From an uncultured Bacteroidales bacterium (lineage in GTDB: Bacteria; Bacillota_I; Bacilli_A; ML615J-28; CAG-698): a DNA stretch of 64,000 nucleotides. The stretch is from NCBI GenBank assembly GCA_964516425.1, contig CAZFAM010000001.1:60865-124864 (forward strand), given 5' to 3'. Of the stretch, positions 1 through 64,000 are shown in pieces. Numbering within the stretch: the first letter of the stretch is position 1; every line of letters begins with the position of its first letter. The notes below the pieces were generated by a model. The model did no database searches. It saw only the letters and a program-made list of their open reading frames with translations, and was not told the origin of the DNA. A program made the translations under genes and the position numbers.

Positions 1-2
1 AT

Positions 3-1517
3 AAAAAATTAGTAAAATACTTTAGTATTTGTTGTGACGCAAGTATTAATAATGTAAATGGCAAAATTCAAAGAATTGGTGACCCTACAGAACTTGCATT
101 ATTAGATTTAAATTTGGTATACGGAGAAGATATTCAAAATGTGAATCGTCTTATGGATTTACCATTTGATAGTGATCGTAAATTAATGACAACAGTCATT
201 AAAGATGGTGATAAATACATTGCTATTACAAAAGGTGCTTTTGATAAAATATCATTATTAGCAGTTAATAAAGAAATAGTATCAAAAGCTGAAAAAGCTA
301 ATCAAGAAATGTCAGAACAAGCACTTCGTGTATTAGCATTAGGAGTTAAAGAATTTAGCTCTTTACCTAATCCTGAAGAATTAGAAAAAGAAATGGAATT
401 TGTTGGACTTGTTGGTATGATTGATCCAGCAAGAATAGAAGTGAAAGAGGCTATTAAGATAGCAAAACAAGCAGGCATTAAAACGATAATGATTACAGGT
501 GATTATATTGTGACTGCAAAAGCAATAGCTAAAGAATTAGGTATTTTAAACGATGGTGATGAAGCTATTACAAGTAATGAATTAAGTAAAATGACTGATG
601 AAGAATTATTTGACAATATTGAAAAATATACAGTATATGCTCGTGTTGCACCAAGCGATAAAGTAAGAATAGTTGAAGCATGGCAAAAGAAAAATGCAAT
701 TGTAGCTATGACTGGCGATGGTGTTAATGATGCTCCCGCATTAAAACGTGCAGATATTGGATGTGCAATGGGAATTACGGGAACTGATGTTTCTAAACAA
801 GCAGCTGATTTAATATTAACAGATGATAATTTTTCAACTATTATTAGTGCAGTAAAAGAAGGAAGAGGAATATATAATAATATTCAAAAATGCGTTAAAT
901 ATTTGTTATCAAGTAATATCGGTGAAGTGTTTACAATATTTGTTGCCTCATTAATTGCTTTATTCACAAGCTTTAATATCGGTATTCCACTATTACCAAT
1001 TCATTTGTTATGGATAAATTTAATAACAGATAGTTTACCTGCATTTGGTATTGGAATGGAAGCAGTAGAAGATGAAGTGATGAATGAAAAACCAAGATTA
1101 AAAAATGAAAGTTTCTTCGCGGATAAATTAGGATTGAAAATTTTTGTGGAAGGTTTCATAATTGGTTCAGCAACATTAATCAGTTTCTTAATTGGTGAAT
1201 TGATATTTGATAATATTTCAATTGGACAAACAATGGCTTTTTTAACATTATCTTCAACACAATTGTTTCATTCTTACAATGTTAAAAGTCAATATTCAAT
1301 ATTTAATAAGAAAAGTTATGAAAATAAATTTGCAAATTTTGCATTTGTTGTAGGATTTGTATTACAATTGACCGTTATTTATATTCCTGGACTTAACACA
1401 GTATTTAAATTTACTGAATTAAGTATCTGGCAATTACTAATATCTTTAGGGTTATCTTTAGTAATAGTTGTTGTAATGGAAATTGTAAAATTAAAGAAAA
1501 GATTATCAAATAAATAA
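3..1517 (+). CDS. P-type cation-transporting ATPase, C-terminal part (Ca2+/cation ATPase-like); 5' end lies outside the window
   Basis: The reading frame is open from position 3. It contains GDPTE at the start and the P-type hinge motif TGDGVNDAPALKRADIGCAMG, followed by a C-terminal block of hydrophobic TM helices. A rho-independent terminator follows at 1526..1556. Confidence 0.85.
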   Translation, partial: KKLVKYFSICCDASINNVNGKIQRIGDPTELALLDLNLVYGEDIQNVNRLMDLPFDSDRKLMTTVIKDGDKYIAITKGAFDKISLLAVNKEIVSKAEKANQEMSEQALRVLALGVKEFSSLPNPEELEKEMEFVGLVGMIDPARIEVKEAIKIAKQAGIKTIMITGDYIVTAKAIAKELGILNDGDEAITSNELSKMTDEELFDNIEKYTVYARVAPSDKVRIVEAWQKKNAIVAMTGDGVNDAPALKRADIGCAMGITGTDVSKQAADLILTDDNFSTIISAVKEGRGIYNNIQKCVKYLLSSNIGEVFTIFVASLIALFTSFNIGIPLLPIHLLWINLITDSLPAFGIGMEAVEDEVMNEKPRLKNESFFADKLGLKIFVEGFIIGSATLISFLIGELIFDNISIGQTMAFLTLSSTQLFHSYNVKSQYSIFNKKSYENKFANFAFVVGFVLQLTVIYIPGLNTVFKFTELSIWQLLISLGLSLVIVVVMEIVKLKKRLSNK

Positions 1518-1525
1518 AATAAGAA

Positions 1526-1556
1526 AAGCAATTAAACTTGAGTTTGATTGCTTTTT
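1526..1556 (+). terminator. rho-independent terminator
   Basis: Stems aagcaattaaac and gtttgattgctt (one G-U wobble) flank the loop ttga and are followed by a T-run. Confidence 0.6.
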
Positions 1557-1622
1557 AATATATCTATTTTTGCTATTTTATTATAAATATGTTATAATAG
1601 TACATTATAATGAGAGGTTCAT

Positions 1623-3347
1623 ATGAAAAAAATGTTATCGTATTTAGGAGTGTATAAGAAAGAAGCTATTCTTGCTCCGTTATGTAAATTATTAGAAGCT
1701 GCATTAGAATTAATAATACCAATAATTGTATCAGAAATCATTGATAATGGTATACCTAATTCAGATAAAAGTTATATTATTAAGATGGTTATTATAATGG
1801 TGGTTTGTGGATTTGTGGGATTAATATTTTCCGTTCTTGGGCAATTCTTTTCCGCTAAATGTGCTGTTGGATATGCAACTACACTTCGATCTGATTTATT
1901 TAAAAAACTACAATCATTAAGTTTCACTGAAATTGATAATCTGGGAACATCAAGTATGATTACTAGAATGACAAGTGATGTTAATCAAGTGCAAACTGGT
2001 ATTAATTTGAGTTTGAGATTATTGCTTCGTTCACCATTTGTTGTGTTTGGAGCGGCCATTATGGGGACAGTTTTGTCACCAAGTACTTCATATGTATATT
2101 GGCTAGCAATACCAATATTATCAATTGTTATATTTGGTATTATATTTTTAACAATGCCAATGCATAAAAAAACACAAGAAAATTTAGATACTGTCTTAGG
2201 AGCTACAAGAGAAAATTTATCGGGGGCAAGAGTTATAAGAGCTTTTGCAATAGAAGATGAAGAAATTAAACAATATAATAGTAAAGTAGTATCATTAGAA
2301 AAAAGTCAAAATAAAGTATCTAATATTTCAAATTTAATGAATCCATTAACTTATATTATTATTAATATAGCTATAGTTTTATTAATATATTTGGGAGCCT
2401 TAAAAGTAAATGTGGGAGATTTGACACAAGGACAAGTAATTGCATTATATAACTATATGTCCCAAATACTTGTAGAATTAATTAAGTTTGCCAATTTAAT
2501 TATTACAATTGCTAAATCTATTGCTTGTGCTAAAAGAATTTCCAAAATATTTTCAGAAAAAGTAAAAGATGAAAAAACAGTTAATTACGAAAATATTAAT
2601 ACGGATGATTACATAGTATATGATAATGTTACATTAACGTATAATGGGGCAAGTGAGCCATCATTAGAAAATATTAATTTTAATGTACAAAAAGGACAAA
2701 TAATAGGTATTATTGGAGCTACTGGAAGTGGTAAAACATCATTAGTACATTTACTTCCTAAATTTTATGAAGCTACAACGGGAAACATTTATATTAATGG
2801 CCAAAACATTAAAAATATTAATACGCAAGAATTACGTAACAAAATAGGAATAGTAATGCAAAAAGCTGTCCTATTTGAAGGAACAATATCTGAAAATTTA
2901 AAATGGGGAAATAAAAATGCAAGTGAACAAGACTTAAATGAAGCATGTTTTATAAGCCAAAGTACTGATATTATTACAAAAAAAGAAAAAGGATTAGATA
3001 GCGAAGTAGAACAAAACGGAAGAAATTTTTCTGGAGGCCAAAGACAAAGACTATCAATAGCACGTGCTTTAGTTAGAAAACCAGAGATATTAATTCTAGA
3101 TGATTCATCAAGTGCATTAGATTATGCAACAGATGCTGCATTAAGAAATGAAATTAAAAAATTAAAGTATGGTGTTACTGTATTTATAATATCGCAACGC
3201 ACTGCATCTATTCAACATGCGGATAAAATATTAGTGTTAGACGATGGCAAAATTGTCGGTCAAGGTACGCATAATGAATTATTAAACAGTTGTAATGTAT
3301 ATCAAAAAATATATAGTTCTCAATTTAAAAACGGAGGTAAGAACTAA
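1623..3347 (+). CDS. ABC transporter permease/ATP-binding protein (type I exporter half-transporter, subunit 1)
   Basis: The N-terminal 6-TM domain is followed by Walker A GATGSGKTS, the ABC signature FSGGQRQRL and Walker B ILILDDSSSALD. Its stop overlaps the next start (ATGA at 3347). Confidence 0.9.
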   Translation: MKKMLSYLGVYKKEAILAPLCKLLEAALELIIPIIVSEIIDNGIPNSDKSYIIKMVIIMVVCGFVGLIFSVLGQFFSAKCAVGYATTLRSDLFKKLQSLSFTEIDNLGTSSMITRMTSDVNQVQTGINLSLRLLLRSPFVVFGAAIMGTVLSPSTSYVYWLAIPILSIVIFGIIFLTMPMHKKTQENLDTVLGATRENLSGARVIRAFAIEDEEIKQYNSKVVSLEKSQNKVSNISNLMNPLTYIIINIAIVLLIYLGALKVNVGDLTQGQVIALYNYMSQILVELIKFANLIITIAKSIACAKRISKIFSEKVKDEKTVNYENINTDDYIVYDNVTLTYNGASEPSLENINFNVQKGQIIGIIGATGSGKTSLVHLLPKFYEATTGNIYINGQNIKNINTQELRNKIGIVMQKAVLFEGTISENLKWGNKNASEQDLNEACFISQSTDIITKKEKGLDSEVEQNGRNFSGGQRQRLSIARALVRKPEILILDDSSSALDYATDAALRNEIKKLKYGVTVFIISQRTASIQHADKILVLDDGKIVGQGTHNELLNSCNVYQKIYSSQFKNGGKN

Positions 3348-5092
3348 TGAAAAAAAACACTCTTACACGCGTTTTACAATATTTAAAAAAGGATATTATA
3401 ACATTATTTATTACTTTTATATTATCAATTGTAACAGTTGCTTTAACTATTTATGTGCCTATATTGTTTGGGGAAGCAATTGATCATATCGTAGATATTA
3501 ATAATGTAAATATTAATGCTATAATAAATATTTTAATAACTGTTGTGATTGTTGTTTCTATTACTGGAATATTACAATGGTTAATGAATTCTTTGAATAA
3601 TAAAATGACATATCGAATTGCTCGAAGATTAAGAAAAGAATGTTTTCAAAAAATACAAGTTTTACCATTGAAATACTTGGATTCACATCCTATTGGAGAA
3701 ACTGTAAGTATAATTATTAATGATATTGAAACATTTTCTGATGGATTATTATTAGGATTAACACAGTTATTTACTGGTGTTGCTACAATCATTGGTACAA
3801 TAGCTATCATGATGTATTATAACTGGATTATTGGTTTAGTAGTAGTGTTTGTAACACCACTTTCGTTATTTGTTGCTAAGTTTATAGCTTCTAGAACATA
3901 TAAATTATTTAAAGAACAATCAGAAATTAGAGCTATACAAACAGGATTTATCAATGAAATGATTGGAAATTTAAAGGTTGTTCAGTCATATTCTCATGAA
4001 GATGAAAATAATATAAAGTTCAATGAAATAAATAATAATTTAGCTAAGTGTTCGTTAAAAGCTATATTTTATTCTTCTTTAACAAATCCTTGTACAAGAT
4101 TTGTGAACTCAGTAGTGTATGCTTTAGTTGCTTTATTTGGTGCTTTATTTGTAATTTCGCCCATTGGGAATCTTTCTTTAACTGTTGGTTCATTAACTAG
4201 TTTTTTGAGTTATGCTAATCAATATACAAAACCATTTAATGAAATATCATCTGTTATAACTGAATTACAAAATGCATTTGCATGTATAAAAAGAGTTTTT
4301 AGCATTTTAGATCAAGATAAAGAAGTGTTAACAGGATTAGAAATAGAATTAAAAGATGAATTATCAGGAAATGTGGAAGTAAATAATGTTTATTTTTCAT
4401 ATGTTACAGAACAAAAGTTAATTGAAAACTTTAATTTGAATGTCAAAAAAGGACAAAAAATTGCTATTGTTGGACCTACTGGATGTGGAAAAACAACATT
4501 AATTAATTTGTTAATGCGCTTTTATGATGTTAATAAAGGGACAATTAAGGTGGATAATTATGATATTCGTTCTGTTACAAGAAAGTCTTTACGCTTAAAT
4601 TTTGGCATGGTTTTACAAGATACATGGATAAAAAATGCCAGTGTTAGAGATAATATTGCAATTGGAAAGAAAAATGCATCAATAGAAGAGATAATAAAAG
4701 CTGCTAAAAAAGCCAATGCTCATAACTTTATTAAGCGATTGCCAAATGGTTATAATACGATAATTAGTGATGAAGGAAATTTGTCTGTAGGTGAAAAACA
4801 GTTGTTATGTATAGCTAGAATAATGCTATGTTCTCCGTCAATTCTAATACTTGATGAAGCAACTTCATCAATTGATACTCGTACAGAAGTGAAAATTCAA
4901 GAAGCATTTAATACAATAATGGAAGAAAAAACGACCTTTATTGTTGCTCATAGAATATCCACAATTCAAGAAGCGGATGTTATTTTGGTTATGAATAGTG
5001 GAAATATTATTGAGCAAGGCAGTCACTCTGAACTATTAAAACAGAATGGATTCTATGCAAAATTATACAATTCTCAGTTTGTAAATGTTTAA
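3347..5092 (+). CDS. ABC transporter permease/ATP-binding protein (exporter subunit 2; heterodimer partner)
   Basis: TM domain followed by Walker A GPTGCGKTT, the signature LSVGEKQLL and Walker B ILILDEATSSID. The gene is translationally coupled to the upstream half-transporter. Confidence 0.9.
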   Translation: MKKNTLTRVLQYLKKDIITLFITFILSIVTVALTIYVPILFGEAIDHIVDINNVNINAIINILITVVIVVSITGILQWLMNSLNNKMTYRIARRLRKECFQKIQVLPLKYLDSHPIGETVSIIINDIETFSDGLLLGLTQLFTGVATIIGTIAIMMYYNWIIGLVVVFVTPLSLFVAKFIASRTYKLFKEQSEIRAIQTGFINEMIGNLKVVQSYSHEDENNIKFNEINNNLAKCSLKAIFYSSLTNPCTRFVNSVVYALVALFGALFVISPIGNLSLTVGSLTSFLSYANQYTKPFNEISSVITELQNAFACIKRVFSILDQDKEVLTGLEIELKDELSGNVEVNNVYFSYVTEQKLIENFNLNVKKGQKIAIVGPTGCGKTTLINLLMRFYDVNKGTIKVDNYDIRSVTRKSLRLNFGMVLQDTWIKNASVRDNIAIGKKNASIEEIIKAAKKANAHNFIKRLPNGYNTIISDEGNLSVGEKQLLCIARIMLCSPSILILDEATSSIDTRTEVKIQEAFNTIMEEKTTFIVAHRISTIQEADVILVMNSGNIIEQGSHSELLKQNGFYAKLYNSQFVNV

Positions 5093-5242
5093 AAATCAAT
5101 TTAATGTAGGAAGATATTAGTTGGTAAAATAAAAAATTAAAACAGAATTTTTTACAAATTTAGTTATAAAATTTAAAAATTATGTATTTATTTTTGTAAT
5201 GTAATATGATATAATCTTAACAAAAAAATAGGAGGTTTATTT

Positions 5243-5740
5243 ATGGCAAAAAGAAAAAAATCATTTATGGCAAAGTATGGTAAATTTTTATTACTTGTTT
5301 TTGCTTTAGCTGTTATTGGCATGGCTTTTTTACCTGCTATAGTGGGTAATGATAGTGATAGTGGATATACTGGTTGGGAAGTAAGTTTTGGAAAAGAATT
5401 TTTTGATGCCTCAAGTATTGGTTCAAGTTCTTCAATTGAATTCTCTATTTTAGCAGCTTTAGGATTTTTATTACCAGTTGCTGCTTGTGTTCTAGTTATA
5501 TTATTAATTAATAATCGACAACTAGCAGGTTTAGTATGTTTTATTGCATTTGGTGCTAGTGCTGTATTATGTTTTATATTACCTTCAATTACTACTGTTT
5601 CTTTAACTTTACCGATTATTGGAACAACAACAAAGACATTAGCAGATATGGGATTAAACTTAGGCATTGGTGCAATTCTTGCTGGTGCATTTGCTAGTTT
5701 GGGCGCTGTTACATCTTTAGGATATGCAATGATGAAATAA
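5243..5740 (+). CDS. small hydrophobic membrane protein (unknown function)
   Basis: There is a strong RBS aggaggt 7 nt upstream, and the protein has 4-5 predicted TM segments. The antisense ORF 5188..5763 has no RBS and is treated as a shadow. Confidence 0.55.
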   Translation: MAKRKKSFMAKYGKFLLLVFALAVIGMAFLPAIVGNDSDSGYTGWEVSFGKEFFDASSIGSSSSIEFSILAALGFLLPVAACVLVILLINNRQLAGLVCFIAFGASAVLCFILPSITTVSLTLPIIGTTTKTLADMGLNLGIGAILAGAFASLGAVTSLGYAMMK

Positions 5741-5827
5741 AAGGGGAATACCCTTTTTTTCATTTTTTAAACTTGTTAAAAATAATAAAAAGGTGTATAA
5801 TAGAATTAATGAAAAGGAAATATAGAT

Positions 5828-6748
5828 ATGAATATAATCCATTTGAAATATGCTATAGTAGTCGCTGAATCTGGTTCTATAAGTAAAGCATCAGAAAAAT
5901 TATTTGTTGCACAACCTAATATTTCGCGTGCGATTAAAGAATTAGAAAATGATTTAAATATTACTATTTTTGGAAGAGATTCTAAGGGGATGGTTTTAAC
6001 TCCTGAAGGCGGGCGTTTTATTAACTATGGTAAACGAGTATTATCCCAAATTGATGATATGGAAAAGATGTTCAAGCAAAAGAGTAAAAAGGATACATTT
6101 TCAATTGCTGTTCCAAGAGCAAGCTATATTTCAAAGGCTTTTGTGGAATTTAGTAAAATTCTTGAACAAAAATCAGGTGTTGAATTATTATATCGTGAAA
6201 CAAATGCATACCGTGTTTTAAATACTGTTTTAAATGAAGGATATAAATTAGGAATTATTCGTTATTCAAAAATTCATGAAGCTAATTTTAAGTCATATTT
6301 TGAACAGAAGGATTTAAAAAGTGTTCTTATAAATAGTTTTAAATATCGTTTGTTATTTAATGAAAATTCTGTATTAGCAAAAAAAGAAGTAATTACAGAA
6401 GAAGATTTAAAGGATTTAGTATTGATAACGCATAATGATCCTTATGTTCCATCGCTTCCTATGTCGCAAGTTGCTAATGAAGAATTAAATACAGAATCGC
6501 AAAAAACTATTTATTTATTTGAAAGAGCTACTCAATTTGACATCTTAGAATCTAATCCTAATGCTTACATGTGGGTTTCGCCAATTCCTAACGATTTAGT
6601 AGAAAAGTATCACTTAATTCAAAGAGAGTGCAATATAAAAGATAAGGTATATAATGATGTATTAATATATCGCTCTACCTATACATTAAGCCCATATGAC
6701 AAATTATTCTTAGAAAAACTTATTGAAAGTAAAAAACACATTCAATAA
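5828..6748 (+). CDS. LysR-family transcriptional regulator
   Basis: The N-terminal HTH is LysR-type (IIHLKYAIVVAESGSISKASEKLFVAQPNISRAIKELE...). The protein is about 300 aa with a C-terminal substrate-binding fold. Confidence 0.85.
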   Translation: MNIIHLKYAIVVAESGSISKASEKLFVAQPNISRAIKELENDLNITIFGRDSKGMVLTPEGGRFINYGKRVLSQIDDMEKMFKQKSKKDTFSIAVPRASYISKAFVEFSKILEQKSGVELLYRETNAYRVLNTVLNEGYKLGIIRYSKIHEANFKSYFEQKDLKSVLINSFKYRLLFNENSVLAKKEVITEEDLKDLVLITHNDPYVPSLPMSQVANEELNTESQKTIYLFERATQFDILESNPNAYMWVSPIPNDLVEKYHLIQRECNIKDKVYNDVLIYRSTYTLSPYDKLFLEKLIESKKHIQ

Positions 6749-6754
6749 ATAAAA

Positions 6755-6789
6755 GTATATCGATATTGATATATCGATATACTTTTTTT
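6755..6789 (+). terminator. 12-bp-arm inverted repeat plus T-run; likely a terminator between lysR and rex
   Basis: GTATATCGATAT-tgat-ATATCGATATAC forms a perfect 12-bp stem and is followed by ttttttt. Confidence 0.55.
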
Positions 6790-6842
6790 GTATTTTACTT
6801 TATTACGAAAATAATATATAATATATTTAGGTGGGTTAATAT

Positions 6843-7490
6843 ATGTGTAGCAAAAAGATTCCTAAGCATGTTATAGAGAGAATTCCTCTGTATTTAAATT
6901 ATCTAGAAAAACTAGATGAGAAAAATGTAATTATGATATCCTCAAAAACAATTTCGGATAATTTAGGGCTAGGGGAAGTACAAGTTAGAAAAGATTTAAA
7001 TCTAGTTTCTGGAAACGGTAAACCTAAAATAGGATATGTTTTAAAAGATTTAAAATATGATTTAGAACAATTAATTAGAAGTGAACAATATACAAATATC
7101 ATTATAATTGGTGCTGGAAACATTGGTGAAGCTTTAGCAAAAAACTTTCAATATGAAAAACCTCAATTTAGATTATTAGGTATTTTTGATAATGATTCAC
7201 AAAAAATCAATTCCAGTATTATCAATATTAAGGTAAAAGACATAAGCACATTACCTTATTTTTGTGCACATAATCGCATTGATATTGCTATTATTTGTGT
7301 TCCTGGTAATAATGCCCAAGCGGTTTGTGATATTGTAGTTGAAAATAATATAAAAGGAATATTAAATTTTACGAATACATATTTAAACGTTAATAAAAAT
7401 ATTAATGTAAGAAATGTTGATATAACATCATTACTTACAATGATAGCAATCGAAATAAATAATAAAGGAGAAAATATAAATGGAAAATAA
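6843..7490 (+). CDS. rex: redox-sensing transcriptional repressor Rex
   Basis: N-terminal winged-helix region (IPKHVIERIPLYLNYL...VQVRKDLN) plus a Rossmann NADH-binding motif (IIIGAGNIGEALA). Its stop overlaps the adhE start. Confidence 0.85.
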   Translation: MCSKKIPKHVIERIPLYLNYLEKLDEKNVIMISSKTISDNLGLGEVQVRKDLNLVSGNGKPKIGYVLKDLKYDLEQLIRSEQYTNIIIIGAGNIGEALAKNFQYEKPQFRLLGIFDNDSQKINSSIINIKVKDISTLPYFCAHNRIDIAIICVPGNNAQAVCDIVVENNIKGILNFTNTYLNVNKNINVRNVDITSLLTMIAIEINNKGENINGK

Positions 7491-10119
7491 TTATATGATT
7501 GTGGATAGTTTAGAAAAATTATCAATTAAAATGGAAGAAATTAGAAATGCTCAAAAATTATTCGCTACTTATACACAAGAACAAGTGGATAAAATCTTTT
7601 TAGCTGCTTCACTTGCCGCTAACAATGCTCGTATCCCATTAGCTAAAATGGCAGTTGAAGAAACAGGAATGGGAGTAGTAGAAGATAAAGTTATTAAAAA
7701 TCATTATGCATCAGAATATATTTATAATAAGTATCGTAATGAAAAAACTTGTGGTGTTATTGAAGAAGATAAAGCATATGGATTTAAAAAAATAGCGGAA
7801 CCAATTGGGGTTATTGCAGCCGTAATTCCCACAACAAATCCAACATCAACAGCTATTTTTAAAACATTATTAGCATTAAAAACAAGAAATGGTATAATTA
7901 TTAGCCCTCACCCAAGAGCTAAACAATCAACAATTGCCGCTGCAAAAATAGTGTTAGAAGCAGCTGTAAAAGCAGGAGCTCCAGAAGGAATTATCGGATG
8001 GATTGATGTACCATCACTTGATTTAACAAATACTGTAATGCGTGAATCGGATATTATTTTGGCAACAGGTGGACCAGGAATGGTAAAAGCTGCTTATTCA
8101 TCAGGAAAACCTGCTTTAGGTGTAGGTGCTGGTAATACTCCCGCAATTATTGATGAAAGTGCAGATGTGGTATTAGCAGTAAACTCTATAATTCATTCTA
8201 AAACGTTTGATAATGGTATGATTTGTGCTTCTGAACAATCAGTAATTGTTTTGGAAAGTATATATGAACAAGTTAAAAATGAGTTTTTAATGAGAGGATG
8301 TTATTTCTTAAATCCTGAAGAATTAGAAAAAGTAAGAAAAACCATTATTATTAATGGTGCGTTAAATTCAAAAATTGTTGGTCAAAAAGCAGTTGATATT
8401 GCTAAACTAGCAAATGTAAAAGTTCCTGAAGGAACAAAAATATTAATTGGTGAAGTTGAATCAGTAGAATTAAGTGAAGAGTTCGCTCATGAAAAATTAT
8501 CTCCAGTTCTTGCAATGTATTGTGCAAAAGACATTCAAGATGCTTTTGCAAAAGCGGAACACTTAATTGCGGATGGAGGATATGGACACACATCATCAAT
8601 TTATTTAAATACAATTACAAAACAAGAAGTATTAAATGAATTCGCAAATAGAATGAAAACATGCAGAATATTAGTTAATACGCCATCATCACAAGGTGGA
8701 ATTGGTGATTTATATAACTTTAAACTTGCTCCATCACTTACATTAGGTTGTGGATCATGGGGTGGAAATAGTGTTTCTGAAAATGTAGGTGTAAAACATT
8801 TATTAAATATTAAAACAGTTGCAGAAAGAAGGGAAAATATGCTTTGGTTTAGAGCTCCAGAAAAAGTTTATTTAAAGAAGGGATGTTTACCTGTAGCTTT
8901 AAGTGAATTAAAAGATGTAATGAATAAAAAACGTGTATTCATTGTGACAGATAGTTTCTTATATTCAAATGGTAATGCTAATCCAATTATAAACAAATTA
9001 AAAGAAATGAATATGGAATATACTGTTTTCTTTGATGTAGAACCAGACCCAACATTAGCTTGTGCTAAAAAAGGTGCTGAACAAATGAAATCATTTAAAC
9101 CAGATACTATTATTGCTTTAGGTGGCGGTTCTGCGATGGACGCTGCTAAAATTATGTGGGTTTTATATGAACATCCAGAAGTTGATTTCCTAGATATGGC
9201 AATGCGTTTTATGGATATTCGTAAACGTATATATACATTCCCTCATATGGGTGATAAAGCATATTTTATTGCCGTTCCAACATCTGCCGGAACTGGTTCT
9301 GAAGTTACACCATTTGCGGTTATAACAGAAGAAACAACAGGTGTTAAATATCCTTTAGCTGATTATGAATTACTTCCAAAGATGGCAATTATTGATGCTG
9401 ATTTCCATATGACAGCTCCAAAAGGATTAACAGCTGCATCAGGTATTGATGCTGTTACACATAGCTTAGAAGCATATGCATCAATTATGGCTACAGATTA
9501 TACTGATGGTTTAGCATTACGTTCATTAAAAATGATATTTGAATATTTGCCTCGTGCTTATAATAATGGTGCAAATGATGTAGAGGCTCGTGAAAAAATG
9601 GCAAATGCAGCTACAATGGCTGGTATGGCATTCGCTAATGCCTTTTTAGGGGTATGTCATTCAATGGCACATAAATTAGGAGCTTTCCATCATTTACCTC
9701 ATGGTGTGGCTAATGCTTTAATGATTGATGAAGTAATTAGATTTAATTCATGCCCAGCACCAACAAAAATGGGAACATTCTCACAATACAGTCATCCACA
9801 TACATTAGAAAGATATGCGGAAGTTGCTGATTATTTGAACTTGGGTGGTAAAACAGCTGAAGAAAAAGTTAAGAATTTAATAAAAGCAATTGACGAGTTG
9901 AAAGCCCAAATTGGTATTAAATCAACAATTCAAGAATATGTTCCTAATGAACAAGATTTCTTAAATCGTTTAGATGCAATGGTTGAACAAGCATTTGATG
10001 ACCAATGTACTGGTGCGAACCCTAGATATCCATTAATGAGTGAAATTAAACAAATGTATTTAAACGCTTATTATGGTAAAGAATTTGTGGAAAAGGCAAT
10101 GCCTAAAAAAAATAAATAG
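7480..10119 (+). CDS. adhE: bifunctional acetaldehyde-CoA dehydrogenase / iron-containing alcohol dehydrogenase AdhE
   Basis: 879 aa. The N-terminal aldehyde dehydrogenase half is joined to a C-terminal Fe-ADH half (GGGSAMDAAK, histidine metal ligands). The true start could instead be the Met at 7495. Confidence 0.92.
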   Translation: MENNYMIVDSLEKLSIKMEEIRNAQKLFATYTQEQVDKIFLAASLAANNARIPLAKMAVEETGMGVVEDKVIKNHYASEYIYNKYRNEKTCGVIEEDKAYGFKKIAEPIGVIAAVIPTTNPTSTAIFKTLLALKTRNGIIISPHPRAKQSTIAAAKIVLEAAVKAGAPEGIIGWIDVPSLDLTNTVMRESDIILATGGPGMVKAAYSSGKPALGVGAGNTPAIIDESADVVLAVNSIIHSKTFDNGMICASEQSVIVLESIYEQVKNEFLMRGCYFLNPEELEKVRKTIIINGALNSKIVGQKAVDIAKLANVKVPEGTKILIGEVESVELSEEFAHEKLSPVLAMYCAKDIQDAFAKAEHLIADGGYGHTSSIYLNTITKQEVLNEFANRMKTCRILVNTPSSQGGIGDLYNFKLAPSLTLGCGSWGGNSVSENVGVKHLLNIKTVAERRENMLWFRAPEKVYLKKGCLPVALSELKDVMNKKRVFIVTDSFLYSNGNANPIINKLKEMNMEYTVFFDVEPDPTLACAKKGAEQMKSFKPDTIIALGGGSAMDAAKIMWVLYEHPEVDFLDMAMRFMDIRKRIYTFPHMGDKAYFIAVPTSAGTGSEVTPFAVITEETTGVKYPLADYELLPKMAIIDADFHMTAPKGLTAASGIDAVTHSLEAYASIMATDYTDGLALRSLKMIFEYLPRAYNNGANDVEAREKMANAATMAGMAFANAFLGVCHSMAHKLGAFHHLPHGVANALMIDEVIRFNSCPAPTKMGTFSQYSHPHTLERYAEVADYLNLGGKTAEEKVKNLIKAIDELKAQIGIKSTIQEYVPNEQDFLNRLDAMVEQAFDDQCTGANPRYPLMSEIKQMYLNAYYGKEFVEKAMPKKNK

Positions 10120-10130
10120 GAGGGAACAAC

Positions 10131-10880
10131 ATGAATTATGAAAAAATAATTGCAGTTAGAAAAGCAAAGACAATATATAAAGATAATGATAATTGTGTTA
10201 AACTATTTGATGCTGATTATTCAAAGGCTGATATTTTAAATGAAGCTTTAAATCAAGCTAGAGTTGAAGAATTACCAATTAATATTCCTGGTATTAAAAG
10301 TGTAACAACAATTGATGGTAAATGGGCTATAATAACTGAATATATAGAAGGAAAAACACTTGCTCAATTAATGGAAGAACATCCGGAAAAGAAAGATGAG
10401 TATTTAGAACAATTTGTGGATTTACAAATTATGGTTCAAAAAAATGTAAGTCCATTATTGACAAAATTAAAAGATAAAATGAATCGAAAAATTAAGTTAG
10501 CAGATATTAATTCTACAACTAAATACGATTTACATACAAGATTAGAAAGTATGCCTAAAGATAATAGTTTATGTCATGGTGATTTTAACCCTTCAAATAT
10601 TATTATTGGTAATGATGGTAAAGCATATATTATTGACTGGTCACATGCAACTCAAGGAAATCCTTGTGCTGATGTTGCTAGAACATATTTATTATTCACA
10701 TTAGCAAATGAAAAAGAACAAGCTGAAAAGTATTTAGATTTATTCTGTAAAAAAACAAAACATACAAAGAAAGATGTTCAAAGATGGTTACCAATCGTTG
10801 CTGCATCTCAATCTGTTAAAGGGAATAAAGAAGAAAGGGAATTTTTATTATCCTGGGTTAATGTAGTAGATTACGAATAA
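10131..10880 (+). CDS. phosphotransferase-family (APH/choline-kinase-fold) small kinase
   Basis: Contains the Brenner catalytic motif HGDFNPSNIII and IIDWSHA. It lies 12 nt after adhE and 18 nt before the sensory hydrogenase gene. Confidence 0.6.
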   Translation: MNYEKIIAVRKAKTIYKDNDNCVKLFDADYSKADILNEALNQARVEELPINIPGIKSVTTIDGKWAIITEYIEGKTLAQLMEEHPEKKDEYLEQFVDLQIMVQKNVSPLLTKLKDKMNRKIKLADINSTTKYDLHTRLESMPKDNSLCHGDFNPSNIIIGNDGKAYIIDWSHATQGNPCADVARTYLLFTLANEKEQAEKYLDLFCKKTKHTKKDVQRWLPIVAASQSVKGNKEEREFLLSWVNVVDYE

Positions 10881-10898
10881 AAAACATAGAGGTGCAAT

Positions 10899-12578
10899 AT
10901 GGGGAAGTATTTAACTTTTAAAAAATCAAATTGTAAAAATTGTTATAAATGTATAAGAAATTGTCCAATTAAAGCTATTAGGTTTTCCGCAAATCAAGCC
11001 TTAATAGAAGATGATGAATGCATATTGTGTGGTCAGTGTTTTGTCTCATGCCCCCAAAATGCGAAAGAAATTGTGGACGGAATAGAAAAAGCAAAATTAT
11101 TGATTGAAACTTCACATAAAGTAATTGCGAGTATTGCACCTTCTTTTATTGCTAATTTTAATGGCATAGGTATTAATAATTTAAAAACAGCTTTAAAAAA
11201 AATTGGATTTTATGATGTTGAAGAAACAGCTGTTGGTGCTACATATGTAAAGAATGAATATGATAGAATATTAAAAGAAGAACATCCTAATATATTGATT
11301 TCTTCTTGTTGTCATTCTATTAACTTATTAATTCAAAAACATTTTCCACAAGCTTTAAAGTATTTAGCAAAAGTAATGAGTCCAATGCAAGCCCATTGCA
11401 ATAGTATTAAGAAGCGTTATCCAGACGCAAAAACAATTTTTATTGGTCCTTGTGTTGCCAAAAAAGATGAAGGCGATCGTTATAAAGGAATAGTAGATTG
11501 CGTATTAACTTTTGAAGAATTATCTAAATGGTTAAATGAAAAAAATATTGTTATCGATAATGAACCATTTGAAGAAACAGAAAAAGGTAAAACAAGACTA
11601 TTTCCAACAACAGGGGGCATTTTAAAAACAATGGCATGTGATAATCCAGATTATAATTATATGGCTATTGATGGTGTTACTAATTGTATTGATGCATTAA
11701 AAGATATAGTTGATGGAAAAATAAAAAACTGTTTTATTGAAATGTCAGCGTGTGTTGGTAGCTGTGTAGCTGGACCAATAATTGAAAAGAAACATTATTC
11801 ATTTGTGCAAGATTATTTATTAGTAAACAATTATGCTGGTAAAAAAGATTTTAATGTTCAAAATGAAGATAGTGAGACATATGTTAAAACATTTGATCCA
11901 ATTTATGTAAAAAAGGATATGCCAACAGATTATGAAATAATGCAAATATTAAAGCAAATGGGAAAAACAAAGAAAAGTGATGAACTTAATTGTGGTAGTT
12001 GTGGCTATAATACATGTCGTGATAAGGCTATTGCTATATACCAAGGTAAAGCTGAAATATCAATGTGTTTACCTTTCTTAAAAGAAAAAGCAGAAAGTTT
12101 TTCTGATTGTATTGTTAATAATACTCCTAATGCTTTAATTGTGTTGAACGAAATGTTTGAGGTCCAACAAATCAATGCTTCCGCAAAACAATTATTCAAT
12201 ATTCGTCATGAATCAGATATATTAGGTGAACAAATAGTGAGATTATTAGATCCTATACCTTTTATAAAAGTATTAGATTCTAAACAAAATTTAATTAATA
12301 AAAAAATATATTTATCAGATTATAAAAAATATGTGGAAGAAACTATAATTTATGATGACACATATCATTTGTTAATATGTTTATTACGTGATATTACTGA
12401 AATGACATTAGAAAAAGCAAAAAAAGAAGAAATCAGTAAACAAACAGTAGAAATTGCAGACAAAGTCGTTAACAAGCAAATGCGTATTGTACAAGAAATA
12501 GCTTCTTTATTAGGTGAAACAACTGCAGAAACAAAAATAGCATTAACAAAATTAAAGGAGTCAATTAAGAATGAATAA
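10899..12578 (+). CDS. putative sensory [FeFe]-hydrogenase with C-terminal PAS domain (HydS/HfsB-like)
   Basis: Two N-terminal ferredoxin-type CxxCxxCxxxCP motifs. The H-cluster domain has variant motifs: SSCCHSI (L1), GPCVAKKDE (L2) and EMSACVGSCVAGP (L3). A C-terminal PAS-like domain of about 150 aa follows. RBS agaggtg. Confidence 0.75.
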   Translation: MGKYLTFKKSNCKNCYKCIRNCPIKAIRFSANQALIEDDECILCGQCFVSCPQNAKEIVDGIEKAKLLIETSHKVIASIAPSFIANFNGIGINNLKTALKKIGFYDVEETAVGATYVKNEYDRILKEEHPNILISSCCHSINLLIQKHFPQALKYLAKVMSPMQAHCNSIKKRYPDAKTIFIGPCVAKKDEGDRYKGIVDCVLTFEELSKWLNEKNIVIDNEPFEETEKGKTRLFPTTGGILKTMACDNPDYNYMAIDGVTNCIDALKDIVDGKIKNCFIEMSACVGSCVAGPIIEKKHYSFVQDYLLVNNYAGKKDFNVQNEDSETYVKTFDPIYVKKDMPTDYEIMQILKQMGKTKKSDELNCGSCGYNTCRDKAIAIYQGKAEISMCLPFLKEKAESFSDCIVNNTPNALIVLNEMFEVQQINASAKQLFNIRHESDILGEQIVRLLDPIPFIKVLDSKQNLINKKIYLSDYKKYVEETIIYDDTYHLLICLLRDITEMTLEKAKKEEISKQTVEIADKVVNKQMRIVQEIASLLGETTAETKIALTKLKESIKNE

Positions 12579-13743
12579 TTTGTGCTCTGATATTGGCTAT
12601 AAAAGTATTAATCATTTTGGAGAAGAATTATGTGGAGATCATATTGAATGTGTTGAACAAGAAGATGGTTCCACAATTCTTGTTTTAGCAGATGGTATGG
12701 GCAGTGGAGTAAAAGCAAGTATTCTTTCAACTTTAACATCGAAAATTATTTCCACAATGATTTCTGAAGGCTTATCACTTGAGTCTTGTGTGGAAACAAT
12801 AGCTGCTACTTTACCAATATGTTCTGTTAGAGGAGTTGCCTATTCCACTTTCTCTATTATTCATTTAATTAAAAATGAAGAAGTAGAATTGATTCAATAC
12901 GATAATCCTTTAATAATCTTTTTAAGAAATGGTGAAGTATTTGATTATCCCAAAACAGAAATTGTAATTGGCGGTAAGAAAATATTTAAATCAATTATTA
13001 AATTACAAGAAAATGATTTGATTGCTGCGATGAGTGATGGATGTCCTTATGCAGGAAAAGATAATTTATATAATTATAAATGGAATATAGAAGAAATATC
13101 TGAATATTTAGTGAGTGCTAATTGCGGTGGATATACAGCTAAAACATTGGCAACAATGATAGTTAATGAATGTGATAGATTATATGGCAATAAACCAACA
13201 GATGATGCTACAGCGTGTGTTATAAAAATTAGAAAACGCGAGCAAGTGAATATTTTGTTTGGTCCTCCATCGGATAAAAATGATTGTGAGCGAATGCTTT
13301 CATTGTTTTTATCAAAAGAAGGAAAACATATCGTTTGTGGTGGTACAACATCCGCATTAACCGCAAAATATTTAGGTAAAAAAATCAATACGAATTTTGA
13401 TAGTGCTTCAAATGATATACCACCAATATCAGAAATTGAAGGTTTAGATTTGGTGACAGAAGGTGTAGTGACAATGAATCGAGTTGTGGAATACGCTAAG
13501 GATTATGTTGAAGATAATAAAAGATATGATGAATGGTGTTTTAATAGAGATGGTGCTTCATTACTTAGCAGAATGTTATTTGAAGAAGCAACTGATATAA
13601 ATCTAATTGTGGGTAAGGCAATCAATCCCGCTCACCAAAATCCTAATCTACCTATTAATTTCAATTTGAAGATGAGTATTGTGGGAGAATTATCAAAATA
13701 TTTAAAAAAGATGGGGAAAACAGTTAAAGTAAACTATTTTTAG
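12571..13743 (+). CDS. PP2C-type Ser/Thr phosphatase (SpoIIE/RsbU-like) with extra C-terminal domain
   Basis: Contains the PP2C metal-binding motif LADGMGSG and later aspartates (DGCPY, TDDATACV). Its start overlaps the hydrogenase stop (ATGAATAA). Confidence 0.7.
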   Translation: MNNLCSDIGYKSINHFGEELCGDHIECVEQEDGSTILVLADGMGSGVKASILSTLTSKIISTMISEGLSLESCVETIAATLPICSVRGVAYSTFSIIHLIKNEEVELIQYDNPLIIFLRNGEVFDYPKTEIVIGGKKIFKSIIKLQENDLIAAMSDGCPYAGKDNLYNYKWNIEEISEYLVSANCGGYTAKTLATMIVNECDRLYGNKPTDDATACVIKIRKREQVNILFGPPSDKNDCERMLSLFLSKEGKHIVCGGTTSALTAKYLGKKINTNFDSASNDIPPISEIEGLDLVTEGVVTMNRVVEYAKDYVEDNKRYDEWCFNRDGASLLSRMLFEEATDINLIVGKAINPAHQNPNLPINFNLKMSIVGELSKYLKKMGKTVKVNYF

Positions 13744-13752
13744 GTGAAGTGA

Positions 13753-15177
13753 ATGAAAAAATTTGATACTAATGTTCAGTATTTAAAATATCGAGTATTA
13801 ACAGAAGTTGCTATAGAAACATGGAATAATACGTTGCAAGAAAATGTGTTAGATATTCCTAAAAGAATAATACCCGGAAAAGTTCCCACAATGCGTTGTT
13901 GTGTATATAAAGAAAGAGCAATAATCCAGGAACGTGTTAAAATGGCATTAGGTGGAAATAAAAAAAATCATAATATAATCGAAGTTATAGATATTGCTTG
14001 TGATGAATGTCCAATGAGTGGTTATAATGTAACAACCGCATGTCGTGGGTGTTTAGCACATCGTTGTATGGATGCGTGTAAGAAAAATGCAATTACAATG
14101 GATAACAATCATGTTGCTCACATTGATAAAACAAAATGTATAGAATGTGGAGCATGTGCCAAGGTGTGTCCATATAGTGCTATTTATAATTCAAAGCGCC
14201 CTTGTGAAGCAGCTTGTAAAGTAAAAGCAATTTCTATGGGGGAAGATCATGCTGCTACAATTAATGATGAAAAATGTATTGCTTGTGGTGCATGTGTTTA
14301 TCAATGTCCTTTCGGAGCAATTTCTGATAAATCATATATTACTAATGCTATTGATATTATAAAGAAAAGTGAAGGAAATAAAAATTATAAAGTATATGCC
14401 TTAGTTGCTCCATCAATATCTAGTCAATTTGTTTATGCAAAATTAGGTCAAGTAATAACTGCGTTAAAGGTATTAGGATTTTATGATGTTATAGAAGTTG
14501 CATTAGGCGCTGATATGGTGGCAAATAAAGAAGCAAAAGAATTGGTTGAAAAGCAGTTTTTAACAAGTAGTTGTTGTCCATCTTTTGTTAAATATGTTCA
14601 AAATGAATTTCCTACTCTTGCCCCATATATTTCTCATAATTTATCGCCAATGGCAACGATTGCCAAATATATGAAGGAAAAAGAAGAAAATATTAAAATT
14701 ATATTTATAGGACCTTGTACCTCAAAAAAGAAAGAAATACAATTAGATTCTGTTAAAGAATATGTTGATGTTGTTTTAACATTTGAGGAATTACAAGCTT
14801 TAATTGATAGTAAAAATATTGATATTACAACACTTGAAGAAACAAAAATTAATGATGCTTCATATTTTGGCCGCATTTTTGCAAAATCAGGAGGATTAAT
14901 AGAAGCAGTTAAACAAAGTTTAGTAGAAAATAATTTAACTGATTTCAATTTAAAACCGATTGCTTGTGATGGTATTGAATCATGTAAAAAAACTTTATTA
15001 TTAAAGAATAAAAATCTTTTAGATGCTAATTTTATTGAAGGTATGGCTTGCGTTGGTGGATGCAATGGTGGAGCAGGATGCTTGACTCATGGAGAAAAAA
15101 ATACATTTCTAGTTGATAAATATAGTAAAGAAGCCAATAAATCTACAATTAAGGAAGCAATAAATCAGAAGATATAA
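13753..15177 (+). CDS. [FeFe]-hydrogenase-like protein with multiple 4Fe-4S ferredoxin motifs (HfsD / group-C/D-like)
   Basis: Cys-rich N-terminus (CDECP..C..C), two CxxCxxCxxxCP motifs and H-cluster motifs TSSCCPSF, GPCTSKKKE and EGMACVGGCNGGAGC. RBS aggtgaagtg. Confidence 0.7.
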   Translation: MKKFDTNVQYLKYRVLTEVAIETWNNTLQENVLDIPKRIIPGKVPTMRCCVYKERAIIQERVKMALGGNKKNHNIIEVIDIACDECPMSGYNVTTACRGCLAHRCMDACKKNAITMDNNHVAHIDKTKCIECGACAKVCPYSAIYNSKRPCEAACKVKAISMGEDHAATINDEKCIACGACVYQCPFGAISDKSYITNAIDIIKKSEGNKNYKVYALVAPSISSQFVYAKLGQVITALKVLGFYDVIEVALGADMVANKEAKELVEKQFLTSSCCPSFVKYVQNEFPTLAPYISHNLSPMATIAKYMKEKEENIKIIFIGPCTSKKKEIQLDSVKEYVDVVLTFEELQALIDSKNIDITTLEETKINDASYFGRIFAKSGGLIEAVKQSLVENNLTDFNLKPIACDGIESCKKTLLLKNKNLLDANFIEGMACVGGCNGGAGCLTHGEKNTFLVDKYSKEANKSTIKEAINQKI

Positions 15178-15202
15178 TATAGATTAATATGAAATAAGAA
15201 AA

Positions 15203-15236
15203 AGATGTAGAGTTATTGGCTCTACATCTATTTTTG
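15203..15236. terminator. bidirectional rho-independent terminator between convergent genes
   Basis: A perfect 10-bp stem (agatgtagag with ctctacatct) flanks the loop ttattgg and is followed by atttttg. Confidence 0.7.
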
Positions 15237-15255
15237 ATTAAATTGTAAATTATAA

Positions 15256-16593
15256 TTAATTATACACTAATTCATAATTAGGATGGCAATATCCAGAAAT
15301 TGTATTATAGTCTAAAGAGTATGTTCTTTGTGCAACCATATTAGAAGTATTTCCTTCAATTGTATATACATTTTCATTATCTGCTCTAACTACAATACCA
15401 ATATGGCTTGCTCCATTTTCGCCAAAAATAATTAAATCTCCAGGAACAGGAGTATATTCTTCTTTAAGAAAGAAGCGGTCAATTATTTTGAAATTTTTTT
15501 GAAATACAGTTACGGAAATGCTTCTAGGAATAATATGTTTTGAAATTCCCGCATTGTTTGCACACCAAGAAACAAATGTTGCACACCACGCTTCATAATT
15601 ACAATAATTCCATTCACCATATTTTGTGTCATTATTATTTGTTAATTCTCTATATCCTTCTTCAGCTAATGCAACTTCTAAAAGTTTTGTTACATAATCT
15701 CGTTTTCGATAACCAGTTACTTCAACAATTATTTTTCCTGTTGTGATTTTGTTTGATGAATCTTTTGATGAAATAGTAACTATTGCTTTCCCTGGTTGAA
15801 TTCCCATAAATAGTCCTGTATCGGAAATCATTAAGATATCTTCATTATTGCAAGCATAATGGTATCGTTGTAGATTATTTGCATCAACAATCGTTAATTG
15901 TTCATCTTTACTGGCATCAATAATGAAATTATTGTCTTCGAAATAAGTAATTAACGGCGTATTATCAGGTTCTCCACTTGTTGTTTTATCATTACTTTGC
16001 AAACCAACATAAACTATTGTTTCCCCAATGTTACTTGGATATTTGATTTGTTTAACATAAACTTTGGCTTGTCCATTTTTTAATGCTTTTATTTTATAAT
16101 CAGATGTTAATTCTAACACAGTTTCATCAGAAACTGAAAATTCAAATTCCTCAATACTTGTAGCTCCAACGCTAGCCATATTTTCAAGTTTTAAATCTAA
16201 ATATTGGCCAATTAGTAAACCATTAGTATTAAGTTCAAAACGTAAAATACTTTGTTTATAGTTATTGCTATCATTTACATTTACTGTAAAATAAGCGATA
16301 ATTGATTCATCTTGATTACTAATTTTAATAATAGCTGTTCCACCATCTAAACCAGTAACTGAGTCTTTATCAATTGCAATAATTGATGAAGTAGAAGTGA
16401 TTAATAAATCACTATAGTCTCCAATACCATCATAACTGATAGGAATAAATTCTGTTTCACCTATATTAATTGCAACTGATTCATAATCTAATTCAATAAA
16501 TGTAATGTCTTGGCTTTGAGGATTGTTTGTACATCCATACACCAATAAACAAAGAATAAAAACTAATAAAATGTAAATTTTTTTCATACGCAC
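15256..16593 (-). CDS. lipoprotein with Ig-like (Big_2-type) repeats and C-terminal CHAP-domain peptidoglycan hydrolase
   Basis: Signal peptide plus lipobox LLVYGC. The C-terminus carries a CHAP catalytic Cys (WCATFVSWC) and His (GASHIGIVV). Confidence 0.7.
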   Translation of the reverse strand: MRMKKIYILLVFILCLLVYGCTNNPQSQDITFIELDYESVAINIGETEFIPISYDGIGDYSDLLITSTSSIIAIDKDSVTGLDGGTAIIKISNQDESIIAYFTVNVNDSNNYKQSILRFELNTNGLLIGQYLDLKLENMASVGATSIEEFEFSVSDETVLELTSDYKIKALKNGQAKVYVKQIKYPSNIGETIVYVGLQSNDKTTSGEPDNTPLITYFEDNNFIIDASKDEQLTIVDANNLQRYHYACNNEDILMISDTGLFMGIQPGKAIVTISSKDSSNKITTGKIIVEVTGYRKRDYVTKLLEVALAEEGYRELTNNNDTKYGEWNYCNYEAWCATFVSWCANNAGISKHIIPRSISVTVFQKNFKIIDRFFLKEEYTPVPGDLIIFGENGASHIGIVVRADNENVYTIEGNTSNMVAQRTYSLDYNTISGYCHPNYELVYN

Positions 16594-16656
16594 CTCTCTA
16601 TAAATATATTATAACAAATTGTAATAGTTTTGTTAAGATATAAAAAATGGTAATTA

Positions 16657-16920
16657 TTAGTATGTAAATGTATATAGTTCTTTTTGAATGTCAAAATCTT
16701 GAAGTGTTTTATATAAATAAAATTTAAACTGTGAGAATTCATTAATGAAAGTTTGTTTATCAATAAAGTATTTGACATTTTTACTAATTACAAGTATGCT
16801 ATTATTTTTAAGAATATAAAAAGCATATGTATGATCATATGTTACTCTTAACAAAACATATTCATGTAAACTGCGTAATCCTGTTTGAATATCTAAAATT
16901 AAATTTTCCATTTGCTTCAC
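16657..16920 (-). CDS. hypothetical protein (87 aa)
   Basis: ORF with the RBS-like sequence aaaggtgaagcaaatg on the reverse-complement strand. No recognisable motif. Confidence 0.35.
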   Translation of the reverse strand: MKQMENLILDIQTGLRSLHEYVLLRVTYDHTYAFYILKNNSILVISKNVKYFIDKQTFINEFSQFKFYLYKTLQDFDIQKELYTFTY

Positions 16921-16996
16921 CTTTAAAAAAATTATAACATAAAAAAGTATTTAAGTAAATTTAAAAATGTGATATACTATTAAAAAGGAGAATAAT

Positions 16997-17221
16997 ATGC
17001 TTGATGTCATTTTAACAATATGGTTTTTTATTATACTTATTCCCACAATTTATTTGATGTATGTTTCTTTACAATGTTTTGATTATGAAAAAATATTACG
17101 TAGGGGAAAAGTTAAAGAATTAAAAATTGTTTTATTTATCGTTAGTGTTGGTTTTGCATTTTTATTTTCACAATGTTTTATAACAATAATTGAACGAATT
17201 GTGGAAATAGTTCAAAAATAA
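16997..17221 (+). CDS. small membrane protein (74 aa, 2 TM)
   Basis: Strong RBS aaaggag; hydrophobic protein. Confidence 0.45.
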   Translation: MLDVILTIWFFIILIPTIYLMYVSLQCFDYEKILRRGKVKELKIVLFIVSVGFAFLFSQCFITIIERIVEIVQK

Positions 17222-17269
17222 TTGTATAAAAAAATTCACTTTGTAAATAATAATTACGAGGTGAATTAA

Positions 17270-17950
17270 ATGAAAAAATGGTTAAAAAGTTTAGATAAAG
17301 AACAAATACAAAGAATTGTATTTGTGGGATTATTAGTTTTAGTTTTCTCAGCATTTTTTATTTCCTTAAGCATTGCTAAGAGCAATGAAAAGAATCCGGA
17401 TAATCAAGATCCGATTGTAGATGATGGAAATAATAATAACAATCCAAATCCGGATGACAATAAAGAAACTCCACAACCCGAAACTCCTACTGAAGAGTCA
17501 ATGGGATTACCAATTAAAGGGGATTTTGTTGTTGTAAGGAAATTTTATGATCCATCATACACTGATGAAAATTTAGAATTAGCTGTTATTCAATATGGTA
17601 AAAAATATTATACAAGTAAAGGTATTGCTTTAACTGCTGTAAGCAAAGAAGATACAAGTGTATGTAGTGTATTATCTGGTGAAGTAACAAATGTTCAAGA
17701 AAATCCGATTTATGGTGTTGTTGTAACAATTAAACATGATGACAATACTTATACAGAATATAGTAGTTTATCAAAGGCAACAGTTAAAGTTGGTGATATT
17801 TTAAATCAAGGTGATGTTATTGGTACTACAGGTGTTTGCGAGTTTGATAGTTCATTAGATTCACATGTCTTTTTCAAAGTTGTAAGCAATAATGTGTCTC
17901 TTGATCCAGAAACTGTTGTTGGAAAAACATTATCTACTATTGGAAAATAA
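17270..17950 (+). CDS. membrane-anchored degenerate LytM/M23-like domain protein (SpoIIQ-like?)
   Basis: N-terminal TM, an Asn/Pro-rich linker and a C-terminal LytM-like beta domain. The HxxxD metal ligands appear replaced (KFYDPSY) and HxH is replaced by SHVFF. RBS gaggtg. Confidence 0.5.
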   Translation: MKKWLKSLDKEQIQRIVFVGLLVLVFSAFFISLSIAKSNEKNPDNQDPIVDDGNNNNNPNPDDNKETPQPETPTEESMGLPIKGDFVVVRKFYDPSYTDENLELAVIQYGKKYYTSKGIALTAVSKEDTSVCSVLSGEVTNVQENPIYGVVVTIKHDDNTYTEYSSLSKATVKVGDILNQGDVIGTTGVCEFDSSLDSHVFFKVVSNNVSLDPETVVGKTLSTIGK

Positions 17951-17953
17951 AAA

Positions 17954-17982
17954 ATCATATCAATGCGATATGATTTTTTTTA
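17954..17982. terminator. bidirectional terminator hairpin
   Basis: Stems atcatatc and gatatgat flank the loop aatgc and are followed by ttttttttt. Confidence 0.6.
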
Positions 17983-18645
17983 TGATAAAGTTTTAATTAT
18001 ATTAAAATTACAATAATATATTAAGTTTATAAAATTTATTACAATATTAATTCCTAAAACAATTATTAAATAAGGAAACAAATTAAGATTTAACAATGCA
18101 TATTTAAGTGTTTCCCCAGTCGTTAATTCTTTGTTAATGTTTTGAATAAATGCAAAAATATATTTATTAAAAAACAAAATTGCAATTAGTAATAAAAGCA
18201 AAATTACTTTTTTAAATATTTTTTGATATTTAAAGTATAAAGAATATGTAGAAGCTATACTAAAAATAGATATTGCAAACAAGAATATAACAATCATAAA
18301 TTGTATATTAAATGCACTATTATTTATAGCAAGTTTCATAATAGATAAAATTATTGTACAAATAAAAGCAATGCCTATATTCCAAATAAGTATCGATAAT
18401 GAATAAATCAAACGATTATTTTGTAAAAAAGCATATGTTTTTCCAAAACCACCATATAAAGTTGCTGCAAGAAAAGCAATAAATAACACAGATAATAAAA
18501 TAATAGAAGAACCTGTATAATATTTTAGATTATTATCAAATGGAATAAAAAGTAATAAAGATAAAGCTGTTAAACAAGATAGTGAAACAATTACAATCTT
18601 TTTTACATTATTAAATTGGATTTTTAAAATACTAGTCAATTCCAT
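17980..18645 (-). CDS. polytopic membrane protein (about 6 TM), likely permease partner of the adjacent ABC-like ATPase
   Basis: Highly hydrophobic 221-aa protein. Its start overlaps the stop of the upstream ABC-like gene. Confidence 0.5.
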   Translation of the reverse strand: MELTSILKIQFNNVKKIVIVSLSCLTALSLLLFIPFDNNLKYYTGSSIILLSVLFIAFLAATLYGGFGKTYAFLQNNRLIYSLSILIWNIGIAFICTIILSIMKLAINNSAFNIQFMIVIFLFAISIFSIASTYSLYFKYQKIFKKVILLLLLIAILFFNKYIFAFIQNINKELTTGETLKYALLNLNLFPYLIIVLGINIVINFINLIYYCNFNIIKTLS

Positions 18646-19528
18646 ATGTTTTCTCCTTAATTAATCTTAGGTTAATTAAATAGATGAAGACACTTCTAAT
18701 AGGTACTTCTGAAATCTTAATTAAGTATTTTTGATATTTACGAATATCATCTTTAGATAATTTTTGTCTTATACAAACAGTTAATGTTTTTCCTCGCTCT
18801 TCAATGCCAACAATTTTTACACCGTTGATTAAAGATTTTAATACTTCAGTTTTACCTGTTAAATATCGAAAGCTATCTTTAATTTCATCAATTGTAAATT
18901 GAGCAAATAGTCTACCTCGATCCATAAATAATACTTTATTAACTAAATAATCTATTTCATCAATATAGGAAGTTGAAATAATATAAGTTCGTGGATAACG
19001 TTCATGATTTTTATAAAGAAACTCAAAAAAGTCATAACGATCTTTGGCATCCACAATTTCTAATGGATGATCAAACACAGTAATGTTTGCCATACTTGCA
19101 AGTCCAAGAACTGCTTGAAGTAAAGATTTCTTCTTTGTAGTTAATGAATTGTATCTATTTTTTAAATTAATTTCAAAATGCGATATCAATTCAAAAGCAA
19201 AAGCATTATCCCATTTTGGGAAAACTTCTCCCATTAAAGCAAAAATTTCACTTATTGATAAGTATCCTGGAAATGTAGTAGCATTAGAAATATAACATAA
19301 TCTTTCATTCATTTCTTTATTTTTAAATAAAGGTTCTCCATCTAAATATACTTCTCCCGATGATGCTTTTTCTTTAGCACAAATTAAACTTAACAGTTCA
19401 CTATGATTAACATTACCATTATCGATTATTGCATATATTTGATTGTCTAAAAAATTGTAAGAAAAATTATGAATAACTTCTTTATTCTTATTAATTTTTG
19501 AAATGTTTTCACATACTAATACTGACAT
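18632..19528 (-). CDS. ABC-ATPase-fold protein with degenerate nucleotide-binding motifs (pseudo-ATPase)
   Basis: Overall ABC ATPase architecture and length, but every key motif is degenerate. Walker A reads IIDNGNVNHS (no GxxGxGKS/T), the signature reads LTTKKKS (not LSGGQ), Walker B reads VFDHPLE and the H-loop His is missing. Confidence 0.5.
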   Translation of the reverse strand: MSVLVCENISKINKNKEVIHNFSYNFLDNQIYAIIDNGNVNHSELLSLICAKEKASSGEVYLDGEPLFKNKEMNERLCYISNATTFPGYLSISEIFALMGEVFPKWDNAFAFELISHFEINLKNRYNSLTTKKKSLLQAVLGLASMANITVFDHPLEIVDAKDRYDFFEFLYKNHERYPRTYIISTSYIDEIDYLVNKVLFMDRGRLFAQFTIDEIKDSFRYLTGKTEVLKSLINGVKIVGIEERGKTLTVCIRQKLSKDDIRKYQKYLIKISEVPIRSVFIYLINLRLIKEKTYGID

Positions 19529-19667
19529 ATTTTCCTCATATTTTTCATTTAATTTTATAATAATATTATACTAAATTTTCCTAAAAAAAGCAAGATTAGA
19601 ACTGGCATAAACGTAATTTTAACATATTTTAAGCTCATTTTCATATAAATTAATTGTGGGAGATATG

Positions 19668-19922
19668 ATGCATTACTTAATAAAAGAAAGAATATATGCG
19701 GAAGCAAAAGTGTTTTTAGAAAAGTATTCTACCGTTAGAGAGGTTGCTAAAGTGTTTGATGTTAGTAAATCTACAGTTCATAAAGATCTTAGTGAAAGAT
19801 TAAAAACATTAGATGAAAACTTATATAAAGATGTAAAAAAGTTGTTAGAGTATAATAAGGCAGTAAGACATATACGTGGTGGAGAGTCAACAAGAAAAAA
19901 ATATCAAAAAAATGAGGAGTGA
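19668..19922 (+). CDS. spoIIID: SpoIIID-family sporulation transcriptional regulator
   Basis: Matches the B. subtilis SpoIIID pattern, including the HTH VSKSTVHKDLSERL and the C-terminal RHIRGGESTRKKY. The protein is about 84 aa. RBS gggag. Confidence 0.75.
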   Translation: MHYLIKERIYAEAKVFLEKYSTVREVAKVFDVSKSTVHKDLSERLKTLDENLYKDVKKLLEYNKAVRHIRGGESTRKKYQKNEE

Positions 19923-19956
19923 AATATTTCACTTCTCATTTTTATGTAGGAAATAA

Positions 19957-20583
19957 TTAATTATTAAATATATTAATTATTGCCTCGTTTTTTGTTAAAT
20001 CAATTATTTTTCCTTGCAAATCATTAATAATTTTTTCAGGTACTAAATATTTTAAAGATACCTTAATATCATAATTCTGTTCTATCATTTCATAATTTTT
20101 AAAAAGTTTTAAAATTTCATTGACGTATTGATAATCAATAATTATATGAATCATACTTGTTTTAATAATTTCTATAATTTTTGCACATTTTACAGCTTCA
20201 CTTGTAGATGAACTATAGGCTCTAACTAAACCACCAGCACCTAATTTAATACCGCCAAAAAATCTTGTAACAACGGCTAAAATGTTTGTTAATGCATTTT
20301 TTTGTAAAACATCTAAAATTACAACACCAGCTGTTTGGCTTGGTTCACCATCGTCGGATGCTTTTATACTTTGGGTTCCATCAATATTTGTTATAATATA
20401 ACTATAGCAGTTATGTGTGGCATCATAATATTTTTTTCTAATATTTTTAAGTTCTTTTGCAACATCTTCAATTGAAGAAACTGGTATTAAGGTGCAAATG
20501 AACGTGCTTTTTTTAATGTCTTGCGTAAAGGTAAAAGTTTCATTGATGGTATACATTAAATTTCTCCTAACACAATTATACAT
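19957..20583 (-). CDS. yigZ: IMPACT/YigZ-family protein
   Basis: Contains the UPF0029 core GEPSQTAGVVILDVL...VVTRFFGGIKLGAGGLVRAY. The true start is probably the later Met (MYTINETF). Confidence 0.75.
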   Translation of the reverse strand: MYNCVRRNLMYTINETFTFTQDIKKSTFICTLIPVSSIEDVAKELKNIRKKYYDATHNCYSYIITNIDGTQSIKASDDGEPSQTAGVVILDVLQKNALTNILAVVTRFFGGIKLGAGGLVRAYSSSTSEAVKCAKIIEIIKTSMIHIIIDYQYVNEILKLFKNYEMIEQNYDIKVSLKYLVPEKIINDLQGKIIDLTKNEAIINIFNN

Positions 20584-20694
20584 TAAAAAACAATTATTTC
20601 CAAGAAAAACATAAAAAGTAGTGGCTTTTTTTATGGAATTATGGTATCATATTATTACTGAAATTTATAACAATCTAAAGAAAGGAGCGATAAT

Positions 20695-22209
20695 ATGAGT
20701 GAGTATTTAAATAGTGGTAAGGAATTATTGCGAATGTTAATTAACAATGGTTATGAAGCTTATTTTATTGGCGATGTAGTACGAAACTCAATTTTAGAAA
20801 AAGAAATAACAAGAATTGATATAACAACCATTGCTGGTAACGAAGCTATAAAGTATGTATTTAAAAACTGTGAAATTATAGATGATGATAAAGGCTCAGT
20901 TTGTGTAGTTTATAATAATTATTATTTTTATATTCATACATTTATGGTTTCTGATGGATTAGATAACAATACCTTATTAAATAAGCATTATTCTAAAAAT
21001 TTATTAGATGATTTAGCAAATCGTGATTTTACAATAAATGCGATTGCTATGAGTCATAGCGGAAAATTAACAGATGCTTATAATGGCTTTAATGACATAA
21101 TGAAAAAGCGTATCGTACATATTGGCAACGCAAAAATTCGTTTTAGTAAAGATCCAAGTTTAATGATTAAAGCTTTTGCATTAGTAAGTGATTTAAATTA
21201 CGATATAGTTTCTAAAACAAGAAAGGCGATAGCTAAGCGAAGAAAGAATTTAGATAACGTTCCGATTGGATCATATTATTCATACTTGACTCGTGTTTTT
21301 GAAGGAAAATATGCTAAAAAGGCCATTCAATCAATGGAAAGAACGAATATTGAAAGAACAATACCCTCATTAAAGTGGGTTATTAATCGTCTAGCCAATC
21401 ATTACCGAAAAGTAACAATGGAAGAGGCTTTATTAATGTCCTTTGTTCATTCGGGAACAATTGATGATAGATATCAGCCGTACATTAAAAATTTTACATC
21501 ATTCGTTAACATTTTCACTTTGGCTTGTGCTAATAAAAAAGCTAAATATGATGCAATGACATTGTTTGGTAATGGGCTTGATATAGTGCTTGAAGCTAAT
21601 CGAATTAATTATTTATTAGGCAAAGCACGAAATAAAGAACGAAAAATTAAAAAACAATGGGAAGCATTACCTATAAAACGAGTTTGTGATTTAGCATATA
21701 AAGGACAAGATATTATAAAAATCATTAAACCTGAAGACCAACCAAAAATAAGAGATGTAATAGATGAAGTGATTTTGGCAATACTAAATGGTGAGTTAAT
21801 AAATGATTATGATGATATTGAAAAAGAAGTTTTAAAAATTTTAACGCGTGAAAATATTTATTATAATTTAAATGGCTTTGAACAAGTTATATCTCAAAAT
21901 GAATCATTCGAAAAAGAAGAAATACAAGAGATTAAATCTGATGATTATACAAATTATCGTCTTGATCAATTAGAACAAAAACTTGAACAACAAGCTAAGC
22001 TCTTAGAAGAAAGAAATAATCAATTTAATGATATGCGCTATTTAAGAATGAAAAATGATATTAGTTTATTAGCATCTCAAAGTATTGAATTTATAAATAG
22101 CAGTGAAAATTTACAATATGTGATTAATAATCAAAATCAATTTAAAAAAGATTTAGAAGATTTTGTTTTTAAATATATACAGAATGAGGAAAAAAATGAA
22201 AACAATTAA
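20695..22209 (+). CDS. cca: CCA-adding enzyme / polyA-polymerase-family tRNA nucleotidyltransferase
   Basis: Head-domain motif YFIGDVVRN (GGxVRD-like) and RDFTINA. Length about 500 aa. Confidence 0.65.
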   Translation: MSEYLNSGKELLRMLINNGYEAYFIGDVVRNSILEKEITRIDITTIAGNEAIKYVFKNCEIIDDDKGSVCVVYNNYYFYIHTFMVSDGLDNNTLLNKHYSKNLLDDLANRDFTINAIAMSHSGKLTDAYNGFNDIMKKRIVHIGNAKIRFSKDPSLMIKAFALVSDLNYDIVSKTRKAIAKRRKNLDNVPIGSYYSYLTRVFEGKYAKKAIQSMERTNIERTIPSLKWVINRLANHYRKVTMEEALLMSFVHSGTIDDRYQPYIKNFTSFVNIFTLACANKKAKYDAMTLFGNGLDIVLEANRINYLLGKARNKERKIKKQWEALPIKRVCDLAYKGQDIIKIIKPEDQPKIRDVIDEVILAILNGELINDYDDIEKEVLKILTRENIYYNLNGFEQVISQNESFEKEEIQEIKSDDYTNYRLDQLEQKLEQQAKLLEERNNQFNDMRYLRMKNDISLLASQSIEFINSSENLQYVINNQNQFKKDLEDFVFKYIQNEEKNENN

Positions 22210-23143
22210 AGAATTAATGACATCAAATAATGAAGAAGTTGAATTAACTTTAAGGTTATCAGATGTACAAATTAAAAAAACATCCACAAATGAAGATTAT
22301 GCTAGCATGCTTGGATTTGATGGTGAAGAAAAAATAGAAGCAAAAATTTGGAATTTCACTGATGAAATGCGTAATGCTTTAGTTAGTGGTGAAGTATATA
22401 AAGTTATTGCACGCACAAAACAATATCAAAATAGAACGCAATTGAATATTTTATCAATTGAAAAAGTTATAGATAATGGTAATATTGATTTATCAAAATA
22501 TTATGAACATGCAAAAATTGATGGTAATACTTTAGCAACAAAAATAAATGATTATTTTCAAAAAATAGATAATGTAATATTACAGAATGTTGTTAGTATT
22601 TTATTAAAAAAGCATTTTAATGAATTTTTTGAATATCCAGCAGCTGTTACAATGCATCATAATTATTATTATGGATTAGCATATCATACATATAGTATGT
22701 TAAAACTAAGTGATGTATATTTAGAACAGTACCCATTTATTAATAAAGATTTGGTTTATGCGGGTGTTATATTACATGATATAGGTAAAATAACAGAATT
22801 AAGTGGTCCTAAGGGAACTGAATATACAAAGATGGGACGTTTATTAGGACATATATCATTAGGTGCTAATGAAATATATGAAGTTGCCAAAGAATTGAAT
22901 GTGGAAGAAAGTGAAGAAATTATAAATTTATTACACATCATTTTATCACATCATGGACAGTTAGAGTATGGTTCTCCAAAAGAGCCGATGACTCCAGAAG
23001 CATTATTAATTCATTTATTAGATTATTCTGATTCAAGGTTAGCGTCTTTAGAACCTGAAGTTTCAAAGATAAAACCTGGTGAATATACTGGTTCTATATC
23101 ATCGTTTGATAGAAAATCTTTTTATAAACCTAACTTAAATTAA
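22196..23143 (+). CDS. yhaM: 3'-5' exoribonuclease YhaM (OB-fold plus HD domain)
   Basis: HD-domain motifs HHNYYYGLAYH, ILHDIGK and HIILSHHG with an N-terminal OB fold. ATG at 22196 with RBS gaggaaaaaa. Confidence 0.8.
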   Translation: MKTIKELMTSNNEEVELTLRLSDVQIKKTSTNEDYASMLGFDGEEKIEAKIWNFTDEMRNALVSGEVYKVIARTKQYQNRTQLNILSIEKVIDNGNIDLSKYYEHAKIDGNTLATKINDYFQKIDNVILQNVVSILLKKHFNEFFEYPAAVTMHHNYYYGLAYHTYSMLKLSDVYLEQYPFINKDLVYAGVILHDIGKITELSGPKGTEYTKMGRLLGHISLGANEIYEVAKELNVEESEEIINLLHIILSHHGQLEYGSPKEPMTPEALLIHLLDYSDSRLASLEPEVSKIKPGEYTGSISSFDRKSFYKPNLN

Positions 23144-23277
23144 ACTGAAAAAAGTTTTTTTAAAAATTGAAAACAATAAAAAAATTAAATTTGTATTGTA
23201 AATTTAATAAAAAAGTGGTAAAATATTACTGTTAGTGTGACAATTACGTATTTAAGAAAATAAGGAGTGAAAATTTT

Positions 23278-26200
23278 ATGAATAAAAAAACAATTTTTAA
23301 TCGCATGCTGCCTTTAATTATTGCCTTAGCAGTTATTATCGTTGTAGCACTTGGTGTCACAATTTTTTCTGCTGATAAATCTAATCCTAGTATTTCAGAT
23401 GCAGAGCAATCTTATTTGAATGTGAATTTGGGTAAGAGCGAATTTGGATATGAACAAAAGGTAGATGTTAGTAAAGAAGAAGTTTACAACTCATTAAAAA
23501 CAAATAGTGGGTTAGCTTCTATTGTTAATAAACTTGACAAAGAAGCTTTAGCAAACACTAAAAATTCTGATGGTAAATCATATTATGCTGCTGCTAATGA
23601 TGATGTTGACGCTGTAAACAAAGCTGTTGAAGAAGCAATTTTCTCAAATGGATATGATGAAGAAGATTATCAAACTGATGAAGATTTAGCAACTGCTGGT
23701 GATAGCGTTAAAAGCTATAAGAAAACAATGAAATTGAATTATGGAATTGAAATTAGTGATAGTGCTGTAGATTATAAAGATGGAAAATTAATAATCGATG
23801 CTACAAAATGTCAAGCTTTATATGACTATTATGTATTAACATTAGCTAAAAAAGCTTATACAAGAGATGTATTAGGTAATGAACAAGTAGAAGCATTCGA
23901 AAAATATATTAAAGCTTATGCAGAATATTTAACTGAGTTACATAAATATAATAATGATGAAATTGATGATTCACCTTCTGAACCAACAAGTGAAGCAATC
24001 ATTGCATCTTCAAGTGTAGAATCAAATTATACAACAAATAACAATGATAGTTATTGGGTATTATTTACAAAATATTCTACTAAAGAACTTGCTGAAACAG
24101 CTTTATTACAAGTTGGTGTAAAAATCGTTTCAGTTACTGAAGATTCAAAAACAAGTAATGTATGGTTTGAATATCAAGGAATTGACCCTGAAACTGGTGA
24201 ACAATATGCGGATGAATATTATAAAGATTCTACAAATGAAGTTCATAGATTAGATCGTAATGAAGTGTTATTAAAGATGGTTGAGTTATATAATAATTCA
24301 GTTAAACAAGATGCTACTAAAACTCTTAAAGAAGGTGTTCATTACTCAGTTAAAACAATTACAAAAGCTGAATATGATGAATTATCTACTAATGAAAAGA
24401 ATTGGTATGTAGCTAATAGTGCTGAAGAAGACGCAACATATACTGCAGTAATTTTCGAAACTGAAGTTAAATTGGATGCAGATGGTGAAGTTGATAAAGA
24501 AAATACTTTAAATACTTTATATTATGAAAAAGCTGATTTATCAAATATTGATTCAAGTATTTTAACTTGGGTTAAGAGCTTAAATGGTGCTTATACTGAT
24601 GGTTCTACATGGGAAAAATCTTATACAACTGCTATTAAAAATAGCGGAAGTTATTATGTAATTGGTGCTAAATTATCAACTATTGAAGTTGATGATGTAG
24701 AAGATGTAATTGGTGTATTATATGATAAAGATGCATTCAAAGAAGATGGTACAATTGCTAAATTCGCATATGGAATTGCAACTATAGATGCTGAAGGTAA
24801 TGTAACATTTAATTATGAAAATAATAAATATTGGGATAAAGTAGTTGAATTATTAGATGGACAAGTAACAAGTACTAACATTGATAAGAAAATGGCTGCT
24901 TTAAGAAATGACCTAGGATTAACAATCTATGATGAAGAATTAGAAACAAGTTATATGGAAACATATACTTCTGACTATAAAGCAACTAAGAAATCAAACA
25001 AAACTGTTGTTGCAAAATTAAGTTGGAAAGATGAAGATAATAATAAGAAAGAATTCGAAATCACAGCAGATGAATTATATGCTGAATTAGAAAAAGTTTC
25101 TGGTGCGATGACTGCTATTGAAATTTATAGATATGAATATATGTTATATAGTAGTGATATGATTGATTATGGTAAATATGTAAATGGAAGTAGCTTAGAT
25201 AAATGTGTAATCATTACTGAATACGCATTAGCTAAAAAAGGAACTCAAGATCCAGTTACAGATTGGAAGAAAGTTTCAAGTGATGCAGTTGTTTCATTTG
25301 ATAAAATGGATGGAACAGTTGAATATGATGTTTTAGTTCGTACAAGAACTGATAAAAAAGATGCTAAGGTTACTGTATCTGATTTAGTTGCTAAAGCTAA
25401 AGATAATGAAAGCACTAAAACAACAATCGAAGTTACAGTTTCAAATGATGAAGATTTTGAAGATAATGAAACTAAATTTGCTGCATTACCAGAACAAATC
25501 AGTGCATTAAAGATTTACTTCACAAATGGTAATTTTGAAAGTTATGGATATGCAGCTGACTATGGTTGGAAAAACTTCATTAGAGATTATTTCAAACAAT
25601 ATTATGGAATTAATGTTGAAACAAATGATGATTTAAAATTATATTATATTTATGAAGACGCTACAGATAAATTGTCTGAAAGCATTGCTGAATTAACAGA
25701 TGAAGATTGGAACAATATTTATTTACCATACATGCAACAAATGTATGATCAATATTTCTCTGTAGATGCATTCCATTTCTTAATCTCAATTGATGATGAA
25801 GAAGGAAATAAAGTTGATTTACGTGATGCTTCTAATATGACTGCTGAACAAAAAGCTGCTATCGAAACATTATATAAACAAGTTGTTCAAATTTTAAATA
25901 AAGTAAAACCTAGTGAACAATCTACAATTTTAGATGAAATTGCAACAGCATTTGATGAGGCTCCAAGCTTTATTGATGGAAAAGGAACTACAACAGAAGA
26001 ACAACAAAATTATGTTGATAGTGCAACTTTAAATGGAAATAAATTATATTATAGTACTAAATTTGATTCTAGTTTAATTAACTATACAAAAGTTATTAGA
26101 GGTGTTTCAATTAAAGTTTCTGAATATAAAAACTTGGGTATATCTGTTAAGAAAGAAGATTTAGGAACTGTAACTCAAGGACAAATGGTTGAAGAATTTG

Positions 26201-26901
26201 AAAATGCATTAAAACAAATGTGGTTAGATAAAGAATCAAAAGAAGACGGAATGTTAAAAGGCGAATCTGTTGAAGAAAATGTATTATATGATACATACTT
26301 AGACAATAACAATGGTGAATTCTTAGTAACTGAATATGGATACCATGTATTAGTTGCTACTAAATTTACTGCTCGTTCTGTAAGTGAAAAGAAAGTAATT
26401 AAATTACCTACTCTAGAAGAAGTTAGACAATACGAATCTAATGATGAAGCATCTGAAGATTTAACTGATTTCCAAGAAGCTCAAATTAAAGCTTACTATA
26501 CAACAATTAAAGAAGCTGACTTTGAAAGCTCATATAAATATCAAATGGAAATTATGAGACAAGTATTATCTGATATGAATGCAGGTAAATTCACTTGGAA
26601 TGAAGCTACAACTTCTAATTTAGTTGAATTAATTGAATATTTAATTGAACAATATTATAGTGGTTTAACTTATGTTAAAAATGAATACACTACAGCTATG
26701 AATTATATGGAAATTGCATTAAATGCTAAATCATCATTTGATGCAGGATATGATAATATTACAGAAGCTAATTTAGCAATTATTATTAATGCTGCTAAGG
26801 CTGCTATTGCAAATGTAAATGTTAATAGTGGTGAATATAATTCAGTTCAAGTTAAAGAATTTAATGAATTAAAAGCTAAATTTGATGCTAAAATTGCATA
26901 A
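23278..26901 (+). CDS. giant (1207 aa) membrane-anchored extracytoplasmic protein with PrsA/parvulin-like foldase features
   Basis: N-terminal signal-anchor TM followed by a SurA_N/PrsA-like chaperone start. Near the C-terminus, QMVEEFENA...EFLVTEYGYHVLV matches the parvulin PPIase signature (MVxxFexA...fGyHiI). Confidence 0.5.
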   Translation: MNKKTIFNRMLPLIIALAVIIVVALGVTIFSADKSNPSISDAEQSYLNVNLGKSEFGYEQKVDVSKEEVYNSLKTNSGLASIVNKLDKEALANTKNSDGKSYYAAANDDVDAVNKAVEEAIFSNGYDEEDYQTDEDLATAGDSVKSYKKTMKLNYGIEISDSAVDYKDGKLIIDATKCQALYDYYVLTLAKKAYTRDVLGNEQVEAFEKYIKAYAEYLTELHKYNNDEIDDSPSEPTSEAIIASSSVESNYTTNNNDSYWVLFTKYSTKELAETALLQVGVKIVSVTEDSKTSNVWFEYQGIDPETGEQYADEYYKDSTNEVHRLDRNEVLLKMVELYNNSVKQDATKTLKEGVHYSVKTITKAEYDELSTNEKNWYVANSAEEDATYTAVIFETEVKLDADGEVDKENTLNTLYYEKADLSNIDSSILTWVKSLNGAYTDGSTWEKSYTTAIKNSGSYYVIGAKLSTIEVDDVEDVIGVLYDKDAFKEDGTIAKFAYGIATIDAEGNVTFNYENNKYWDKVVELLDGQVTSTNIDKKMAALRNDLGLTIYDEELETSYMETYTSDYKATKKSNKTVVAKLSWKDEDNNKKEFEITADELYAELEKVSGAMTAIEIYRYEYMLYSSDMIDYGKYVNGSSLDKCVIITEYALAKKGTQDPVTDWKKVSSDAVVSFDKMDGTVEYDVLVRTRTDKKDAKVTVSDLVAKAKDNESTKTTIEVTVSNDEDFEDNETKFAALPEQISALKIYFTNGNFESYGYAADYGWKNFIRDYFKQYYGINVETNDDLKLYYIYEDATDKLSESIAELTDEDWNNIYLPYMQQMYDQYFSVDAFHFLISIDDEEGNKVDLRDASNMTAEQKAAIETLYKQVVQILNKVKPSEQSTILDEIATAFDEAPSFIDGKGTTTEEQQNYVDSATLNGNKLYYSTKFDSSLINYTKVIRGVSIKVSEYKNLGISVKKEDLGTVTQGQMVEEFENALKQMWLDKESKEDGMLKGESVEENVLYDTYLDNNNGEFLVTEYGYHVLVATKFTARSVSEKKVIKLPTLEEVRQYESNDEASEDLTDFQEAQIKAYYTTIKEADFESSYKYQMEIMRQVLSDMNAGKFTWNEATTSNLVELIEYLIEQYYSGLTYVKNEYTTAMNYMEIALNAKSSFDAGYDNITEANLAIIINAAKAAIANVNVNSGEYNSVQVKEFNELKAKFDAKIA

Positions 26902-26914
26902 TTATAGCGAATTA

Positions 26915-26940
26915 AAGGACTCTTTGGAGTCCTTTTTGTT
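26915..26940 (+). terminator. rho-independent terminator
   Basis: Stems aggactc and gagtcct flank the loop tttg and are followed by tttttgtt. Confidence 0.65.
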
Positions 26941-27049
26941 TGCTATAAAGTGATTTGCATTTAAAATATTTTCCTATTGTTATTGCAAAGTATTTATATC
27001 TTGAAATTTTATCATTAAAATTGTATAATATATTAATATAGGTGATGAA

Positions 27050-27820
27050 ATGAGATATCAAGTATTATCAAGTGGGTCAAAAGGAAATTTGACTTTTATA
27101 CAGACTAAAGAAACAAATATATTATTAGATGCAGGCATAAGTCCAAAAGAAATTAAAAATAGAAGTGATATCAATTTACAAAATATTGATGCTATTTTTA
27201 TAACCCATGAACATAGTGACCATGTTAAATATTTAGAACAATTGGTAAAACTTACATCGGCTACTATTTACATTAGTGAGTTATCTTTTAAACAATTATA
27301 TCCTAAATATATTAAATCAATTGAAGGCTTGAAAGTAAAATTTTTACAGCCCAATACACAAATTAAACTTAAAGATGTTAATGTTTTTACTTTGAATTTG
27401 CAACATGATTCTGCATGTTGTTATGGATATATTTTTGTTTCTGAAAAAAAGAGTTTAGCATATTGTACTGATACTGGATTTATTCCTTTGCCATACATTG
27501 AATTATTAAAAAAAGTAGATAGTTTAATAATTGAAGCTAATCATGATGTTGCAATGCTACAAAATAGTAGTAGGCCATGGTATTTAAAGAATAGAATATT
27601 ATCAATAAATGGTCATATGTCTAATAAAATATGTGGTGAAATACTAAATAAAATAATAAATGCAAGAAAAGTAAAAAATGTTGTATTGGCTCATTTGAGT
27701 GAAGAGTGTAATACGGAAGAATTAGCGATTGATACTGTATTAGAAAATATTCAATGCGATTATATGCCTAATTTCTATATTGCTAAACAAAAAGAATCTT
27801 TAATGGTTATTGAGGTATAA
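27050..27820 (+). CDS. yycJ: MBL-fold metallo-hydrolase (YycJ/WalJ-like)
   Basis: Contains the HxHxDH motif FITHEHSDH. Length about 256 aa. As in Bacillus, rlmH follows. Confidence 0.8.
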   Translation: MRYQVLSSGSKGNLTFIQTKETNILLDAGISPKEIKNRSDINLQNIDAIFITHEHSDHVKYLEQLVKLTSATIYISELSFKQLYPKYIKSIEGLKVKFLQPNTQIKLKDVNVFTLNLQHDSACCYGYIFVSEKKSLAYCTDTGFIPLPYIELLKKVDSLIIEANHDVAMLQNSSRPWYLKNRILSINGHMSNKICGEILNKIINARKVKNVVLAHLSEECNTEELAIDTVLENIQCDYMPNFYIAKQKESLMVIEV

Positions 27821-27821
27821 T

Positions 27822-28295
27822 GTGGGAAAAATATTAAATATTAAAATAGTATGTGTTGGAAAAATTAAGGAACAATACTTTACTGATGCTATAAAAGAAT
27901 ATAAAAAAAGATTAAATGTTTTTTGTAATATTGAAGAGTATGAAGTTAAAGAAATTAATACTGATGATACTAAAAAAAATATTGAGCTTGAAGGAGAAAA
28001 TATTTTAAATGTAATAAAAAGTAATGATTATGTAATTGCATTGGCAATTCAAGGAACATTACTTGATAGTGTACAATTATCAAAAATGATTGAAGAACAT
28101 TATATATATAATACATCGACAATAACTTTAGTTATTGGTGGATCTAATGGATTGAGTGATGCTGTTTTAAAAAGAAGTAATTATAAGTTATCTTTTGGAA
28201 AAGTTACTTATCCACATCAATTAATGAGAGTTATATTATATGAACAAATATATCGTTCAATGATGATTATGAATAATAATAAATATCATAAATGA
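27822..28295 (+). CDS. rlmH: 23S rRNA (pseudouridine1915-N3)-methyltransferase RlmH (SPOUT)
   Basis: [25 protein letters not shown] matches the RlmH N-terminus. The likely start is GTG 27822 after RBS gaggt. Confidence 0.8.
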
Positions 28296-28305
28296 AAGGA
28301 AACAT

Positions 28306-30273
28306 ATGTTTAAATTACACTCTACTTATCAACCGATGGGAGATCAACCCGAAGCAATCTCTACATTAACAAATAATTTGAAAAATGGTATAAAGTATCA
28401 AACTTTACTAGGAGCAACTGGTACGGGAAAAACTTTTACAATTGCAAATGTGATTCAAAATATTGGCAAAAATACTTTAGTTTTAGCACATAATAAAACA
28501 TTAGCTGGCCAGTTGTATAGTGAATTAAAAACATTATTTCCTGAAAATCGAGTTGAATATTTTATTTCATATTACGATTATTATCAACCGGAGGCTTATG
28601 TTGCTAGTAGAGATTTATACATAGAAAAAGATTCCAGCATTAACGATGATATTGATCAAATGCGTCATAGTGCTGTATCTAGTTTATTAACTTGTGAGGA
28701 TGTTATTGTGGTAAGCAGTGTATCGTGTATTTATGGTATTGGTGATCCAGCTGATTATCAAAACAATCTATTTATGCTGCGAGAAAAAGATATTATTTCA
28801 AGAAAAGAATTATTAAATAGATTAATTAAAATGCAATATGAACGAAATGATTATGAATTAAAACGTGGTACATTTAGAATTAAAGGCGATATTGTGGATA
28901 TTGTTCCTACTGGAGAAAAAGAAGAAGCGATTAGATTAGAATTTTTTGATGACGAAATAGATAAAATAAAAATAATTGATGTATTAACTGGCAAAGCAGT
29001 TGGCACAACTAAAATTGCAACTATTTATCCAGCAACTTTATTTAGTGTTAGTGATGAAAAAGTTAAAGAAGCTATCAAAAGAATTAAAGATGAACTAGAT
29101 GAAAGAATAGCTTATTTTAAAAATGAAGGTAAGTTATTGGAAGCTGAAAGAATAGAACAGCGAACTAAGTATGATATTGAAATGCTTGAAGAAATTGGTA
29201 TGTGTAGTGGTATTGAAAACTATTCACGCCATTTAACATTACGAAATGAAGGGGAAACTCCGTATACTTTATTAGATTATTTTAAGAAGAATTTTCTTCT
29301 TGTTGTTGATGAAAGTCATGTAACATTACCTCAAGTTAGAGGAATGTATAATGGAGACCGAGCAAGAAAACAAAGCTTAGTTGATTATGGGTTTAGATTA
29401 CCATCAGCCTTAGATAATCGACCATTAAAATTTGAAGAGTTTGAAGAAAAGTTAGACCAAGTAGTTTATGTTAGTGCGACTCCATCTGATTATGAAAAAA
29501 ATAAAAGTTATGAAATAGTGCAACAAATCATTAGGCCAACTGGTCTTTTAGATCCAATTGTCGAAATTCGTTCAACAAAAGGTCAAATTGATGATTTAGT
29601 TAAAGAAATATATCAAAGAATAAAAAGTAATGAAAGAGTTCTCGTAGTTACTTTAACAATTAAGATGAGTGAAGAATTGACAAATTATTTAAAAGATTTG
29701 GATATCAAAGTGGCTTATTTACATTCTGAAGTTAAGTCTCTTGAAAGATTAGAAATTATTAGACAATTAAGAATGGGAACATATGATGTATTAGTTGGTA
29801 TAAATTTGTTAAGAGAAGGCCTTGATATCCCTGAAGTTTCTTTAATATCCATTTTAGATGCTGATAAGGAAGGTTTTTTAAGGAGTGAAACATCTTTGGT
29901 TCAAATTATTGGACGTGCTGCAAGAAATAGTAATGGAAAAGTAATAATGTATGCTGATAATGTTACTAAATCAATGGAAAGTGCGATAACTGAAACATAC
30001 CGAAGAAGAATGATTCAAGATGAATATAATAAGAAACATAATATTGTTCCTCAAACAATAAGAAAAAATATAAATGAGGCATTAGTTGTTTCAAGTGAAG
30101 AAGTAGAAAAAGATAATGTTGATATGACTAATTTAGAAAATATGTCTAAAGTAGAAAAGAAAGCATTAATTGCAAAACTGGAAAAAGAAATGACACAAGC
30201 GGCAAAAGAATTGAATTTTGAACAAGCTATGTCACTTCGAGATATAATATTTGAAATAAAAGCAGGATTATAA
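28306..30273 (+). CDS. uvrB: excinuclease ABC subunit B
   Basis: Walker [11 protein letters not shown], helicase motifs and the C-terminal UvrB/UvrC interaction motif (EQAMSLRD). Confidence 0.92.
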
Positions 30274-30274
30274 T

Positions 30275-31399
30275 ATGAAAAAGAAAAAAGTAATTGTTGG
30301 ATTAAGTGGAGGCGTTGACAGTGCTGTTGCTTGTCTATTATTAAAACAACAGGGATATGAAGTTGAAGGAATGTTTATGAGAAATTGGGATTCATCAATC
30401 AATAATGATGTGCTTGGTAATCCCAATAATCCTAATGATGTATGTCCACAAGAAAAGGACTATATGGATGCTAAAAAAACAGCAGAAATATTAAATATTC
30501 CACTACATCGTGTTGATTTTGTGGAAGAATATTGGGAAAATGTATTTCAGTACTTTATTGATGAATATAATAATAATCGTACACCAAATCCCGATATTTT
30601 ATGTAATAAAGAAATTAAGTTTAAATGTTTTTTAAATAAAGCTCTTGAATTAGGGTGTGATTATATAGCTATGGGACACTATGCTAGAGTATTACACGAA
30701 GGTGATAAACATACTTTACTGAGAGGTGTTGATGGCAATAAAGACCAAACATACTTTTTATGTCAATTAACGCAAGAACAAATTTCTAAAGCATTATTCC
30801 CAATAGGTGAATTAACTAAACCCGAGGTTCGAAAAATTGCTTTAGATAATAATTTAAATGTGGCAACTAAGAAAGATTCAACTGGTGTATGCTTTATTGG
30901 TGAACGTAATTTCAAAGAATTTTTAAAGAATTATATATTAGCTAAACCAGGAAATATGTGTACTTTAGATGGTACTATTGTTGGAAAACATGATGGTATT
31001 ATGTATTACACAATAGGGCAAAGGCATGGACTCGGAATTGGAGGTCCTGGAGAAGCGTGGTTTGTTATTGGAAAAAGACCAAAAGATAATGTTTTATTAG
31101 TTGGTCAAGGGGATGATCAAGGATATTTGTATTCAAATGAATGTATAGTTATTAATGTTAATTGGATGCATGAAAAGTTCTTAGGCATAAAAAAATGTAC
31201 AGCTAAGTTTAGATATCGTCAACAAGATATTAATGTTAATATTGAATTTATCAGTGAAAATGAATTAAGAGTAAAATATCCAGAAAAATCAAGAGCTGTA
31301 ACCCCTGGTCAAGCTGCTGTTTTCTATGATGGTGATGTTGTTTTGGGTGGTGGAACTATTGATAAAGTATATATGGATAACGTACTAAGAGAGTATTAG
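30275..31399 (+). CDS. mnmA: tRNA-specific 2-thiouridylase MnmA
   Basis: PP-loop motif VGLSGGVDSAV. Length about 370 aa. Confidence 0.9.
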   Translation: MKKKKVIVGLSGGVDSAVACLLLKQQGYEVEGMFMRNWDSSINNDVLGNPNNPNDVCPQEKDYMDAKKTAEILNIPLHRVDFVEEYWENVFQYFIDEYNNNRTPNPDILCNKEIKFKCFLNKALELGCDYIAMGHYARVLHEGDKHTLLRGVDGNKDQTYFLCQLTQEQISKALFPIGELTKPEVRKIALDNNLNVATKKDSTGVCFIGERNFKEFLKNYILAKPGNMCTLDGTIVGKHDGIMYYTIGQRHGLGIGGPGEAWFVIGKRPKDNVLLVGQGDDQGYLYSNECIVINVNWMHEKFLGIKKCTAKFRYRQQDINVNIEFISENELRVKYPEKSRAVTPGQAAVFYDGDVVLGGGTIDKVYMDNVLREY

Positions 31400-31411
31400 A
31401 GAGGAAATATA

Positions 31412-33775
31412 ATGGATAAAATCGTTGGTAGCATTAATAAAATAATGTATTATAATGAAGATAATGGTTATGCAATTGTAAGACTAAAACTTGATTATAA
31501 AAAAGAAGTTAATCAAAAATATCAAAATATATTATTTAATAATGTTGTTGCGGTTTTGTCAAGCTTTGATCGTAAGCCATTTGAGGATGAAGAATATGAA
31601 TTCGAAGGAGAATTAGAAACTTCAAAGTATGGATATCAGTTTAGGGCTTCATCATTTAATCGAATTAACATTGTTTCCCAAGAAGGAATAATAACATATT
31701 TATCAAGTGAAATTTTCCCTGGTGTTGGAGTTTCAGCAGCTACAAAAATATATAATGCATTAGGCGAAGATGCATTAAATAAAATTATTAGTGATCGTTC
31801 TTTATTAGATGATGTAAATATAACAGAAAAACAAAAAAATACTGTCTATGAAAATCTAGTTATAAATTATAAAAAAGAAAAAGATTTAATTTCCTTATTA
31901 AATTTTGGTATAGGATTAAAAATGGCAGTTCGAATTATTAATACATTAGGCGATAATACATTAAATGAAGTATTGAAAAATCCTTATCAATTAATTGATA
32001 AAGTTGAAGGTATTGCTTTTACAAGAGCTGATGAAATTGCAAAAAAAATAGGGATAAAAAAAGATGATGAATTAAGATTAAAGTCATTAATCCATTATAT
32101 TTTATCCACAAATATATATTCTACTGGAAATATTTATTTTAGTTTTGATGAATTAAGGGATAAGTTTAATCAATTAGTCCAACAAGATGATATTGTATTA
32201 GGCACAGAAAAATTTTTAGATTTATTGCATGAATTAGTAAAAGATAAAAAAATAATAATTGAAGATAAAAATGTTTATGATTATCATTTGTATTTTGATG
32301 AAATCTCTTTAGCAAAATCTATTGTTCAATTTATGAATAATACAAAAATGGATTACAATATAAATAAATTAGATTATGCAATTAATGAAGCAATGAATAG
32401 CAATAATATAGAATATAGTGATAAACAAATTAAAGCTATTAGAACATCTTTAGAACAACCTGTTAGTATTATTACTGGTGGACCTGGAACTGGTAAGTCA
32501 ACAGTTATTAAAGGCATTGTAGATGCTTATTGCTCATTATTTAAAAATCAAGAATTAATTAGACAGGAAGTGTATTTGCTTGCACCAACGGGTAGAGCGA
32601 GTAAAAGATTAAAAGAGGTAACACTTCATCATAATGCTTTTACTATTCATAAGTTTTTAGGATATCAAGGTAATGGATATTTCACAGCTTTAAATGAGCC
32701 AATTACAAATACTAAATTAATTATTATTGATGAATTTAGTATGGTAGATTTATCTATTGCAACAATTTTATTTAAATGCATTGCTCCGAATACTAAAATT
32801 GTTATTGTGGGTGATGTTGACCAATTGCCTGCTGTTGGTGCCGGAGATGTATTGCGAGATCTCATTGAAAGCAAAGAAATTCCCACAATAAAGTTGGATA
32901 AGATTCATAGGCAAGCTAGTGATTCCACAATTGTTAAACTTGCTCATGAAATTAATGAAGGTTATTTACCTTACTCGATTATAGAAAAACAAAAAGACCG
33001 TAATTTCATTGCTTGTGATGATGATCGCATTAATGAAATTATTAAGCAAGTTATTCAACAAGGTATTGATTCAGGAATGAATTTGATTAAAGACATTCAA
33101 GTGCTAGTGCCGATGTATAAAGGAATTAATGGAATTGATGCTATAAATTTGAAACTACAAGATGCATTTAATCCAAGTTCTAAAGAAATTGTTTATAATG
33201 GAAAAAGATTTAGAGAAAATGATAAAGTTATCCAATTAGTAAATCGTCAGGAAAAGAAAGTAATGAATGGGGATATTGGATATATTATTTATATGAATAA
33301 AAAAGATAATCATATAGATAGTATTGATGTTATGTATGACTTTGGTGTTGTTCATTATGATAAAGATGAATTAGATGATATTAGTTTAGGATATGCCATT
33401 TCTATACATAAAGCTCAAGGAAGTGAGTTTAAATTAGTTATTGCACCATTTAGTTTTAAATACTATATAATGTTAAAGCGAAAGCTGATTTATACCGCTA
33501 TTACACGAGCTAAAAATTATCTAATAATGATTGGCAATATTGAAGCATTAAAAAGAGGCATTACTGAAATAGAAGAAAAAAGGAAAACCACATTACAAAA
33601 ACGTATTAATGAAATTTTAGTAGAGGCTAATAAAATTTATGATGTTGATTCCGCATTTGAAACAATAGAAGAGGATAATAAATTAGACATTAGTGATTTT
33701 ATGGATAATGAAATAATTGATTTATCAGAAATGGAAAATATTACCCCTTATGATTTTATTCCAAAACGCAAATAA
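31412..33775 (+). CDS. recD2: ATP-dependent RecD-like DNA helicase (RecD2/YrrC)
   Basis: N-terminal HhH/SH3 domains, Walker A GGPGTGKST and SF1 motifs (DEFSMVD, VGDVDQLP). Confidence 0.88.
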   Translation: MDKIVGSINKIMYYNEDNGYAIVRLKLDYKKEVNQKYQNILFNNVVAVLSSFDRKPFEDEEYEFEGELETSKYGYQFRASSFNRINIVSQEGIITYLSSEIFPGVGVSAATKIYNALGEDALNKIISDRSLLDDVNITEKQKNTVYENLVINYKKEKDLISLLNFGIGLKMAVRIINTLGDNTLNEVLKNPYQLIDKVEGIAFTRADEIAKKIGIKKDDELRLKSLIHYILSTNIYSTGNIYFSFDELRDKFNQLVQQDDIVLGTEKFLDLLHELVKDKKIIIEDKNVYDYHLYFDEISLAKSIVQFMNNTKMDYNINKLDYAINEAMNSNNIEYSDKQIKAIRTSLEQPVSIITGGPGTGKSTVIKGIVDAYCSLFKNQELIRQEVYLLAPTGRASKRLKEVTLHHNAFTIHKFLGYQGNGYFTALNEPITNTKLIIIDEFSMVDLSIATILFKCIAPNTKIVIVGDVDQLPAVGAGDVLRDLIESKEIPTIKLDKIHRQASDSTIVKLAHEINEGYLPYSIIEKQKDRNFIACDDDRINEIIKQVIQQGIDSGMNLIKDIQVLVPMYKGINGIDAINLKLQDAFNPSSKEIVYNGKRFRENDKVIQLVNRQEKKVMNGDIGYIIYMNKKDNHIDSIDVMYDFGVVHYDKDELDDISLGYAISIHKAQGSEFKLVIAPFSFKYYIMLKRKLIYTAITRAKNYLIMIGNIEALKRGITEIEEKRKTTLQKRINEILVEANKIYDVDSAFETIEEDNKLDISDFMDNEIIDLSEMENITPYDFIPKRK

Positions 33776-33795
33776 TAATTGCGTGAGGTGTATAA

Positions 33796-33957
33796 ATGAA
33801 AAAGATGAAACATGCTATGATTTTTATGGGAATTGGCGCAATAGGAACTATGGCTATTATGAAGATGATGAATAAGAATGGGAATTGCGATGTAAATGAT
33901 TTGATGAATAAAGAAAAAAAGAAATTTAAGAATTTAAAAAAGAAAATGTTTGGATAA
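33796..33957 (+). CDS. small protein (53 aa), one hydrophobic segment then a Lys-rich tail; not in the supplied ORF track
   Basis: ATG at 33796 is preceded by the strong RBS gaggtg. The sequence is MKKMKHAMIFMGIGAIGTMAIMKMMNKNGNCDVN...KKKMFG, ending at TAA 33955-33957. Confidence 0.4.
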   Translation: MKKMKHAMIFMGIGAIGTMAIMKMMNKNGNCDVNDLMNKEKKKFKNLKKKMFG

Positions 33958-34060
33958 TATAAATTAAAAGTCGCAATTTGTTAGTTCCTTTCTATTTACT
34001 TTTACTTAAAAATATGATATAATATGTTGAAATATTAAAGAAGGAAAGGATTATTTAATT

Positions 34061-34786
34061 ATGGGAAGAGCTCATGAAGTGCGTGCTGCATCAATGGCAA
34101 AAACTGCTGCCGCAAAAAGTAAATTGAATGCAAAATGGGGAAAAGCAATATTTGTTGCTGCTAAAGCTGGCGTTCCTGATCCTGAATTAAATCAAACTTT
34201 AAAGAAAGAAATTGAAAAAGCTAAAAGAGAACAAGTAAGTGCTGATGTAATTAAAAGAGCAATTGAAAAAGCTAAAGGCGGAAGTACTGAATCTTATACT
34301 TCAGAAAGATATGAAGGTTTTGGCCCAGGAAATTCTATGTGGATTGTTGATTGCTTAACTGATAACCACAATCGTACATTAACAGCTGTAAGAACAGCTT
34401 TCAGTAGAGTTGGTGGTAATTTAGGTGCCAGTGGTTGTGTAACGCATATGTTTTCAAATCAAGCAATATTTAGTTTTGAAGGTCAAGATGAAGAAGCTGT
34501 ATTAGAAGGATTATTAATGAATGATTGTGAAGTAGATGATATTCAATTAGAAGATGGTGTAATTTCTGTATTTGCTCCTCACCAATCATATCAACAAGTA
34601 AGAGATGCTTTAGTTTCTTTATATCCAAATGTTAATTTTTTAGAAGATCATACAACTTGGGTTGCTTCTAGTTATGTAAAATTAGAAGATGAACATGATA
34701 AACAAAAGTATGAAAGATTTTTAGAAATGTTAGATGATTGTGATGATGTTCAAGACTATTATCATAATATTGAATTTGATGACTAA
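34061..34786 (+). CDS. YebC/PmpR-family DNA-binding transcriptional regulator
   Basis: About 240 aa with the YebC-like N-terminus (GRAHEVRAASMAKTAAAKSK...) and three-domain architecture. Promoter-like tatgatataat lies upstream. Confidence 0.7.
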   Translation: MGRAHEVRAASMAKTAAAKSKLNAKWGKAIFVAAKAGVPDPELNQTLKKEIEKAKREQVSADVIKRAIEKAKGGSTESYTSERYEGFGPGNSMWIVDCLTDNHNRTLTAVRTAFSRVGGNLGASGCVTHMFSNQAIFSFEGQDEEAVLEGLLMNDCEVDDIQLEDGVISVFAPHQSYQQVRDALVSLYPNVNFLEDHTTWVASSYVKLEDEHDKQKYERFLEMLDDCDDVQDYYHNIEFDD

Positions 34787-34789
34787 TTA

Positions 34790-34815
34790 AAAGACTCCAA
34801 AGAGTCTTTTTTTTA
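34790..34815. terminator. bidirectional terminator hairpin between convergent yebC-like and dtxR-like genes
   Basis: Stems aagactc and gagtctt flank the loop caaa and are followed by ttttttttat. Confidence 0.65.
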
Positions 34816-34838
34816 TAAAAAAAGAGGACTAATGTCCT

Positions 34839-35207
34839 CTATATGTTTTGGTTAACGTGTTTTTTAATAGCTTCAAATGTTTCGTCTGATAAGTCGTGTT
34901 CAACTTTACATGCATCTTCTAAAGCAATATCTTTAGGTACTCCTAATCTCATAAAGTAAGAAGATAAAATAATATGTCTTTCATATATTCTATTAGCAAT
35001 TTCAAAACCTTTATCAGTTAATTCAATTTCCCCATTGGAATTTATTGTTATATAATCATTAGCTTTTAAATTTTTCATTGCTCTAGAAATACTTGGCTTA
35101 GAATAATTCATAGAATTTGCAATATCAATTGAAATTACTTTTCCTTTTTCTTTTTGCAATACAAGTATGCGTTCAAGATAATCTTCACTAGATTTATATA
35201 TATTCAT
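34839..35207 (-). CDS. DtxR/MntR-family metal-dependent transcriptional repressor
   Basis: N-terminal HTH (EDYLERILVLQKEKGKVISIDIANSMNYSKPSISRAMKNL) and the metal-site region (ERHIILSSYF, EDACKVEHDL). Confidence 0.8.
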   Translation of the reverse strand: MNIYKSSEDYLERILVLQKEKGKVISIDIANSMNYSKPSISRAMKNLKANDYITINSNGEIELTDKGFEIANRIYERHIILSSYFMRLGVPKDIALEDACKVEHDLSDETFEAIKKHVNQNI

Positions 35208-35295
35208 AGTATTTCCTCATTTCATATATTATAAATGTATTTTATCATATATTCTTTTTTTTTGCAAATTTTAAAGCGTTTTCTTAAAATATGTA

Positions 35296-35324
35296 TTGAC
35301 ATTTTTTGAATAAAAGTATAGAAT
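35296..35324 (+). promoter_or_regulatory. sigma-A-type promoter for feoA-feoA-feoB (-35 TTGACA 35296-35301, 17-bp spacer, -10 TAGAAT 35319-35324)
   Basis: Read directly from the sequence: a consensus -35, a 17-nt spacer and a near-consensus -10. Confidence 0.55.
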
Positions 35325-35333
35325 AATAATGTA

Positions 35334-35349
35334 GTTAGCAATGGCTAAC
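35334..35349 (+). promoter_or_regulatory. candidate DtxR-family operator box 1 (GTTAGC-aatg-GCTAAC)
   Basis: A 6-4-6 perfect palindrome immediately downstream of the -10. It resembles the IdeR/DtxR core (GTTAGG-CTAAC). Confidence 0.5.
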
Positions 35350-35354
35350 AGATG

Positions 35355-35371
35355 GCTACTAAAAAAGTAGC
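35355..35371 (+). promoter_or_regulatory. palindrome GCTACT-aaaaa-AGTAGC between operator boxes
   Basis: Perfect 6-bp arms; the function is unknown. Confidence 0.3.
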
Positions 35372-35389
35372 TTTTAAAATTAATTGCAA

Positions 35390-35405
35390 GTTAGCTAAAG
35401 CTAAC
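35390..35405 (+). promoter_or_regulatory. candidate DtxR-family operator box 2 (GTTAGC-taaa-GCTAAC; extended form AGTTAGCTAAAGCTAACT)
   Basis: Same 6-4-6 arms as box 1, located just upstream of the feoA RBS. Confidence 0.5.
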
Positions 35406-35418
35406 TAGAAAGGAAATT

Positions 35419-35631
35419 ATGACATTATTTATTGCTCCTACGGATGTAGAAATGAAAATAGTACAAATAACAACAGATGAAAAAACAAAAAAACATCTTT
35501 TGAATTTAGGGTTATGCGTTGGCAGAGATATTAAAGTTTTATCACATACATCGCAAGATGTAATAGTAAAAGTGATGGATTTTAATTTAGCTTTAAATAA
35601 AGAAACAGCTTTAAAAATAGTAGTGAATTAA
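35419..35631 (+). CDS. feoA: ferrous iron transport protein A (FeoA), copy 1
   Basis: 70 aa with an SH3-like FeoA fold; upstream of feoB. Confidence 0.75.
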   Translation: MTLFIAPTDVEMKIVQITTDEKTKKHLLNLGLCVGRDIKVLSHTSQDVIVKVMDFNLALNKETALKIVVN

Positions 35632-35644
35632 AAGGGAGGATTAT

Positions 35645-35875
35645 ATGACAAAACAATTAAATGAATTCACATTAAATGAAACAGGTGTTGTTAAAAAGAT
35701 TTTAGCTGAAGGCAAAATCAAAAGAAGATTATTTGATATGGGAGTAACACCAGGAGTGGAAATTTGTTTGAAAAAATTTGCTCCATTAGGTGATCCTATT
35801 GAAGTTACAATTCGAGGTTATGAATTGACATTAAGAAAAGATGAAGCCAAACAAATAATTATGGAGGTTAAATAA
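35645..35875 (+). CDS. feoA: ferrous iron transport protein A (FeoA), copy 2
   Basis: 76 aa FeoA-like. Its stop abuts the feoB start. Confidence 0.75.
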   Translation: MTKQLNEFTLNETGVVKKILAEGKIKRRLFDMGVTPGVEICLKKFAPLGDPIEVTIRGYELTLRKDEAKQIIMEVK

Positions 35876-35876
35876 A

Positions 35877-38054
35877 ATGAAATTTGCATTAGCTGGAAAT
35901 CCAAATTGTGGTAAAACTACATTATTTAATACTTTGACTGGATCGACTGCCCATGTAGGTAACTGGCCAGGAGTAACTGTAGATAAAAGAGAAGGTACTT
36001 ATAAAAAATTATCTGAACCTATCGATATTGTTGATTTGCCTGGTATATATTCATTAAGCCCATATTCACCAGAAGAAGTTGTATCAAGAAATTATTTAGT
36101 AGATGAAAAACCAAATTGTATAATTAATGTTATTGATTCTACAAACATTGAAAGAAACTTATATTTAACAACACAATTATTAGAAATTGATGTTCCAATG
36201 GTTGTAGCATTAAATATGATTGACTTAGTTAAAAATGATAAAATAAAAAAATTAAAACAAGAATTGGAAAATAAATTAAATGTAAAAGTTGTTGAAATAA
36301 GCGCCTTGAAAAATGAAGGAATTAAGGAATTAATGACAGTTGCTTATGCATCAGCAAAAACACCACGTAAAGGAAAAACTGTTTTAGAAGATGAATCATT
36401 ATTACAATTGATTGAAAATGTTAAAAATAAGTATTTTCTTACTGGAGCTAATCAATTATTCCATGCTATTAAATTGATTGAAAATGATAGCATTGAAACA
36501 AATAAATATCCTGAAGCTGTATCAACGGTTAATGAATTGAAAAAAGAAGTTAACGATGATCAATTTGAAGGTGATTTTGAAGCTTTAGTTGCGGATGCAA
36601 GATATAAATATATTTCAAAATATTTTGGAAATATTGTCAAAAAAGAAAATAATCAAATTACAAAATCAGATAAAATTGATAAAGTGTTAACACATAGAAT
36701 TTGGAGTATTCCAATTTTCCTTGTTATCATGTTTGTGATATTCCATTTTGTTTTTTCTGAAGATTTATTATTTTTAAATTCATTATTTGGATTAGAAATA
36801 GAAAGCGAAGGATTAATTAATTTCTTAACTGGAATGGGATATGAAGGAGAAGCTTTAGAAGGAATTCCGTCTTTAGGTGTATTTTTACAAAGTTGGATGG
36901 GCTGGTTAACTGGAAGTATAATTGATTTATTCAGTGGATTTATGCCTGAAGGAACTTGGTATACAGGTCTAATAGTTGATGGTTTATTAACAGGTATTGA
37001 TGCTATTTTTAGTTTTATACCACAAGTACTATTATTATTCTTGTTTATTTCAATTCTAGAGGATTCAGGATATATGGCACGTGTTGCTTTCATTATGGAT
37101 AGAGCATTTAGAAAATTTGGTTTATCTGGTAAAGCATTTATCCCATTGTTAATGGGATTTGGATGTAGTGTTCCCGCAATGATGGCTACTAAAACATTAG
37201 AAGATGAAAAAGAAAGAGATATGACAATTAGAATTACACCATTCTTTAGTTGCGGCGCTAAAGCTCCAATTTGGGCAATGTTAGCAGCAGTTGTTACAGG
37301 TCATTTCTTAGGAGACATATTTGTGTTCTCTATTTATTTGTTTGGAATTGTAATTGCAATAGTTTCTGCTATTATTATGAAATTGTTTAGTAAAAATTAT
37401 GAAGTTCCTCCATTTATTATGGAATTACCTTCATATCATGCACCACAATTTAAAAATTTAATGGCACACTTATGGGAAAAATTTAAACACTTCTTATATA
37501 AAGCATCAACTATTATCACAGCATCAATTATTTTGATTTGGTTTTTATCTAACTTTAAATGGGCATTCTGGCAAGGAATGGTTGAAATGGAAGATAGTAT
37601 ATTAGCTGATTTGGGAAGAGTATTAAAATATGTTTTTTATCCATTAGGATGGTCTCAAGGTGATGAAGGCTGGAAATATGCGGTAGCATCCATTACAGGT
37701 TTAATTGCGAAAGAAGATGTTGTTACTACAATGGCAAATTTAGGATTAACTGAAAGTACAATAGCTTTAAGTAATGCACAAATTTATTCGTTTGCAATTT
37801 ATAATTTATTTACACTACCTTGTTTTGCTGCTGTAGCTACTGCAAAATCTGAAAGTAGTAAAAAAGGATTTATTGTTACAATTGTTTGGTGGTTATTATC
37901 ATCATATGTAGTATCTTTAGTTGTTTACTGGATTGGATTATTATTTGAAGTATCAATTGTTCTTGGCATTTTATTAGTAATTATATTAATTGGTTTAATA
38001 GTAGTCTTAGGAATGTATGTAAATAACAAAAGAAAACATGCACAATTAAATTAG
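35877..38054 (+). CDS. feoB: ferrous iron transporter FeoB
   Basis: N-terminal G-domain (GNPNCGKTTLFN, DLPG, NMID) and a C-terminal polytopic permease with the Gate motifs. Confidence 0.92.
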   Translation: MKFALAGNPNCGKTTLFNTLTGSTAHVGNWPGVTVDKREGTYKKLSEPIDIVDLPGIYSLSPYSPEEVVSRNYLVDEKPNCIINVIDSTNIERNLYLTTQLLEIDVPMVVALNMIDLVKNDKIKKLKQELENKLNVKVVEISALKNEGIKELMTVAYASAKTPRKGKTVLEDESLLQLIENVKNKYFLTGANQLFHAIKLIENDSIETNKYPEAVSTVNELKKEVNDDQFEGDFEALVADARYKYISKYFGNIVKKENNQITKSDKIDKVLTHRIWSIPIFLVIMFVIFHFVFSEDLLFLNSLFGLEIESEGLINFLTGMGYEGEALEGIPSLGVFLQSWMGWLTGSIIDLFSGFMPEGTWYTGLIVDGLLTGIDAIFSFIPQVLLLFLFISILEDSGYMARVAFIMDRAFRKFGLSGKAFIPLLMGFGCSVPAMMATKTLEDEKERDMTIRITPFFSCGAKAPIWAMLAAVVTGHFLGDIFVFSIYLFGIVIAIVSAIIMKLFSKNYEVPPFIMELPSYHAPQFKNLMAHLWEKFKHFLYKASTIITASIILIWFLSNFKWAFWQGMVEMEDSILADLGRVLKYVFYPLGWSQGDEGWKYAVASITGLIAKEDVVTTMANLGLTESTIALSNAQIYSFAIYNLFTLPCFAAVATAKSESSKKGFIVTIVWWLLSSYVVSLVVYWIGLLFEVSIVLGILLVIILIGLIVVLGMYVNNKRKHAQLN

Positions 38055-38067
38055 AAAGGAGTATTTT

Positions 38068-38232
38068 ATGGAGTGGTATGAATATATTATACTATTTGTA
38101 GCTATTGGTTTATTCTTATTACCATTTATACTTAGTTTTGTTAATAAGAAGAAAGGTAAAAAAACATGCTCATGTGGATGCAGTTGTTGTGCAAATAAAC
38201 ATGAATGTATGAAACATGCTATTAAAGAATAA
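38068..38232 (+). CDS. FeoB-associated Cys-rich small membrane protein (54 aa); not in the supplied ORF track
   Basis: Sequence MEWYEYIILFVAIGLFLLPFILSF...CSCGCSCCANKHEC after RBS aaggag. This is the typical position after feoB. Confidence 0.55.
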   Translation: MEWYEYIILFVAIGLFLLPFILSFVNKKKGKKTCSCGCSCCANKHECMKHAIKE

Positions 38233-38242
38233 AAATATGGAA

Positions 38243-38273
38243 GGTAGAACCAAAAATTCTATCTTCTTTTTTT
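38243..38273 (+). terminator. rho-independent terminator of the feo operon
   Basis: Stems ggtagaa and ttctatc (G-U wobble) flank the loop ccaaaaa and are followed by ttcttttttt. Confidence 0.55.
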
Positions 38274-38375
38274 ATCAAATTAATATATAAAAAAGGATTA
38301 ATTAATAGTTGTTTATAACGTTGAATTTTTGCTGAAATTGTGATATAATTGTTATATGTGTGCGGAGGTAATATT

Positions 38376-39788
38376 ATGAATAAATATGATGCTATAATTG
38401 TGGGTGCTGGTCCAATGGGTATTTATACAGCCTATGAATTAATGAAAAAAGCACCTGAATTAAAAGTATTATTAATTGATAAAGGTAATGATATTTATCA
38501 TAGAACATGTCCGATTTTATCAAAAAAAATTACGCAATGTCCAAAAGATATGTACGGAAATAGTGGATGCAAACCAGCTTGTTCCGTTACATGTGGATTT
38601 GGTGGTGCAGGTGCATATTCAGATGGTAAGTTTAATATAACTAATGAATTTGGTGGATGGATGAGTGATTATTTAGATAGTGATGAAGTACTAGATTTAA
38701 TTAGATATGTTGATCAAATAAATTTAAATCATGGAGCTCCTGAAGAAATAACAGATCCTAATACTAAAGAAGTTTTAGCAATCGAAAAAAGAGGTATTGC
38801 AGCTGGTTTAAAATTGTTACGTAGTGAAGTAAGACATTTAGGAACAGAAATAAATTTAAAAGTTTTACAAAGTATTTTTGAAGAAATGAAACCATATGTG
38901 GATTATATGTTTTCCACAGAAGTTGTTGATGTAATAGTTGAAAATGGAGTTGTAAAAGGCGTTCAATTAAAAAATAATCAAATTATTGAAGCGACATATG
39001 TAGTAATAGGTGTTGGTAGAGGTGGCTCTGACTGGCAAACTCATACATTAAGTAAATATGGAATAGAATTCAAAAACAATCGTGTAGATATTGGCGTTCG
39101 CGTTGAAACAAATGATATTGTAATGGACGAAATCAATAAATATTTGTATGAAGGTAAGTTTATTTATAATACAAGTGTTGGTACACAAGTAAGAACTTTC
39201 TGTTCAAATCCTAGTGGACATGTTGTTGTTGAAAACTGGAATGGTATAATGGTATGTAATGGTCATGCTTATCATGATGAAAAATTAGGAAGCAAGAATA
39301 CTAATTTTGCTTTATTAGTTTCTCATGAGTTTAATGAACCATTCAAAGATGCTAACGAATATGCACGACAAATATCTCATTTGGCAAACAAGTTAAGTGG
39401 TGGTGGAGTTGTTGTTCAAAAATTTGGTGATATTATTAAAGGTCGTAGAAGTACACAAAAAAGAATTAATGAAGGTTTTGTAAAACCAACATTAAAAGAA
39501 GCTGTACCTGGGGATTTAGGTTTAATATTACCTTATAATACAATGAAATCATTAATTGAAATGATTTATGCATTAGATGCTGTTACTCCAGGAATTGCTA
39601 ATGATCATACATTATTTTATGGTGTAGAAGCTAAATTTTATTCTGATAGAGTAAGTGTTTCCAATGAATTTGAAACTAAGATTAAAAATTTATATGTAGG
39701 TGGAGATGGAGCTGGTATTACACGTGGGCTTGCACAAGCAGGTGCAAATGGTGTTAAGATTGCTCGTTCGATTGCATCAAGAAAGTAG
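38376..39788 (+). CDS. FAD-dependent dehydrogenase (COG2509-like NAD(FAD)-utilizing enzyme)
   Basis: Dinucleotide-binding GxGxxG motif (DAIIVGAGPMG). The C-terminus (YVGGDGAGITRG) is typical of this family. ATG 38376 follows RBS ggaggt. Confidence 0.7.
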   Translation: MNKYDAIIVGAGPMGIYTAYELMKKAPELKVLLIDKGNDIYHRTCPILSKKITQCPKDMYGNSGCKPACSVTCGFGGAGAYSDGKFNITNEFGGWMSDYLDSDEVLDLIRYVDQINLNHGAPEEITDPNTKEVLAIEKRGIAAGLKLLRSEVRHLGTEINLKVLQSIFEEMKPYVDYMFSTEVVDVIVENGVVKGVQLKNNQIIEATYVVIGVGRGGSDWQTHTLSKYGIEFKNNRVDIGVRVETNDIVMDEINKYLYEGKFIYNTSVGTQVRTFCSNPSGHVVVENWNGIMVCNGHAYHDEKLGSKNTNFALLVSHEFNEPFKDANEYARQISHLANKLSGGGVVVQKFGDIIKGRRSTQKRINEGFVKPTLKEAVPGDLGLILPYNTMKSLIEMIYALDAVTPGIANDHTLFYGVEAKFYSDRVSVSNEFETKIKNLYVGGDGAGITRGLAQAGANGVKIARSIASRK

Positions 39789-39794
39789 GTTTTT

Positions 39795-41198
39795 ATGAAA
39801 GAACTATTTCAGGAAATATGTAGTCAAGCATCGTTAGTAGGTGCTAGTTCTCTAGTATTTAAAGACGGAAAGATTGTTGAAAAACTAAATTATGGTTTTA
39901 GTAATTTAGAAAAGAATAAAAAGATTAATAATAAAACTGTATTTCGAATTGCTTCCATATCTAAAGTAATTGTTGCTTTATGTATTATGAAATTATATGA
40001 AGAACATAAATTAGATTTAAACACTGATATTAGTGAATATTTGGGCTTTACAGTTCGTAATCCTAAATATCCAGATGTTGCGATTACTTTAAAAATGGTA
40101 ATGACACAAACATCAAGTATTACAGATGGTCAAGAACAAGGAATTAATAGTGATATTAATACTGGTTATAATTTAATTAATGGTACTAATGAAGAATGCT
40201 CTTTACAAGATTTATTAGATGTCAATGGCTCTAGATTTGTGAAGGAAACATATAGTAATTATCGACCAGCAACTCATTTTGAATATTCAAATTTAGGATG
40301 TGGTATTTTAGCTTGTATTATAGAAAAAATAACAGGTGAATATTTTACTGATTATGTAAAAACAATGATCTTTAAACCATTAAAGCTTGATGCTAGTTTT
40401 GTTGTTACAGACATTAAGCATAAAGATATTGCATCAACTTATTATTACAAAGATAATGAGAGTCATTTGAAGAGAAATAAAGAAATGTTTATTGAAAGTG
40501 TCTATAAAAAGTTCCCTTTAGGTGATAATTTTCGTGGTCCAGCTGGTGGATTATTTATTAGCACAAATGGATTAATGAAATTGATGACTTGTTTATTGCA
40601 AGGCGGAAGTCCTATTGTAAAACAAGATACATTAGATAAAATGATGCAAATGGCTTGGGCAGGAAAACCACAAGAATATAATAGTTATGTTGCTAAAGGA
40701 TTACAAATGGAGATTGTTGATTACTTTAATAATCGTCGCTTATATGGTCATTTTGGTGATGCATATGGAGTTAGAAGTTATTTTTTATTTAATAGAGAAG
40801 AACAAATCGGAATGGTTTTTCTGACTAATGGTGGTAATTATCACGATCAAAAATGTGGCTTTTGTGATATTCATGAAAAATTAATTAACGCTACATTAAA
40901 TAAATATTGGCAAAAAAAGATTTCCACAATTTTTACGTTTAATATTAATGATAAATTTGGGTATATTGATAGAAGAAAAATTGAACTTGATTATCGTTGT
41001 TCAAAAAATGGTGTCTTTTTTAATAAACTTTCTTTACTTGATGCTTTAGGGATTAGCGCTTTAGACGATTATGATTTTTGTAATAAAGAAGGTAAATCAA
41101 TGCCGATTGAAGAAGTTGTGGATAAATTTAAAGATAAATATAATATGGATATTGTTAAAGGAGAGCAATCTTATATTATTTCTTATAAGCATGAATAG
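39795..41198 (+). CDS. serine hydrolase, beta-lactamase/PBP4*-fold family
   Basis: SxxK active-site motif (IASISKVIV) and a YSN-like motif (EYSNLGCG). Confidence 0.7.
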   Translation: MKELFQEICSQASLVGASSLVFKDGKIVEKLNYGFSNLEKNKKINNKTVFRIASISKVIVALCIMKLYEEHKLDLNTDISEYLGFTVRNPKYPDVAITLKMVMTQTSSITDGQEQGINSDINTGYNLINGTNEECSLQDLLDVNGSRFVKETYSNYRPATHFEYSNLGCGILACIIEKITGEYFTDYVKTMIFKPLKLDASFVVTDIKHKDIASTYYYKDNESHLKRNKEMFIESVYKKFPLGDNFRGPAGGLFISTNGLMKLMTCLLQGGSPIVKQDTLDKMMQMAWAGKPQEYNSYVAKGLQMEIVDYFNNRRLYGHFGDAYGVRSYFLFNREEQIGMVFLTNGGNYHDQKCGFCDIHEKLINATLNKYWQKKISTIFTFNINDKFGYIDRRKIELDYRCSKNGVFFNKLSLLDALGISALDDYDFCNKEGKSMPIEEVVDKFKDKYNMDIVKGEQSYIISYKHE

Positions 41199-41222
41199 GA
41201 AATAATTATTTAAATACAAATT

Positions 41223-41972
41223 ATGATTTGTCCAAAATGTAAGCAAAAATTAATAAAAAAAGATCACACCTATCAATGTGATAATAATCATTCTTATGAT
41301 ATTGGGAAAAGTGGTTATGTTAATTTATTATTGAATTGTAAAAATAGTGGTGATAATAAACAAATGGTTCAAGCAAGACATCAGTTTTTACAAAAAAACT
41401 ATTATTATCCATTAAAAGAAAAAATTAATGATATTATAAATTCACTAGAAATTGATAATATACTTGATGTTGGCTGTGGTGATGGGTATTTTGATGACCA
41501 ATTAAGCAATGTATATGGAATTGATATCTCTAAAGAAGCGATTATTAAGGCATCAAAGAATAATAAAAGTGCAACATATATAGTAGCTAGTGGTTTTGAT
41601 ATTCCTTTTGATGATAATTCTATATCTTTAATACTTAATGTTTTTGCACCGCATGATGAAAAAGAGTTTACTCGTGTAAGTAATAACTATATTTTAAAAG
41701 TTGTTCCAGGAAAAAAACATTTATTAGAATTAAAAGAAATTTTATATGATAGAGTTATTATTAAAGATGAAAAGCATTTACATTTTAAAGCTTTTACAGA
41801 AATTAATTCATATCATTTAACATATCAAATGCGTGTTATAGATTTATATGAGTTAGTGATGATGACTCCATATTTCTATACATCAAGTATAGATAAAGAA
41901 TTATTAGATAATTACGCTAATACATCTATAACATGTGATTTTATAATTCTTTTATATAAAAAGATTATATAA
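41223..41972 (+). CDS. rlmA: 23S rRNA (guanine745-N1)-methyltransferase RlmA-like
   Basis: N-terminal Zn-finger CPKC...C..C plus a SAM-binding motif (LDVGCGDGYF). Confidence 0.75.
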   Translation: MICPKCKQKLIKKDHTYQCDNNHSYDIGKSGYVNLLLNCKNSGDNKQMVQARHQFLQKNYYYPLKEKINDIINSLEIDNILDVGCGDGYFDDQLSNVYGIDISKEAIIKASKNNKSATYIVASGFDIPFDDNSISLILNVFAPHDEKEFTRVSNNYILKVVPGKKHLLELKEILYDRVIIKDEKHLHFKAFTEINSYHLTYQMRVIDLYELVMMTPYFYTSSIDKELLDNYANTSITCDFIILLYKKII

Positions 41973-41998
41973 ATAAGTTAAGAAACATAAACTATAGT

Positions 41999-42634
41999 AT
42001 GAAAAAAATTATAGCTTATGTTTTTATTTTACTTTTATGCCTATTTATTTTTTTAAGTATTCAATTCGTGAATGGATACTTTAGTGATCGCGTAAATACT
42101 TATATTGAAAATAAAGGTACCGTTTATACGCAAAATTATTTAGAGCAAGCATTAAGAGAAAGTGTTGTTAATAATATTGATATTGACTCTATGTATTATA
42201 TTCACAAAAATGAAGATGAAGTAAAACAAGTTTTAATTAATACATCACAAATAAATTTAATATTGCAAAAAGTTAATGAAACATTAGATAATGCAATAGT
42301 AAAACTTGAAGATGAAGTATTATCTTTACCATTAGGTATTATTTTAGGCGAAACAATCTTTTCATCCGTTGGACCAAATATTGAGTTAAAAGTTTATCCA
42401 GTTGGCAGTTACACATGTGATGTGTTGAGTTCCATTCAAGAATATGGCATTAATAATTCATTATTTGAAATATATATACAAGTTATAATCAAAATTGAAA
42501 CAATTATTCCTTTAAGAAGCAGCACACAAGAAGTGGAATGTCATATTCCATTAGTAATGCAAATATTACAAGGCGATGTCCCTAGATATTATTATAATAC
42601 CGATAATTTAGTTCCAGATGTTTATGATAATTAA
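41999..42634 (+). CDS. yunB: sporulation protein YunB-like
   Basis: N-terminal TM and a YunB-family pattern in the central region. Neighbouring genes are NifU-like and cwlD, as in Bacilli. Confidence 0.5.
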   Translation: MKKIIAYVFILLLCLFIFLSIQFVNGYFSDRVNTYIENKGTVYTQNYLEQALRESVVNNIDIDSMYYIHKNEDEVKQVLINTSQINLILQKVNETLDNAIVKLEDEVLSLPLGIILGETIFSSVGPNIELKVYPVGSYTCDVLSSIQEYGINNSLFEIYIQVIIKIETIIPLRSSTQEVECHIPLVMQILQGDVPRYYYNTDNLVPDVYDN

Positions 42635-42690
42635 ATATTGCTTTTTTTATATAAAAGGTATATAATATATTAATAAACAGAGGTAATATA

Positions 42691-42921
42691 ATGACAGTAG
42701 AAGATCAAATTAAAGTAATACTAAATAAAATTCGTCCATATCTTCAACAAGATGGTGGAGATGTTGAATATGTTAGATATCAAGATGGTATTGTATATGT
42801 AAAAATGTTAGGTGCGTGCGTTGGATGTAATAGTATTGATGCTACAATGAAAGATGGTATTGAGGCATTATTATTAGAAGAAGTTCCAGGAGTTATAGGT
42901 GTAGAGCTTGCGGAAGAATAA
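42691..42921 (+). CDS. NifU-like Fe-S cluster domain protein (YutI-like)
   Basis: The Nfu C-terminal-domain motif with the CxxC pair (GACVGCNS) and the flanking pattern match the NifU_C family. Confidence 0.75.
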   Translation: MTVEDQIKVILNKIRPYLQQDGGDVEYVRYQDGIVYVKMLGACVGCNSIDATMKDGIEALLLEEVPGVIGVELAEE

Positions 42922-42926
42922 TATTA

Positions 42927-42960
42927 GGTGATTATAAGTTATTTTATAGTCACTTTTTTT
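42927..42960 (+). terminator. rho-independent terminator
   Basis: Stems ggtgattataa and ttatagtcac (one wobble) are followed by ttttttt. Confidence 0.5.
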
Positions 42961-43038
42961 ATTATAAAAGTTTAAAAAAAATATTTAAAGTTTCTTGCTT
43001 TTGTGATATAATAAGTACAAATAAGGTGGTAATATATT

Positions 43039-43383
43039 ATGAAAAAAGGAGAAATTGTTTATGGCATTATAACTAATATAATCGGATATGGGGCATTTGT
43101 GCAAGTGGGTGATTATACTGGTTTAATTCATATCTCTGAGTTTTCGGATAATTATGTCAGAGACATTAATGATTTTGTGGAAATAGGAGAAAAAGTTAAA
43201 TTGAAAATTGTGGAAGTTGATGAAGAAAAGAAACGTTTAAAGTTGAGTTACAAGTCATTAAATAAACTTCGTGGAACTAAATGTATTGTTCCAAAGTTTA
43301 CAATCGGTTTTAAAAGTTTAAGAGATCGATTACCACAATTTATTAAAGCTCAAAAAGACAATATGGAAAATAAAAATAATTAG
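43039..43383 (+). CDS. S1 RNA-binding domain protein (general stress protein 13 / YugI-like)
   Basis: S1 motif GEIVYGIITNIIGYGAFVQVGDYTGLIHISE. Length 114 aa. Confidence 0.75.
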   Translation: MKKGEIVYGIITNIIGYGAFVQVGDYTGLIHISEFSDNYVRDINDFVEIGEKVKLKIVEVDEEKKRLKLSYKSLNKLRGTKCIVPKFTIGFKSLRDRLPQFIKAQKDNMENKNN

Positions 43384-43445
43384 ATATTCATTTTTGAATG
43401 TCTTTTTTTTATTTTTATTTCATAAAATTATTTGAGGTAAAAATA

Positions 43446-44111
43446 ATGAAAAAATATTTTAAAATTTTAATAATAATTATAATATCTGCACTTTTAATAA
43501 TAACTTACAATGTGCAAGCAAAAGAGATAAATACGACTTTAATATATTTAGATCCAGGTCATGGCGGAACTGATAGTGGTGGAACATCTAAAAATGGCAT
43601 TGAAGAAAAAAATATAAATTTAAGTGTATGTAAATTATTAGAAAAATATTTAAAAGATGGTGGTTATGAAGTATTATTAACAAGAAGAACAGACAATGAT
43701 TTAGCTCCCATTGCAAGTAAAAATCGAAAAACAGATGATATAGTTAGAAGAGTAGATTTAATTAATAATTCTAATGCAATAATTTATGTATCAATACATT
43801 GTAATATTTTTCCTAATCAAACAATTAGAGGAGCTCAAACATTTTATAATAGTAATAATCAAAATAACAAAATATTAGCAACAGAAATTCAGAATTATTT
43901 AAGCACTGTATTACAAAATACTAAAAGACAACCTAATAGTATTAAAAACAAATATTTAGTTGATAATGTAAAAAAAATTGGATGTTTAACTGAAATTGGT
44001 TTTTTAAGCAATTATGTGGAAGAACAATTACTAAATGATATTAATTATCAAGAAAAAGTTGCATATGCTATTTATTTAGGCATAATTGCATATTTAAATT
44101 ATAATAATTAA
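43446..44111 (+). CDS. cwlD: N-acetylmuramoyl-L-alanine amidase, CwlD-type (Amidase_3)
   Basis: Amidase_3 motif LDPGHGGTDSGG plus signal/TM. ATG 43446 follows RBS gaggt. Confidence 0.7.
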   Translation: MKKYFKILIIIIISALLIITYNVQAKEINTTLIYLDPGHGGTDSGGTSKNGIEEKNINLSVCKLLEKYLKDGGYEVLLTRRTDNDLAPIASKNRKTDDIVRRVDLINNSNAIIYVSIHCNIFPNQTIRGAQTFYNSNNQNNKILATEIQNYLSTVLQNTKRQPNSIKNKYLVDNVKKIGCLTEIGFLSNYVEEQLLNDINYQEKVAYAIYLGIIAYLNYNN

Positions 44112-44203
44112 TATTTTTAAAAATATAGTGAAAAAATGAATAAAGTATGGTATAATATTTTATATTAATGCGAAGTTATTTTAGTCTTAGAGTTGGTGAA
44201 AAT

Positions 44204-44656
44204 ATGCAAAAAGAAATTTTAATAAATAGTTCAGAAGAAATGATAGCTTTAGGTGAAAAGATAGGTCTTAATAGTTTTCCAAATATGTTAATAACAATGC
44301 AAGGAGATTTAGGAGCTGGTAAAACAACTATGACTAAGGGTATTGCAAAGGGGCTTGGAGTTGCAGGAGTTGTTAATTCACCCACATTTACGATTATGAA
44401 AATATATGAAGGTCGTTTGACATTATTTCATTTAGATGTTTATCGAATTGAAAATCCGATAGATGACTTTGAATTAGAAGAATATTTTGAAGATGGTGGT
44501 GTTTGTGTTATTGAGTGGGCTAATCAAGTTGCATCATTATTGCCTAAAGAAAGAATGAATATCCAAATATTTGATCTTGGAAATAATCAAAGAAAAGTTA
44601 TTATTAATAGTGAAAATGAACAATATATAAAAGTAATTTTAGAGGTATCCAAATGA
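44204..44656 (+). CDS. tsaE: tRNA t6A biosynthesis ATPase TsaE
   Basis: P-loop GDLGAGKTT. About 150 aa, at the head of the tsaE-tsaB-rimI-tsaD cluster. Confidence 0.85.
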   Translation: MQKEILINSSEEMIALGEKIGLNSFPNMLITMQGDLGAGKTTMTKGIAKGLGVAGVVNSPTFTIMKIYEGRLTLFHLDVYRIENPIDDFELEEYFEDGGVCVIEWANQVASLLPKERMNIQIFDLGNNQRKVIINSENEQYIKVILEVSK

Positions 44657-45228
44657 AAACAATGATTTTAGATACATCCACAAATCTATTGTACATTAGT
44701 TTTGTGTTTGATGATAAAGTAATATATGAAGTTAAATCAGAAGGATTAAATAATCATTCTGATAATTTACTAAAAAAAATAGAAGAAGGGTTACATCAAT
44801 GTTCTCTTCAAGTGAAAGATTTTGAACGATTTGTTATTGGTATTGGTCCAGGAGCATATACAGGGTTACGTGTGAGTTTAGCAGTGGCCAAAATGTTTGC
44901 TTGGACTTTAAATTTACCATTATATACAATAAGTAGTTTGGATTTATTAACTAGCGGTGTTAAAGAAAATGGTAAATATGCGATATGTTTTAAAGCTAAA
45001 AAAGATTATAGTTACTTTAAGACAATGTCAGTTAATAATGGAACGCGTGTTTTTTCACAAGAAGAATTTATTGCCAATGAAGAATTAGAGAAAAAAATCA
45101 GTTTTAAAGAATATAAAAAAATCACAAATAATGATATTGCAATTGATGTGTTAAATATTAAGGAAACACAATTAAAGTTAGTAGATGAAATCCATGCATT
45201 AGAACCAAATTATTTGCGAGCTTGTTAA
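44653..45228 (+). CDS. tsaB: tRNA t6A biosynthesis protein TsaB (YeaZ)
   Basis: Inactive Kae1-like fold (ILDTSTN...GIGPGAYTGLRV). Confidence 0.85.
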   Translation: MKTMILDTSTNLLYISFVFDDKVIYEVKSEGLNNHSDNLLKKIEEGLHQCSLQVKDFERFVIGIGPGAYTGLRVSLAVAKMFAWTLNLPLYTISSLDLLTSGVKENGKYAICFKAKKDYSYFKTMSVNNGTRVFSQEEFIANEELEKKISFKEYKKITNNDIAIDVLNIKETQLKLVDEIHALEPNYLRAC

Positions 45229-45229
45229 A

Positions 45230-45694
45230 ATGAATTACCAATTTAGAGAAATGACAATTGATGACATTGATGATGTTGTTAGTGGGGAAATTAAAGTATT
45301 TGGACATTCATTAGGGTATGATATGATTTATTCTGATTTAACTATTAATCCTTATGCATGTTATATTGTATTGGAAATAGAAAATCAAATACATGGGTAT
45401 TTTGGCTTGTGGGTTACAGATAATGTGGAAATTATAAATTTATATGTTGATGAAGAGTATCAAGGTATGGGATTTGGATCGTTAATGATGAATATGATTA
45501 TTAATGTTTGTGAAATGAGTCATGTAAATAATTTGAGCTTAGAAGTTAGAAAATCAAATCTTAAAGCACAAAACTTATATAAAAAATTTGGTTTGAAGGA
45601 AGTAAGTGTCCGTAAAGATTATTATATTGATAAAGAAAAAAATAGTAAAGAAGATGCCATTTTAATGGTTAAATCTTTTGAGGTGATTAAATGA
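45230..45694 (+). CDS. rimI: ribosomal-protein-alanine N-acetyltransferase (GNAT)
   Basis: GNAT acetyl-CoA motif (VDEEYQGMGFGSLMM). Conserved position between tsaB and tsaD. Confidence 0.8.
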   Translation: MNYQFREMTIDDIDDVVSGEIKVFGHSLGYDMIYSDLTINPYACYIVLEIENQIHGYFGLWVTDNVEIINLYVDEEYQGMGFGSLMMNMIINVCEMSHVNNLSLEVRKSNLKAQNLYKKFGLKEVSVRKDYYIDKEKNSKEDAILMVKSFEVIK

Positions 45695-46644
45695 TAGTAT
45701 TAGGAGTTGAAACAAGTTGTGATGAAACTGCTGTTGCAATTGTGGAAGATGGTAAAAAAGTAATTGCTAGCGTTGTTTATACACAAATAGATATTTTTGA
45801 AAAATATGGAGGGGTAGTTCCCGAGGTTGCTAGTAGAAAACATATTCAAAAAATAACTATTGTTTTTGAGGAGTGTTTAAAACAAGCAAATATGACTCCG
45901 GAAAATATTGATTTAGTAGCTGTTACAACTCATCCAGGTTTAATAGGATCATTGTTAGTTGGAATTAATGCTGCTCATGCATTTGCATTAGCAAATAATA
46001 TTCCTTGTGTTGATGTTAATCATTTGACAGGTCATATTTATGCTAACTATATTGAGAGTGATTTTAATTTTCCTGTTTTAGCGTTAGTTGTAAGTGGTGG
46101 ACATACGGAATTAGTTTTAATGAAAGATCATTATGAATTCGAAGTATTAGGACAAACCTTAGATGATGCTATTGGGGAAGCATATGATAAAGTAGGGCGT
46201 GTTATGAATTTTAATTATCCTGCTGGTAAACCTGTAGATGATGCTGCTCATTTAGGAAAGCATACATATACATTACCAATTTATGAAAGTAAAGATGATT
46301 ATAATTTTAGTTTTTCAGGAATAAAATCAGGAGTTTTAAATTTAGTTAACAAATGTAAAATGAAAAATGAAGAAATTAGAATTAATGATTTAGCATGTAC
46401 TTTCCAAGATACAGTGGTTAATGTATTAGTCAATAAGACTGTTAAAGCTGTACAAGAATTTAATATTAAACATGTTATAGTTGCGGGAGGTGTTGCCGCA
46501 AACCGAGGCTTAAGGGAATATATGAATGAAGCAATATCTAAACTTGATGGAGTAAAGTTAACGTTCCCAAGTTTTAAGTATTGTACAGATAATGCAGTAA
46601 TGATAGCAGTTAGTGGATATTTTAAATATATATTAAAAAAATAG
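45691..46644 (+). CDS. tsaD: tRNA N6-adenosine threonylcarbamoyltransferase TsaD
   Basis: Kae1/TsaD motifs (GVETSCDETAVAI; HLTGHIYAN metal-binding His pair). Confidence 0.9.
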   Translation: MIVLGVETSCDETAVAIVEDGKKVIASVVYTQIDIFEKYGGVVPEVASRKHIQKITIVFEECLKQANMTPENIDLVAVTTHPGLIGSLLVGINAAHAFALANNIPCVDVNHLTGHIYANYIESDFNFPVLALVVSGGHTELVLMKDHYEFEVLGQTLDDAIGEAYDKVGRVMNFNYPAGKPVDDAAHLGKHTYTLPIYESKDDYNFSFSGIKSGVLNLVNKCKMKNEEIRINDLACTFQDTVVNVLVNKTVKAVQEFNIKHVIVAGGVAANRGLREYMNEAISKLDGVKLTFPSFKYCTDNAVMIAVSGYFKYILKK

Positions 46645-46653
46645 GTAGCATTT

Positions 46654-47586
46654 ATGAAGACAAGAGGAAATGTAAAAACATATGAATTAAATAGTCAAGG
46701 CCATTATGTTTTATGTAAAGAAAATGAGCCCATTAATGAATTTGATAATAATGTTAATGAAGAAGTACTATATTCTAATCCTTTTTTATTTAACATTGAA
46801 AAGAGTAATGGTTTTTATGTTTCCAGTATTGAAGATTTTTATTTAAAAGATAATGATAAAACTTATAATATGGGAGAAACTCTTCGTAATATTAATGTTA
46901 AAAAAAGAACAAGGAATAAAATTGTTAAAAAGAATTTTAAGAATTGGAAAAAAGAGATTGACGAAAGAATTAAGTTTGTATTTACAAATGCTAAGTACAA
47001 ATTACAAGAAGCAAATAGTGGTGATGTTATTAATGTGGGCTTTGGAAATAAAATCCTATTATTTATAAGTATTGTTATCGCTTTTTTACTTTTATTTAAC
47101 GTAATAAAAATTGTTCCTCCTTTAATAGGTTATAAAAGAATGATTGCTATTGCGGTTATAGTTGTAGGAATAATAAGCTTGTTATTAAGTATTGTACAGG
47201 CTATTAAAACAAATCAATATTTAAGTCAAATTAAGGTTTATAAGAAGAATATAAAAAAATATGAAAAAGAAGTTAATAAAGCATATTTAAAAAAATATAA
47301 AAAAACATACAAGTATTATAAAAAAGGATTAAAGAAAAAAGTATTATCTATTCCCCCTTTGACAATTGATAAGGTAGTTATAGGTGGGGATAAAATAGAT
47401 TTTATTGAAAAATCAACTATTAAAATTAATGAGAAGTATATGAAAAATATTGTTAAAAAGGAAGGTTTTTTATTTACTTATCATTTGCCCGTCTTTTTTT
47501 CTTATGCATTAAGCATAATAAGTGGTGGGTATTTAATAGTGGAATTAATAATTTGCTTGATAAATTTTATTGCGAAGGGAGAATAA
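46654..47586 (+). CDS. lysine-rich membrane protein (2-3 TM), translationally coupled to the downstream giant coiled-coil gene
   Basis: Hydrophobic segments are separated by K-rich loops. Its stop at 47586 is 3 nt from the next start. Confidence 0.5.
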   Translation: MKTRGNVKTYELNSQGHYVLCKENEPINEFDNNVNEEVLYSNPFLFNIEKSNGFYVSSIEDFYLKDNDKTYNMGETLRNINVKKRTRNKIVKKNFKNWKKEIDERIKFVFTNAKYKLQEANSGDVINVGFGNKILLFISIVIAFLLLFNVIKIVPPLIGYKRMIAIAVIVVGIISLLLSIVQAIKTNQYLSQIKVYKKNIKKYEKEVNKAYLKKYKKTYKYYKKGLKKKVLSIPPLTIDKVVIGGDKIDFIEKSTIKINEKYMKNIVKKEGFLFTYHLPVFFSYALSIISGGYLIVELIICLINFIAKGE

Positions 47587-47589
47587 ATT

Positions 47590-50500
47590 ATGGCAACAAA
47601 AAAAGAAGATACAAAAACTGCAACTTCAGTATTGAAAAAAAGGACTTCACCAGAAGATGGTGTAGCTACTAAAAGTACCTCAGCGTTAAAGAAAAGAGCA
47701 ATGCCTGATGCAAGTGCTGCTGTAAAAGATAATCCTACATTAAAAAAACGAACAGCTCCAGATGAAAATAAAGAAAGTTCTGTTTTAAAGAAAAGAACAG
47801 CACCAACCGAAGAAAAAGCAACGTCTATTTTAAATAAAAGAGTTGCTCCAGATGAAAATAAGGAAAGTTCTGTTTTAAAGAAAAGAACAGCACCAAGCGA
47901 AGACAAATCTGCGTCTATCTTAAAAAAGAGAGTTACTCCAGATGAAGGTAAGGAAAGTTCTGTTTTAAAGAAAAGAGTTTCACCAGTGGATGACATTACT
48001 TCATCAAGCTCTGTTTTAGCAAAAAAGAAAATAGAAAATGATGATTCGGAAAAAGTTTCTTCTGGAAAAAGTTCCTTAGATAAAATGCGTGAGCGAATTG
48101 CAGCTCAAAAAAAATTAGAACAAAATATGATGACACAACAAGTTCTTCGAAATCAAGAAAAAGATGGTTTACGTTCTAAATTAAATAAATTAAATAAAGA
48201 ACTTGCGGAAGAAGAAGTTATTGATACGCCAAAACAAAATATTAATTTCGACTTAAAGAGCGAAGCTTTAGAAACACAAAACAAGAAATTGAAACAAGAT
48301 GCTGAAAAATTAAAGAATCAATTACAGGCACTAATGACATTAGAATTTATGGATTTGAAAGTTTTAGATCCAAATAACTTAACATTGTCAAATGAATTTG
48401 TGGAAGCAATTAATAGCATTAAAACGCAAGTAGAATCTCAAAAAGATAAAGAAGAGCAGTCTTTAAAAGATGAATTACAATCATTGCAACTTGAACTTGA
48501 TAATTTACGTGCTAAAAATGAAGAGGCTAAAAAAGCAAGTGTTGTTATAAAGAGAGTTGCTGCTCAAACACAAAAAGCTTTAGATGAAGCTAAGAAAGCT
48601 ATTGAAGAACAAGAATCAAATGAAGTACGTAATTTTAAAGAAGAAATTCATAATCTTGAAACACAATTATTTAATAAAGAACAAGAATTAAAATCTCTTC
48701 AACAAGAAAAATCTACAATTGTGAAAGATAATGAAAAAGCAATTGCTTTATTAAAGAAATCACTTGAAAAAGAAATCGAAAATTTAAATAATAAAATTAA
48801 ATTACAAGATGATGACATTACTTTGAAAAATGATTTAAATGTTAAGTTACAAAATGAAACTTCTAAGTTTGAAGAGCAAATCTCATTATTGGAACAAAAG
48901 GTTAAAGAACTAGAAGAAAAAGGTAATAAAGATTTAGTTATTATTCAAGAAAAAGAACAATTGGAAAAGCGTTTAGAAGAACAAGCTGCTAAAATTGATA
49001 GTTTATTATTAGAATATCAAAAACAATTAGATGCAAAAGATAAAGAAATTGATGAATTACGTAATACAATTGTTACAAAAGAAAATGCATTAGCAAATTC
49101 TATCTCTAAAGATGAACTACTTGCTAAAGAAACTGAAATTTCATCATTAAAAGAACAATTAGATAATAGTATATCTAAAGATGAACTACTTGCTAAAGAA
49201 ACTGAAATTTCATCATTAAAAGAACAATTAGATAATAGTATATCTAAAGATGAACTACTTACTAAAGAAACTGAAATTTCATCATTAAAAGAACAATTAG
49301 ACAATAGTATATCTAAAGAAGAATTAAATAATAAAAATGATGAAATTGAAAGTTTAAAACAAGAGATTAAGGATTTAAATAAACAAATTAGTTCTGGAGT
49401 TAATGAAGAAAATTCTGTATTGGTTAAAGACTTACAAGATAAATGTGATCAGTATCAAAATTTATTATTAAGTGAAAGAAATAGTCATTTACAAGTTGAA
49501 CAAAAGTTATGTAATGATTTAGACAATTATAAAAATGAAATAAATGAGTTACAATCTAAAATTACATCTATGAGTTCTGATTATAGTCTTAATAGACTTC
49601 ACAATCAAATTGAGGCTATAGAATCTTATATTAATGATTTAAAGAATAATTCTCATAATGCTATTACAAATAATGCATACACTGAATATTATGATAAATT
49701 AATTGTTGCTTATAGAAATCAGGAAGAAAAAACATTAACAGAAATTAAGCGTCGCAATAATATTTTAAAATTATTACGTGATGAAAAAATTAAAGTTGCG
49801 GAAGTATTAAAACAAAATGGTAAAAATATTTCTTCTTTTGAAAAGCAAATTGATGAAATTAATGCGGTTATAAATTCTAATATTGAAGAATTACAATTAG
49901 ATAATTTACAAGATGTTGAACAACAAATCATTGCAAGCATTAAAGATGAATTAATGCAATATTGTGACAACATTAAAAATGAAGCTACAAAAGAATTAGA
50001 AAGAATAAACCAAAAATATGACTCTTCAAAATCAGTATCTGATTTAATTAATAATTATAATAACGATTATGAGCATATGATTAAAGCTTATGGAAATGAA
50101 GTTTCAAAATTGAATTTAGAACGCTCAATAAACAAAAGCCAAAATGTAGAAAATGTTATTGAAGAAAAATTGTTAATGGTAGAAAAACAGTATCGTATTA
50201 CTACTTTAGAAAGAGACAAAAAATTCAATGAAGTAATGGATAGGATACGTAAACAAAATTTTGAAATTGTAAGCGAAGAAATTAATAATCCATATATTTC
50301 TGTTGTTGGAAAAGAATATATTCGTAGCTTAAATCAGTACGCTACTATTAAGAAAAATATTTTAGATAAGTTAGAATTTGTTAAAACGCAATATAATAAC
50401 AATATTGAAAACATTAAAAACGAAGAGAATGATATAAATAAATTTAATGACAATATTAAAGAAAGTATTGCAATTCTTAATAATCAAACTGATTTAACTG

Positions 50501-51417
50501 AAGAAGATGTTAATAAGAAAAATGAATTAATGTCACAATTAAGTATTAATGAAGAAAAAATTAATCATCTATATCAATATGGTTATAATGTTTTAAAAGA
50601 CGAAATGGAAAAATCAGTCAAAAAATTAGAGCATGAATATGCTTTAATAATAGATGAAGAAAATCATTTGCGTGAGTTGTATGAAAAACGTGAACAAGAA
50701 GCTAAAAAAAGATTGGAATTAGAAAAAGCTAAAGAAGATCAAAGTGCACAAGAAAATGCAATTAAACAACTTAACGAATATCGATATATTGAAGAAGAAG
50801 CTGAAAGAATAATTGAAAGTATTCAAGAAAAACGTGAAAGAATTCATGAACAAAAAGTTTTAACAATTGAACCTAAAGAAGTAGTTTTTGAAAAAACAGA
50901 AGTTAAAAATGTTATTAATAAGGATATTAATTCTGTAGATTATGATAGTATTAATCAATTACAAAGTGATATTTATTCTTTGACATTTAAATTGGGTGAA
51001 TTGAATAGCCAAGAAGAAGAAACTTTAAAAACAATAGAACGTTATAAGACATATCAAAAACAAAGTACTTCACATCATGAAATTGTTAAATATATGGAAT
51101 GTGTAAAACAATATTATGCTTTATCTGAAACAATCAAAACTAAAAAAGCAGAATTAGAAAAGATTGATGAAAAAACTGATAAAAAAGCATTTAAAGTTAA
51201 AAGAGCAGAATATAAGAGTTTAGATAACAAGATAGTTTATTATGCAAAACAAATAAAATATTTAAATAAAAAGCCAGTTGTTAGTGAATATGTTAAAGTA
51301 GCAACAATTGTTAAAGAATTAGAAGAAAAAGTAAATAATATCAATAATGAAAAAGATAGTATTAATATTGAAATTAATAAAAAGCAATTACAAATACAAT
51401 CTTTAAAAAATAAATAA
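47590..51417 (+). CDS. giant (1275 aa) coiled-coil protein with N-terminal Lys-rich 15-aa repeats and internal 23-aa tandem repeats
   Basis: Uninterrupted ORF with Glu/Lys/Leu-rich heptad-like composition throughout. The N-terminus carries about 8 copies of SVLKKRTAP(D/S)E(N/D)KES. Three and a third copies of DNSISKDELLAKETEISSLKEQL are encoded by a 69-bp DNA tandem repeat. Confidence 0.7.
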   Translation: MATKKEDTKTATSVLKKRTSPEDGVATKSTSALKKRAMPDASAAVKDNPTLKKRTAPDENKESSVLKKRTAPTEEKATSILNKRVAPDENKESSVLKKRTAPSEDKSASILKKRVTPDEGKESSVLKKRVSPVDDITSSSSVLAKKKIENDDSEKVSSGKSSLDKMRERIAAQKKLEQNMMTQQVLRNQEKDGLRSKLNKLNKELAEEEVIDTPKQNINFDLKSEALETQNKKLKQDAEKLKNQLQALMTLEFMDLKVLDPNNLTLSNEFVEAINSIKTQVESQKDKEEQSLKDELQSLQLELDNLRAKNEEAKKASVVIKRVAAQTQKALDEAKKAIEEQESNEVRNFKEEIHNLETQLFNKEQELKSLQQEKSTIVKDNEKAIALLKKSLEKEIENLNNKIKLQDDDITLKNDLNVKLQNETSKFEEQISLLEQKVKELEEKGNKDLVIIQEKEQLEKRLEEQAAKIDSLLLEYQKQLDAKDKEIDELRNTIVTKENALANSISKDELLAKETEISSLKEQLDNSISKDELLAKETEISSLKEQLDNSISKDELLTKETEISSLKEQLDNSISKEELNNKNDEIESLKQEIKDLNKQISSGVNEENSVLVKDLQDKCDQYQNLLLSERNSHLQVEQKLCNDLDNYKNEINELQSKITSMSSDYSLNRLHNQIEAIESYINDLKNNSHNAITNNAYTEYYDKLIVAYRNQEEKTLTEIKRRNNILKLLRDEKIKVAEVLKQNGKNISSFEKQIDEINAVINSNIEELQLDNLQDVEQQIIASIKDELMQYCDNIKNEATKELERINQKYDSSKSVSDLINNYNNDYEHMIKAYGNEVSKLNLERSINKSQNVENVIEEKLLMVEKQYRITTLERDKKFNEVMDRIRKQNFEIVSEEINNPYISVVGKEYIRSLNQYATIKKNILDKLEFVKTQYNNNIENIKNEENDINKFNDNIKESIAILNNQTDLTEEDVNKKNELMSQLSINEEKINHLYQYGYNVLKDEMEKSVKKLEHEYALIIDEENHLRELYEKREQEAKKRLELEKAKEDQSAQENAIKQLNEYRYIEEEAERIIESIQEKRERIHEQKVLTIEPKEVVFEKTEVKNVINKDINSVDYDSINQLQSDIYSLTFKLGELNSQEEETLKTIERYKTYQKQSTSHHEIVKYMECVKQYYALSETIKTKKAELEKIDEKTDKKAFKVKRAEYKSLDNKIVYYAKQIKYLNKKPVVSEYVKVATIVKELEEKVNNINNEKDSINIEINKKQLQIQSLKNK
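47761..47990 (+). repeat. 90-bp tandem repeat (about 2.6 copies), in-frame, encoding paired 15-aa KKR motifs
   Basis: 47761-47850 and 47851-47940 are about 90% identical, and 47941.. is a partial third copy. Confidence 0.8.
49096..49332 (+). repeat. 69-bp near-perfect tandem repeat (3 full copies plus a partial), in-frame
   Basis: Copies at 49096-49164, 49165-49233 and 49234-49302 differ by only 1-3 nt. A partial fourth copy follows. Confidence 0.9.
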
Positions 51418-51441
51418 TTTTTTAAGAAAGGAATTAGCAAC

Positions 51442-52101
51442 ATGAAAATAATCATTTCTAAGGAAATCACTTCTAAGTTACCTTCTTTTAATGTTTATGC
51501 CTATTCTATGAATGTTAAAGTAGAAAGTAGTAAAATAATTGAAGACAAAATTAAACAATTAGAAGTAGATATACCAAAGATGTATGATTTAGAACACGTG
51601 TTAGCTATTCCTTCAATAAAAAATGCTAGAGACGGATATAAAAAATTAGGAAAAGATCCTAGTAGATATCGTTTGGCATGTGAATCTTTATATCGTAGAT
51701 TAGTGAAAAATAAAGGATTATATTTTATAAATAATGTTGTTGATGCAGGAAATGTATTATCAATTAAACTTGCAAAATCAACTGCTGTGTTAGATTATGA
51801 TAAATTAATTGGTGATATAAAAATACGCATTGGTACAGAAGAAGATATTTATTATGGTATAAATCGTGGTTTAATAAATGTTACTAATATCCCCTTATAT
51901 GTTGATGATATTTCTCCTTTTGGTTCTCCAACGAGTGATACTGAAAGAACATCAGTTTCTAATGACACACAAAAAATATTATTAATGATTATTTGTTTTG
52001 ATAATTTGGATAATGAAAAAATAGAGAATATTTCATTAAATATTTTTGAAAAATATGCGTATGCAAATAATATTCAAAAAATAGAAATAATTAAAGAATA
52101 G
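51442..52101 (+). CDS. stand-alone B3/4 (PheT-like tRNA-binding/editing) domain protein
   Basis: Matches the B3_4 domain pattern (KNARDGYKKLGKDPSRYRLACESLYRRL...FINNVVDAGNVLS). Length 219 aa. Confidence 0.65.
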   Translation: MKIIISKEITSKLPSFNVYAYSMNVKVESSKIIEDKIKQLEVDIPKMYDLEHVLAIPSIKNARDGYKKLGKDPSRYRLACESLYRRLVKNKGLYFINNVVDAGNVLSIKLAKSTAVLDYDKLIGDIKIRIGTEEDIYYGINRGLINVTNIPLYVDDISPFGSPTSDTERTSVSNDTQKILLMIICFDNLDNEKIENISLNIFEKYAYANNIQKIEIIKE

Positions 52102-52110
52102 AGGTATATC

Positions 52111-53742
52111 ATGGGAGAAATTTCAAATTTTATAAAAACCATAATGGAAGACGATTTAAAAAGTGGAAAAGTGAAAGAGATTGTAACAAGATTTCCACCT
52201 GAACCCAATGCTTATTTACATATTGGACATGCTAGAGCATTAATTACTAATTTTGAATTGGCAAAAAGCTTTGGTGGTTATACAAATCTTCGTTTTGATG
52301 ACACAAATCCCGCAAAAGAAGATGAAGAATTTGTGGAAGGAATTAAAAAAGATATTGAATGGTTAGGATATCATCCTAAAAATGTATATTTTGGATCTGA
52401 TTATTTTGATAAAACATATGATTTAGCTATACAATTAATTAAAAAAGGTTTAGCATATGTTTGTGATTTGAGTCAACAAGAAATGAGTGAATATCGTGGA
52501 ACATTAACAGAACCAGGAAAGAACTCTCCATATCGTAATCGTACTGTTGAAGAAAATTTACAATTATTTGAGAATATGAAAAATGGTATGTATGATGAGG
52601 GTACTAAAGTATTAAGGGCAAAAATTGATATGTCACATCCAAATATTAATATGAGAGATCCTGTATTATATCGAATTATAAAAATTAAGCATCATCGACA
52701 AGGAAATAAATGGTGTATATATCCAATGTATGATTTTGCTCATCCATTGCAAGATTCATTTGAAGGTATTACGCATTCATTATGTAGTTTAGAATATGAT
52801 AACCATAGAATATTGTATGATTGGGTAATTGAAAATTGTGAAGTTCCTCATCAACCACATCAATATGAATTTGGTAGATTAAATATAACTAACACAATAA
52901 TGAGTAAAAGATATTTAAAACAATTAGTGGAAAGTGGAAAAGTAATAGGGTATGATGATCCTCGTATGCCTACTTTAACAGGTATGAGAAGACGCGGTAT
53001 TACACCAGAAGCTATTAAAGCATTTATATTATCAACCGGTTTATCAAGAATTAATTCAACGGTTGAAGGTGATATGCTAGATCATTTTGTTAGAGAAGAT
53101 TTGAAATTAAAATGTAATAGAATAATGGCTGTAAAAGATCCATTAAAAATTACTATTACAAATTATGAAGATGGAAAAGTTGAATATTTAAATGCATTAA
53201 ATAACCAAGAAAATGAAGAATTAGGTTCTAAAAAGATTAGTTTTTCAAAGCATTTATATATTGAACGTGAAGATTTTGCGGTTGAAAAGCCTAATAGACA
53301 ATTTAAACGTTTAGCTTTAGGTTTAGAAGTTAGATTGATGCATGCTTATTTTATTAAAGCTAATGAAGTTGTGTATGATGAAAATGGTAAAATTTCTGAA
53401 GTTTTATGTACATATGATGAAAAAACATTAAGTGGTACTGGATTTAATGAAAGAAAACCAAATGGTACTATTGGTTTTGTGGATGCATCAAGTGCAATGA
53501 AAGCAACATTTAATTTATTTGAACCACTAATTATTGATTGTGATGATCAGTCAACATTTCTAGACCATATTAATCCAAACTCATGGACAACTATGGATGG
53601 ATACGTTGAAAAAGGTAACTATCAAATTTTAGATAAATTCCAATTCATTCGTGATGGATATTATACTGTTGATAGTGATACAAATGAAGATAAGTTAGTA
53701 TTTAATCGTATTGTTGCTTTAAAATCAACATTTAAAAAATAG
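52111..53742 (+). CDS. glnS: glutaminyl-tRNA synthetase
   Basis: Class I HIGH (PEPNAYLHIGHA) and KMSKS (IMSKR) motifs. About 543 aa with a GlnRS-type C-terminal anticodon-binding region. Confidence 0.85.
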   Translation: MGEISNFIKTIMEDDLKSGKVKEIVTRFPPEPNAYLHIGHARALITNFELAKSFGGYTNLRFDDTNPAKEDEEFVEGIKKDIEWLGYHPKNVYFGSDYFDKTYDLAIQLIKKGLAYVCDLSQQEMSEYRGTLTEPGKNSPYRNRTVEENLQLFENMKNGMYDEGTKVLRAKIDMSHPNINMRDPVLYRIIKIKHHRQGNKWCIYPMYDFAHPLQDSFEGITHSLCSLEYDNHRILYDWVIENCEVPHQPHQYEFGRLNITNTIMSKRYLKQLVESGKVIGYDDPRMPTLTGMRRRGITPEAIKAFILSTGLSRINSTVEGDMLDHFVREDLKLKCNRIMAVKDPLKITITNYEDGKVEYLNALNNQENEELGSKKISFSKHLYIEREDFAVEKPNRQFKRLALGLEVRLMHAYFIKANEVVYDENGKISEVLCTYDEKTLSGTGFNERKPNGTIGFVDASSAMKATFNLFEPLIIDCDDQSTFLDHINPNSWTTMDGYVEKGNYQILDKFQFIRDGYYTVDSDTNEDKLVFNRIVALKSTFKK

Positions 53743-53770
53743 ACAATTCTTTTTTAAGAATTGTTTTTGT
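53743..53770 (+). terminator. rho-independent terminator after glnS
   Basis: Perfect stems acaattctt and aagaattgt flank the loop tttt and are followed by ttttgtt. Confidence 0.6.
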
Positions 53771-53784
53771 TAGGAGGGGATATT

Positions 53785-55899
53785 TTGAAATCGGATAATA
53801 AATTAAATGAGCGTCAACAATTAGCTGCATCACAATTTAGTGGTCCAATAATGGTATTTGCGGGTGCAGGTAGTGGAAAAACAAGAACTTTAACATATCG
53901 TGTTGCGAATATGATTGAAGCTGGAATTCCTTCAAATAACATTTTAGCAATCACATTTACAAATAAAGCTACAAATGAAATGAAAGAAAGATTGTATGAT
54001 TTAGTTGGTAGTAGTATTAAATTTACTACTATTTGTACATTTCATTCCTTGTGTGCTCGTATTCTTCGTCAAGAAATTCATTTATTAGGTTATAAAAAGA
54101 ATTTTGATATTATTGATGAAGAAGATCAGTTAAAAGTAGTTACAGATACTTTAAACGATTTAAATATTGATAAAAAGAAATTCACTCCTAAACAAATGCG
54201 AAAAATGATTAATTTTAATAAATGTTTTCATATGAAACCTTCTTCGCAAATAGAACAAAATATATTCTTGCGTTATGAAGAAATGATGAAAGAATTAAAT
54301 CTTTTGGATTTTGAAGATTTATTAATTAAAACATATGAATTATTTATTAAAAATCCAGATACTTTAGAAAAATATCGTGCAAAATATCAATATATATTAG
54401 TAGATGAATTTCAAGATACTAATTTAATTCAGTATCGCATAGTTAAATTATTAGCATTGAATTCCAGAAATATATTTGTAGTTGGTGATGATGATCAATC
54501 AATCTATAGTTTTAGGGGAACAAATTATGAAAATATGCAATTGTTTAAAAGGGATTTTCCTGAACATCAAATTATAATTCTTGATAAAAATTATCGCTCG
54601 ACACAAACAATTCTTGATGGTTCTAATCGCTTAATTAAAAATAATAATAATCGTCAAGATAAAGAAATGTATTCTGATATTAAGGGATCGCAAAATGATG
54701 TCACTATTATAACTTTAAATGATGAAAGATTCGAAGTTGATTATGTTATAGGACAAATTAAAGAAGGAATAAGATACCATAATAAAAAATATAGTGATTT
54801 TGCAATTTTATATCGTTCTAGTGTTATTGGTAGAAACTTTGAATTAGGATTCATTAATAATAATATGCCATATCGTATTTTTGGTGGTATTAGTTATTTA
54901 AGAAGAAAAGAAATTAAGGATATAATTGCCTATTTAAAATTTATTATTGATAATGATGATATAATGAGCTTTAAAAGAATTGTTAATGAACCAGCAAGAG
55001 GTATTGGTTTAAAAACGATTCAGGATTTATTAAAGTTGAAAAGAGAATATAGGTTAACAATTTTTGATGCTATAGAATCATTTAAATCAATTAGTGCTTC
55101 AAAGTATAAAGCCTTAAAATTTTTTAAAGATATGATTTTGGGGTTACGTATTAAAATGGATCAATTAACATTAGTAGAATTATTTGATGAGTTAATGGAT
55201 ATAACTGATTATATTTCTATTTATGAAGATGATGAAAACTTCGAAGATCGTAAACAAAATTTATTAGAATTTAAAAGTATCTTAAGTAATATAGATAATG
55301 ATGGTGAAGTTGCATCAAATGCGGATAAATTAATGTTTGCATTTGATGAAGCAGTTTTATCCGATGATAGAGGACATAATCAAATTCAAGATGAAAACTG
55401 TATAACAATATCTACCGTTCATTCTGTTAAAGGATTAGAATTTGATACTGTTTTTGTGGTTGCATTTGAAAATGGTATTTTTCCTTCAATGATGAGTAGT
55501 TTGGAAAATGATGAAGAAGAGGAAAGAAGAATAGCTTATGTTGCTGTTACAAGAGCTAAAAATAAACTTTATCTAACAAGTGCGAAACAACGATTAATAT
55601 ATGGTGGTATTAATCGTAATAAGCCATCAAAGTTTTTATTAGAATTTGCGGGTGCAAATCCACTTTCTAAAAAAATTGATGATGAATATAATATTCGCCA
55701 AGTTCCTGTTGAAACGCAAGAGACAACTGTTTCTACAGATAAAAATTATAAAGTTGGTGACCATATTATTCATAAAGTTTATGGAGAGGGTATAATTGTA
55801 TCTTTGGAAAATACTACAGGAATGATTTGTTTTACATCTCAAGGACAAATTAAAACTTTTGATATAACTCATCCCGCAATTCAAAAAAAGATTAGTTAA
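53785..55899 (+). CDS. pcrA: ATP-dependent DNA helicase PcrA/UvrD (SF1)
   Basis: Walker A AGAGSGKTRTLT and SF1 motifs (DEFQDTN, VGDDDQSIYSFRG, VTRAK). Likely TTG start 53785 after RBS aggagggg. Confidence 0.9.
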   Translation: MKSDNKLNERQQLAASQFSGPIMVFAGAGSGKTRTLTYRVANMIEAGIPSNNILAITFTNKATNEMKERLYDLVGSSIKFTTICTFHSLCARILRQEIHLLGYKKNFDIIDEEDQLKVVTDTLNDLNIDKKKFTPKQMRKMINFNKCFHMKPSSQIEQNIFLRYEEMMKELNLLDFEDLLIKTYELFIKNPDTLEKYRAKYQYILVDEFQDTNLIQYRIVKLLALNSRNIFVVGDDDQSIYSFRGTNYENMQLFKRDFPEHQIIILDKNYRSTQTILDGSNRLIKNNNNRQDKEMYSDIKGSQNDVTIITLNDERFEVDYVIGQIKEGIRYHNKKYSDFAILYRSSVIGRNFELGFINNNMPYRIFGGISYLRRKEIKDIIAYLKFIIDNDDIMSFKRIVNEPARGIGLKTIQDLLKLKREYRLTIFDAIESFKSISASKYKALKFFKDMILGLRIKMDQLTLVELFDELMDITDYISIYEDDENFEDRKQNLLEFKSILSNIDNDGEVASNADKLMFAFDEAVLSDDRGHNQIQDENCITISTVHSVKGLEFDTVFVVAFENGIFPSMMSSLENDEEEERRIAYVAVTRAKNKLYLTSAKQRLIYGGINRNKPSKFLLEFAGANPLSKKIDDEYNIRQVPVETQETTVSTDKNYKVGDHIIHKVYGEGIIVSLENTTGMICFTSQGQIKTFDITHPAIQKKIS

Positions 55900-55935
55900 G
55901 TGAAGTTGTTGAAACGACAATTTCACTTTTTTCTT
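55898..55935 (+). terminator. rho-independent terminator after pcrA
   Basis: 14-bp stems aagtgaagttgttg and cgacaatttcactt (2 wobbles) are followed by tttttt. Confidence 0.55.
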
Positions 55936-55980
55936 TTATAAAAATCTTATAAATGATAATAATATAATAAAGGTGATATC

Positions 55981-57303
55981 ATGCACAAAATAGAAGAAAC
56001 GTTAAAAAATAAATTTCAAAATGATGATACTTTTTTATATTATGATATTAAAAGCGATGATCATTTATCATTAAGATTATATTATATTTTTGGTTTAGTT
56101 GATAATGATAAAATCAGTGATTTGATTATTAAGCCAGTTACATTATTTAATACAGAAAATTTATGTATGATAATTAAAAATTATAATATTGATGAAATAA
56201 TAAAATCACTTTTAGATGGAAATGTAATTGTATTCGATTATAATAATAACACTATAAAATCTATTGATGTCAAAAAGCATTATTTAAGATCAGTTTCAGA
56301 ACCTGATAATGAAAAAGTAGTAAAAGGTCCTAAAGAAGGATTTATCGAAAATATTATTAGTAATATTAATTTGATTCGAACTAGATTGCGAACTAACCAG
56401 CTAAAATTTGAGTTTCTACAAAATCAAAATCCAATAATTGCAATTTGCTATATAGATGAAGCAGTAGATAAAAATGTTTTACGAAAACTTAAAAATGAAA
56501 TAAAAAAATATAATTTTGAAAATATAAATATAAATCATATTAAAGAACAATTAAAAAATAATAAAAAAGATTTATTCAATACAGTTGGTGATAGTGGAAG
56601 AGTAGATGTTTGTACATACAAATTATTAGAAGGAAAAATTGTTATACTAGTAGATGGGTCACCATTATGCTTATATTTGCCTTTTACATTTTCAGAAAAT
56701 TTTCAAACAGTTGATGATTATTATTTAAGTTTTTCGTTTGCATCAATTAATAGAGTTTTACGATTTATTAGTTTTATAATTTCTATAATATTACCTGGAT
56801 TTTATGTTGCTGTTTTAAAATTTCACCAAGAATTGTTACCAGTAGAATTAATGATTAGTATTTCAGCTTCAAGAATTGGAGTACCATTCTCTACTTTTTT
56901 TGAATGTGTTTTATTATTGACTGCTTTTGAAATTCTAAGAGAAGCAGGAACCAAAATATCTTCTCTTTTAGGATCGTCATTAAGCATTGTTGGAGGGTTA
57001 GTTATTGGTCAAGCAACAGTTGAAGCTAGAATTATAAGTACTAGTGTTGTTATTATTGTTGCAATTTCATCAATAACAACATTAATTAATTCAAAGTTAA
57101 GTGGCCCAATTATATGTTATCGCTATATCGTTTTAGTGATGGGGGCTTTAGTAGGAATATATGGCATTTTGGCATCTATCATTTTTATGATTACAAAACT
57201 TATTAAAATGGATTCTTTTGGTGAATATTATATTAAAGATATTTTACCTTTTAAATTGAAAAGATATAAAAAAACATATACGAGGTTTCCTGATGAAATG
57301 TAA
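55981..57303 (+). CDS. spore germination protein, GerA-family A subunit
   Basis: GerAA-type architecture with a soluble N-domain and a C-terminal 4-5 TM region. Contains GDSGRVDVCTYKLLEGKIVILVDGSPLCLYLPFTF. Confidence 0.8.
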   Translation: MHKIEETLKNKFQNDDTFLYYDIKSDDHLSLRLYYIFGLVDNDKISDLIIKPVTLFNTENLCMIIKNYNIDEIIKSLLDGNVIVFDYNNNTIKSIDVKKHYLRSVSEPDNEKVVKGPKEGFIENIISNINLIRTRLRTNQLKFEFLQNQNPIIAICYIDEAVDKNVLRKLKNEIKKYNFENININHIKEQLKNNKKDLFNTVGDSGRVDVCTYKLLEGKIVILVDGSPLCLYLPFTFSENFQTVDDYYLSFSFASINRVLRFISFIISIILPGFYVAVLKFHQELLPVELMISISASRIGVPFSTFFECVLLLTAFEILREAGTKISSLLGSSLSIVGGLVIGQATVEARIISTSVVIIVAISSITTLINSKLSGPIICYRYIVLVMGALVGIYGILASIIFMITKLIKMDSFGEYYIKDILPFKLKRYKKTYTRFPDEM

Positions 57304-58327
57304 AATATTAATTTTATTTTTTTTAATTCTTACAGGATGTACAACTATAGAAATTGAAGAATATGCTATAATTGCGGGTATTGGATTTGATTATCAAAAT
57401 GATGAATATATCGTGACATATGAAATATATGATGATGAATCAGGTGATGTTACTGCATTAACATCAACAGTGGTTACGGGAATAGGATTAGGAGTTGAAA
57501 AAGCAATTGTGAATACAGAATTATTAATAGAGCAAAAAACATATTTAAATCATTGTCGTATCATTATTTTTAGTAATAATATAGTCAATGAACAAATGAA
57601 GGAAGTCATTAATTATTTAGTACATGATCCTAGAATGCGATCGTTGGAATATGTTGTTATAAGTGATAGTCAATCACCTCAAGATCTATTGAATAGGAAA
57701 GATAAAGAAAACGTATTGTGTTTGAATCTTTATAAAGATATTAAAAAGAATAATAATTCATTCGGAATATATAGTGATTGTAAGTTTTCCAAAATTGTTA
57801 ATTTGACGCAAAATAATCGAAAAACAACAGTTATACCATCCATTAAATATGATCAAACAATTGTTTTTGATGGTGCTGCTTTATTTGACCGTTTTACTAT
57901 AAAACAAAAAATTAGTCAAGAAGAAGTAATGTTAATTCAGATGTTAGATAATAAGTTAGTAGAAGGTCTTTATAATTATAATAGCATTTCTTATTATATA
58001 AAAAGATTCAAAAGTAAAAAAAAATATAGCAATAATAAAATGACTATTGAATTATTTTTTTCTTTAACTGTTTATGATGGCAATAATCAGGAAAAATTAA
58101 TAACTGATTTTAATATTGGCGTTAAAGAACAAGTAACAAATCTTTTACAAAAATATCAAATTTTAAAAATAGATCCTTTTGGAGTGCTAGATTATATATT
58201 TAATTATCATCCCTTTATTTTTAATAAACAAAGTAATATATGGGAGTTTTATAAACAATTAAATATTGAAGTCATCGTTAATACACAAATAATTGCCACT
58301 GGATTTATTGAAAAAGTAATGGAGTGA
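57293..58327 (+). CDS. spore germination lipoprotein, GerAC-family C subunit
   Basis: Lipobox LTGC. Overlaps the A gene and has the typical Ger(x)C size. Confidence 0.7.
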   Translation: MKCKILILFFLILTGCTTIEIEEYAIIAGIGFDYQNDEYIVTYEIYDDESGDVTALTSTVVTGIGLGVEKAIVNTELLIEQKTYLNHCRIIIFSNNIVNEQMKEVINYLVHDPRMRSLEYVVISDSQSPQDLLNRKDKENVLCLNLYKDIKKNNNSFGIYSDCKFSKIVNLTQNNRKTTVIPSIKYDQTIVFDGAALFDRFTIKQKISQEEVMLIQMLDNKLVEGLYNYNSISYYIKRFKSKKKYSNNKMTIELFFSLTVYDGNNQEKLITDFNIGVKEQVTNLLQKYQILKIDPFGVLDYIFNYHPFIFNKQSNIWEFYKQLNIEVIVNTQIIATGFIEKVME

Positions 58328-58518
58328 ATATGTATTTTTTATGTGCTTTAATTATATCAGTTATTGAAATAATACCTTTAATTAAACATAAGCAAAATAA
58401 TTACTTTCTTTTTTGCTTGTTTTTAATTATTATTTGTGGATTGTTTTATATATTTAAAGATTATTATCCAAGTATTTCCACAATAATATTAAAATTATTA
58501 GGAGGTAATAATGGATAA
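58324..58518 (+). CDS. small 2-TM membrane protein (64 aa) inserted between ger C and B genes
   Basis: Overlapping start and stop coupling on both sides; hydrophobic. Possibly a GerD/accessory-like subunit. Confidence 0.4.
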   Translation: MNMYFLCALIISVIEIIPLIKHKQNNYFLFCLFLIIICGLFYIFKDYYPSISTIILKLLGGNNG

Positions 58519-59602
58519 TGTTCGTTTCCGTCATGTATTTTCACTTGGTGTTTTATATGCTTTAGGAACTGTATTAATAAGTATAGCTTCTAGAGGCTAT
58601 CATGCGTGGCAGGGTTTAATTTGTGCTTTTGTTTTTGCAATACCAGTTTATTATTTATATATTAAATTATTAAAATATTTTCCAAATAAAAATTTATTTG
58701 AGATTATAGAACTTTGTTTTGGAAAAATTATTTCTAAAATTATTATAATAATGTATATTATATTTTTATGGTATAAGTCAGGAAGAATAATATTTTCATA
58801 TATTGATTTAATTATAACTAGTAATCAATTAGCTTTTGATTATAAACAATTAATGTTACTTCTTAATTTAATACTATTAGGTTATATATTAAAAAGTGGT
58901 TTAAATAGTATAACCCGTTTATCACAAATATGTTTTATCATAACAGTTGTGCTTATAAGCTCCTTATTTGTTGTGGGAATTGGAAATATGGATTTAACGA
59001 ATATATTGCCAATTTACCCAATTATTTATGGAGATTTTCAAAAAAATATCTTATATTTCTTTATTCAACCATTTATTGAGTTGACAATATTGTTTAATTT
59101 TATTTGTAAAATTAAAAATTATTCTGAACAAAAGAAAGTTTTTTTCTCTATAGCCATTGTATCTTTTGTTATTATAATAGTTATCATAATCCAAACAATT
59201 TGTATACTGGGAAAAGATTATACTCTAATATTAAATTATCCTTATTATTCTTGTATTGCCACAATTAATGTTAATAAACTAATAGCAAGGTTTGAAACTA
59301 TTAGTATAATTATATTTTATGTTTGTGCATCAATAAAAGTAATAGTTTTATTGTATTGTATGGAACTTGCTATTTGCACATTATTTAAAAGAAATAGTAA
59401 TGACAAAAAGTATTACTATTTCATAATTTTTATGTCTACTGTATTGTCATTCATTTTGTATGATAATGTTTCCGAGTTAAGAACTATGACAATTTACTAT
59501 TGTATAATAGCAATTATTATGCATATTATAATTCCTTGTTATATTGTATTTTTTAAGAAAAAAAGGTATAATGCTTTAGAAAAAAATAAAAATATGGTAT
59601 AA
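58511..59602 (+). CDS. spore germination protein, GerAB-family B subunit (APC-type permease fold)
   Basis: 10-TM amino-acid-permease-like membrane protein of about 360 aa; final gene of the A-C-B operon. Confidence 0.75.
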   Translation: MDNVRFRHVFSLGVLYALGTVLISIASRGYHAWQGLICAFVFAIPVYYLYIKLLKYFPNKNLFEIIELCFGKIISKIIIIMYIIFLWYKSGRIIFSYIDLIITSNQLAFDYKQLMLLLNLILLGYILKSGLNSITRLSQICFIITVVLISSLFVVGIGNMDLTNILPIYPIIYGDFQKNILYFFIQPFIELTILFNFICKIKNYSEQKKVFFSIAIVSFVIIIVIIIQTICILGKDYTLILNYPYYSCIATINVNKLIARFETISIIIFYVCASIKVIVLLYCMELAICTLFKRNSNDKKYYYFIIFMSTVLSFILYDNVSELRTMTIYYCIIAIIMHIIIPCYIVFFKKKRYNALEKNKNMV

Positions 59603-59609
59603 TAGATAA

Positions 59610-64000
<4,391 letters not shown>

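Follow-up and report, generated by a model that had tools for sequence, protein, structure and literature searches.

Rex, AdhE and a putative H2-sensing [FeFe] hydrogenase module encoded in one apparent transcription unit

The window analysed here, a stretch of DNA of 64 kb, raises the question of what role a sensory [FeFe] hydrogenase, a phosphatase and a kinase might play beside the genes for a redox regulator and an ethanol-forming enzyme. An earlier note on this DNA had read these genes as a H2- or redox-sensing module joined to rex and adhE. That functional reading is upheld, as rex, adhE and the genes for a sensory [FeFe] hydrogenase, a PP2C phosphatase and a kinase look packed into one apparent transcription unit. 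We consider it probable (about 0.75) that the organism has here the 'high-H2 fermentation' operon known from Ruminococcus albus (Rumal_3400-3407), present also in Clostridium thermocellum (Cthe_0422-0430), including the mechanism that we infer below. The open reading frames were recovered where they had been placed, all on one strand, and the family profiles agree with the families named:

6843 to 7490, + strand: rex, cluster-type Rex of the NADH/NAD+-sensing winged-helix repressor family (NF003995, 201 bits, cut-off 126)
7480 to 10119, + strand: adhE, bifunctional acetaldehyde-CoA/alcohol dehydrogenase (NF010378 equivalog, 1395 bits, cut-off 951)
10131 to 10880, + strand: kin, kinase of the APH/choline-kinase fold, equivalent to Rumal_3402 and Cthe_0424 (PF01636, E 6.5e-15)
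10899 to 12578, + strand: hydS, group C (M2f-type) putative H2-sensing [FeFe] hydrogenase (PF02906, Fer4, PF04060)
12571 to 13743, + strand: pp2c, PP2C (SpoIIE/RsbU-type) Ser/Thr phosphatase (PF07228, 56.8 bits, cut-off 25)
13753 to 15177, + strand: hydB, group B monomeric [FeFe] hydrogenase (TIGR04105, 562 bits, cut-off 450)
15203 to 15229, no strand assigned: bidirectional intrinsic terminator (12-bp stem with a T-run on both strands)

The six genes are a real, tightly packed operon that combines a redox regulator, the ethanol-forming enzyme, a putative H2-sensor signaling module and an H2-producing enzyme. The end of rex overlaps the start of adhE by 11 nt, adhE and kin are separated by 11 nt and kin and hydS by 18 nt, pp2c overlaps hydS by 8 nt, and 9 nt lie between pp2c and hydB. 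The original description of gaps of at most 12 nt or overlaps thus holds at four junctions but not at kin/hydS. Ribosome-binding sites at the junctions overlap the stop codons of the preceding genes, as that of kin does with the adhE stop codon, and all six genes are translationally coupled or nearly so. One promoter region (6794-6822) lies ahead of them, and the unit is closed by the terminator at 15203, whose hairpin (dG -17.3 kcal/mol, z -6.3) is shared with a convergent gene at 15256-16593. Co-transcription of the six genes is suggested by this spacing and by the situation in R. albus.

Adjacent genes might nevertheless not act as one unit if internal promoters uncoupled a highly expressed adhE from signalling genes of low abundance. 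Promoter-like hexamer pairs do occur inside the genes, and in most relatives rex and adhE are each followed by a gap of 76-92 nt with room for such signals. However, the region has no more promoter-like hits than shuffled sequence does (69 versus 78 +/- 8.5), and the close or overlapping junctions described above argue against uncoupling. An internal terminator, named beforehand as grounds for splitting the unit, did not turn up in credible form, the single terminator-like site (9627) folding like shuffled sequence (z -0.7). In R. albus, moreover, read counts and fold-changes are alike across the eight genes (PMC6776011). Internal uncoupling therefore seems very unlikely to us.

The region upstream of rex contains three further features:

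5828 to 6748, + strand: gene for a LysR-type transcriptional regulator (PF00126 HTH_1, E 1.6e-19)
6751 to 6786 (core 6757-6779), no strand assigned: palindrome with the dyad ATATCGATA-N5-ATATCGATA, recognized by hairpin and conservation
6794 to 6822, + strand: predicted Sigma-70-like promoter (-35 TTTACT, 17-nt spacer, -10 TATAAT; 10 of 12 matches in a consensus scan)

Both hairpins that had been taken to bracket the operon as terminators are real, but the upstream one (dG -19.3 kcal/mol, z -7.1) has to be reinterpreted, because it is also a conserved, operator-like dyad. It is identical in related loci L081, L083-85 and L013 and has one or two mismatches in L006, L012, L004, L018 and L072. 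Its consensus, TATCGATA-N6-TAYCGATA, precedes 25 of 30 rex-led clusters but none of the 28 rex-less ones, and of 88 TATCGATA sites 36 lie at most 250 nt 5' of the first cluster gene, where 1.3 were expected. In GC-richer loci the dyad has a separate terminator on one side and an extended -10 element on the other, and no T-run follows it. The palindrome is best read as a promoter-proximal candidate operator which may double as terminator of the LysR gene. Situated about 60 nt 5' of the predicted transcription start, the dyad would be a likely operator for one of the inputs, be it HydS/PP2C/kinase or Rex. The promoter itself is a prediction from sequence only; it is followed by a ribosome-binding site (GGTGGG) and the rex ATG, and the -10 region GAAAATAATATATAAT is kept in L081 and L083. 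The LysR-type gene lies outside the coordinates 6843-15236 and is a conserved upstream neighbour, with a homologue directly 5' of the cluster in 35 of the 61 related loci with sufficient sequence, including L006, L081 and L083.

The first gene of the operon encodes a protein with the winged-helix N-terminal domain (PF06971) and the Rossmann NAD(H)-binding domain (PF02629) of Rex, which aligns with solved Rex structures (E 1.6e-37) and retains GAGNIG, in accordance with GxGxxG, as well as FD. In the window protein, as in all of the more than 30 cluster Rex proteins, the recognition helix reads LGEVQVRKDL and the wing SGxGKPKIGY, neither of which corresponds to the canonical helix and wing (ASQIR(K/Q)DL ... 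FGxFGxxGxGY). Judged by these residues, cluster Rex is a distinct subfamily whose DNA-contacting positions are changed. This fits with R. albus, where a separate housekeeping Rex, Rumal_1252, is encoded elsewhere and the cluster Rex would be a distinct paralog. Canonical Rex operators read TTGTGAA-N4-TTCACAA or, in clostridia, TTGTTAA-N4-TTAACAA. The closest resemblance to such a box ahead of rex or at an internal junction was 10 of the 14 specified positions, no more than background, and in scans of the whole 64-kb window matches were not in excess over shuffled sequence. Perfect Rex boxes are found upstream of adhE in rex-less relatives. Since no canonical Rex box is present near the operon, control of its promoter by Rex stays putative.

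The protein encoded by hydS comprises two [4Fe-4S] clusters (Fer4 dicluster, residues 8-55), an H-domain, a further cluster with the spacing C-x2-C-x4-C-x16-C (PF04060, residues 363-392), a PAS domain and a conserved C-terminal helix; the last 50 or so residues are nearly invariant among HydS homologs. An atypical C-terminal [4Fe-4S] cluster is a criterion for group C (PMC13104023), and a PAS domain after it sets group C apart from group D; further criteria of the group are H2-dependent signaling and a catalytic activity that is low and irreversible. The PAS domain noted previously stays below the curated Pfam cut-offs in the window protein (PAS_9, 21.9 bits versus 27; PAS_8, 20.5 versus 21.8) but is borne out by the homologs, 47 of 50 of which match PF00989 (best E 1.1e-7). 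With CpI numbering mapped via the CpI alignment of the paralog, all four cysteines that ligate the H-cluster (C300, C355, C499 and C503; criterion from PMC10055695) are kept in SSCCHS, GPCVAKK and EMSACVGSC. Among the six second-sphere and proton-pathway positions C299, M353, M497, E279, E282 and S319, four are altered (M497 to Ser, M353 to Gly, E279 to Tyr, E282 to Ile), which confirms that the H-cluster motifs are non-canonical, and C299 and S319 are retained.

HydS appears to fit the sensory signature described for TmHydS, the characterized group C enzyme of Thermotoga maritima. Both share the same plan (N-terminal [4Fe-4S], H-domain, C-terminal [4Fe-4S], PAS), the exchanges of M497 for Ser and M353 for Gly and the loss of the proton-pathway glutamates. 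By contrast, the window protein keeps Ser319 and Cys299, the latter position being Ala131 in TmHydS, and may thus be more active than the characterized sensor. Its genomic partners PP2C, kinase, adhE and rex also distinguish it from TmHydS. For group C enzymes in general, the literature continues to call H2 sensing 'putative' (PMC10055695, PMC13104023).

The pp2c product consists of a phosphatase domain (residues 1-222) and an uncharacterized alpha/beta C-terminal domain (residues 225-390). Its best Foldseek matches are SpoIIE, RsbU and RsbX (probability 1.00), and the metal-binding aspartates D41, D156, D211 and D212 show no variation across 48 sequences. Less clear is the nature of its presumed counterpart, the kinase, whose catalytic motifs (the VKLF lysine, HGDxxxxN and IDW) are conserved in 47 homologs. 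Among solved structures it comes nearest to the choline kinase LicA (E 9e-7) and to hygromycin kinase and aminoglycoside kinases, the Pkinase match is below cut-off (20.8 bits versus 31.7), and all NCBIfam matches are sub-threshold. By these comparisons the protein resembles small-molecule kinases more than protein kinases, and that kinase and PP2C act as a pair on one protein is thus an assumption. It could even be a merely co-located small-molecule kinase, with PP2C pairing with a different, unlinked kinase. Yet its exact position is conserved in R. albus, C. thermocellum and 38 of 47 relatives, its gene is regulated together with that of the sensor in R. albus (PMC6776011), and the APH/ELK fold includes true protein kinases (CotS, RIO, Bud32), families which are among the weak matches. 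We therefore regard mere co-location as distinctly improbable.

The sixth gene had been viewed as encoding just another hydrogenase-like Fe-S protein. This view has to be abandoned in light of the TIGR04105 score: protein 6 is, as judged from its residues, a true group B hydrogenase of the catalytic type whose proton pathway is intact. Aligned to CpI, it retains C299, C300, E279, E282, S319, C355, M497, C499 and C503; M353 is Gly, as also reported for CpIII (PMC10055695). Protein 6 is likely a ferredoxin-dependent, H2-evolving output enzyme and the counterpart of HydA2/HfsD, and its gene is the regulated catalytic output, outside the signaling module. The operon encodes two electron-sink enzymes, AdhE (NADH to ethanol; domains Aldedh, Fe-ADH and ADH_Fe_C) and the group B hydrogenase (reduced ferredoxin to H2), together with predicted regulators, namely a Rex-family NADH/NAD+ sensor and the group C HydS with PP2C, whose genes overlap, and the APH-fold kinase.

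The earlier note knew of no description of such a direct operon fusion, but two have been published: Rumal_3400-3407 (PMC6776011) and Cthe_0422-0430 (PMC3848806). In the R. albus 7 locus (Zheng et al. 2014; Greening et al. 2019), all six window genes have equivalents of the same annotated product type, arranged as they are here; its products are listed as CoA-binding (Rex-like) protein, iron alcohol dehydrogenase, aminoglycoside phosphotransferase, two hypothetical proteins, PAS/PAC sensor, SpoIIE and hydrogenase large subunit (Greening 2019, Table S7, PMC6776011). In co-culture with an H2 consumer, transcripts of all eight genes drop 90-130-fold, with similar read counts, and in the proposal of Greening et al. 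HydS, a group C hydrogenase co-transcribed with both, acts as an H2 sensor that switches on AdhE and a ferredoxin-only hydrogenase (PMC6776011). The window differs in having tighter junctions, with rex overlapping adhE, in lacking counterparts of the small genes Rumal_3403 and 3404, and in a hydrogenase that scores as group B (TIGR04105), whereas the R. albus catalytic enzyme was classed as group A1 by Greening et al. (PMC6776011). In C. thermocellum, Cthe_0422-0430 (Clo1313_1799-1791) has been described as a 'redox region' under common regulation (PMC3848806, PMC3990059), and deletion of hfsB raises ethanol (PMC5707799). Judged by locus-tag order in product lists, the region comprises rex, adhE, aminoglycoside phosphotransferase, sensory hydrogenase and SpoIIE phosphatase. 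In this species, however, annotation splits the sensor between two genes (Cthe_0425 and 0426) rather than one, and the downstream hydrogenase is of the trimeric, NADH-linked HydABC type (Cthe_0428-0430) rather than monomeric group B.

Linkage of adhE and hydS recurs in related genomes. Among 47 species-level genomes with sufficient upstream sequence, adhE lies directly 5' of kinase and sensor in 30, as rex-adhE-kin in 20 and as adhE-kin without rex in 10, and syntenic adhE products are 79-84% identical to that of the window. The most conserved core of the cluster is hydS-pp2c-hydB: the hydS/pp2c overlap is present in all 76 loci, and pp2c is followed by hydB in 54 of 63. Between kinase gene and hydS, where R. 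albus has its two small genes, 76 of 80 relatives carry two small genes for thioredoxin-like [2Fe-2S] ferredoxins, but tblastn with both proteins found no match in the 64-kb window. The window operon is a reduced form without these two genes, and signaling or electron delivery may therefore differ in detail. Of the closest relatives, L081 (PP2C 95% identical) has the same six-gene form, likewise without them, and L083 (PP2C 73% identical) a tight eight-gene form.

The hfsABCD operon of Thermoanaerobacterium saccharolyticum and T. thermosaccharolyticum encodes the PAS-containing sensory hydrogenase HfsB, the PP2C HfsC and the ferredoxin-linked hydrogenase HfsD in the order of the window and is genetically linked to ethanol yield and adhE expression (PMC5707799, PMC11837493). 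In contrast to the window, HfsA is a hydrogenase-large-subunit-like fragment rather than an APH kinase (PMC11837493), and the operon is unlinked to rex/adhE, adhE being Tsac_0416 beside the divergent tsac_0415 (PMC5707799). Loss of hfsB raises ethanol only with hfsC and hfsD intact (PMC5707799, PMC11837493), and overexpression of hfsD alone gives the same high-ethanol phenotype (PMC11837493). Together with the conserved hydS-pp2c-hydB core, this requirement for, and sufficiency of, hfsD would suit a module that controls protein 6 post-translationally or via a complex, with effects on adhE and ethanol being secondary, through the NADH/NAD+ ratio and Rex. In R. albus, however, the transcripts of all eight genes, that of the sensor included, shift about 100-fold with H2 (PMC6776011). 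Such a change requires a transcriptional output, and a purely post-translational effect on the hydrogenase is insufficient. We thus take control of protein 6 as the sole output to be unlikely.

Phosphorylation of AdhE by the module, as originally suggested, finds no backing here. Direct action of kinase and PP2C on AdhE, tuning ethanol formation post-translationally, would agree with the adjacency and coupled translation signals of adhE and the kinase gene, an adjacency seen in the 30 of 47 loci mentioned above. It would also agree with T. saccharolyticum hfs mutants, where NADH-dependent ADH activity rises without a matching rise in ALDH, taken by the authors as a hint of post-transcriptional regulation (PMC5707799). 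Yet sequence evidence for a phosphorylation site is absent and the kinase is close to small-molecule kinases. Moreover, of 47 loci, 8 have kinase-hydS-pp2c but no adhE next to it, and in 9 neither the kinase gene nor adhE precedes hydS-pp2c-hydB. The Thermoanaerobacterium hfs genes affect ethanol although they include no APH kinase and are unlinked to adhE, hfsD overexpression suffices for high ethanol, and regulation in R. albus is exerted at the transcript level. Such a direct action on AdhE is thus highly improbable.

Based on homology with R. albus, we propose that the window operon is on at high H2 and would be turned off about 100-fold once a partner organism removes H2. HydS may bind H2 at a slow, non-catalytic H-cluster and pass its state via the PAS domain and the invariant C-terminal helix to PP2C, which together with the kinase would set the phosphorylation of a putative target controlling the operon or the hydrogenase. 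H2-free HydS would restrain PP2C and the hydrogenase branch, which fits the Thermoanaerobacterium genetics, and Rex would add the NADH/NAD+ input. The window operon is a new example of the system already described in R. albus and C. thermocellum. The points that reach beyond the earlier note are the conserved upstream dyad and a cluster Rex subfamily with altered DNA-contacting residues.

The six genes that begin at position 6843 of the window form a real operon. It belongs to a type that has already been published with expression data, and represents a reduced version of it with six genes. The earlier note dissected it correctly: all six reading frames lie exactly where it placed them, and all are on the + strand.

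Genes of the operon, with length of the product and family assignment
6843-7490, + strand: rex, 215 aa; NF003995, 201 bits (cut-off 126)
7480-10119, + strand: adhE, 879 aa; NF010378, 1395 bits (cut-off 951)
10131-10880, + strand: kinase gene, 249 aa; APH fold, PF01636
10899-12578, + strand: hydS, 559 aa; [FeFe] hydrogenase H-domain, two N-terminal [4Fe-4S] motifs, PF04060 cluster
12571-13743, + strand: pp2c, 390 aa; SpoIIE/PP2C domain
13753-15177, + strand: hydB, 474 aa; TIGR04105 'monomeric [FeFe] hydrogenase' (group B), 562 bits (cut-off 450)

Spacings between the genes are, in gene order, -11, +11, +18, -8 and +9 nt; the gaps of 12 nt or less described previously thus hold for four junctions, the 18 nt between kinase gene and hydS being a trivial departure. 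A GGAG within the end of rex lies 7 nt before the adhE ATG, and the ribosome-binding site GGAGGG of the kinase gene abuts the adhE stop codon. Both hairpins previously taken for flanking terminators are strong (6751-6786, dG -19.3 kcal/mol, z -7.1; 15203-15229, dG -17.3 kcal/mol, z -6.3), the upstream one being more than a terminator, as discussed below. No credible internal terminator that would uncouple adhE was found: the lone candidate (9627-9642) lies within the adhE coding sequence and does not differ from shuffled sequence (z -0.7). Promoter-like hexamers were not enriched (69 found, 78 expected), a scan that is uninformative on internal promoters. Rfam and tRNA scans of the window returned no match, and thus no leader or riboswitch.

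Linkage of adhE to a hydrogenase sensor, which the earlier note considered novel, has been published with transcriptomic support for Ruminococcus albus, where the cluster is 111-fold down in co-culture with an H2 consumer and a second Rex, Rumal_1252, is unchanged (Greening et al., PMC6776011). By the published gene list, the R. albus cluster (Rumal_3400-3407) has the gene order of the window plus two small genes. In Clostridium thermocellum the corresponding hfs operon is Clo1313_1796-1793 (PMC5707799). In this species and in Thermoanaerobacterium, strains that lose hfsB make more ethanol and express adhE more strongly, provided that hfsC and hfsD are intact, and overexpression of hfsD by itself reproduces the phenotype (PMC5707799, PMC11837493).

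Scanning one genome per species yielded at least 579 relatives of HydS, and synteny was evaluated for the best 80 of them, which are 63-67% identical and come from metagenome-assembled genomes of gut and rumen Clostridia. The adhE-hydS linkage whose recurrence had been put forward for checking is present in 30 of the 47 species-level loci with at least 5 kb of upstream sequence from this best-80 set.

Genes upstream of hydS in the 47 loci whose upstream sequence spans at least 5 kb (from the best 80 of at least 579 relatives)
rex-adhE-kin: 20 of 47
adhE-kin: 10 of 47
kin only: 6 of 47
rex-kin: 2 of 47
rex only: 3 of 47
none of the three: 6 of 47

Within the same best 80 of at least 579, hydS and pp2c share exactly the same 8-nt overlap in 76 of 76 loci, and in 54 of 63 the next gene after pp2c is that of the group B hydrogenase. 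This leaves hydS-pp2c-hydB as the conserved core, to which rex, adhE and the kinase gene are frequent additions. In relatives, rex is followed by a median gap of 76 nt and adhE by one of 92 nt; the junctions in the window are tighter. Two small genes for thioredoxin-like [2Fe-2S] ferredoxins (79-87 aa, PF01257) lie between kinase gene and hydS in 76 of the best 80 of at least 579 relatives; they probably correspond to the 'hypothetical' Rumal_3403 and Rumal_3404. One example is the tightly packed eight-gene form of L083, a locus labelled Coprobacillus sp. (PP2C 73% identical).

Tandem small ferredoxin genes in two related loci
L006: 9489-9728 and 9732-9995
L083: 7824-8078 and 8065-8316

No ferredoxin homologue was found in the 64 kb of the window, where kinase gene and hydS are separated by just 18 nt (10881-10898). 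Both genes have likewise been lost from the closest relative, L081 (Logan contig, PP2C 95% identical), which has the same compact six-gene form, and the ferredoxins are thus dispensable in at least one lineage. The Firmicute-type operon also occurs in several public genome bins (L002, L016, L031, L056 and L059) whose labels are Methanocorpusculum, Paludibacteraceae, Acidiphilium, Sphaerochaetaceae and Alistipes senegalensis, contigs that are most likely mis-binned or mislabelled.

The two hydrogenases are of different kinds, as judged by mapping both onto the numbering of Clostridium pasteurianum CpI. HydB, previously described as a 'hydrogenase-like Fe-S protein', scores 562 bits against the TIGR04105 cut-off of 450 and retains C299, C300, E279, E282, S319, C355, M497, C499 and C503; its single change among the mapped positions, M353 to Gly, gives the residue that CpIII, a group B enzyme, is reported to have (PMC10055695). 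By these residues it is a group B enzyme of the catalytic type, the counterpart of HydA2/HfsD. HydS, provisionally assigned to group C3, retains every cluster-ligating cysteine, and its non-canonical H-cluster motifs noted earlier are real: M497 is replaced by Ser, M353 by Gly, and both proton-pathway glutamates are gone (E279 to Tyr, E282 to Ile). It resembles the characterised sensor TmHydS of Thermotoga maritima in the Ser at M497 and the Gly at M353, but differs from it in retaining Cys299 and Ser319. A C-terminal Cx2Cx4Cx16C cluster is followed by a PAS domain, an arrangement that distinguishes group C from group D (PMC13104023). The PAS match of the window protein itself is slightly below the Pfam cut-offs; PF00989 is matched by 47 of 50 HydS homologues (best E 1.1e-7). 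The last ~50 residues (about 508-559; window 12420-12575) form a nearly invariant helix behind the PAS domain, the most conserved part of HydS in a set of 50 homologues that share about 65% identity elsewhere. This near-invariance, together with the constant hydS/pp2c overlap, suggests that the helix serves for docking of PP2C.

The metal-binding aspartates of PP2C are invariant, and its model (pLDDT 82) resembles the structures of SpoIIE, RsbU and RsbX. Residues 225-390 make up an alpha/beta domain of their own, which is modelled with confidence (pLDDT 88) and carries the invariant motifs GKHIxCGGTTS and NPAHQNPxLPINF; this region matched no Pfam family, and its structural matches were generic, Rossmann-like ones only. 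In the kinase, the catalytic Lys and the HGDxxxxN and IDW motifs are conserved across 47 homologues. Among solved structures, choline and hygromycin kinases come closest to it, and we infer a protein kinase from the conserved pairing with a protein phosphatase.

The window also differs in its Rex, which is just 30-41% identical to the Rex proteins of the 80 related loci (best 80 of at least 579); the other five proteins are 64-84% identical to their counterparts there. The DNA-binding domain of cluster Rex is better kept (45-69% identity) than the NAD(H) domain (28-53%). All cluster-linked Rex proteins share an LGEVQVRKDL helix and an SGxGKPKIGY wing, positions at which canonical Rex has ASQIR(K/Q)DL and FGxFGxxGxGY. 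Canonical Rex boxes, searched in both consensus forms with up to three mismatches, gave no hits beyond background level, either across the window or ahead of rex. By contrast, perfect clostridial boxes (TTGTTAAAATATTAACAA) precede adhE in 9 of 11 rex-less, adhE-first loci. These sequence features suggest that the Rex of these clusters may be a dedicated paralogue that recognises an operator of its own.

A candidate for such an operator is contained in the upstream hairpin, which includes the dyad ATATCGATA-N5-ATATCGATA at 6757-6779, centred about 60 nt upstream of the start predicted at the rex promoter. Upstream of the cluster, L081, L083-85, L013, L006, L012, L004, L018 and L072 all have this dyad with at most two mismatches (0-2). 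In 1.19 Mb of loci the TATCGATA octamer has 88 sites, of which 36 fall into the 250 nt ahead of the first cluster gene (expected, 1.3). Of 30 loci that begin with rex, 25 have the octamer, as opposed to none of 28 in which adhE, kin or hydS comes first. In GC-richer loci the consensus is TATCGATA-N6-TAYCGATA; there the dyad is preceded by an obvious terminator distinct from it and followed by an extended -10 element, and no T-run comes after it. L083, too, has its own terminator ahead of the dyad. Termination as the sole role of the dyad can thus be rejected, and the conserved pattern suggests that the hairpin is also an operator.

In 35 of 61 related loci the cluster is directly preceded by a co-oriented gene for a LysR-type regulator, irrespective of which cluster gene is the first.

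LysR-type regulator genes, same strand as the cluster
window: 5828-6748
L006: 4275-5198
L083: 2613-3539

LysR is less supported as the protein binding the dyad: its gene does not co-vary with the TATCGATA dyad, the octamer being present in 6 of 10 rex-first loci that have no LysR gene, and none of the 13 loci with LysR but no rex containing it. The LysR protein may additionally regulate the system. Some rex-led loci (L001, L006 and L043) carry, besides the TATCGATA dyad, a symmetric Rex-box variant, (T/A)TGATAAAATATTATCAA, near the -10 region about 40-60 nt upstream of rex; L001 has the hybrid form TTGTTAAAATATTATCAA. This variant rather than the dyad could be the real operator of cluster Rex.

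The exact TATATCGATAT palindrome has one other copy in the window, at 50777-50788, which is probably due to chance (nine matches with at most one mismatch, 3.9 expected; 6 of 100 shuffles reach nine). This copy lies within one of two very large + strand reading frames (23278-26901, 1207 aa; 47590-51417, 1275 aa) that matched no Pfam family at E 1e-5 and whose neighbours are ordinary housekeeping genes (UvrB, MnmA, RecD2, FeoB and a UvrD-type helicase).

Transferred by homology from R. albus, the operon would be expressed when H2 is high and silent when H2 is low, which makes sense physiologically. Upon H2 accumulation the bifurcating hydrogenase would no longer reoxidise NADH, which would then be used for ethanol formation via AdhE, and reduced ferredoxin would yield H2 via the monomeric enzyme (PMC6776011). 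H2-free HydS may restrain a positive PP2C/hydrogenase branch, a direction of signalling that fits the requirement of the hfsB-loss phenotype for hfsC and hfsD and the sufficiency of hfsD overexpression. Direct phosphorylation of AdhE, proposed in the earlier note, is unsupported and made less likely by the clusters without adjacent adhE and by the transcript-level regulation in R. albus. In a reading to which we give a probability of roughly 0.3, cluster Rex is a non-housekeeping paralogue with altered DNA-reading residues, the dyad would be the operator of this Rex or of an H2-responsive regulator, and Rex would be the most plausible phospho-target.

What interest remains resides in the Rex subfamily specific to these clusters and in the conserved dyad, which together offer a testable path by which H2 sensing could reach transcription. 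If correct, this role of cluster Rex and the dyad would give the HydS/PP2C/kinase pathway the DNA-binding output that it lacks, and would account for the way in which H2 induces the operon, its own sensor included, by ~100-fold. What little the window copy adds is that the linkage is widespread, that a six-gene minimal form exists, and that there are testable candidates for the cis-element and for the regulator by which the signal would act on the promoter. Operons of this type set the electron fate of fermenters, H2 and acetate versus ethanol, and bear on interspecies hydrogen transfer, methane output of gut and rumen, and the engineering of ethanol yield.

Follow-up and report, generated by a model that had tools for sequence, protein, structure and literature searches.

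TipN of Caulobacter crescentus is a membrane-anchored coiled-coil polarity landmark, and EzrA (PF06160) is a membrane-anchored, spectrin-like division regulator of the Bacillota. HMW1 and HMW2 of Mycoplasma pneumoniae, from a low-GC lineage in or close to the Bacilli, are giant coiled-coil cytoskeletal proteins of the terminal organelle. A broader class of coiled-coil-rich or intermediate-filament-like proteins, whose members are grouped by architecture and not by homology, includes crescentin, FilP/Scy, H. pylori Ccrp (PMC2776988) and the cyanobacterial CCRPs (PMC7002697).

The gene pair described here lies in a window of 64,000 nt (the whole stretch of DNA that was analysed) and encodes a three-pass membrane protein, the partner, followed by a much longer soluble protein, the giant (Table 1). 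We propose a likeness to TipN, in that a large, lineage-restricted cytoplasmic helical protein with no enzymatic domain would be held at the membrane by transmembrane (TM) helices. However, TipN has its TM segments and coiled coil in one polypeptide, whereas two coupled genes share them here; there is no sequence similarity, the giant adds a basic tail built of repeats and a sizeable helical block that is not a rod, and the host is a Firmicute while TipN is alphaproteobacterial. The giant is more than twice as long as EzrA and, unlike it, lacks a TM helix (N-terminal in EzrA, here placed in the upstream protein); it has no EzrA profile match and no internal repeat homology. With the intermediate-filament-like class it shares a long, helical, heptad-bearing, K/E/L-rich sequence without an enzymatic domain, lineage specificity, and the class feature of a long heptad-periodic segment predicted to form a coiled-coil rod (aa 270–443), but about half of it is predicted to be packed shorter helices, and a polytopic membrane protein is dedicated to it and conserved along with it. 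The resemblance to HMW1 and HMW2, coiled-coil giants with charged, proline-containing low-complexity regions, is compositional only and is seen in the distant relatives P0057 and P0066, which have PKPEPK and acidic Pro-rich stretches; no homology was detected, and the present host has a gene for N-acetylmuramoyl-L-alanine amidase (a cell-wall enzyme) as well as sporulation genes.

Table 1. Features of the partner–giant locus and its neighbours, in window coordinates.
Feature	Position	Strand	Basis
tsaE-tsaB-rimI-tsaD genes, upstream, conserved synteny anchor	44168–46644	+	ORFs; Pfam labels of orthologous genes
Partner gene, 310-aa three-pass membrane protein, orphan family	46654–47586	+	ORF call
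Partner aa 1–129, N-terminal domain, putatively cytoplasmic side	46654–47040	+	invariant columns, AlphaFold2 secondary structure
Partner aa 130–185, TM hairpin (TM1 ∼130–152, TM2 ∼160–185)	47041–47208	+	hydropathy, model
Partner aa 186–271, Lys-rich loop, predicted cytoplasmic	47209–47466	+	charge counts, alignment, model
Imperfect 24-bp repeat within partner loop coding region	47248–47309	+	Tandem Repeats Finder
Partner aa 272–307, third TM helix, invariant Y293	47467–47574	+	hydropathy, model, alignment
Shine-Dalgarno of giant, strong, GAAGGGAG, within 3' end of partner ORF, 8 nt before ATG	47574–47581	+	read from sequence
Giant gene, 1275-aa soluble all-alpha protein, orphan family	47590–51417	+	ORF call, homologues, AlphaFold2 model
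Giant aa 1–160, basic proline-punctuated tail, probably disordered	47590–48069	+	motif positions, logo
In-frame DNA tandem array 1: 5.3 copies of a 45-bp unit, or 2.6 of a 90-bp unit (88%)	47740–47976	+	Tandem Repeats Finder
Giant aa 160–350, head, most conserved block in family	48067–48639	+	column identity, invariant columns, model
Giant aa 270–443, one predicted 174-residue helix, best coiled-coil rod candidate	48397–48918	+	model helix 130–303; periodicity
In-frame DNA tandem array 2 plus diverged fourth unit	49101–49374	+	Tandem Repeats Finder, protein-level repeats
Giant aa 610–1087, conserved block of 30–117-residue helices with short breaks between	49417–50850	+	
Giant aa 1088–1117, predicted disordered linker	50851–50940	+	pLDDT, gap-rich alignment
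Giant aa 1118–1275, C-terminal four-helix domain, net basic	50941–51414	+	model, charge, alignment
Stand-alone B3_4-domain gene, downstream	51442–52101	+	ORF, Pfam
glnS, downstream	52111–53742	+	ORF, Pfam
pcrA-type helicase gene, downstream	53761–55899	+	ORF, Pfam
Terminator-like hairpin after pcrA, only such site of gene string	55898–55928	+	terminator scan

The partner stop codon (TAA, 47584–47586) and the giant start codon (ATG, 47590) leave a gap of 3 nt, so that the two ORFs are spaced as the initial annotation had described them. The giant is probably made by coupled translation from the same transcript as the partner, given this short gap and the placement of its Shine-Dalgarno sequence inside the partner ORF. 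The tsaD gene ends 9 nt before the partner start, and downstream the pair, the B3_4-domain gene, glnS and pcrA follow each other with gaps of 9–24 nt and without a terminator between them. The embedding of the pair in this tightly packed housekeeping string, with its sole terminator-like site after pcrA, suggests vegetative, constitutive co-expression. The ligase gene ligA is also among the neighbours.

Neither gene is disrupted, and both are kept by purifying selection, with dN/dS values of 0.17 for the partner (against a 97%-identical strain) and 0.13 for the giant, compared with 0.05 for tsaD. Full-length homologues of the giant occur in other genomes at 20–81% identity, which means that this 1275-codon frame, in DNA of 27% GC, is no chance ORF; together with its dN/dS value they also answer the possibility, raised in the initial annotation, of a pseudogene. 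Partner and giant genes are adjacent and in the same order at each of the 11 loci that include upstream DNA (ten others and the window), the short forms of the giant (726–740 aa) and relatives of ∼20% identity included; in the other loci the gap is 2–22 nt. Even at about 20% identity the gene order is always tsaEB-rimI-tsaD-(cvpA)-partner-giant-B3_4-glnS-pcrA, with cvpA preceding the partner in the distant branches and in loci L004 and L005, and in some relatives the B3_4 gene starts within the giant ORF. Among 1.84 billion proteins, scanned exhaustively, just 78 matched, and the source names retrieved for relatives all read “hypothetical protein [Bacilli bacterium]”. Scans of JGI metagenomes returned one distant locus and no close relatives, and IMG/VR, the INPHARED phages and the PLSDB plasmids contained no relatives at all. 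Judging from these searches, the module is confined to a group of uncultured low-GC gut and environmental Bacilli.

In the partner, the N-terminal domain carries the family-invariant motifs NPF (aa 42–44) and SIEDFY (aa 58–63) in the alignments, and a basic helix (aa 84–122) with an invariant W98. The TM hairpin reaches Kyte-Doolittle 19-mer peaks of 2.75 and 3.09, and the model has helices at 130–147 and 160–227 (pLDDT 82–91). The loop that follows contains 25 K/R against 8 D/E (i.e. +17) and an invariant YY at aa 221–222. The positive-inside rule applied to these charge counts, together with hydropathy, indicates that the N-terminal domain, the basic helix and the Lys-rich loop probably face inward. 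The window protein and eight partner homologues have no Pfam or NCBIfam match above cut-off, and a PDB sequence-profile search also gave no match. An insertase of the Oxa1/YidC/EMC3 kind was rejected, the EMC3/TMCO1 insertase-like profile scoring 17.9 bits, below its curated cut-off of 27.1, and in one of the eight partner sequences only. A PADLOC LeoBC match (19.5 bits, E 1e-4), which runs across the TM-hairpin and basic-helix region, was judged compositional.

The giant consists of 14% K, 13.5% E and 10.3% L, and beyond residue 160 has just 5 Pro and 8 Gly; nine of its 14 prolines fall within the first 132 aa. Tail and C-terminus are net basic and the rod is net acidic, while the loops of the partner are strongly basic. 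The highest Kyte-Doolittle 19-mer value is 0.49, which rules out a signal peptide or TM segment, and a regular-expression search of the giant found no Walker A (GxxxxGK[ST]), LSGG, LPXT[GAN] or CxxC; the sole Walker B-like match (ALIIDE at aa 1018) is fortuitous. The initial annotation's description of a cytoplasmic protein without Walker motifs is thus borne out, the former by the lack of signal peptide, TM segment and LPXTG, the latter by motif search and Pfam alike.

In the tail, the net charge over the first 160–165 residues comes to about +13, and there are eight copies of the motif L-K-K-R-x-x-P-x-[D/E], starting at aa 14, 32, 51, 65, 80, 95, 110 and 125, in agreement with the ∼8 basic N-terminal copies noted at the outset; each unit also holds 2–3 acidic residues. 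The tail is probably disordered, to judge from its sequence; the AlphaFold2 model takes in only aa 141–160 of it, at pLDDT <50. It is also the most variable part of the giant family, with 0–11 motif copies. Across the family, 76 instances share the invariant core L-K-K-R-x-x-P, and only 31 of these have S or T immediately before Pro, which argues against a phospho-regulated S/T-P array as proposed in the initial annotation. In P0015 the net charge of the tail is just +1, and the distant branch lacks LKKRxxP, its tails being KEKEKERLAKEK and PKPEPK low-complexity; a specific ligand of the motif would therefore not be family-wide.

Both in-frame tandem arrays previously reported were recovered by Tandem Repeats Finder. 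The first lies within the tail, and the 81%-identical P0002 and P0003 are short of exactly one of its 30-aa (90-bp) units. Array 2 proper (49101–49323; period 69, 3.2 copies at 97%) corresponds at the protein level to aa 504–595, with three near-identical 23-aa units (SISKDELLAKETEISSLKEQLDN) and one diverged, in a region that is variable and gap-rich in the family and has low pLDDT; P0002 and P0003 are without the tripled unit. Repeat copy number therefore differs among relatives, a comparison which the initial annotation had put forward.

The AlphaFold2 model of the giant (model residue numbers + 140 = protein aa) is nearly all helical, with a monomer pTM of 0.27, so that the overall shape is not given by the model. 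The head has column identities of 62–82% and is predicted as two helices (162–206 and 224–254), a loop (aa 255–269) with the non-helical motif DLKVLDPNNLTLSN (aa 255–268), and the start of the long helix; its motifs LxKxRExIxAQKKLE and LxYxxxKVxD are kept in ∼20%-identical relatives. Heptad (3.5-residue) periodicity has z-scores of 2.4–4.1 over aa 225–504 and up to 8.8 at aa 785–840, with several later stretches significant, and is absent over aa 477–616 and 1037–1120. Thus, the initial view of the giant as almost entirely coiled coil holds as far as helicity throughout is concerned, while the periodicity is significant in some stretches only. Likewise, the resemblance to an SMC arm or myosin tail stands for composition, but in the C-terminal half the helices look packed into bundles and not arranged as a rod. 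The aa 610–1087 block, with pLDDT mostly 80–90, carries the family signature LLSERNSHLQVEQKLC at aa 626–641 and is mostly missing from the 726–740-aa short forms. It is followed by the linker (pLDDT <50 at model residues 948–975) and the C-terminal domain, which has a pLDDT of about 88–92 and is kept in the short forms. The head and the stretch from aa 610 to the C-terminus account for most of the conservation in the family; the indels are found in the tail and in aa 400–600, which vary. A spectrin-like internal duplication was rejected, since hhalign comparisons among seven segments gave a probability of at most 12.5%.

Profile searches with the window giant and 13 giant homologues found nothing above cut-off in Pfam or NCBIfam. 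The EzrA profile PF06160 gave no match at E<=1 for the window giant or at E<=0.1 for the 13 family members, and in the same proteins there was no Pfam match to DivIVA, GpsB, ZapA, SMC_N, AAA or Rad50; a hinge domain was likewise not found in the giant by Pfam, nor any similarity to the SpoIVA, SpoVID, SafA or CotE families in Pfam and NCBIfam. PADLOC had no match to the giant, and PHROGs none at E<=0.01 (best 14 bits, E 0.065). The PDB sequence-profile search returned coiled-coil noise only (haemagglutinin HA2, keratin; E>=8e-4) and the PDB fold searches no significant match, with EzrA not among the listed matches of either kind. A literature search found no description of the partner/giant family. 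Profile, fold and 1.84-billion-protein searches therefore all agree with the earlier assessment of the system as uncharacterised.

The most economical reading, given that the giant is paired with a membrane protein in all 11 loci, is a membrane-tethered scaffold: it is quite possible, and is our tentative preference, that the pair is a lineage-specific membrane-docked structural scaffold, a two-gene module of uncultured low-GC Bacilli. The partner would insert in the cytoplasmic membrane by its three helices, with its conserved and basic parts facing the cytoplasm, where the giant would remain. Docking at the inner membrane face could occur through the head or the four-helix C-terminal domain, the two best-conserved ends of the giant. 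The 174-residue helix and the helical-bundle region may allow self-association into an extended scaffold, acting as a membrane skeleton, landmark or tether, while the basic, disordered LKKRxxPx[D/E] tail may serve as an arm that binds a ligand (a polyanion or a protein) multivalently. In-frame tandem duplications would let the tail motif count and the extent of the variable rod segment change while the frame stays unbroken. The adjacency of the two genes could also be mere frozen gene order, as the whole tsaE–pcrA string is equally conserved.

The combination of a membrane anchor and a long helical cytoplasmic part would also suit a cell-division or cell-pole organiser, a functional analogue of EzrA, MapZ or TipN that is split over two proteins, with the tail contacting FtsZ or another division protein. 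The cvpA gene before the partner in the distant branches and L004/L005 is a weak lead in this direction (yshB, a cvpA-family gene, adjoins zapA in B. subtilis). However, this function appears unlikely in view of the Pfam results for EzrA, DivIVA, GpsB and ZapA in the 13 members, the lack of spectrin-kind repeats by hhalign, and the position of the giant gene outside any dcw or division cluster. An extension of the scaffold reading, speculative and of low probability, is that the pair represents a new class of membrane skeleton or tether, in which a polytopic anchor holds a giant whose multivalent basic tail ties something polyanionic (e.g. the nucleoid or an RNA/ribosome assembly) to the membrane, and duplications tune tail valency and rod length (an evolvable molecular spacer). 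Its retention in an essential-gene operon across a deep Bacilli branch would then point to a core part of cell organisation in the lineage.

More doubtful is a membrane–nucleoid or membrane–RNA tether as such, in which the LKKRxxP tail would bind DNA or RNA and the partner hold the other end, anchoring or spacing a chromosome, RNA-processing or translation complex. The tail charge with its eight regularly spaced KKR clusters, the varying valency among relatives, the neighbouring genes (tsaEBD for tRNA modification, the tRNA-related B3_4 domain, glnS, pcrA, ligA) and the overlap of some giant ORFs with the B3_4 start are all consistent with this. Against it, LKKRxxP is, in our reading, unlike an AT-hook (RGRP core) or an SPKK motif, the tail units include acidic residues, the motif is missing in the distant branch and the P0015 tail is nearly neutral, and no known nucleic-acid-binding domain was detected with Pfam, NCBIfam or PDB profiles.

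The host is an endospore former, with YunB (41999–42634) and a gerA-type germinant receptor operon (55981–59602) both in the window and YunB also upstream in L006 and L007, so that a sporulation-specific scaffold in the mother cell or forespore cytoplasm, e.g. a coat-basement or septum-anchoring layer, might be considered. It is improbable, because the close succession from tsaD through the pair to B3_4, glnS and pcrA, without a terminator, indicates housekeeping expression, the nearby sporulation genes are not part of the conserved block of distant loci, and the coat-protein families named above show no similarity. The link to a sporulating cell drawn in the initial annotation is accordingly not upheld.

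Repeat-length variation is typical of surface fibrils, and streptococcal M-like fibrils are, like the giant, helical proteins whose in-frame tandem repeats differ in copy number. It is nevertheless very improbable that the giant is exported as an M-protein-like fibril, or comes from a phage, mobile element or defence system, and that the partner is its dedicated exporter or companion. The sub-threshold EMC3/TMCO1 and LeoBC scores of the partner would fit such a role, but the former came from a single partner sequence; the giant has no signal peptide, TM segment or LPXTG, is strongly conserved (omega 0.13), holds a fixed position amid housekeeping genes at all loci, unlike a defence island, and has no relatives in IMG/VR, INPHARED or PLSDB and no PHROG or PADLOC match. 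A degenerate SMC/Rad50-type protein, a pseudogene or a spurious long ORF can be dismissed: the length and K/E/L-rich helical composition do recall the arms of SMC/Rad50/RecN ATPases, but the giant lacks Walker A, a signature, a convincing Walker B, head, hinge and zinc hook (CxxC) and has no SMC, AAA or Rad50 Pfam match, and full-length orthologues are under purifying selection.

If the scaffold reading is right, a branch of uncultured Bacilli would organise its envelope or nucleoid with a scaffold of no detectable EzrA, DivIVA, SMC or CCRP ancestry, and a two-component design of anchor and giant would be added to the bacterial cytoskeletal solutions. Orphan giant helical proteins are not unusual in bacterial genomes, and the value of this pair lies in strict pairing, deep conservation and operon context rather than in a demonstrated new mechanism. 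The two new protein families have signatures (NPF...SIEDFY...W...YY in the partner; LxKxRExIxAQKKLE, LLxERNSHxxVEQKLxKDLD and ERIIES in the giant) that could seed Pfam entries and mark the lineage.

Two seemingly tail-less giants of 1073 aa (P0010 and P0011) were rejected as true variants and are most likely alternative start calls, since 1073 aa equals the 1295 aa of P0005 minus its 222-aa tail and P0010 and P0005 are both on contigs of 4695 bp. The related contig L006 breaks inside its first array 2 unit.

The partner gene, encoding a three-pass membrane protein, and the gene for the all-helical cytoplasmic giant directly 3' of it lie exactly where the initial annotation placed them. The partner ends in TAA (47584-47586), three bases precede the ATG of the giant, and a strong Shine-Dalgarno sequence (GAAGGGAG) lies within the 3' end of the partner ORF. 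This signal and the 3-base spacing make translational coupling of the two genes plausible. Relative to L006, a related locus with a 97% identical partner, the partner has a dN/dS of 0.17 and the giant one of 0.13 over its first 521 codons, split into 0.24 within the repeat tail and 0.10 past it; the control gene, tsaD, gives 0.05. Given these ratios, both genes are functional and under constraint, and the giant, which has relatives at 30-81% identity, is a real ORF and not a pseudogene.

Those relatives number 21 among 5.8 billion proteins searched by word index, in which the partner has 9-10. Giant lengths are mostly 1073-1295 aa, with a short form of 726-740 aa. When 1.84 billion representatives were scanned exhaustively with an HMMER profile, 78 matched at E<=1e-3 (33 at E<=1e-10), including a distant branch of 1288-1673 aa (P0057, P0060, P0064, P0066, P0069, P0074). 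At ~20% identity these retain LQKLREQIMAQKKLE, ERNSHYxVEQKLFKDLD and RIIESQE, and have an extra conserved N-terminal segment. All source names retrieved are 'hypothetical protein [Bacilli bacterium]', from MAGs; the carriers among species-representative genomes are MAGs of uncultured Bacilli, obtained from Hadza human gut, 'Lapin'-labelled isolates (presumably rabbit) and another source. No relatives were found in IMG/VR, phage or plasmid collections.

The adjacency of membrane gene and giant gene seen in the window extends to its relatives. At every locus with upstream DNA (the window, L001, L004, L005, L006, L007, L008/L009, L010, L012, L013 and L014) the order is tsaE-tsaB-rimI-tsaD-[cvpA]-partner-giant-B3_4-glnS-pcrA, with 2-22 nt between partner and giant, and the upstream proteins of the distant loci align to the window partner with its invariant motifs. 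The gene cvpA (Colicin_V production, PF02674) directly precedes the partner in L004, L005 and the distant branches; it is found neither at this position in the window nor elsewhere in the 64 kb. Since it occupies this place in more distant lineages, the ancestral block may have been cvpA-partner-giant-B3_4. In L013 (JGI sample 3300001682) a Cpn60/GroEL-family gene interrupts tsaD-cvpA, and the remaining block is unchanged.

The stand-alone B3_4 gene (PheRS beta-subunit B3/B4 domain) always lies between giant and glnS, and its product is possibly tRNA-related. The overlap of its start with the giant stop in some relatives suggests that it too is coupled to the giant. The glutaminyl-tRNA synthetase gene is kept at every related locus; GlnRS is missing from many Bacilli, which rely on the GatCAB route instead, and the enzyme may serve as a useful lineage marker. 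Genes of the window string are spaced 3-24 nt apart, its one terminator-like hairpin follows pcrA, and a promoter-like site precedes tsaE. With these features, of which promoter and terminator are consensus matches only, the string from tsaE to pcrA looks like a housekeeping operon.

Features of the gene pair and its surroundings (window positions unless a related locus, L004-L013, is named)
Feature	Position	Strand	Remarks
Second orphan giant ORF	23278-26901	+	1207 aa
yunB	41999-42634	+	sporulation gene; flanks housekeeping string
Promoter-like site	44128-44156		extended -10 element; upstream of tsaE
Partner ORF	46654-47586	+	310 aa
Imperfect tandem repeat	47248-47309	+	24 bp, 2.7 copies, 67% matches; partner Lys-rich loop
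Antisense ORF	47502-47996	-	164 aa; over array 1
Shine-Dalgarno	47574-47581		
Giant ORF	47590-51417	+	1275 aa
In-frame array 1	47740-47976		period 45 (5.3 copies) or 90 (2.6 copies, 88% matches); Tandem Repeats Finder
Antisense ORF	49017-49304	-	95 aa; over array 2
In-frame array 2	49101-49323		period 69, 3.2 copies, 97% matches; Tandem Repeats Finder
B3_4 gene	51442-52101	+	
B3_4 gene	L012 10152-10805; L013 10802-11488		
glnS	52111-53742	+	tRNA-synt_1c
Terminator-like hairpin	55898-55928		after pcrA
gerA/gerAC/spore-permease operon	55981-59602	+	germinant receptor; flanks housekeeping string
cvpA	L004 4151-4687; L005 574-1110; L008 6429-6962		
cvpA	L010 2630-3163; L012 4435-4956; L013 4473-4988		
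Cpn60/GroEL-family gene	L013 2998-4464		

Hydropathy gives the partner three membrane segments (~aa 130-152, 160-185 and 272-307), and the loop at aa 186-271 holds 25 K/R vs 8 D/E. By the positive-inside rule, this Lys-rich loop and the N-terminal 129 residues would face the cytoplasm. An AlphaFold2 model from 11 homologues (pLDDT 73) has a small beta element, a basic helix (aa 84-122) and a TM hairpin whose second helix extends as a Lys-rich cytoplasmic helix of ~40 residues, followed by two short helices and the third TM helix. In homologues down to 23% identity L39, N42 and P43 (NPF), E60 and F62 (SIEDFY), R78, W98, Y221, Y222 and Y293 are invariant. The imperfect 24-bp repeat suggests that the Lys-rich loop also grew through small duplications.

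The giant is rich in K (14%), E (13.5%), L (10.3%) and N (9.2%), and its first 132 residues hold 9 of its 14 prolines. Its most hydrophobic 19-mer reaches only 0.49 (Kyte-Doolittle), so it has no signal peptide, as initially noted, and no membrane segment. The AlphaFold2 model (aa 141-1275, 18 sequences; pLDDT 70.7, pTM 0.27) is nearly all helix. Helices at aa 162-206 and 224-254 are followed by a loop (aa 255-269) with the conserved non-helical motif DLKVLDPNNLTLSN (aa 255-268), and then by a single helix of 174 residues (aa 270-443). The middle block (aa 610-1087) consists of helices of 30-117 residues with short breaks (pLDDT mostly 80-90), and a disordered linker (aa 1088-1117) leads to a confident four-helix C-terminal domain (aa 1118-1275, pLDDT about 90). 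Hydrophobic periodicity of 3.5 residues is significant at aa 225-504 and in several later windows, not throughout. The helical model and this patchy periodicity point to an all-alpha protein with a real rod segment; the initial description, almost entirely coiled coil, overstates this. No internal duplication was detected by hhalign among seven segments. The head (aa 150-350) is the best-conserved part (62-82% column identity), the stretch from aa 626 to the end of the protein is also highly conserved, and aa 1-150, 400-450 and 500-600 are variable and bear most indels. The short form P0021 (740 aa), in the usual position beside a 317-aa partner, retains tail, head, part of the rod and the C-terminal domain, and most of the middle block is missing, which suggests that neither end can be dispensed with.

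The length of the giant varies through its repeats. Both in-frame arrays and the roughly eight tail motifs reported initially are present: L-K-K-R-x-x-P starts at aa 14, 32, 51, 65, 80, 95, 110 and 125, and aa 504-595 hold four 23-residue units, three of them almost identical (SISKDELLAKETEISSLKEQLDN) and the fourth diverged, in a low-confidence zone of the model. Copy number differs among relatives. The L006 tail equals that of the window (its contig stops within the first 69-bp unit), P0002 and P0003, at 81% identity, have exactly one 30-residue (90-bp) tail unit fewer and lack the tripled 23-residue unit, and KKRxxP counts in the close branch run from 0 to 11. The 'tail-less' entries of 1073 aa are most likely alternative start calls of full-length genes, since 1295 aa (P0005) minus its 222-aa tail is 1073, and the P0010 and P0005 contigs are both 4695 bp. 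A logo of 76 motif instances reads L-K-K-R-x-x-P-x-[D/E]; as S or T precedes Pro in only 31, the S/T-P phospho-site array suggested initially is unsupported. The distant branch has KEKEKERLAKEK and PKPEPK low-complexity sequence in place of this tail; the family-wide feature is a charged, variable, probably disordered tail and not this motif. As for the antisense ORFs over both arrays, the simplest explanation is not that they are genes but that the repeats keep the reverse frame free of stops.

No homologue of known function emerged: Pfam, NCBIfam, PADLOC, PHROGs and PDB sequence-profile searches gave nothing significant for either protein. Three sub-threshold matches of the partner, to EMC3/TMCO1 (17.9 bits, cut-off 27.1), 8xMP (17.5 bits, cut-off 30) and PADLOC LeoBC (19.5 bits), span a TM segment and a Lys-rich helix, are seen in no more than 2 of 8 homologues and are judged compositional. 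A motif search of the giant found no Walker A, agreeing with the initial annotation, and no LSGG or CxxC, which excludes an SMC-type ATPase; without LPXTG or a signal peptide it is not an LPXTG surface fibril. Defining features of EzrA or DivIVA (Pfam), a phage tape measure (PHROGs, phage collections) or a defence system (PADLOC) are likewise missing. By these searches the pair belongs to no sequence-defined family. Orphan giant helical proteins are common; strict pairing, deep conservation and operon context make this pair a sound candidate for further study and for defining two new families.

The reading we tentatively favour is a membrane-docked, self-associating giant scaffold with a basic multivalent tail. 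The analysis shows that the genes are paired and both constrained, and it shows the predicted topology elements, helical architecture, charge pattern and length variation driven by repeats; for interaction, oligomerisation, localisation, ligand and expression timing we infer the following. The partner would present strongly basic helices and, on the cytoplasmic side, a conserved domain, and the giant, made stoichiometrically with it from one message, would dock on the inner membrane face via its conserved head or C-terminal domain. Self-association via the 174-residue helix and helical-bundle region could then build an extended scaffold, whose tail may contact a polyanionic or protein ligand. 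In function, a scaffold of this kind would come closest to two groups: the membrane-anchored helical landmark/regulator proteins TipN and EzrA, and the coiled-coil-rich proteins, a class defined by architecture (Ccrp of H. pylori, PMC2776988; cyanobacterial CCRPs, PMC7002697). The pair differs from all of these: its anchor is encoded by a gene of its own that is co-conserved with the giant, repeats build the tail, and about half of the giant is a non-rod helical block.

Of the narrower versions of this reading, a role for the pair as a division or pole organiser is unlikely, and one as a membrane-nucleoid or membrane-RNA tether quite improbable. The host, at about 27% GC, is an endospore former, as yunB and the germinant-receptor operon in the window indicate; these genes would favour the sporulation-specific scaffold proposed initially, but the housekeeping setting of the pair speaks against it and leaves it very improbable.

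The window holds a second orphan giant ORF with an N-terminal hydrophobic segment (aa 11-31). It has no Pfam match even at E<=0.05, its composition is not helical-repeat-like, and its product is probably a membrane-anchored extracellular protein.
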